From contig NIVC01003114.1 of assembly GCA_002269645.1 (NCBI GenBank), positions 97,632-118,687 of the forward strand: 21,056 bases of DNA, in the 5' to 3' direction. The notes under the pieces are model-generated. The model ran no database searches. It had not been told where the DNA came from and worked only from the letters and a program-made list of their open reading frames with translations. Positions 1 to 21,056 of this stretch are shown in pieces (within the stretch, counting starts at the first letter, position 1; each line of letters starts with the position of its first letter). The stretch comes from Macrostomum lignano. Taxonomy: Eukaryota. A program made the translations under genes and the position numbers.

Positions 1-303
1 CGAGTCTACTGCCGTCTGCTTGATGGCGGCCGCTTGCCTACGCTCCGAGCGCCAAACGGCGAGTCACAGCCTCCGAACTGGGCAGTGAAGCGGGCCAAAT
101 GCCTGCAGCTCAGCGCCTGCACATCCGGCCGCTGGCTGGCCGAGAGCGCGCCTTCGAAATTCTTACGGTGATGGCCGACAGACTGTGGCGCTTAGCGCGA
201 CGACGAAGATTTAGACATGTGGATGAGCGCCTTTCTGGTGGCGCGGGCTGAACGGCGCGGAGGGTCTGGGGCCAATTCTAACACGGGCTGTTCTGTGCAA
301 TAG
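1..303 (+). CDS. 3' end of a probable PH-domain protein, with two apparent frameshifts
   Basis: Frame 1 RVYCRLLDGGR (1-33), frame 3 LAYAPSAKRR...LHIRPLAGRERAFEILTVMADRLWRLA (33-197), frame 1 DDEDLDMWMSAFLVARAE...VQ* (199-303). Joined, these resemble PH beta-strands plus the terminal helix with its invariant Trp. GC/CpG-rich sequence ends at TAG 301-303. Confidence 0.5.
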
Positions 304-367
304 TTTTCTTTTTGCTACCATTGATTGCTGCTTTTAGCTGGCTTTAGTAACATTTTCTTGTCGAGAT

Positions 368-790
368 CAATCAGCGACTAGCTGGATTCTCCCTGCTGAC
401 TAATCAGCGACTAGCTGGATTCTCCCTGCTGACCAATCAGCGACTAGTTGGATTTTCCCTGCTGACCAATAAGCGAATAGCTGGATTCTCCCTGCTGACC
501 AATCAGCGACTAGCTGGATTTTCCCTGCTGACCAATCAGCGAATAGCTGGATTCTCCCTGCTGACCAATGAGCGACTAGCTGGATTCTCCCTGCTGACCA
601 ATCAGCGACTATTGGTCAGCATTGGTCAGCTCACTGCTGACCAATCAGCGAATAGCTGGATTCTCCCTGCTGACCAATCAGCGACTAGCTGGATTCTTCC
701 TGCTGACCAATCAGCGACTAGTTGGATTTTCCCTGCTGACCAATCAGCGAATAGCTGGATTCTCCCTGCTGACCAATCAGCGAATAGTTG
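368..790. repeat. 33-bp minisatellite, about 12 copies (AATCAGCGACTAGCTGGATTCTCCCTGCTGACC)
   Basis: Directly visible tandem units; interrupted at 611-634 by inverted pieces. Confidence 0.97.
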
Positions 791-1747
791 AAGTTTCTCT
801 AAATTTTACATATATTTGTTTTCGTCCATGTTTTACTGTAAATCTCTTTTTAGAGTTCTGTTGATAATTTGCTAGGTAACATTCCAGTGTCGCAGTTTTA
901 TTAATAATTAATGTACTCCGTGCCACAATAATGAATTTTTTCTTGTGCTTGCTTTTGCCACCATACGCTTGTCGTGTTGCGACCTCTACGAGTCGTAAAA
1001 ATGTTTTTTCTTTTGCTGAAAATTACGAATAATAGTGTAATTCTGTCCGTCCCTATCTAATGCACATTTCTTGTTATCCTACTCTTCTACTGTCTAGGAA
1101 TTTACGAGTAGTATCTGTTGTGTTTTGTTTTCTGTATTAAAATTTGTTGACTGGTAATTATATCAGACTTTTGAAAACTTTTTCAGATCAAATGTTCTCT
1201 TGAAAGCTAATATCCCCGAGCTTTGTTCATACAATGGATGACTTTTTTCGTATAGAAATCATGCTGACTCCGCCCCTGCCATGACCAGACAGAACAATAT
1301 AATGCAATATAATGCAATATTTCAATTCAGCTTGCAGTTCACGCCTCAGTAAAAAACTCTTCAATGAGAACTGTAATCCGATATACTTAATATCACATAA
1401 AATCTGCGATTACATAATTAGGTAAATTAATTATTATTAGTATATTCGCATCGCGAACTGGATCATTAAACTGAGCAAAGCGCATCTCTTAGACAGGAAC
1501 TGATGAAAAATGAGAATGATATTTACACTGGAGAGACCAAGAAATGCAACACAACAATATTCCTAACTAAGAAGCTTCAAGAAGATTTGAGGCTAAAAGC
1601 AAAATAAAGGCTGCGTGTACTAACCCGACAAATCCTGCTTAACTTTTAGCGTTGAAGTCTGTAGCCATAGCCACTAAAATAAACGAATGCTTTAGCGGCA
1701 AAAATGCTCGCTAGCTACTATCAGTAGTTAAAAATATCTAAAATGAG

Positions 1748-1972
1748 TCATTCGACTCCGTGCGCGAATATCATCACAATGCCAGGCTCCAGCATCAGGC
1801 TGGGAGGCATGTGGCGATTCTCGCAGGCCAACAGCAGCACCGCCTGCTTGCCGGGCACCCGGCGAATCACGTAGCTGTCGTATTGGCGCCGGTTGGTCTG
1901 CCGCTGCTCCAGGGAGGCAACGCCGTCTGGCCAGCCGCGCTCGTGCGCTCGTCCATCAGCTCGGTTAGTAGC
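1748..1972 (-). CDS. RNF41: RNF41/NRDP1 exon 3 (C-terminal substrate/USP8-binding domain), with a 1-nt frameshift near 1950
   Basis: Acceptor CCCGCAG ends at 1973. Reads LLTELMD/AHERGWPDGVASLEQRQTNRRQYDSYVIRRVPGKQAVLLLACENRHMPPSLMLEPGIVMIFAHGVE*, matching the NRDP1 C-terminus (AHERSWP...EPGLVMIFAHGVE). Stop at 1748-1750. Confidence 0.93.
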   Translation of the reverse strand, partial: ATNRADGRAHERGWPDGVASLEQRQTNRRQYDSYVIRRVPGKQAVLLLACENRHMPPSLMLEPGIVMIFAHGVE

Positions 1973-2093
1973 CTGCGGGTTGCCGAAGTTTTGTATAGCA
2001 GCAAAGTAGCTAAACTCTTATACTGCTGCTGTCAGGAGTAAAACAGTAGTATGTGGGTGCATACTGTATTTTACAGTGCCTTTTAGGACTTTT

Positions 2094-2689
2094 ACAGCAG
2101 AGCACACAGCCCATGGCCCTCCAGTCACACAGCAGAGCACACAGTCCATGGCCCTCTAGTCACACAGCAGAGCACACAGTCTATGGCCTCCCCAGTCACA
2201 CAGCAGAGCACACAGTCTATGGCCTCCCCAGTCACACAGCAGAGCACACAGTCTATGGCCTCCCCAGTCACACAGCAGAGCACACAGTCTATGGCCTCCC
2301 CAGTCACACAGCAGAGCACACAGTCTATGGCCTCCCCAGTCACACAGCAGAGCACACAGTCTATGACCTCCCCAGTCACACAGCAGAGCACACAGTCTAT
2401 GGCCTCCCCAGTCACACAGCAGAGCACACAGTCTATGGCCTCCCCAGTCACACAGCAGAGCACACAGTCTATGGCCTCCCCAGTCACACAGCAGAGCACA
2501 CAGTCTATGGCCTCCCCAGTCACACAGCAGAGCACACAGTCTATGGCCTCCCCAGTCACACAGCAGAGCACACAGTCTATGGCCTCCCCAGTCACACAGC
2601 AGAGCACACAGTCTATGGCCTCCCCAGTCACACAGCAGAGCACACAGTCTATGGCCTCCCCAGTCACACAGCAGAGCAGTCTATGGCCT
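2094..2689. repeat. 36-bp minisatellite, about 16 copies, in RNF41 intron 2 (1973-2692)
   Basis: Unit CAGTCACACAGCAGAGCACACAGTCTATGGCCTCCC; begins a few nt after the GT donor at 2692-2691. Confidence 0.97.
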
Positions 2690-2692
2690 AAC

Positions 2693-3014
2693 CTGCTCGG
2701 ACAGCCAGTCTCGGCCAGCGACCGGCGCACCACGGCCTGCAGCACCAGGTCTGGTGTGGAGATGACGCCGCCCCAGCGGGCTACCCGCGCCAGCCGAAGG
2801 CTACGCGCCCAGGCCAGCTGAAGGCTCTCATCGCCAGCCATTGAGGCGTCCCGGCCGCTGATGGCAGGGCGGAGCGAGAGGGCAGCGGGGCCGGCGGGGA
2901 GATGCCGGCAGATAGCAGCTGCCTGCGAAGGTCGTGCACAGCTTGACGGAGCTCCGCCTGCTCGCAGCGCAGCTGGGAGACGATTTTGCTGTTTTTCTGC
3001 AATGCCGGGGAGGC
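2693..3014 (-). CDS. RNF41: RNF41/NRDP1 exon 2 (coiled coil and start of the C-terminal domain), with a frameshift around 2850-2910
   Basis: SKIVSQLRCEQAELRQAVHDLRRQLL in one frame, then DESLQLAWARSLRLARVARWGGVISTPDLVLQAVVRRSLAETGCPS in another (NRDP1 ARVTRWGGMISTPD). Acceptor AG ends at 3015 (alternative 2997); donor AG|GTTAGG at 2693/2692. Confidence 0.88.
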
Positions 3015-3019
3015 CTGGG

Positions 3020-3478
3020 CATCTGGGAGGCTGACCCAGCAACTGGGGATCTGGGAGGCTGCCCAGCAACTGACACTCTGGGAGGCTGGCCCAGCAACTG
3101 AGGATCTGGGAGGCTGGCCCAGCAACTGACACTCTGGGAGGCCGGCCCAGCAACTGGGGATCTGGGAGGCTGGCCCAGCAACTGGGGATCTGGGAGGCTG
3201 GCCCAGCAACTGGGGATCTGGGAGGCTGGCCCAGCAACTGGGGATCTGGGAGGCTGGCCCAGCAACTGGGGATCTGGGAGGCTGGCCCAGCAACTGAGGA
3301 TCTGGGAGGCTGGCCCAGCAACTCCGGATCTGGGAGGCTGGCCCAGCAACTCCGGATCTGGGAGGCTGGCTCAGCAACTGAGGATCTGGGAGGCTGGCCC
3401 AGCAACTGAGGATCTGGGAGGCTGGCCCAGCAACTGAGGATCTGGGAGGCTGGCGCAGCAACTCCGGATCTGGGAGCC
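3020..3478. repeat. 28-bp minisatellite, about 16 copies, filling RNF41 intron 1 (3015-3482)
   Basis: Unit GATCTGGGAGGCTGGCCCAGCAACTGGG, with ACTGAG/ACTCCG/ACTGACACT variants. Confidence 0.96.
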
Positions 3479-3482
3479 TCAC

Positions 3483-3923
3483 CGCCTGAATGTCGTCAAC
3501 AAGGAGCCGCAGTGCCCGCACGCAGCAGTGCTCAGCCAGCTGGTCGCTGGGCACCATGAGGCCGCAGCCGCTGCCGCAGGGCACGGGCCTGCTGGGATTG
3601 TACTCGCACTGGGCTGCGTGCTGAGCAGCTGAGGCCAGCTTGACCCGGGCGCCGCAGCCCAGCTGCTGGAAATCGCAGGCCACGTCGAGCCGGCTGAGCA
3701 GGTTGCGCAGAATTCTTGGCGCCGGTTTCAAATGCAGCGACAGCAACGGCTGCCGGTCAATGGGGCAGGTGGGGTTCAGCCGCAGCCACTGGTCGATGCA
3801 GCCGGTGCAGAAGGTGTGCTCGCAGTCCGGCGCCTGTACCGGAGCGTCCAGCACCCCGCCGCAGATCGGGCAGATCAGCTCTTCGTCCACTTCGCCTTCG
3901 AATCTCGCCAGCTCGAATCCCAT
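3483..3923 (-). CDS. RNF41: RNF41/NRDP1 E3 ubiquitin ligase exon 1 (C3HC4 RING plus SINA/TRAF-type zinc finger)
   Basis: MGFELARFEGEVDEELICPICGGVLDAPVQAPDCEHTFCTGCIDQWL...CPIDR...PRILRNLLSRLDVACD...CEYNPSRPVPC aligns to NRDP1 MGYDVTRFQGDVDEDLICPIC. ATG at 3923-3921; phase-0 donor GTGAGG at 3482. Confidence 0.95.
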
Positions 3924-3987
3924 GGCTGCGAGATTTGGGGAGCTGAGGACTGCAATCATCAGATGCAACCTAAGTTGCTCCCTGCAA

Positions 3988-4884
3988 CCTAACACTATCT
4001 GACACTGTGTCTGACACTACCTAACACTATCTGACACTGTGTCTGACACTACCTAACACTATCTGACACTGTGTCTGACACTACCTAACACTATCTGACA
4101 CTGTGTCTGACACTACCTAACACTATCTGACACTGTCTGACACTACCTAACACTATCTGACACTGTGTCTGACACTACCTAACACTATCTGACACTGTGT
4201 CTGACACTACCTAACACTATCTGACACTGTGTCTGACACTACCTAACACTATCTGACACTGTGTCTGACACTACCTAACACTATCTGACACTGTGTCTGA
4301 CACTACCTAACACTATCTGACACTGTGTCTGACACTACCTAACACTATCTGACACTGTCTGACACTACCTAACACTATCTGACACTGTGTCTGACACTAC
4401 CTAACACTATCTGACACTGTGTCTGACACTACCTAACACTATCTGACACTGTGTCTGACACTACCTAACACTATCTGACACTGTGTCTGACACTACCTAA
4501 CACTATCTGACACTGTGTCTGACACTACCTAACACTATCTGACACTGTGTCTGACACTACCTAACACTATCTGACACTGTGTCTGACACTACCTAACACT
4601 ATCTGACACTGTCTGACACTACCTAACACTATCTGACACTGTGTCTGACACTACCTAACACTATCTGACACTACCTAACACTATCTGACACTGTGTCTGA
4701 CACTACCTAACACTATCTGACACTGTCTGACACTACCTAACACTATCTGACACTGTGTCTGACACTACCTAACACTATCTGACACTGTCTGACACTACCT
4801 ACTACCTAACACTACGCTCGTATCTGACACTATCTGAAACTGTACCTAACACTCTGAAACTAATGTCTGACACTATCTGACACT
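3988..4884. repeat. 32-bp minisatellite, about 26 copies (some 30-bp variants), with a degenerate tail at 4815-4884
   Basis: Unit CTAACACTATCTGACACTGTGTCTGACACTAC, built from three related 10-12-mers. Confidence 0.97.
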
Positions 4885-4987
4885 TAAGCAACAAAAAAAA
4901 CAATTCAAAACAGAAAAAAACTTGTCCAAGCCTCAATACAAGCCAGTTAGTTGAGCACAAAACTGACATGGCGTATTCTATCGCTAA

Positions 4988-4993
4988 TTTATT
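4988..4993 (-). terminator. Putative polyadenylation signal (AATAAA) of RPS11
   Basis: AATAAA about 85 nt after the RPS11 stop, followed by a U-rich tract at about 4900-4925 on the minus strand. Confidence 0.55.
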
Positions 4994-5075
4994 TAATTGC
5001 CATGGCAACACAATCTGCCCCAACTCTGCAAACAAATTCCATTTGCCACACACACTAAATCAGTCAAAAGTTATT

Positions 5076-5522
5076 TTAAAACTTTTGAAACGAAGTCTTC
5101 TTACTGCCGCCGCGAGCTTTGCTGACTTTGATCACATTGAATGAGACCGTCTTGGACAGCGGCCGGCACTCGCCAACCGTCACAATGTCGCCGAGTTCAA
5201 CGTCGCGAAAGCAGGGCGACAGGTGCACGGACATGTTCTTGTGCCGCTTCTCGTAGCGCTGGTACTTTTGCACAAAGTGCAGATAATCCCTGCGGATCAC
5301 GATGGTGCGCTGCATCTTCATCTTGGTGACCACGCCAGTGAATATGCGGCCGCGGATGTGAACGTTGCCAGTGAATGGGCACTTCTTGTCAACGTAGCTG
5401 CCTTCGATGGCTTCGCGCGGCGTTTTGAAGCCGAGGCCGACATTCTTCACGTAGTGATTGCGGCGGCCCTTCTTGCCGCGCACCTCCTGCTTCTGGAAGG
5501 CTCGCTCGTTCAGTTCGGCCAT
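5076..5522 (-). CDS. RPS11: 40S ribosomal protein S11 (uS17), CDS without introns, 148 aa
   Basis: [74 protein letters not shown]...FQKF; uninterrupted ORF. Confidence 0.97.
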
Positions 5523-5588
5523 GGCTGACTAGGGATTTTCTTAGTTGCTAGGGGCGCTGAAATGAGTGCAGATCGACGCTGCTGAATT

Positions 5589-6515
5589 GCGATTCTTTGG
5601 CTGAGGGGCGATTCTTTAGAGTTGGCTGAGGGGCGATTCTTTAGAGTTGGCTGAGGGGCGATTCTTTAGAGTTGGCTGAGGGGCGATTCTTTAGAGTTGG
5701 CTGAGGGGCGATTCTTTAGAGTTGGCTGAGGGGCGATTCTTTAGAGTTGGCTGAGGGGCGATTCTTTAGAGTTGGCTGAGGGGCGATTCTTTAGAGTTGG
5801 CTGAGGGGCGATTCTTTAGAGTTGGCTGAGGGGCGATTCTTTAGAGTTGGCTGAGGGGCGATTCTTTAGAGTTGGCTGAGGGGCGATTCTTTAGAGTTTG
5901 ATGAAGGGTAATTCTTTAGAGTTGGCTGAGGGGCGAATCTTTTGAGATGGCTGAGGGGCGATTCTTTAGAGATGGCTGAGGGGCGATTCTTTAGAGTTGG
6001 CTGAGGGGCGATTCTTTAGAGTTGGCTGAGGGGCGATTCTTTAGAGTTGGCTGAGGGGCGATTCTTTAGAGTTGGCTGAGGGGCGATTCTTTAGAATTGG
6101 CTGAGGGGCGATTCTTTAGAGATGGCTGAGGGGCGATTCTTTAGAATTGGCTGAGGGGCGATTCTTTAGAGATGGCTGAGGGGCGATTCTTTAGAGTTGG
6201 CTGAGGGGCGATTCTTTAGAGTTGGCTGAGGGGCGATTCTTTAGAGTTGGCTGGGGGGCGATTCTTTAGATTTGGCTGAGGGGCGATTCTTTAGATTTGG
6301 CTGAGGGGCGATTCTTTAGTATTGGCTGAGGGGCGATTCTTTAGAATTGGCTGAGGGGCGATTCTTTAGAATTGGCTGAGGGGCGATTCTTTAGAGTTGG
6401 CTGAGGGGCGATTCTTTAGAGATTGATGAAGGGTAATTCTTTAGAGTTGGCTGAGGGGCGATTCTTTAGAGATGGCTGAGGGGCGATTCTTTAGAGTTGG
6501 CTGAGGGGCGATTAG
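5589..6515. repeat. 25-bp minisatellite, about 37 copies, upstream of the RPS11 ATG (possibly in a 5'-UTR intron, 5529-6555)
   Basis: Unit GGCTGAGGGGCGATTCTTTAGAGTT; on the minus strand, a GTGAGT donor at 6555-6550 and an acceptor CCCTAG ending at 5529. Confidence 0.96.
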
Positions 6516-7019
6516 AAGTTCAAATGAGACGCCAGACTTGAGCACATGTACTCACTCAGAATGTTAAAAATCGTTCATTTATATTTTATATTTTAACGGA
6601 ACCAGATTTCAAACAGTATTTAGTTGGTGGAGCAGGCAAGGCGAAGATGATAGATAGTTAAGGTATGAATAAAACTGAAATGATAGTTAGATCGCTAAAA
6701 CTACTACTGACAGTAGCACAGTAGATTTATTAACTGAGTAGCCAGATATGAAAGTGCAAACCAGACACTGCAAAAGACAAATAACAGGGCATGCATTCTA
6801 TTAAGCTAAAAATTAATATTAAATAACTATTGGTAAAGCAGATTTGTTTTTTAGTTGATCAGCTAAAAGCATTTTTGTTTTGCTATTAACCTGTGTAAAA
6901 GCAGTGTTTCAATATTCAAATAGGACATGTTGAAAAATGGTCTAGTCCAGAATATAACACACAAGGAGCTTTGCATGTAATTAATTATTATAATTATGAT
7001 TTGTTCCTGCTTAGATAAA

Positions 7020-7985
7020 AGTGCGCCCATGTCTACAATATTCATGGCGCCAAAACCCCATGTTTATAGTATTCAAGGCGCCAAAACCCCATGTCTACAA
7101 TATTCATGGCGCCAAAACCCCATGTCTACAATATTCATGGCGCCAAAACCCCATGTCTACAATATTCATGGCGCCAAAACCCCATGTCTACAATATTCAT
7201 GGCGCTAAAACCCCATGTCTACAATATTCATGGCGCCAAAACCCCATGTCTACAATATTCATGGCGCCAAAACCCCATGTCTACAATATTCATGGCGCCA
7301 AAACCCCATGTCTACAATATTCATGGCGCCAAAACCCCATGTCTACAATATTCATGGCGCCAAAACCCCATGTCTACAATATTCATGGCGCCAAAACCCC
7401 ATGTCTACAATATTCATGGCGCCAAAACCCCATGTCTACAATATTCATGGCGCCAAAACCCCATGTCTACAATATTCATGGCGCCAAAACCCCATGTCTA
7501 CAATATTCATGGCGCCAAAACCCCATGTCTACAATATTCATGGCGCCAAAACCCCATGTCTACAATATTCATGGCGCCAAAACCCCATGTCTACAATATT
7601 CATGGCGCCAAAACCCCATGTCTACAATATTCATGGCGCCAAAACCCCATGTCTACAATATTCATGGCGCCAAAACCCCATGTCTACAATATTCATGGCG
7701 CCAAAACCCCATGTCTACAATATTCATGGCGCCAAAACCCCATGTCTACAATATTCATGGCGCCAAAACCCATGTCTACAATATTCATGGCGCCAAAACC
7801 CCATGTCTACAATATTCATGGCGCCAAAACCCCATGTCTACAAAATTCATGGCGCCAAAACCCCATGTCTACAATATTCATGGCGCCAAAACCCCATGTC
7901 TACAATATTCATGGCGCCAAAACCCCATGTCTACAATATTCATGGCGCCAAAACACGACTTCTAAACATTTGGCGCCAAAACTCC
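7020..7985. repeat. 31-bp minisatellite, about 30 copies, between the BAG gene 3' end and RPS11
   Basis: Unit CATGGCGCCAAAACCCCATGTCTACAATATT; degenerate ends. Confidence 0.97.
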
Positions 7986-8111
7986 ACGTCTTCAAATGGA
8001 TGCCTTCCTTTAAAAAAACAGCATTCTTTAATTAGCACGGCTAAGGAACAAAATACGCTAATTCTTAGGTAGGAATAATTTGTATCAAAGGTTAATAAAG
8101 GTAATAGAAAA

Positions 8112-8289
8112 TCAGTTAGCCTGCTGTTGCTGCTCAGTAGAGGAAGAATCGGAAGAACCAGCTGCATTGGCGGCCGCTTTCATCTCCAGATAGTCTAGCA
8201 GAGACTGGATGTACTGCACACAGGCTTTCCTGGCATCGCGCACGTCCGACTCTCCAGCGGATTCGATAGCGTCAAGCTTCATCATGAGT
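8112..8289 (-). CDS. BAG3: BAG3-like co-chaperone exon 4 (BAG domain helices 2-3)
   Basis: Acceptor TTCGCAG ends at 8290; R|LMMKLDAIESAGESDVRDARKACVQYIQSLLDYLEMKA...QQAN*; stop at 8112-8114; ATTAAA at 8027-8032 (minus strand). Confidence 0.88.
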
Positions 8290-8453
8290 CTGCGAAATAT
8301 GCAATATTAAGTATTATGATTGCTCTGGAGAACGCATCGTGCTGAATGGGTTTTCGGTTGATAAAAAATCCAATTTCTCGAGAGCATACTAAATGCATTG
8401 TTGATACAAGTACACCTTCCTTATCTGCCTTCAGATCATTTCTAAGGAATTCG

Positions 8454-8886
8454 ATGAGTGCCTGCAGCGCCAAAATGAGTGCCTGCAGCGCTAAAATGAG
8501 TGCCTGCAGCGCCAAAATGAGTGCCTGCGGCGCCAAAATGAGTGCCTGCTCCGCCAAAATGAGTGCCTGCTCCGCCAAAATGAGTGCCTGCGGCGCCAAA
8601 ATGAGTGCCTGCGGCGCCAAAATGAGTGCCTGCTCCGCCAAAATGAGTGTCTGCTCCGCCAAAATGAGTGCCTGCGGCGCCAAAATGAGTGCCTGCGGCG
8701 CCAAAATGAGTGCCTGCGGCGCCAAAATGAGTGCCTGCTCCGCCAAAATGAGTGCCTGCGGCGCCAAAATGAGTGCCTGCAGCGGCAGAATGAGTGCCTG
8801 CGGCGCCAAAATGAGTGCCTGCAGCGCCAAAATGAGTGCCTGCGGCGCCATAATGAGTGCATGCGGCGCCAAAATGAGTGCCTGCC
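8454..8886. repeat. 21-bp minisatellite, about 20 copies, in BAG intron 3 (8290-8946)
   Basis: Unit GCCAAAATGAGTGCCTGC(GGC/AGC/TCC). Confidence 0.96.
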
Positions 8887-8946
8887 TGTGGCGCCCCTGC
8901 TGCGAGTTAACTAAGTCAGTATATTCGACTAAACTCATTGCTTCAC

Positions 8947-9122
8947 CTGGTTAGAGTCTCCTCCAACAGTCGGTACTGTTTCTCTTCGGGCCCGCCAGCG
9001 TAGGCCTTGATGTCGGTCTCAAGTCGTCGGCTCTCTGCTTCGACCGCTTGGATTCGTTCGAGCGCGCTCTGCACTATGGGAGAGGGCGAGCGGCTGCGAG
9101 CGGCTGCGTGAGGGCCGTCCAC
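8947..9122 (-). CDS. BAG3: BAG3-like exon 3 (BAG domain helix 1)
   Basis: VDGPHAAARSRSPSPIVQSALERIQAVEAESRRLETDIKAYAGGPEEKQYRLLEETLT; acceptor GGCAG ends at 9123; phase-2 donor AG|GTGAAG at 8946 joins exon 4 in frame. Confidence 0.87.
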
Positions 9123-9270
9123 CTGCCGAGTGTTGTAAGTGCGTTTTGACAAAACTATAAATTCGATATGCTTGGTAGGAAGGGTCGCTAACTGAGCAGT
9201 GCTGGTTGTGATCGCTGTGAGGTCCACATTCCACCAGACATCATAAATTACACACAATGTCAAGACAAAC

Positions 9271-9408
9271 CTTTAATCCTGTACTTCGCGACTCCCGGCC
9301 AGCACCAGAGCTCCCGTAACCTCCGTCTCCTCCAGCGCTGCCTCCGCCGCCATCTACGCTGCTGTACATCTGCGGCGGAGCGGCAACCACAACAGCTGGT
9401 CGGCTGGG
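9271..9408 (-). CDS. BAG3: BAG3-like exon 2 (Gly/Ser/Pro-rich linker)
   Basis: Acceptor AATTTCAG ends at 9409; PSRPAVVVAAPPQMYSSVDGGGGSAGGDGGYGSSGAGRESRSTGLK; donor AAG|GTTTGT at 9270; 138 nt, phase 0/0. Confidence 0.75.
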
Positions 9409-9442
9409 CTGAAATTGGGAATGTTGTAAACTAGTTGGTAAT

Positions 9443-12400
9443 TCATTCTTGTGGTAGATTAGGGGCGGATTCTTGTGGTAGGTTAGGGGCGGATTCTGTG
9501 GTAGGTTAGGGACGGATTCTGTGGTAGGTTAGGGACGGATTCTTGTGGTAGGTTAGGGACGGATTCTTGTGGTAGGTTAGGGACGGATTCTTGTGGTAGG
9601 TTAGGGACGGATTCTGTGGTAGGTTAGGGACGGATTCTTGTGGTAGGTTAGGGACGGATTCTTGTGGTAGGTTAGGGACGGATTCTTGTGGTGGTTAGTG
9701 GCAGATTCTTGTGGTAGGTTAGGGGCAGATTCTTGTGGTAGGTTAGGGCGGATTCTTGTGGCAGATTAGGGCCGGATTGTTGTCGTAGGTTAGGGGCGGA
9801 TTTCTGTCGTAGATTAGGAGCGGATTCTTGTGGTAGGTTAGGAACGGATTCTTGTGGTAGGTTAGTACGAATTCTTGTGGTAGGTTATGGGCGGATTCTT
9901 GTGGTAGGTTAGGGACGGATTCTTGTGGTAGACTGGGGGCGGTTTCTTGTGGTAGGATAGGGGCGGATTCTTGTGGTAGATTAGGGGCGGATTGTTGTCG
10001 TAGGTTAGGGGCGGATTTCTGTCGTAGATTAGGAGCAGATTCTTGTGGTAGGTTAGGTTAGGGGTGGATTTTTGTGGTAGGTTACGGACGGATTCTTGTG
10101 GTAGGTTAGGGACGGAATCTTGTGGTAGGTTAGGGACGAATTCTTGTGGTAGACTGGGACGGTTTCTTATGGTAGGATAGGGGCGGATTCTTGTGGTAGG
10201 TTAGGGACGGATTCTTGTAGTAGGTTAGCGACGGATTCTTGTGGTAGGTTAGCGACGGATTCTTGTGGTAGGTTAGGGGCGGATTCTTGTGGTAGGTTAG
10301 GGACGGATTCTTGTGGTAGGTTAGGGACGGATTCTTGTGGTCGGTTAGGGACGGATTCTGTGGTAGGTTAGGGACAGATTCTTGTGGTAGGTTAGGAGCG
10401 GATTCTTGTGGTAGGTTAGGGACGGATTCTTGTGGTAGGTTAGGGACGGATTCTTGTGGTGGTTAGGGGCAGATTCTTGTGGTAGGTTAGGGGCAGATTC
10501 TTGTGGTAGGTTAGGGCGAATTCTTGTGGCAGATTTGGGGCGGATTGTTGTCGTAGGTTAGGGGCGGATTTCTGTCGTAGATTAGGAGCGGATTCTTGTG
10601 GTAGGTTAGGGACGAATTCTTGTGGTAGACTGGGGCGGTTTCTTATGATAGGATAGGGGCGGATTCTTGTGGTAGGTTAGGGACGGATTCTTGTGGTAGG
10701 TTAGGAGCGGATTCTTGTGGTAGGTTAGGGACGGATTCTTGTGGTAGGTTAGGGACGGATTCTTGTGGTGGTTAGGGGCAGATTCTTGTGGTAGGTTAGG
10801 GGCAGATTCTTGTGGTAGGTTAGGGGCAGATTCTTGTGGTAGGTTAGGGCGGATTCTTGTGGCAGATTAGGGCCGGATTGTTGTCGTAGGTTAGGGGCGG
10901 ATTTCTGTCGTAGATTAGGAGCGGATTCTTGTGGTAGGTTAGCAACGGATACTTGTGGTAGGTTAGTACGAATTCTTGTGGTAGGTTATGGGCGGATTCT
11001 TGTGGTAGGTTAGGGACAGATTCTTGTGGTAGGTTAGGGACGGATTCTTGTGGTAGGTTAGGGACGGATTCTTGTGGTAGGTTAGGGACGGATTCTTGTG
11101 GTAGGTTAGGGACGGATTCTTGTGGTAGGTTAGGGACGGATTCTTGTGGTAGGCTAGGGCGGATTCTTGTGGTAGGTTAGGGACGGATTCTTGTGGTAGG
11201 TTAGGGGTGGATTTCTGTCGTAGATTAGGTGCGGATTCTTGTGGTAGGTTAGGGACGGATTCTTGTGGTAGACTGGGGGCGGTTTCTTGTGGTAGGATAG
11301 GGGCGGATTCTTGTGGTAGATTAGGGGCGGATTGTTGTGGTAGGTTAGGGACGGCTTCTTGTGGTAGACTGGGGGCGGTTTCTTGTGGTAGGATAGGGGC
11401 GGATTCTTGTGGTAGATTAGGGGCGGATTGTTGTCGTAGGTTAGGGGCGGATTTCTGTCGTAGATTAGGAGCAGATTCTTGTGGTAGGTTAGGTTAGGGG
11501 TGGATTTTGTGGTAGGTTACGGACGGATTCTTGTGGTAGGTTAGGGACGGAATCTTGTGGTAGGTTAGGGACGAATTCTTGTGGTAGGTTAGGGACGAAT
11601 TCTTGTGGTAGACTGGGGCGGTTTCTTATGGTAGGATAGGGGCGGATTCTTGTGGTAGGTTAGGGACGGATTCTTGTGGTAGGTTAGGAGCGGATTCTTG
11701 TGGTAGGTTAGGGACGGATTCTTGTGGTAGGTTAGGGACGGATTCTTGTGGTGGTTAGGGGCAGATTCTTGTGGTAGGTTAGGGGCAGATTCTTGTGGTA
11801 GGTTAGGGACGGAATCTTGTGGTAGGTTAGGGACGAATTCTTGTGGTAGACTGGGGCGGTTTCTTATGGTAGGATAGGGGCGGATTCTTGTGGTAGGTTA
11901 GGGACGGATTCTTGTGGTAGGTTAGCGACGGATTTTTGTGGTAGGTTAGCGACGGATTCTTGTGGTAGGTTAGGGGCGGATTCTTGTGGTAGGTTAGGGA
12001 CGGATTCTTGTGGCAGGTTAGGGACGGATTCTGTGGTAGGTTAGGGACGGATTCTTGTGGTAGGTTAGGAGCGGATTCTTGTGGTAGGTTAGGGACGGAT
12101 TCTTGTGGTAGGTTAGGGACGGATTCTTGTGGTGGTTAGGGCAGATTCTTGTGGTAGGTTAGGGGCAGATTCTTGCTGTAGGTTAGGGCGGATTCTTGTG
12201 GCAGATTAGGGCCGGATTGTTGTCGTAGGTTAGGGGCGGATTTCTGTCGTAGATTAGGAGCGGATTCTTATGGTAGGTTAGCAACGGATACTTGTGGTAG
12301 GTTAGTACGAATTCTTGTGGTAGGTTAGGGGCGGATTCTTGTGGTAGGTTAGGGACGGATTCTTGTGGTAGGTTAGGGACGGATTCTTGTGGTAGGTTAG

Positions 12401-13805
12401 GGACGAATTCTTGTGGTAGACTGGGGCGGTTTCTTATGGTAGGATAGGGGCGGATTCTTGTGGTAGGTTAGGGACGGATTCTTGTGGTAGGTTAGGAGCG
12501 GATTCTTGTGGTAGGTTAGGGACGGATTCTTGTGGTAGGTTAGGGACGGATTCTTGTGGTGGTTAGGGGCAGATTCTTGTGGTAGGTTAGGGGCAGATTC
12601 TTGTGGTAGGTTAGGGGCAGATTCTTGTGGTAGGTTAGGGCGGATTCTTGTGGCAGATTAGGGCCGGATTGTTGTGGTAGGTTAGGGGCGGATTCTTGTG
12701 GTAGGTTAGGGACGGATTCTTGTGGTAGGTTAGGGGCGGATTTCTGTCGTAGATTAGGAGCGGATTCTTGTGGTAGGTTAAGGACGGATTCTTGTGGTAG
12801 ACTGGGGGCGGTTTCTTGTGGTAGGATAGGGGCGGATTCTTGTGGTAGATTAGGGGCGGATTGTTGTGGTAGGTTAGGGACGGCTTCTTGTGGTAGACTG
12901 GGGGCGGTTTCTTGTGGTAGGATAGGGGCGGATTCTTGTGGTAGATTAGGGGCGGATTGTTGTCGTAGGTTAGGGGCGGATTTCTGTCGTAGATTAGGAG
13001 CAGATTCTTGTGGTAGGTTAGGTTAGGGGTGGATTTTTGTGGTAGGTTACGGACGGATTCTTGTGGTAGGTTAGGGACGGAATCTTGTGGTAGGTTAGGG
13101 ACGAATTCTTGTGGTAGACTGGGGCGGTTTCTTATGGTAGGATAGGGGCGGATTCTTGTGGTAGGTTAGGGACGGATTCTTGTGGTAGGTTAGCGACGGA
13201 TTATTGTGGTAGGTTAGCGACGGATTCTTGTGGTAGGTTAGCGACGGATTCTTGTGGTAGGTTAGGGACGGATTCTTGTGGTAGGTTAGGGACGGATTCT
13301 GTGGTAGGTTAGGGACGGATTCTTGTGGTAGGTTAGGGACGGATTCTTGTGGTAGGTTAGGGACGGATTCTTGTGGTAGGTTAGGGTGGATTCTTGTGGT
13401 AGGTTAGGGCGGATTCTTGTGGTAGACTGGGGGCGGTTTCTTGTGGTAGGATAGGGGCGGATTCTTGTGGTAGATTAGGGGCGGATTGTTGTCGTAGGTT
13501 AGGGGCGGATTTCTGTCGTAGATTAGGAGCAGATTCTTGTGGTAGGTTAGGTTAGGGGTGGATTTTGTGGTAGGTTACGGACGGATTCTTGTGGTAGGTT
13601 AGGGACGGAATCTTGTGGTAGGTTAGGGACGAATTCTTGTGGTAGACTGGGGCGGTTTCTTATGGTAGGATAGGGGCGGATTCTTGTGGTAGGTTAGGTA
13701 CGGATTCTTGTGGTAGGCTGGGGCGGTTTCTTGTGGTAGGTTAGGGGCGGATTCTTGTGGTAGGTTAGGGACGGATTCTTGTGGTAGGTTAGGGGCGGTT
13801 TCTTG
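9443..13805. repeat. 24-bp minisatellite, about 180 copies with higher-order structure, in BAG intron 1 (9409-13885)
   Basis: Unit GATTCTTGTGGTAGGTTAGGG(A/G)CG; recurring blocks of variant units. Confidence 0.97.
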
Positions 13806-13852
13806 GGGCAATGTGGTAGACACTTGGGTTAGCAACTAATTTAAAAAATTCA

Positions 13853-14182
<330 letters not shown>

Positions 14183-15259
14183 TTATATATTTATATCATA
14201 TTGCTAGCTCATTCTATTTTTAGCTTATTATTTCTTTAAAAAACAAAAAATTGTTCAAATAGAAGCGAATTTGTGAGTGAGTTACCAACTTGGGAGTTAA
14301 AGAGAAAGGCCTAGCCTAAGTATTTCAAGTAGATGTTGAAAATTGTATTCAAGTCTTAGTTCAGACTGCTAATTCTGAGACTGCTAAGCAGCCTAGGCTA
14401 CTTACAAAATCTAGAAGAAAAAGATATTGCAAAAGATCCCACTTTAGTGTCACGTGTTTGAATTTGGAAAAGCCACTTAGGAATTTTGCAATCTATAATA
14501 AAACTAGAAGTTCTCCGAAGCCTTACATTCATAGGTAAGTAACAAGTATTTTGATATTATTTCTTCTTGTAGCCTAATACTCAATATACTAAATAGAGTT
14601 AAGTTAAATTAGAGTTATTCAATCTCAACTTAATGTTAACTAGCCTATATACTCTTTAAGTTTTTTTTAATTCTATTATTATTAATTAATGAACACTATT
14701 AATTTCAATAATAGCTACAAAAGACTTCTAAATACATATTTACTCTAGGCACCATAAAGATTAAGCTAGATTTATGCCCCATTTTGTCTGTCCAAACTGC
14801 CTTGTTGTGCAGCAGCTGTTGGCTTATAGGAGTCAATAGAAAACATAAGCGCCTCAGAAATAGCCTTTGATGGAGGATTCAGTGGCTTAAGCCATTACTG
14901 CTATTGCTACTATTAAAGATATTGAAGATATACTTGCCACTGTTCAAGCTATTGATAAGGACATATTGGGTAAAACAGAAAGTTCTTATGGTTTTTGAAG
15001 TTTCCTATGAAATGAAGTATATATAATAGTTGAAGTAATAACTATAGCTGAAACTTGAATTTGGGTTGCTCTACATCAGTCAATGGCTTTTTTATACCTC
15101 TGCACACATGGCTTCTAGAAATTCTATAGTCTATCTTCAAAAACTGAGAACTTTCTGTTTTATCCAATACCTAGCTATACTGCTACTACTGCTGTTATTG
15201 AAGACTACTACTCTTTCCAAGAATGGTAGAGGTCAGAAAATGTCTGGCCGCACCTTCTA

Positions 15260-18200
15260 AATGGTGGCTTATTTATCCAACTGAGCTTCACGGCTCTGTA
15301 ATATTTGTCATTTTCTTTGCAAATAAGCCATTTTATTTGCATACCTATGCAAGTAGTGCTGACACCTGGTATTGCAGCCAGATCATGAGATCACTAGACT
15401 ATACATGTCCTTGGTTGGCTTGCACAGGTGCACCTTAGCTGCAGGGACACACAGAGGTCAGTGCAATATACAATATCACACTGAGCAATGATATGAGTGC
15501 AACCAACAAGGGCCACTCCGTGGTATTGCAGGCACCTGTTGCCTCCAGTCCCTGCTATTTCAACTATGGATATGCTAGGTGGTGCTGTGGACTATGAGGC
15601 CAATCTTTATCTGGCCCCAGCTATACCAGGTGGTTGCCTTAGACTCAGTACAATGAACTGCCAAACTCTGAAAGCCCCTGGCATTATATCATTCTTTGCA
15701 TACCTATGCAAGTAGTGCTGACACCTGGTATTGCAGCCAGATCATGAGATCACTAGACTATACATGTCCTTGGTTGGCTTGCACAGGTACACCTTAGCTG
15801 CAGGGACACACAGAGGTCAGTGCAATATACAATATCACACTGAGCAATGATATGAGTGCAACCAACAAGGGCCACTCCGTGGTATTGCAGGCACCTGTTG
15901 CCTCCAGTCCCTGCTATTTCAACTATGGATATGCTAGGTGGTGCTGTGGACTATGAGGCCAATCTTTATCTGGCCCCAGCTATACCAGGTGGTTGCCTTA
16001 GACTCAGTACAATGAACTGCCAAACTCTGAAAGCCCCTGGCATTATATCATTCTTGTCCAGTTGACCTATGACCTTTAGCTAGAACTCATTATGCTGTAA
16101 GTTTCTATTGTGGCTGAGCTGAGGCTCCACTCTGAGGACCTTAAAGCCAGCTGGAGCCTTTTGTACATATTGGCAAACAACTGCAATTGGGGCAGTGTTG
16201 CCATACTGATCAGACTGTCCTTTCAACAAAGTATGCACTGCACTTCACTATATGCCTACTGCATCTGGTTGTTTTTTGCATATGTATCCACTGTTATTCA
16301 TCCCAAGGAGGCTTGTGCCTTTTTTTAACTTCCTGGCTGGGCAGCTAGAAGAGGTGCCAAACTACAACATACTGGCAGTGCTCCGAGACCTGAAGGCAGT
16401 TCTGTGGAGGTCCAAGCACTAGCCCTTTATTGCAGGATACAAGAATGCTAATACCAATGCACTAGAAGATCTGCTTGAGTGGCTAGACCTGGTGTCTGCA
16501 AACATCCAGTTCTGCAAGCCCCCTGCCAATCTGGTTACCATTGCAGGCTGCAATAGGTGATAGAATGCATGCCGGCAGAATGCCACAAAGAGACTGGTGC
16601 AACTCAATGGTATACTGGTTAACACTCATGAGCACCACTGTGCTACTAACTGCGACACTATGGCTCCACTGACTCTCTAGTCAGACTATTGACTTCTGCT
16701 CTGCAACTTGTAGCTCCACAACTAGCTCTACCAACTGCCAAAGCAGTAGCAATGGTATTACTATTGTACTCTGTTGGACACCCACATGAAGCATCAATTT
16801 GTAGGCACTTTTGTCAGTGATCTTGGAGACTAGCACAAGGCAGAATATTCCAACATTAGCACTACCATTAGAGCTGCTGCAGAGCACAGTCCCACTGATA
16901 TGGCCAGTGCAGAAATTGCTACCTGTCTGGCAGTGACCTGACTATCAGGCAGGTACAGAACATTGAGTGACTCTACAGAAACTGGCAGCCCACAGGCAAC
17001 ACTAAAGATATGTTTAAGCACCTTCTAAATGAGTGGCAGCAGGCCACTGTTGATGATGCCATCTAGTCCATCATTGTAGCCAGTCCCAAATGAAGAGCTA
17101 AGCAGTGTAGATGGCCATCCAGACCCTGATAGGATAAAATAGATGCAAAAAGTGTGTGGCACTGAACCTAGCCAGCAACACCCTAGTAGAGCACAGGAAT
17201 GAATTGCACAACTTCTTTGCTAGCACTATGAATGCACCTGCATTGCTGCTACTTGCCAATTTTGGGCTTCCACTGAACATGCCACTCCTAGCTAAGGACT
17301 TTTGCACCAGCCCAGTCACCACAGAGTATGTTGTGCTACTTGCTCAAAACATTAGGCGACAAGGCACTTGGCCCTAATAGCCCTAACAATCAAAGTGCTA
17401 CAGCTCTGCTATGTGAACTCCCAGGTGACAAGCATCATGCACTATATGTTAGCTGGCACCCTGCACCCAAGTGGACTATTGGGCATATTGTTCTGATCCC
17501 AAAGAAGACAGGGACAATGTGGAAAGAAGACCATTGCCAGTACCAGATCTTGCTGATCTCCCACACTGCAAAGCTCTTCAAGCAGCTGCTGCTCAATTGC
17601 CTATAGTTGGTGCTGGATCTATACCTGCAAGTACAAGTACAAGCAGAATGGATTCTGGCTATAATGTGGTACAGTGACAGATCCTTACACTCTGCCGTCT
17701 CTACTGTATCATTAAGGAGGCATGTATCCACCAGTCTATACTTATCATTGACTTCATTGACTTTCAAAGGCATTTGACTTGGTGTTGAGAGCCACACTTT
17801 CCTTTGTCCTTTGAGCCTACAAGGTACCTTAGCAACTAATTGACATTGTCATGGCACTGTATTATAACACTTGAGCTGCTTTGGTGATAGTAGATGGCCT
17901 ATTTGACCTGTTTAACACTTCATCAGGAGTTCTGCAGGATGACACATTGGCACTGTTCCTCTTCATGCTGCTACTGGAATGAGTGCTTTGGACCACAATC
18001 TCCTTGGCTGATGTTGGCTTCTTGCTGCACAGAAGAATCAGTCACCACCAAAGCAAAAAGTGTGAGCATGCTTGGCTATGCCAACAACCCCACCCTCCTG
18101 TCCTTGTCTGTTGAAGGCCCTTGCACCAGATCAACAGGCTAGTTGAGGTGGCATTGAGTGTCAGTCTGGTTGTCAACACGCTGATGACTGAGGTGCTGAC

Positions 18201-18885
18201 TATGCTGGCAAACATCCTAGTAGACCTGACATGCCACAGTGTAGACAGGCAGATGAGCAAGCTTGCACATTGCTAGCAGTTCACCTATCTTGGCGGTGTG
18301 GTGCCCCTCATGGATGAAGACCTCTGGTAGCATAGAGGACTTACCTGTGGCCTTCATTTGATCTAGGCCATCACCCAGTCCAAAGTGCTGGCTGACCACC
18401 ACAGGGCTTGGCTGTGACAGGTGGTGGTTGAAACTATCCTGCTCTACAATGCCCAGATGTGGATGCTAATGGCTACACTAGAGTGGCAGCTAGATTGGCA
18501 CACTTAGGTCTGCTCTGTGTAGCCATTTGAGCTGACAAGAGCATTGGGACCAAAGCCCTATACAATTGGGCCAAGCTACAGTGCCTGTCTATTATCTTGT
18601 GCTAGCTACAACTTCAACTCGTAGGCCATGTGATCTGCACCAAGGGTTACTGCACCCAACCTATTTAGGATGTTCTGCTGCTCACTTTGCCAGTCCCATT
18701 CAGGTGGGGTCAGGCCTAAACCCATCAATATGTAGACTGCCTCCTACACAATGCTGGGGTGCCCAACATTGCCAATGGGATAGACTTTCTATACTCTTAG
18801 GCTCTGCAACAGGCCATCTGATGTACCTTGTTATAACTATGACCTTGCATATGGGGCTATATAATCTATTGTTATTGTTGAATAT
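15260..18885 (+). mobile_element. Dead non-LTR retrotransposon (APE endonuclease + reverse transcriptase, RTE-like), heavily mutated by transitions
   Basis: Decayed motifs: LRLSTMNCQTL (15997-), GSVAILI, VLRDLKA, SDY*LL (16681-), GHIVLIPKK, ILLISHTAKLF, KQNGFWL*CG (17641-), FIDF/KAFDLV (17767-), GVLQDDTLALFLF (17926-), LGYANN (YANN 18077-18088, from YADD), FTYLGG, VVETILLYNAQMWMLM. ORF end at about 18821; TTG/TAT-rich tail at about 18867-18885. The 5' boundary and clade are uncertain. Confidence 0.9.
15336..16055. repeat. Tandem direct duplication of a 359-bp unit at the LINE 5' end
   Basis: 15336-15696 and 15695-16055 are identical except G15430/A15789. Confidence 0.95.
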
Positions 18886-19215
18886 GTTGAAGTTGCCTTG
18901 CTAAACACTTTAGTCTCAAAATATATAAAAATATATAAATTATAAAATAATTTCAGCTTAGCAACAAAGTTATTTGACTATCCCTAATAGTATGGCAGGA
19001 CTACTGCCCTATAGGAGCTTATTTGACTAATACTTGTGCCACCCTACCAAGTAGGTGAACAGACTAAGGGCATAAGGCATAGCTAAGAAATTTTCTTTGG
19101 GAAGAGGATAGTCTTAGGGGAAAAGTCTTCCTGAACTAGACTCTAGATAGAACCAAATGGAAAAAGTGACATTTTCCTGGAACATGCATCTGGCACATTT
19201 TTTTAATTTCAGGTC

Positions 19216-19323
19216 AGTGTGGCGCGGCATAGCATAGTGTAGGAGGTCATGCACACAGTGCAACACAGTGGCCCAGCACAATGCAAGCGCAACATAATGC
19301 AGCGCAGCATAGTGCAATGCAAC
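19216..19323. repeat. Two short degenerate pentamer tracts (RRYRY; GGCGC/AGCGC-like)
   Basis: agtgt ggcgc ggcat agcat agtgt (19216-19240); agcgc aacat aatgc agcgc agcat agtgc aatgc (19286-19320). Confidence 0.6.
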
Positions 19324-21056
19324 AAGGAAATATTTATGCAGTGTGATACAAAGCAGCGTGGCAGCTTGGCGCACTTTTTAGGCTAAATTTTTGGCCTCAA
19401 CACACTTTTAAGCTGAAGGCTATCACTTCTTGGCGCACATCCAAGCAGTTTGTACAAAAATCCCAATTGAATAGATAGATAGGCTTCTAGCTAATTTGGC
19501 AACAAGCCAATTTAGTAATAACCATTGAGCTATGCATTTCCACAGTCCATTACAATAGACAAAAACTCAATAGATTGAATCCAAATGATAATATATATAT
19601 GCTAGACTGGCTAGACTACATACTTGAATAATTTATTTTTATTTTTATCCCTCTTTTGTATATCTATATTTTACAAAACTAACTTAACTTTATGTTCCCT
19701 TTATTTATTCTTTCTATAGCATAGCAATCATATGACTTGATAGCTTTATCTGATAGCAGTTGCAAATGAGCCTTTGAGTGGAAAACAGTTCATTATGCAT
19801 ATACATATATTTATGATATACAATATATATAATATCTATACTTTTGCAACAAAAAGTGCAAAGTGTAAAAGTCTTAGTACAAAATACAATTCAACCAGGA
19901 TTTTTTATGTTTAGTCTATTCAATAATTGTTCTTAGTGTCTCAACACTTGTTTTACTATATGCTTTAGGCCTAAGCATATGTGGCTTATACTAGGCCTAG
20001 GAAAAACATGTGATATGTATGTGGTAGTTGGTTATTACTTTGGCTAATTTTAAAATCTAAATAAACATGCAAACACAACTCAATGGATGACAAATTATAG
20101 CACTGTTTTAACTGCCCCCTCATATGTTGCCAAACTGACTATTGCTATTGCCAAATTGCTTGCCTGTTGCTAAGTCAACCTGTAGAATAAGATCTTATCA
20201 ACCAAACAAGGGATCTTAAAAAACCAAACATACAAATGACTTTCATTTTTATTGTCTCATGAGGAATATATTTTAGGAGTCTAAAAAAGTAACATATCAT
20301 TTGAAAGAGATATTCTCATCTACAAAATGAGATAAAGTTTTGACAATCTACTCAATAGATACTGACTGATACTCGAGGTCAAGAATAGGCCATAAGTAAA
20401 CAAAGTGCAATAAAGTTAAGCAACTATTCATTTGAAAGAAAAAATGTTTTGAACAACTTTGGGGTAGTTTTATTTTATTACATATAAAAAAATGCTATGT
20501 ATAAGAGAATGTCGAAAAATGACACTTTTATGACATGTTCAGTTGATGAATCTTACCCTACCAAAGCCAAACTGCCAAATTAACTGGTTCCCAAAGGACA
20601 GATGGTATACCTCATAACTGTACACTGGAAAATTTTGGTGTACAGAGGGATCTGGCATACACTATTGTGAACTATTGGCATACAAATTGGTGTATGCCTA
20701 CAAAGGGTCAAAGGGCCTGGTGTACTGCATTGTACTGTCTGTACCCTTGTGTACAAGCTCAAGCTTGGTGTATAGAGATCGCTGAGACAGCAAGAGGGAT
20801 TAGCCTAGGCCTAATTGTTCTGAATCCGAACCAATAAACATATTTGCGTACAAAAAATACAAGTTAAAGTTTGGAATAGTCTCTATATGCATAGATGGAG
20901 CAAACTAAAATTGTTTCAGAAAAATATAGTACGGAAAATTTTTACTAGTGTAACGTCGTCGCTTCTGTATTGAAAATGTTCAATTTCGTATTTATGGTTT
21001 TTTTGCAATTAATATTTAAAACTATATCTATTTTGGTCTAATGTTTGTAACTTATT

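Follow-up and report, generated by a model that had tools for sequence, protein, structure and literature searches.

Near-complete CpG loss from an old LINE in Macrostomum lignano: a probable footprint of methylated-cytosine decay in a transposon-rich intergenic domain

An old, dead and broken non-LTR retrotransposon (LINE) of the APE+RT type occupies positions 15260–18885 of the Macrostomum lignano DNA analysed here (21,056 nucleotides, hereafter the window). The spectrum of its mutations and the state of the DNA around it make it probable that its CpGs were lost by deamination of 5-methylcytosine (5mC) in a methylated, transposon-rich intergenic domain. The mechanism of 5mC decay is itself not new.

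The earlier note had recognized a destroyed LINE in an animal genome, and for this flatworm the identification was borne out by tblastn with intact relatives and by the frameshifts and stops in the alignments. Two of the relatives, P0001 and P0014, covered 15919–18818 with shifting frames and many stops; P0014 (1047 amino acids, with PF03372 and PF00078) aligned collinearly over 15919–18734, on one strand and with APE before RT. Since Pfam gave no match to the decayed translation when its stops were written as X, homology was assigned by phmmer and tblastn. Nucleotide identity to the intact relatives L001, L090, L091 and L092 is 66–69%, and amino acid identity to P0001 and to the M. lignano proteins P0095, P0076 and P0105 is 50–65%, the last three being intact members of the family present in M. 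lignano. The parts of the element are:

15260–18885, forward strand: decayed LINE copy, ~3.27 kb without its internal 359-bp duplication, CpG observed/expected ratio (o/e) 0.06
15336–15694, forward strand: 359-bp tandem duplication, copy 1, with the LINE ORF start inside it (ATG GAT ATG... at 15566)
15695–16053, forward strand: 359-bp tandem duplication, copy 2, with an ORF start at 15925 that runs on into the endonuclease region
15919–16890, forward strand: remnant of an N-terminal apurinic/apyrimidinic-type endonuclease, by tblastn with residues 72–407 of P0014 (PF03372 protein)
17322–18495, forward strand: reverse transcriptase remnant with IVLIPKK, KAFDLV, LALFLF, YANN and MWMLM; relatives carry PF00078
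18498–18821, forward strand: C-terminal conserved region to the ancestral stop; residues 515–621 of P0001 align with 18498–18818

The two 359-bp copies differ at a single base (15430 G, 15789 A) and are equally decayed, so the duplication is later than the CpG loss. An A/T-rich AATATATAAA-like stretch lies 3' of the LINE and reaches ~18885–18950; no convincing direct repeats (target-site duplication) were found flanking the element. The M. lignano loci examined, 110 kb together, contained no copy of the LINE, a protein search seeded with an M. lignano family fragment linked no M. lignano copies to NCBI contigs, and contig records are lacking for the M. lignano relatives P0007, P0076, P0095 and P0105. 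An exact-sequence lookup of 10 window ORFs gave a match for an RPS11-like ORF only, and scanning metagenomes with very general RT motifs yielded mainly distant LINEs, with L010 as the only close one.

At a GC content of 46.8%, the LINE holds 11 CpGs against 198.1 expected (o/e 0.06, Poisson P ~5e-69), in agreement with the ~10 against ~190 (o/e ~0.05) claimed earlier for 15301–18900. TpG and CpA are in excess (o/e 1.69 and 1.48 respectively) and TpA stands at 0.89. Intact relatives have a CpG o/e of 0.98–1.06 at 58–65% GC (65% in the four compared with the window copy); the family ancestor was thus CpG-rich, and the changes in the decayed LINE are real mutations. Among 167 CpGs invariant in the four intact relatives, 64 have become TG, 58 CA and 29 TA, and 3 are kept, which corresponds to a change of ~55% per strand and a loss of 98% of the ancestral dinucleotides.

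Codon comparison with the four intact relatives confirmed the motif changes that the earlier note had described: YADD to YANN at 18077–18088 (TAC GCC GAC GAC to TAT GCC AAC AAC), KAFDSV to KAFDLV (TTC GAC TCG GTG to TTT GAC TTG GTG), TWTLT to MWMLM (ACG TGG ACG CTG ACG to ATG TGG ATG CTA ATG), LAPFLF to LALFLF (GCG CCG TTC to GCA CTG TTC), SDH to SDY at ~16687 (GAC CAC/CAT to GAC TAT) and GFRPQRG to GFWL*CG (CGG CCC CAG/CGC CGC to TGG CTA TAA TGT). Intact M. lignano fragments keep R, D, P or T where the window copy has W, C, Q, a stop, N, L or M.

The substitution spectrum was taken from 1801 sites invariant among the four intact relatives; it describes one decayed copy, with the ancestor approximated by metagenome relatives (81–84% identical to one another) rather than by a same-genome consensus. 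C>T and G>A are balanced (173 and 164), as expected of the two-strand damage, as opposed to strand-biased cDNA editing, that had been proposed. The fates of the ancestral CpGs are independent site by site (runs test z=−0.88), and neither this test nor a second (z=+1.27) detected strand-coordinated mutation tracts in the LINE; these results and the balance of C>T and G>A therefore indicate independent mutations on symmetric strands. Outside CpG, the change per site is 18% for CpA>TpA, 10% for CpC and 11% for CpT, and A:T>G:C amounts to 3.3% per site. Non-CpG targets, also proposed earlier, are thus present, but they are hit far more rarely than had been implied (10–18% versus ~55% per strand at CpG). 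CpG decay corresponds to 2kt=4.0, or a kt of 2.0 per strand compared with 0.137 outside CpG, from which the CpG:non-CpG ratio of C>T change is ~15 (~10–50 is expected of 5mC decay). A CHG-type methylation signature was considered and rejected (CHG 10.7%, CHH 13.5%, p=0.45). The TpA end state makes up 17.7% of the lost CpGs, against a full-time CpA>TpA rate of 17.9%. This fraction equals the expectation for very early or fast CpG loss; the ~14% expected of slow decay lies within sampling error.

Neutral damage to the copy is extensive. Transversions reach ~3.9% (70 at the 1801 sites), 16 of the 25 private indels shift the frame, and there are 19 in-frame stops. Between the window and a paralogous locus (L009), neutral divergence is 2.3% for transversions and 9.6 indel events per kb. 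The transversions and indels of the LINE match or exceed these values, and the copy is old. With neutral damage at the level of an old pseudogene, a fast process is unnecessary; old age and a CpG:non-CpG ratio of ~15 suffice for the CpG loss. The earlier note had named ordinary slow CpG decay of very old copies as an outcome that would refute its reading, and the spectrum agrees with such decay.

CpG depletion extends beyond the repeat into the flanks, where it covers 3 kb or more of non-LINE DNA:

14255–15259, no strand: left flank, GC 33%, 5 CpG, o/e 0.18, without alignment to L009
18886–21056, no strand: right flank, GC 34%, 17 CpG, o/e 0.27
13850–14182, reverse strand: WW-domain first coding exon of a BAG-like gene, on the CpG-normal side of the boundary (13806–14254, o/e 0.88)

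Within the right flank, 19451–20350 lacks CpG altogether (19.5 expected). On the left the CpG-poor domain has a sharp edge at 14254, and the unique genic DNA of 1–14254 has an o/e of 0.96, with 293 CpGs intact. Comparison of this genic DNA with L009 gave transitions at 2.6% of CpG sites and 1.8% of non-CpG sites, and thus no CpG hypermutability; the neighbouring genes and their intronic minisatellites are without CpG decay. R>C-looking residues might suggest that decay reaches the WW exon, but they are common to L009. For the spliced WW-gene product of L009, no single-intron solution exists. L009 also harbours a piggyBac-like remnant (PF13843, E=3e-6), which lies within DNA of CpG o/e 0.12–0.5.

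The spectrum, strand symmetry, age markers, regional extent and non-hypermutable genic neighbour, as observed, suggest that methylation was the cause of the CpG loss and that it was targeted to transposon-rich or intergenic chromatin. Given a genic neighbour with an o/e of ~1 and no hypermutability, such methylation would form a mosaic directed to intergenic or transposon DNA and would not be genome-wide. We propose the following sequence of events. A full-length, GC- and CpG-rich LINE would have inserted ~1 kb upstream of the BAG-like gene in the M. lignano lineage. It would long have resided in a transposon-rich domain between genes, where a DNMT1/DNMT3 system probably methylated the CpGs in the germline. 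Because 5-methylcytosine deaminates spontaneously to thymine, CpG would have turned into TpG or CpA on either strand at random, with CpG transitions at ~15 times the rate of C>T at other cytosines, until ~98% of the CpGs were gone. The ordinary, AT-biased background mutation would have added the non-CpG transitions, transversions, indels and, late, the 359-bp tandem duplication. M. lignano has retained both DNMT1 and DNMT3 (PMC11292947, PMC9246332). The global 5mC level reported for adults of the species is low (PMC11292947, PMC9246332, PMC10658182), which counts against the methylation explanation.

Two features of the spectrum are predicted by plain CpG methylation in neither case: non-CpG C:G>T:A changes are 2–3 times the expectation from two rough local background estimates, and CpA>TpA exceeds CpC/CpT change modestly (1.7-fold, p=0.03). 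M. lignano might have a cytosine modification, targeted to transposons and intergenic DNA, with a footprint beyond CpG. Germline CpG methylation of transposon domains would then be near-saturating, would stop sharply at gene 5' ends and would leave gene bodies without a footprint, and a weaker CpA-leaning methylation or enzymatic deamination would raise C>T 2–3-fold at all cytosines. We consider such a system unlikely; if true, it would in effect represent an animal counterpart to mutagenic genome defence.

A RIP-like process, in which a DNMT-like enzyme or deaminase acting on duplicated DNA mutates C to T quickly after insertion, with a preference for CpG over CpA, finds some agreement in the near-total CpG loss, the predominance of transitions, the modest CpA>TpA excess and a TpA share among lost CpGs consistent with early loss, and basidiomycetes do have CpG-targeted hypermutation of transposons (PMC3318451). 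RIP is expected to give a substrate index, (CpA+TpG)/(ApC+GpT), of <=1.03 and a product index, TpA/ApT, of >=0.89. The product index of the LINE, 0.91 (0.70–0.85 in intact relatives), is slightly over this rule of thumb, but its substrate index is 1.64: CpA and TpG are enriched, not consumed. TpA is not enriched (o/e only 0.89), and the CpA>TpA excess is only 1.7-fold. RIP makes almost only transitions, whereas the LINE carries the transversions and private indels described above; strand-coordinated tracts are absent, and the repeat is not the boundary of a depletion that spans its flanks. RID-type enzymes are not known in animals. A RIP-like origin is therefore very unlikely. Of the mutagenic transposon defence proposed in the earlier note, dense germline CpG methylation with 5mC deamination fits the data, while a RIP-like system or an active deaminase is unsupported by the substrate index and the lack of tracts.

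Editing by a cytidine deaminase of the AID/APOBEC type, of the retrotransposition cDNA or of genomic DNA, finds some agreement in the C>T and G>A changes that affect all cytosine contexts (12.8% per site versus 3.3% for A:T>G:C). However, editing of cDNA predicts a bias to one strand, which the counts of 173 and 164 do not show; same-strand changes are unclustered (z=+1.27), and the specificity is overwhelmingly for CpG rather than for TpC/CpC-type APOBEC motifs, without a trinucleotide signature of the CHG or any other type. Editing of the element before integration cannot explain why its flanks are depleted as well, and we regard a deaminase as highly improbable. A sequencing or assembly artefact is hardly credible. 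The nearest locus, L009, is just 87–96% identical and lacks the LINE segment, but no artefact is known that would change CpG specifically into TpG/CpA on the two strands and spare 293 CpGs (o/e 0.96) in the adjoining 14 kb, and the pattern is accompanied by indels that are coherent and by a tandem duplication that is clean; an artefact resembling bisulfite conversion would spare methylated CpG, the opposite of what is seen. Finally, a family that was CpG-poor by descent or selection, with a CpG-free active consensus and little mutation, has nothing but the low CpG count in its favour and is practically untenable, refuted by the CpG o/e of 0.98–1.06 in intact relatives at 58–65% GC, by the R, D, P and T that intact M. 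lignano fragments hold at decayed positions, and by the 19 in-frame stops and 16 frameshifting indels of the window copy.

Decay of methylated cytosines, the explanation we favour, has its closest parallel in the methylated L1, L2 and Alu elements of vertebrates (model in PMC7431005), where CpG likewise turns into TpG and CpA on both strands with a reciprocal excess of the products. There, too, CpG transitions run ~10–20 times faster than non-CpG transitions (~15 here), depletion extends into flanks, and old copies have an o/e far below the genome average. Unlike the hosts in these cases, M. lignano is a flatworm whose global 5mC is low, and 0.06 is an extreme value of the o/e. Genome-wide methylation of the vertebrate kind also differs in that the genic neighbour here has a CpG o/e of ~1 and is non-hypermutable.

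Hypermutation of transposons in other lineages offers looser likenesses. RIP in Neurospora, which depends on RID and converts CpA to TpA, similarly inactivates a repeat by transitions on two strands with abundant stops; here, in contrast, the target is CpG, CpA and TpG accumulate (1.64), depletion runs past the repeat, and transversions and indels are those of age. The CpG-biased (TpCpG) hypermutation of basidiomycete transposons (PMC3318451) shares CpG-centred C>T change in a methylating genome, although it is fungal, and whether RIP or 5mC deamination is responsible is itself debated there. Vertebrate APOBEC3 editing of cDNA hypermutates retroelements by C>T/G>A, but it is strand-asymmetric, clustered and directed at non-CpG motifs, none of which applies to this LINE.

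Most invertebrates methylate gene bodies, not transposons. Mosaic methylation targeted to transposons is nevertheless found in some nematodes and arthropods and in the sponge Amphimedon (PMC8226279, PMC9246332), and methylation of repeats has been inferred from CpG o/e in Cnidaria (PMC8857923). As in these invertebrates, where methylation is inferred on repeats in the presence of DNMT1/DNMT3, CpG o/e serves here as a historical footprint; in contrast to them, the pattern is undescribed for free-living flatworms, and it comes from one locus and one paralogous locus. The earlier statement that nothing comparable had been described is thus too strong for invertebrates generally (PMC8226279, PMC8857923, PMC7431005) but fair for free-living flatworms, whose genome-wide 5mC pattern was called unknown in 2022 (PMC9246332).

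The locus is a footprint, read from sequence alone, that suggests heritable methylation in M. lignano on transposon-rich intergenic DNA, with an edge at the 5' end of a gene. M. lignano is amenable to RNAi and transgenesis. If the pattern is genome-wide, the species would be a convenient invertebrate in which to study transposon-directed DNA methylation and its mutational cost.

In the decayed non-LTR retrotransposon (LINE) at 15260-18885 (3626 nt, 46.8% GC), where 198 CpG would be expected, 11 are present (o/e 0.06, Poisson P ~5e-69); o/e values are 1.69 for TpG, 1.48 for CpA and 0.89 for TpA. This recount confirmed the CpG deficit, and the counts, coordinates and composition in the earlier note were accurate. 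A broken endonuclease and reverse-transcriptase (RT) ORF is still readable by three-frame translation. The stop-masked RT region, used as a phmmer query, matched P0001 best, an intact relative protein of 621 aa from a JGI metagenome (E=9e-86 at 52% identity); a Macrostomum lignano UniRef protein was also among its matches. Because P0014 (1047 aa; PF03372 endonuclease and PF00078 RT) and other full-length relatives align collinearly to 15919-18734, the element is a single-ORF APE+RT non-LTR retrotransposon of ~3.27 kb, whose size and layout we take to be RTE-like. It carries one internal rearrangement:

15336-15694 and 15695-16053, 359-bp tandem duplication spanning the ORF start

Its units differ from each other at one base and have decayed identically, so the duplication postdates the CpG loss. 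A 14-nt stretch, GCACCTTCTAAATG, occurs identically at the presumed 5' edge (15250-15263) and inside the element (17018-17031); chance predicts ~0.03 such matches over this 4.2 kb, and the match may represent rearrangement microhomology or coincidence.

The ancestor was approximated by metagenomic relatives, and one family copy from the M. lignano genome was examined. Intact members occur in several environmental metagenome assemblies (JGI 3300038379; ENA ERZ27299534, ERZ27314298, ERZ27299524); the organisms behind them may be meiofaunal flatworms. These four relatives (L001, L090, L091, L092) share 81-84% identity, have 58-65% GC and a CpG o/e of 0.98-1.06, and are 66-69% identical to the window copy. 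The family was CpG-rich; therefore the CpG-poor state of the window copy is derived. Intact-looking M. lignano fragments in the UniRef models P0095, P0076 and P0105 (81-89% amino acid identity to P0001, RT region) keep R, D, P, T and S where the window LINE has W/C/H/Q/stop, N, L, M/I and L/F. Annotated as MUS81, RT-domain or MULE-domain proteins, these three models are chimeric and read through internally deleted copies of the family.

Window-lineage changes were counted over 1801 alignment columns in which at least two intact relatives agree; requiring three gave the same numbers.

Changes in the window lineage of the LINE (1801 columns)
C>T: 173
G>A: 164
A>G: 9
T>C: 10
Transversions, all eight classes summed: 70
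CpG changed, per strand: 55%
CpA>TpA: 17.9% (28/156)
CpT changed: 11.3%
CpC changed: 10.2%
A:T>G:C: 3.3%

Both strands were hit, as the earlier note had described, and C>T and G>A events follow one another in random order (runs z=+1.27), which excludes strand-biased editing of cDNA. TG and CA outcomes are likewise randomly ordered (z=-0.88), and the runs tests revealed no strand-coordinated tracts in the LINE such as a processive deaminase would leave. The 167 invariant ancestral CpGs became TG (64), CA (58), TA (29) or other dinucleotides (13), and three were kept (16653, 18179, 18294); the LINE's other CpGs arose newly or fall beyond the aligned columns. This survival gives 2kt=4.0, hence a per-strand CpG transition kt of ~2.0 vs 0.137 for non-CpG C>T, a ratio of ~15. 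Lost CpGs ending as TpA make up 17.7%, a fraction compatible both with early or fast loss (17.9% expected) and with slow loss (~14% expected). CpA changes exceed CpC+CpT 1.7-fold (Fisher p=0.03), and no CHG-context signal was found among the C>T changes (10.7% vs 13.5%, p=0.45).

A same-genome control was provided by L009, a paralogous or allelic locus on NIVC01000854.1, which aligns collinearly to window 1-14254 (87-96% identity) and shares minisatellite arrays and the first of these features:

13850-14182, minus strand, WW-domain exon of a BAG-like gene, also in L009
5079-5522, minus strand, S17/RPS11-type ribosomal protein ORF, exact sequence on GCA_002269645.1 contig NIVC01000854.1, in a 90% cluster with M. 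lignano PAA proteins

L009 has no LINE, and its homology to the window stops at 14254. In the unique DNA common to both (5.1 kb, CpG o/e 0.96), transitions affect 2.6% of CpG sites and 1.8% of sites elsewhere, and CpGs there are not hypermutable. Transitions to transversions stand at 99:117 (0.85), and neutral divergence comprises ~4.2% substitutions (2.3% transversions) and ~9.6 indel events per kb, a transversion- and indel-rich spectrum that is unusual for an animal. Variants in eight minisatellite arrays, polarised against consensus units, showed C:G>T:A per site at ~2x A:T>G:C and a transition/transversion ratio of ~1. Compared with these approximate backgrounds, the LINE has normal-looking levels of A:T>G:C and of transversions; its non-CpG C:G>T:A is 2-3x too high, with wide error bars. 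Hidden ancestral CpGs, chromatin-dependent mutation or a low level of non-CpG methylation may be among the causes of this excess.

The eight arrays (periods 21-36 bp) fill ~60% of the first 14 kb (368-13805), most at a CpG o/e of ~0.9-1.1; the largest has a 24-bp unit repeated ~182 times (9445-13805), and several lie within the BAG-like gene span (exons ~14113-14009 and 8291-8160). The intronless RPS11/S17-type gene (window 5079-5522; L004-L009) recurs in six or more loci of M. lignano at 94-100% coding identity, with synteny kept for the BAG-like gene, a related minisatellite and a PKD-like gene; other non-coding DNA of the window/L009 pair cannot be aligned to that of L004-L008. These loci are consistent with old duplicated (polyploid-derived) regions.

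The window copy has 19 deletions and six insertions absent from all relatives, 16 of them frameshifting; L001 and L090 differ by a single gap. Scoring by L001 codons gives 19 in-frame stops, with CAG>TAG (five), CGN>TGA/TAA/TAG (nine) and TGG>TGA/TAG (three). Its transversion load (~3.9%) and indel density (8.6 per kb) equal or exceed the window/L009 neutral divergence. The LINE is old and pseudogenised; it is no recent insertion struck by a mutation burst.

CpG depletion reaches beyond the LINE into both flanks and changes abruptly at 14254:

13806-14254, WW exon side, CpG 21/24 observed/expected, o/e 0.88
14255-15259, left flank, CpG 5/~28, o/e 0.18
18886-21056, right flank, CpG 17/~62, o/e 0.27
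19451-20350, part of right flank, CpG 0/19.5, o/e 0
L009 2369-2611, minus strand, piggyBac-type transposase remnant (PF13843, E=3e-6), surroundings L009 1-4440 at CpG o/e 0.12-0.5

L009 DNA upstream of its BAG-like gene, non-homologous to the window, is CpG-poor too (0.12-0.5 per kb). Overall, an intergenic domain that is CpG-poor and bears transposons adjoins CpG-normal genic DNA. With the piggyBac-type remnant, which lies upstream of the BAG-like gene in the paralogous locus, there are two CpG-poor remnants of transposons. A small island at 19181-19450 (7 CpGs, o/e 0.48, 46% GC) with imperfect GCAGCGCAACATAAT-like repeats interrupts the otherwise CpG-free right flank.

The earlier note had attributed the damage to a mutagenic defence, either very dense germline methylation or an active deaminase or methyltransferase resembling that of RIP, the repeat-induced C>T mutation of fungi. 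RIP thresholds are TpA/ApT ≥0.89 and (CpA+TpG)/(ApC+GpT) ≤1.03. The LINE has a TpA/ApT of 0.91 (intact relatives 0.70-0.85), and its substrate index of 1.64 lies above the limit. The RIP-like reading is unsupported because CpA and TpG are products rather than substrates, depletion is regional, transversions and indels are present and the strand pattern is random. The original interpretation is borne out in part, as to a destroyed LINE with two-strand C>T/G>A change and no strand-biased cDNA editing; support for its RIP-like mechanism is lacking.

The simplest account, we infer, is methylation. Germline CpG methylation of the transposon-rich intergenic domain around the LINE would be followed by spontaneous 5mC deamination at ~15x the non-CpG rate, with enough time for near-total CpG loss. 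Passages in reviews citing Wasik et al. 2015 (PMC11292947, PMC9246332, PMC10658182) report DNMT1 and DNMT3 as retained in M. lignano, with low global 5mC; the same reviews state that the genomic 5mC pattern in free-living flatworms is unknown. The mechanism is the one described at vertebrate transposons, spread into flanks included (PMC7431005), and methylation decay of repeats in other invertebrates was likewise inferred from CpG o/e (PMC8857923, PMC8226279). As an instance of methylation-type CpG decay in an old element, the LINE is clear and its mechanism ordinary; the value of the locus lies in the lead it offers, namely that M. lignano may direct heritable methylation to transposon-rich intergenic DNA.
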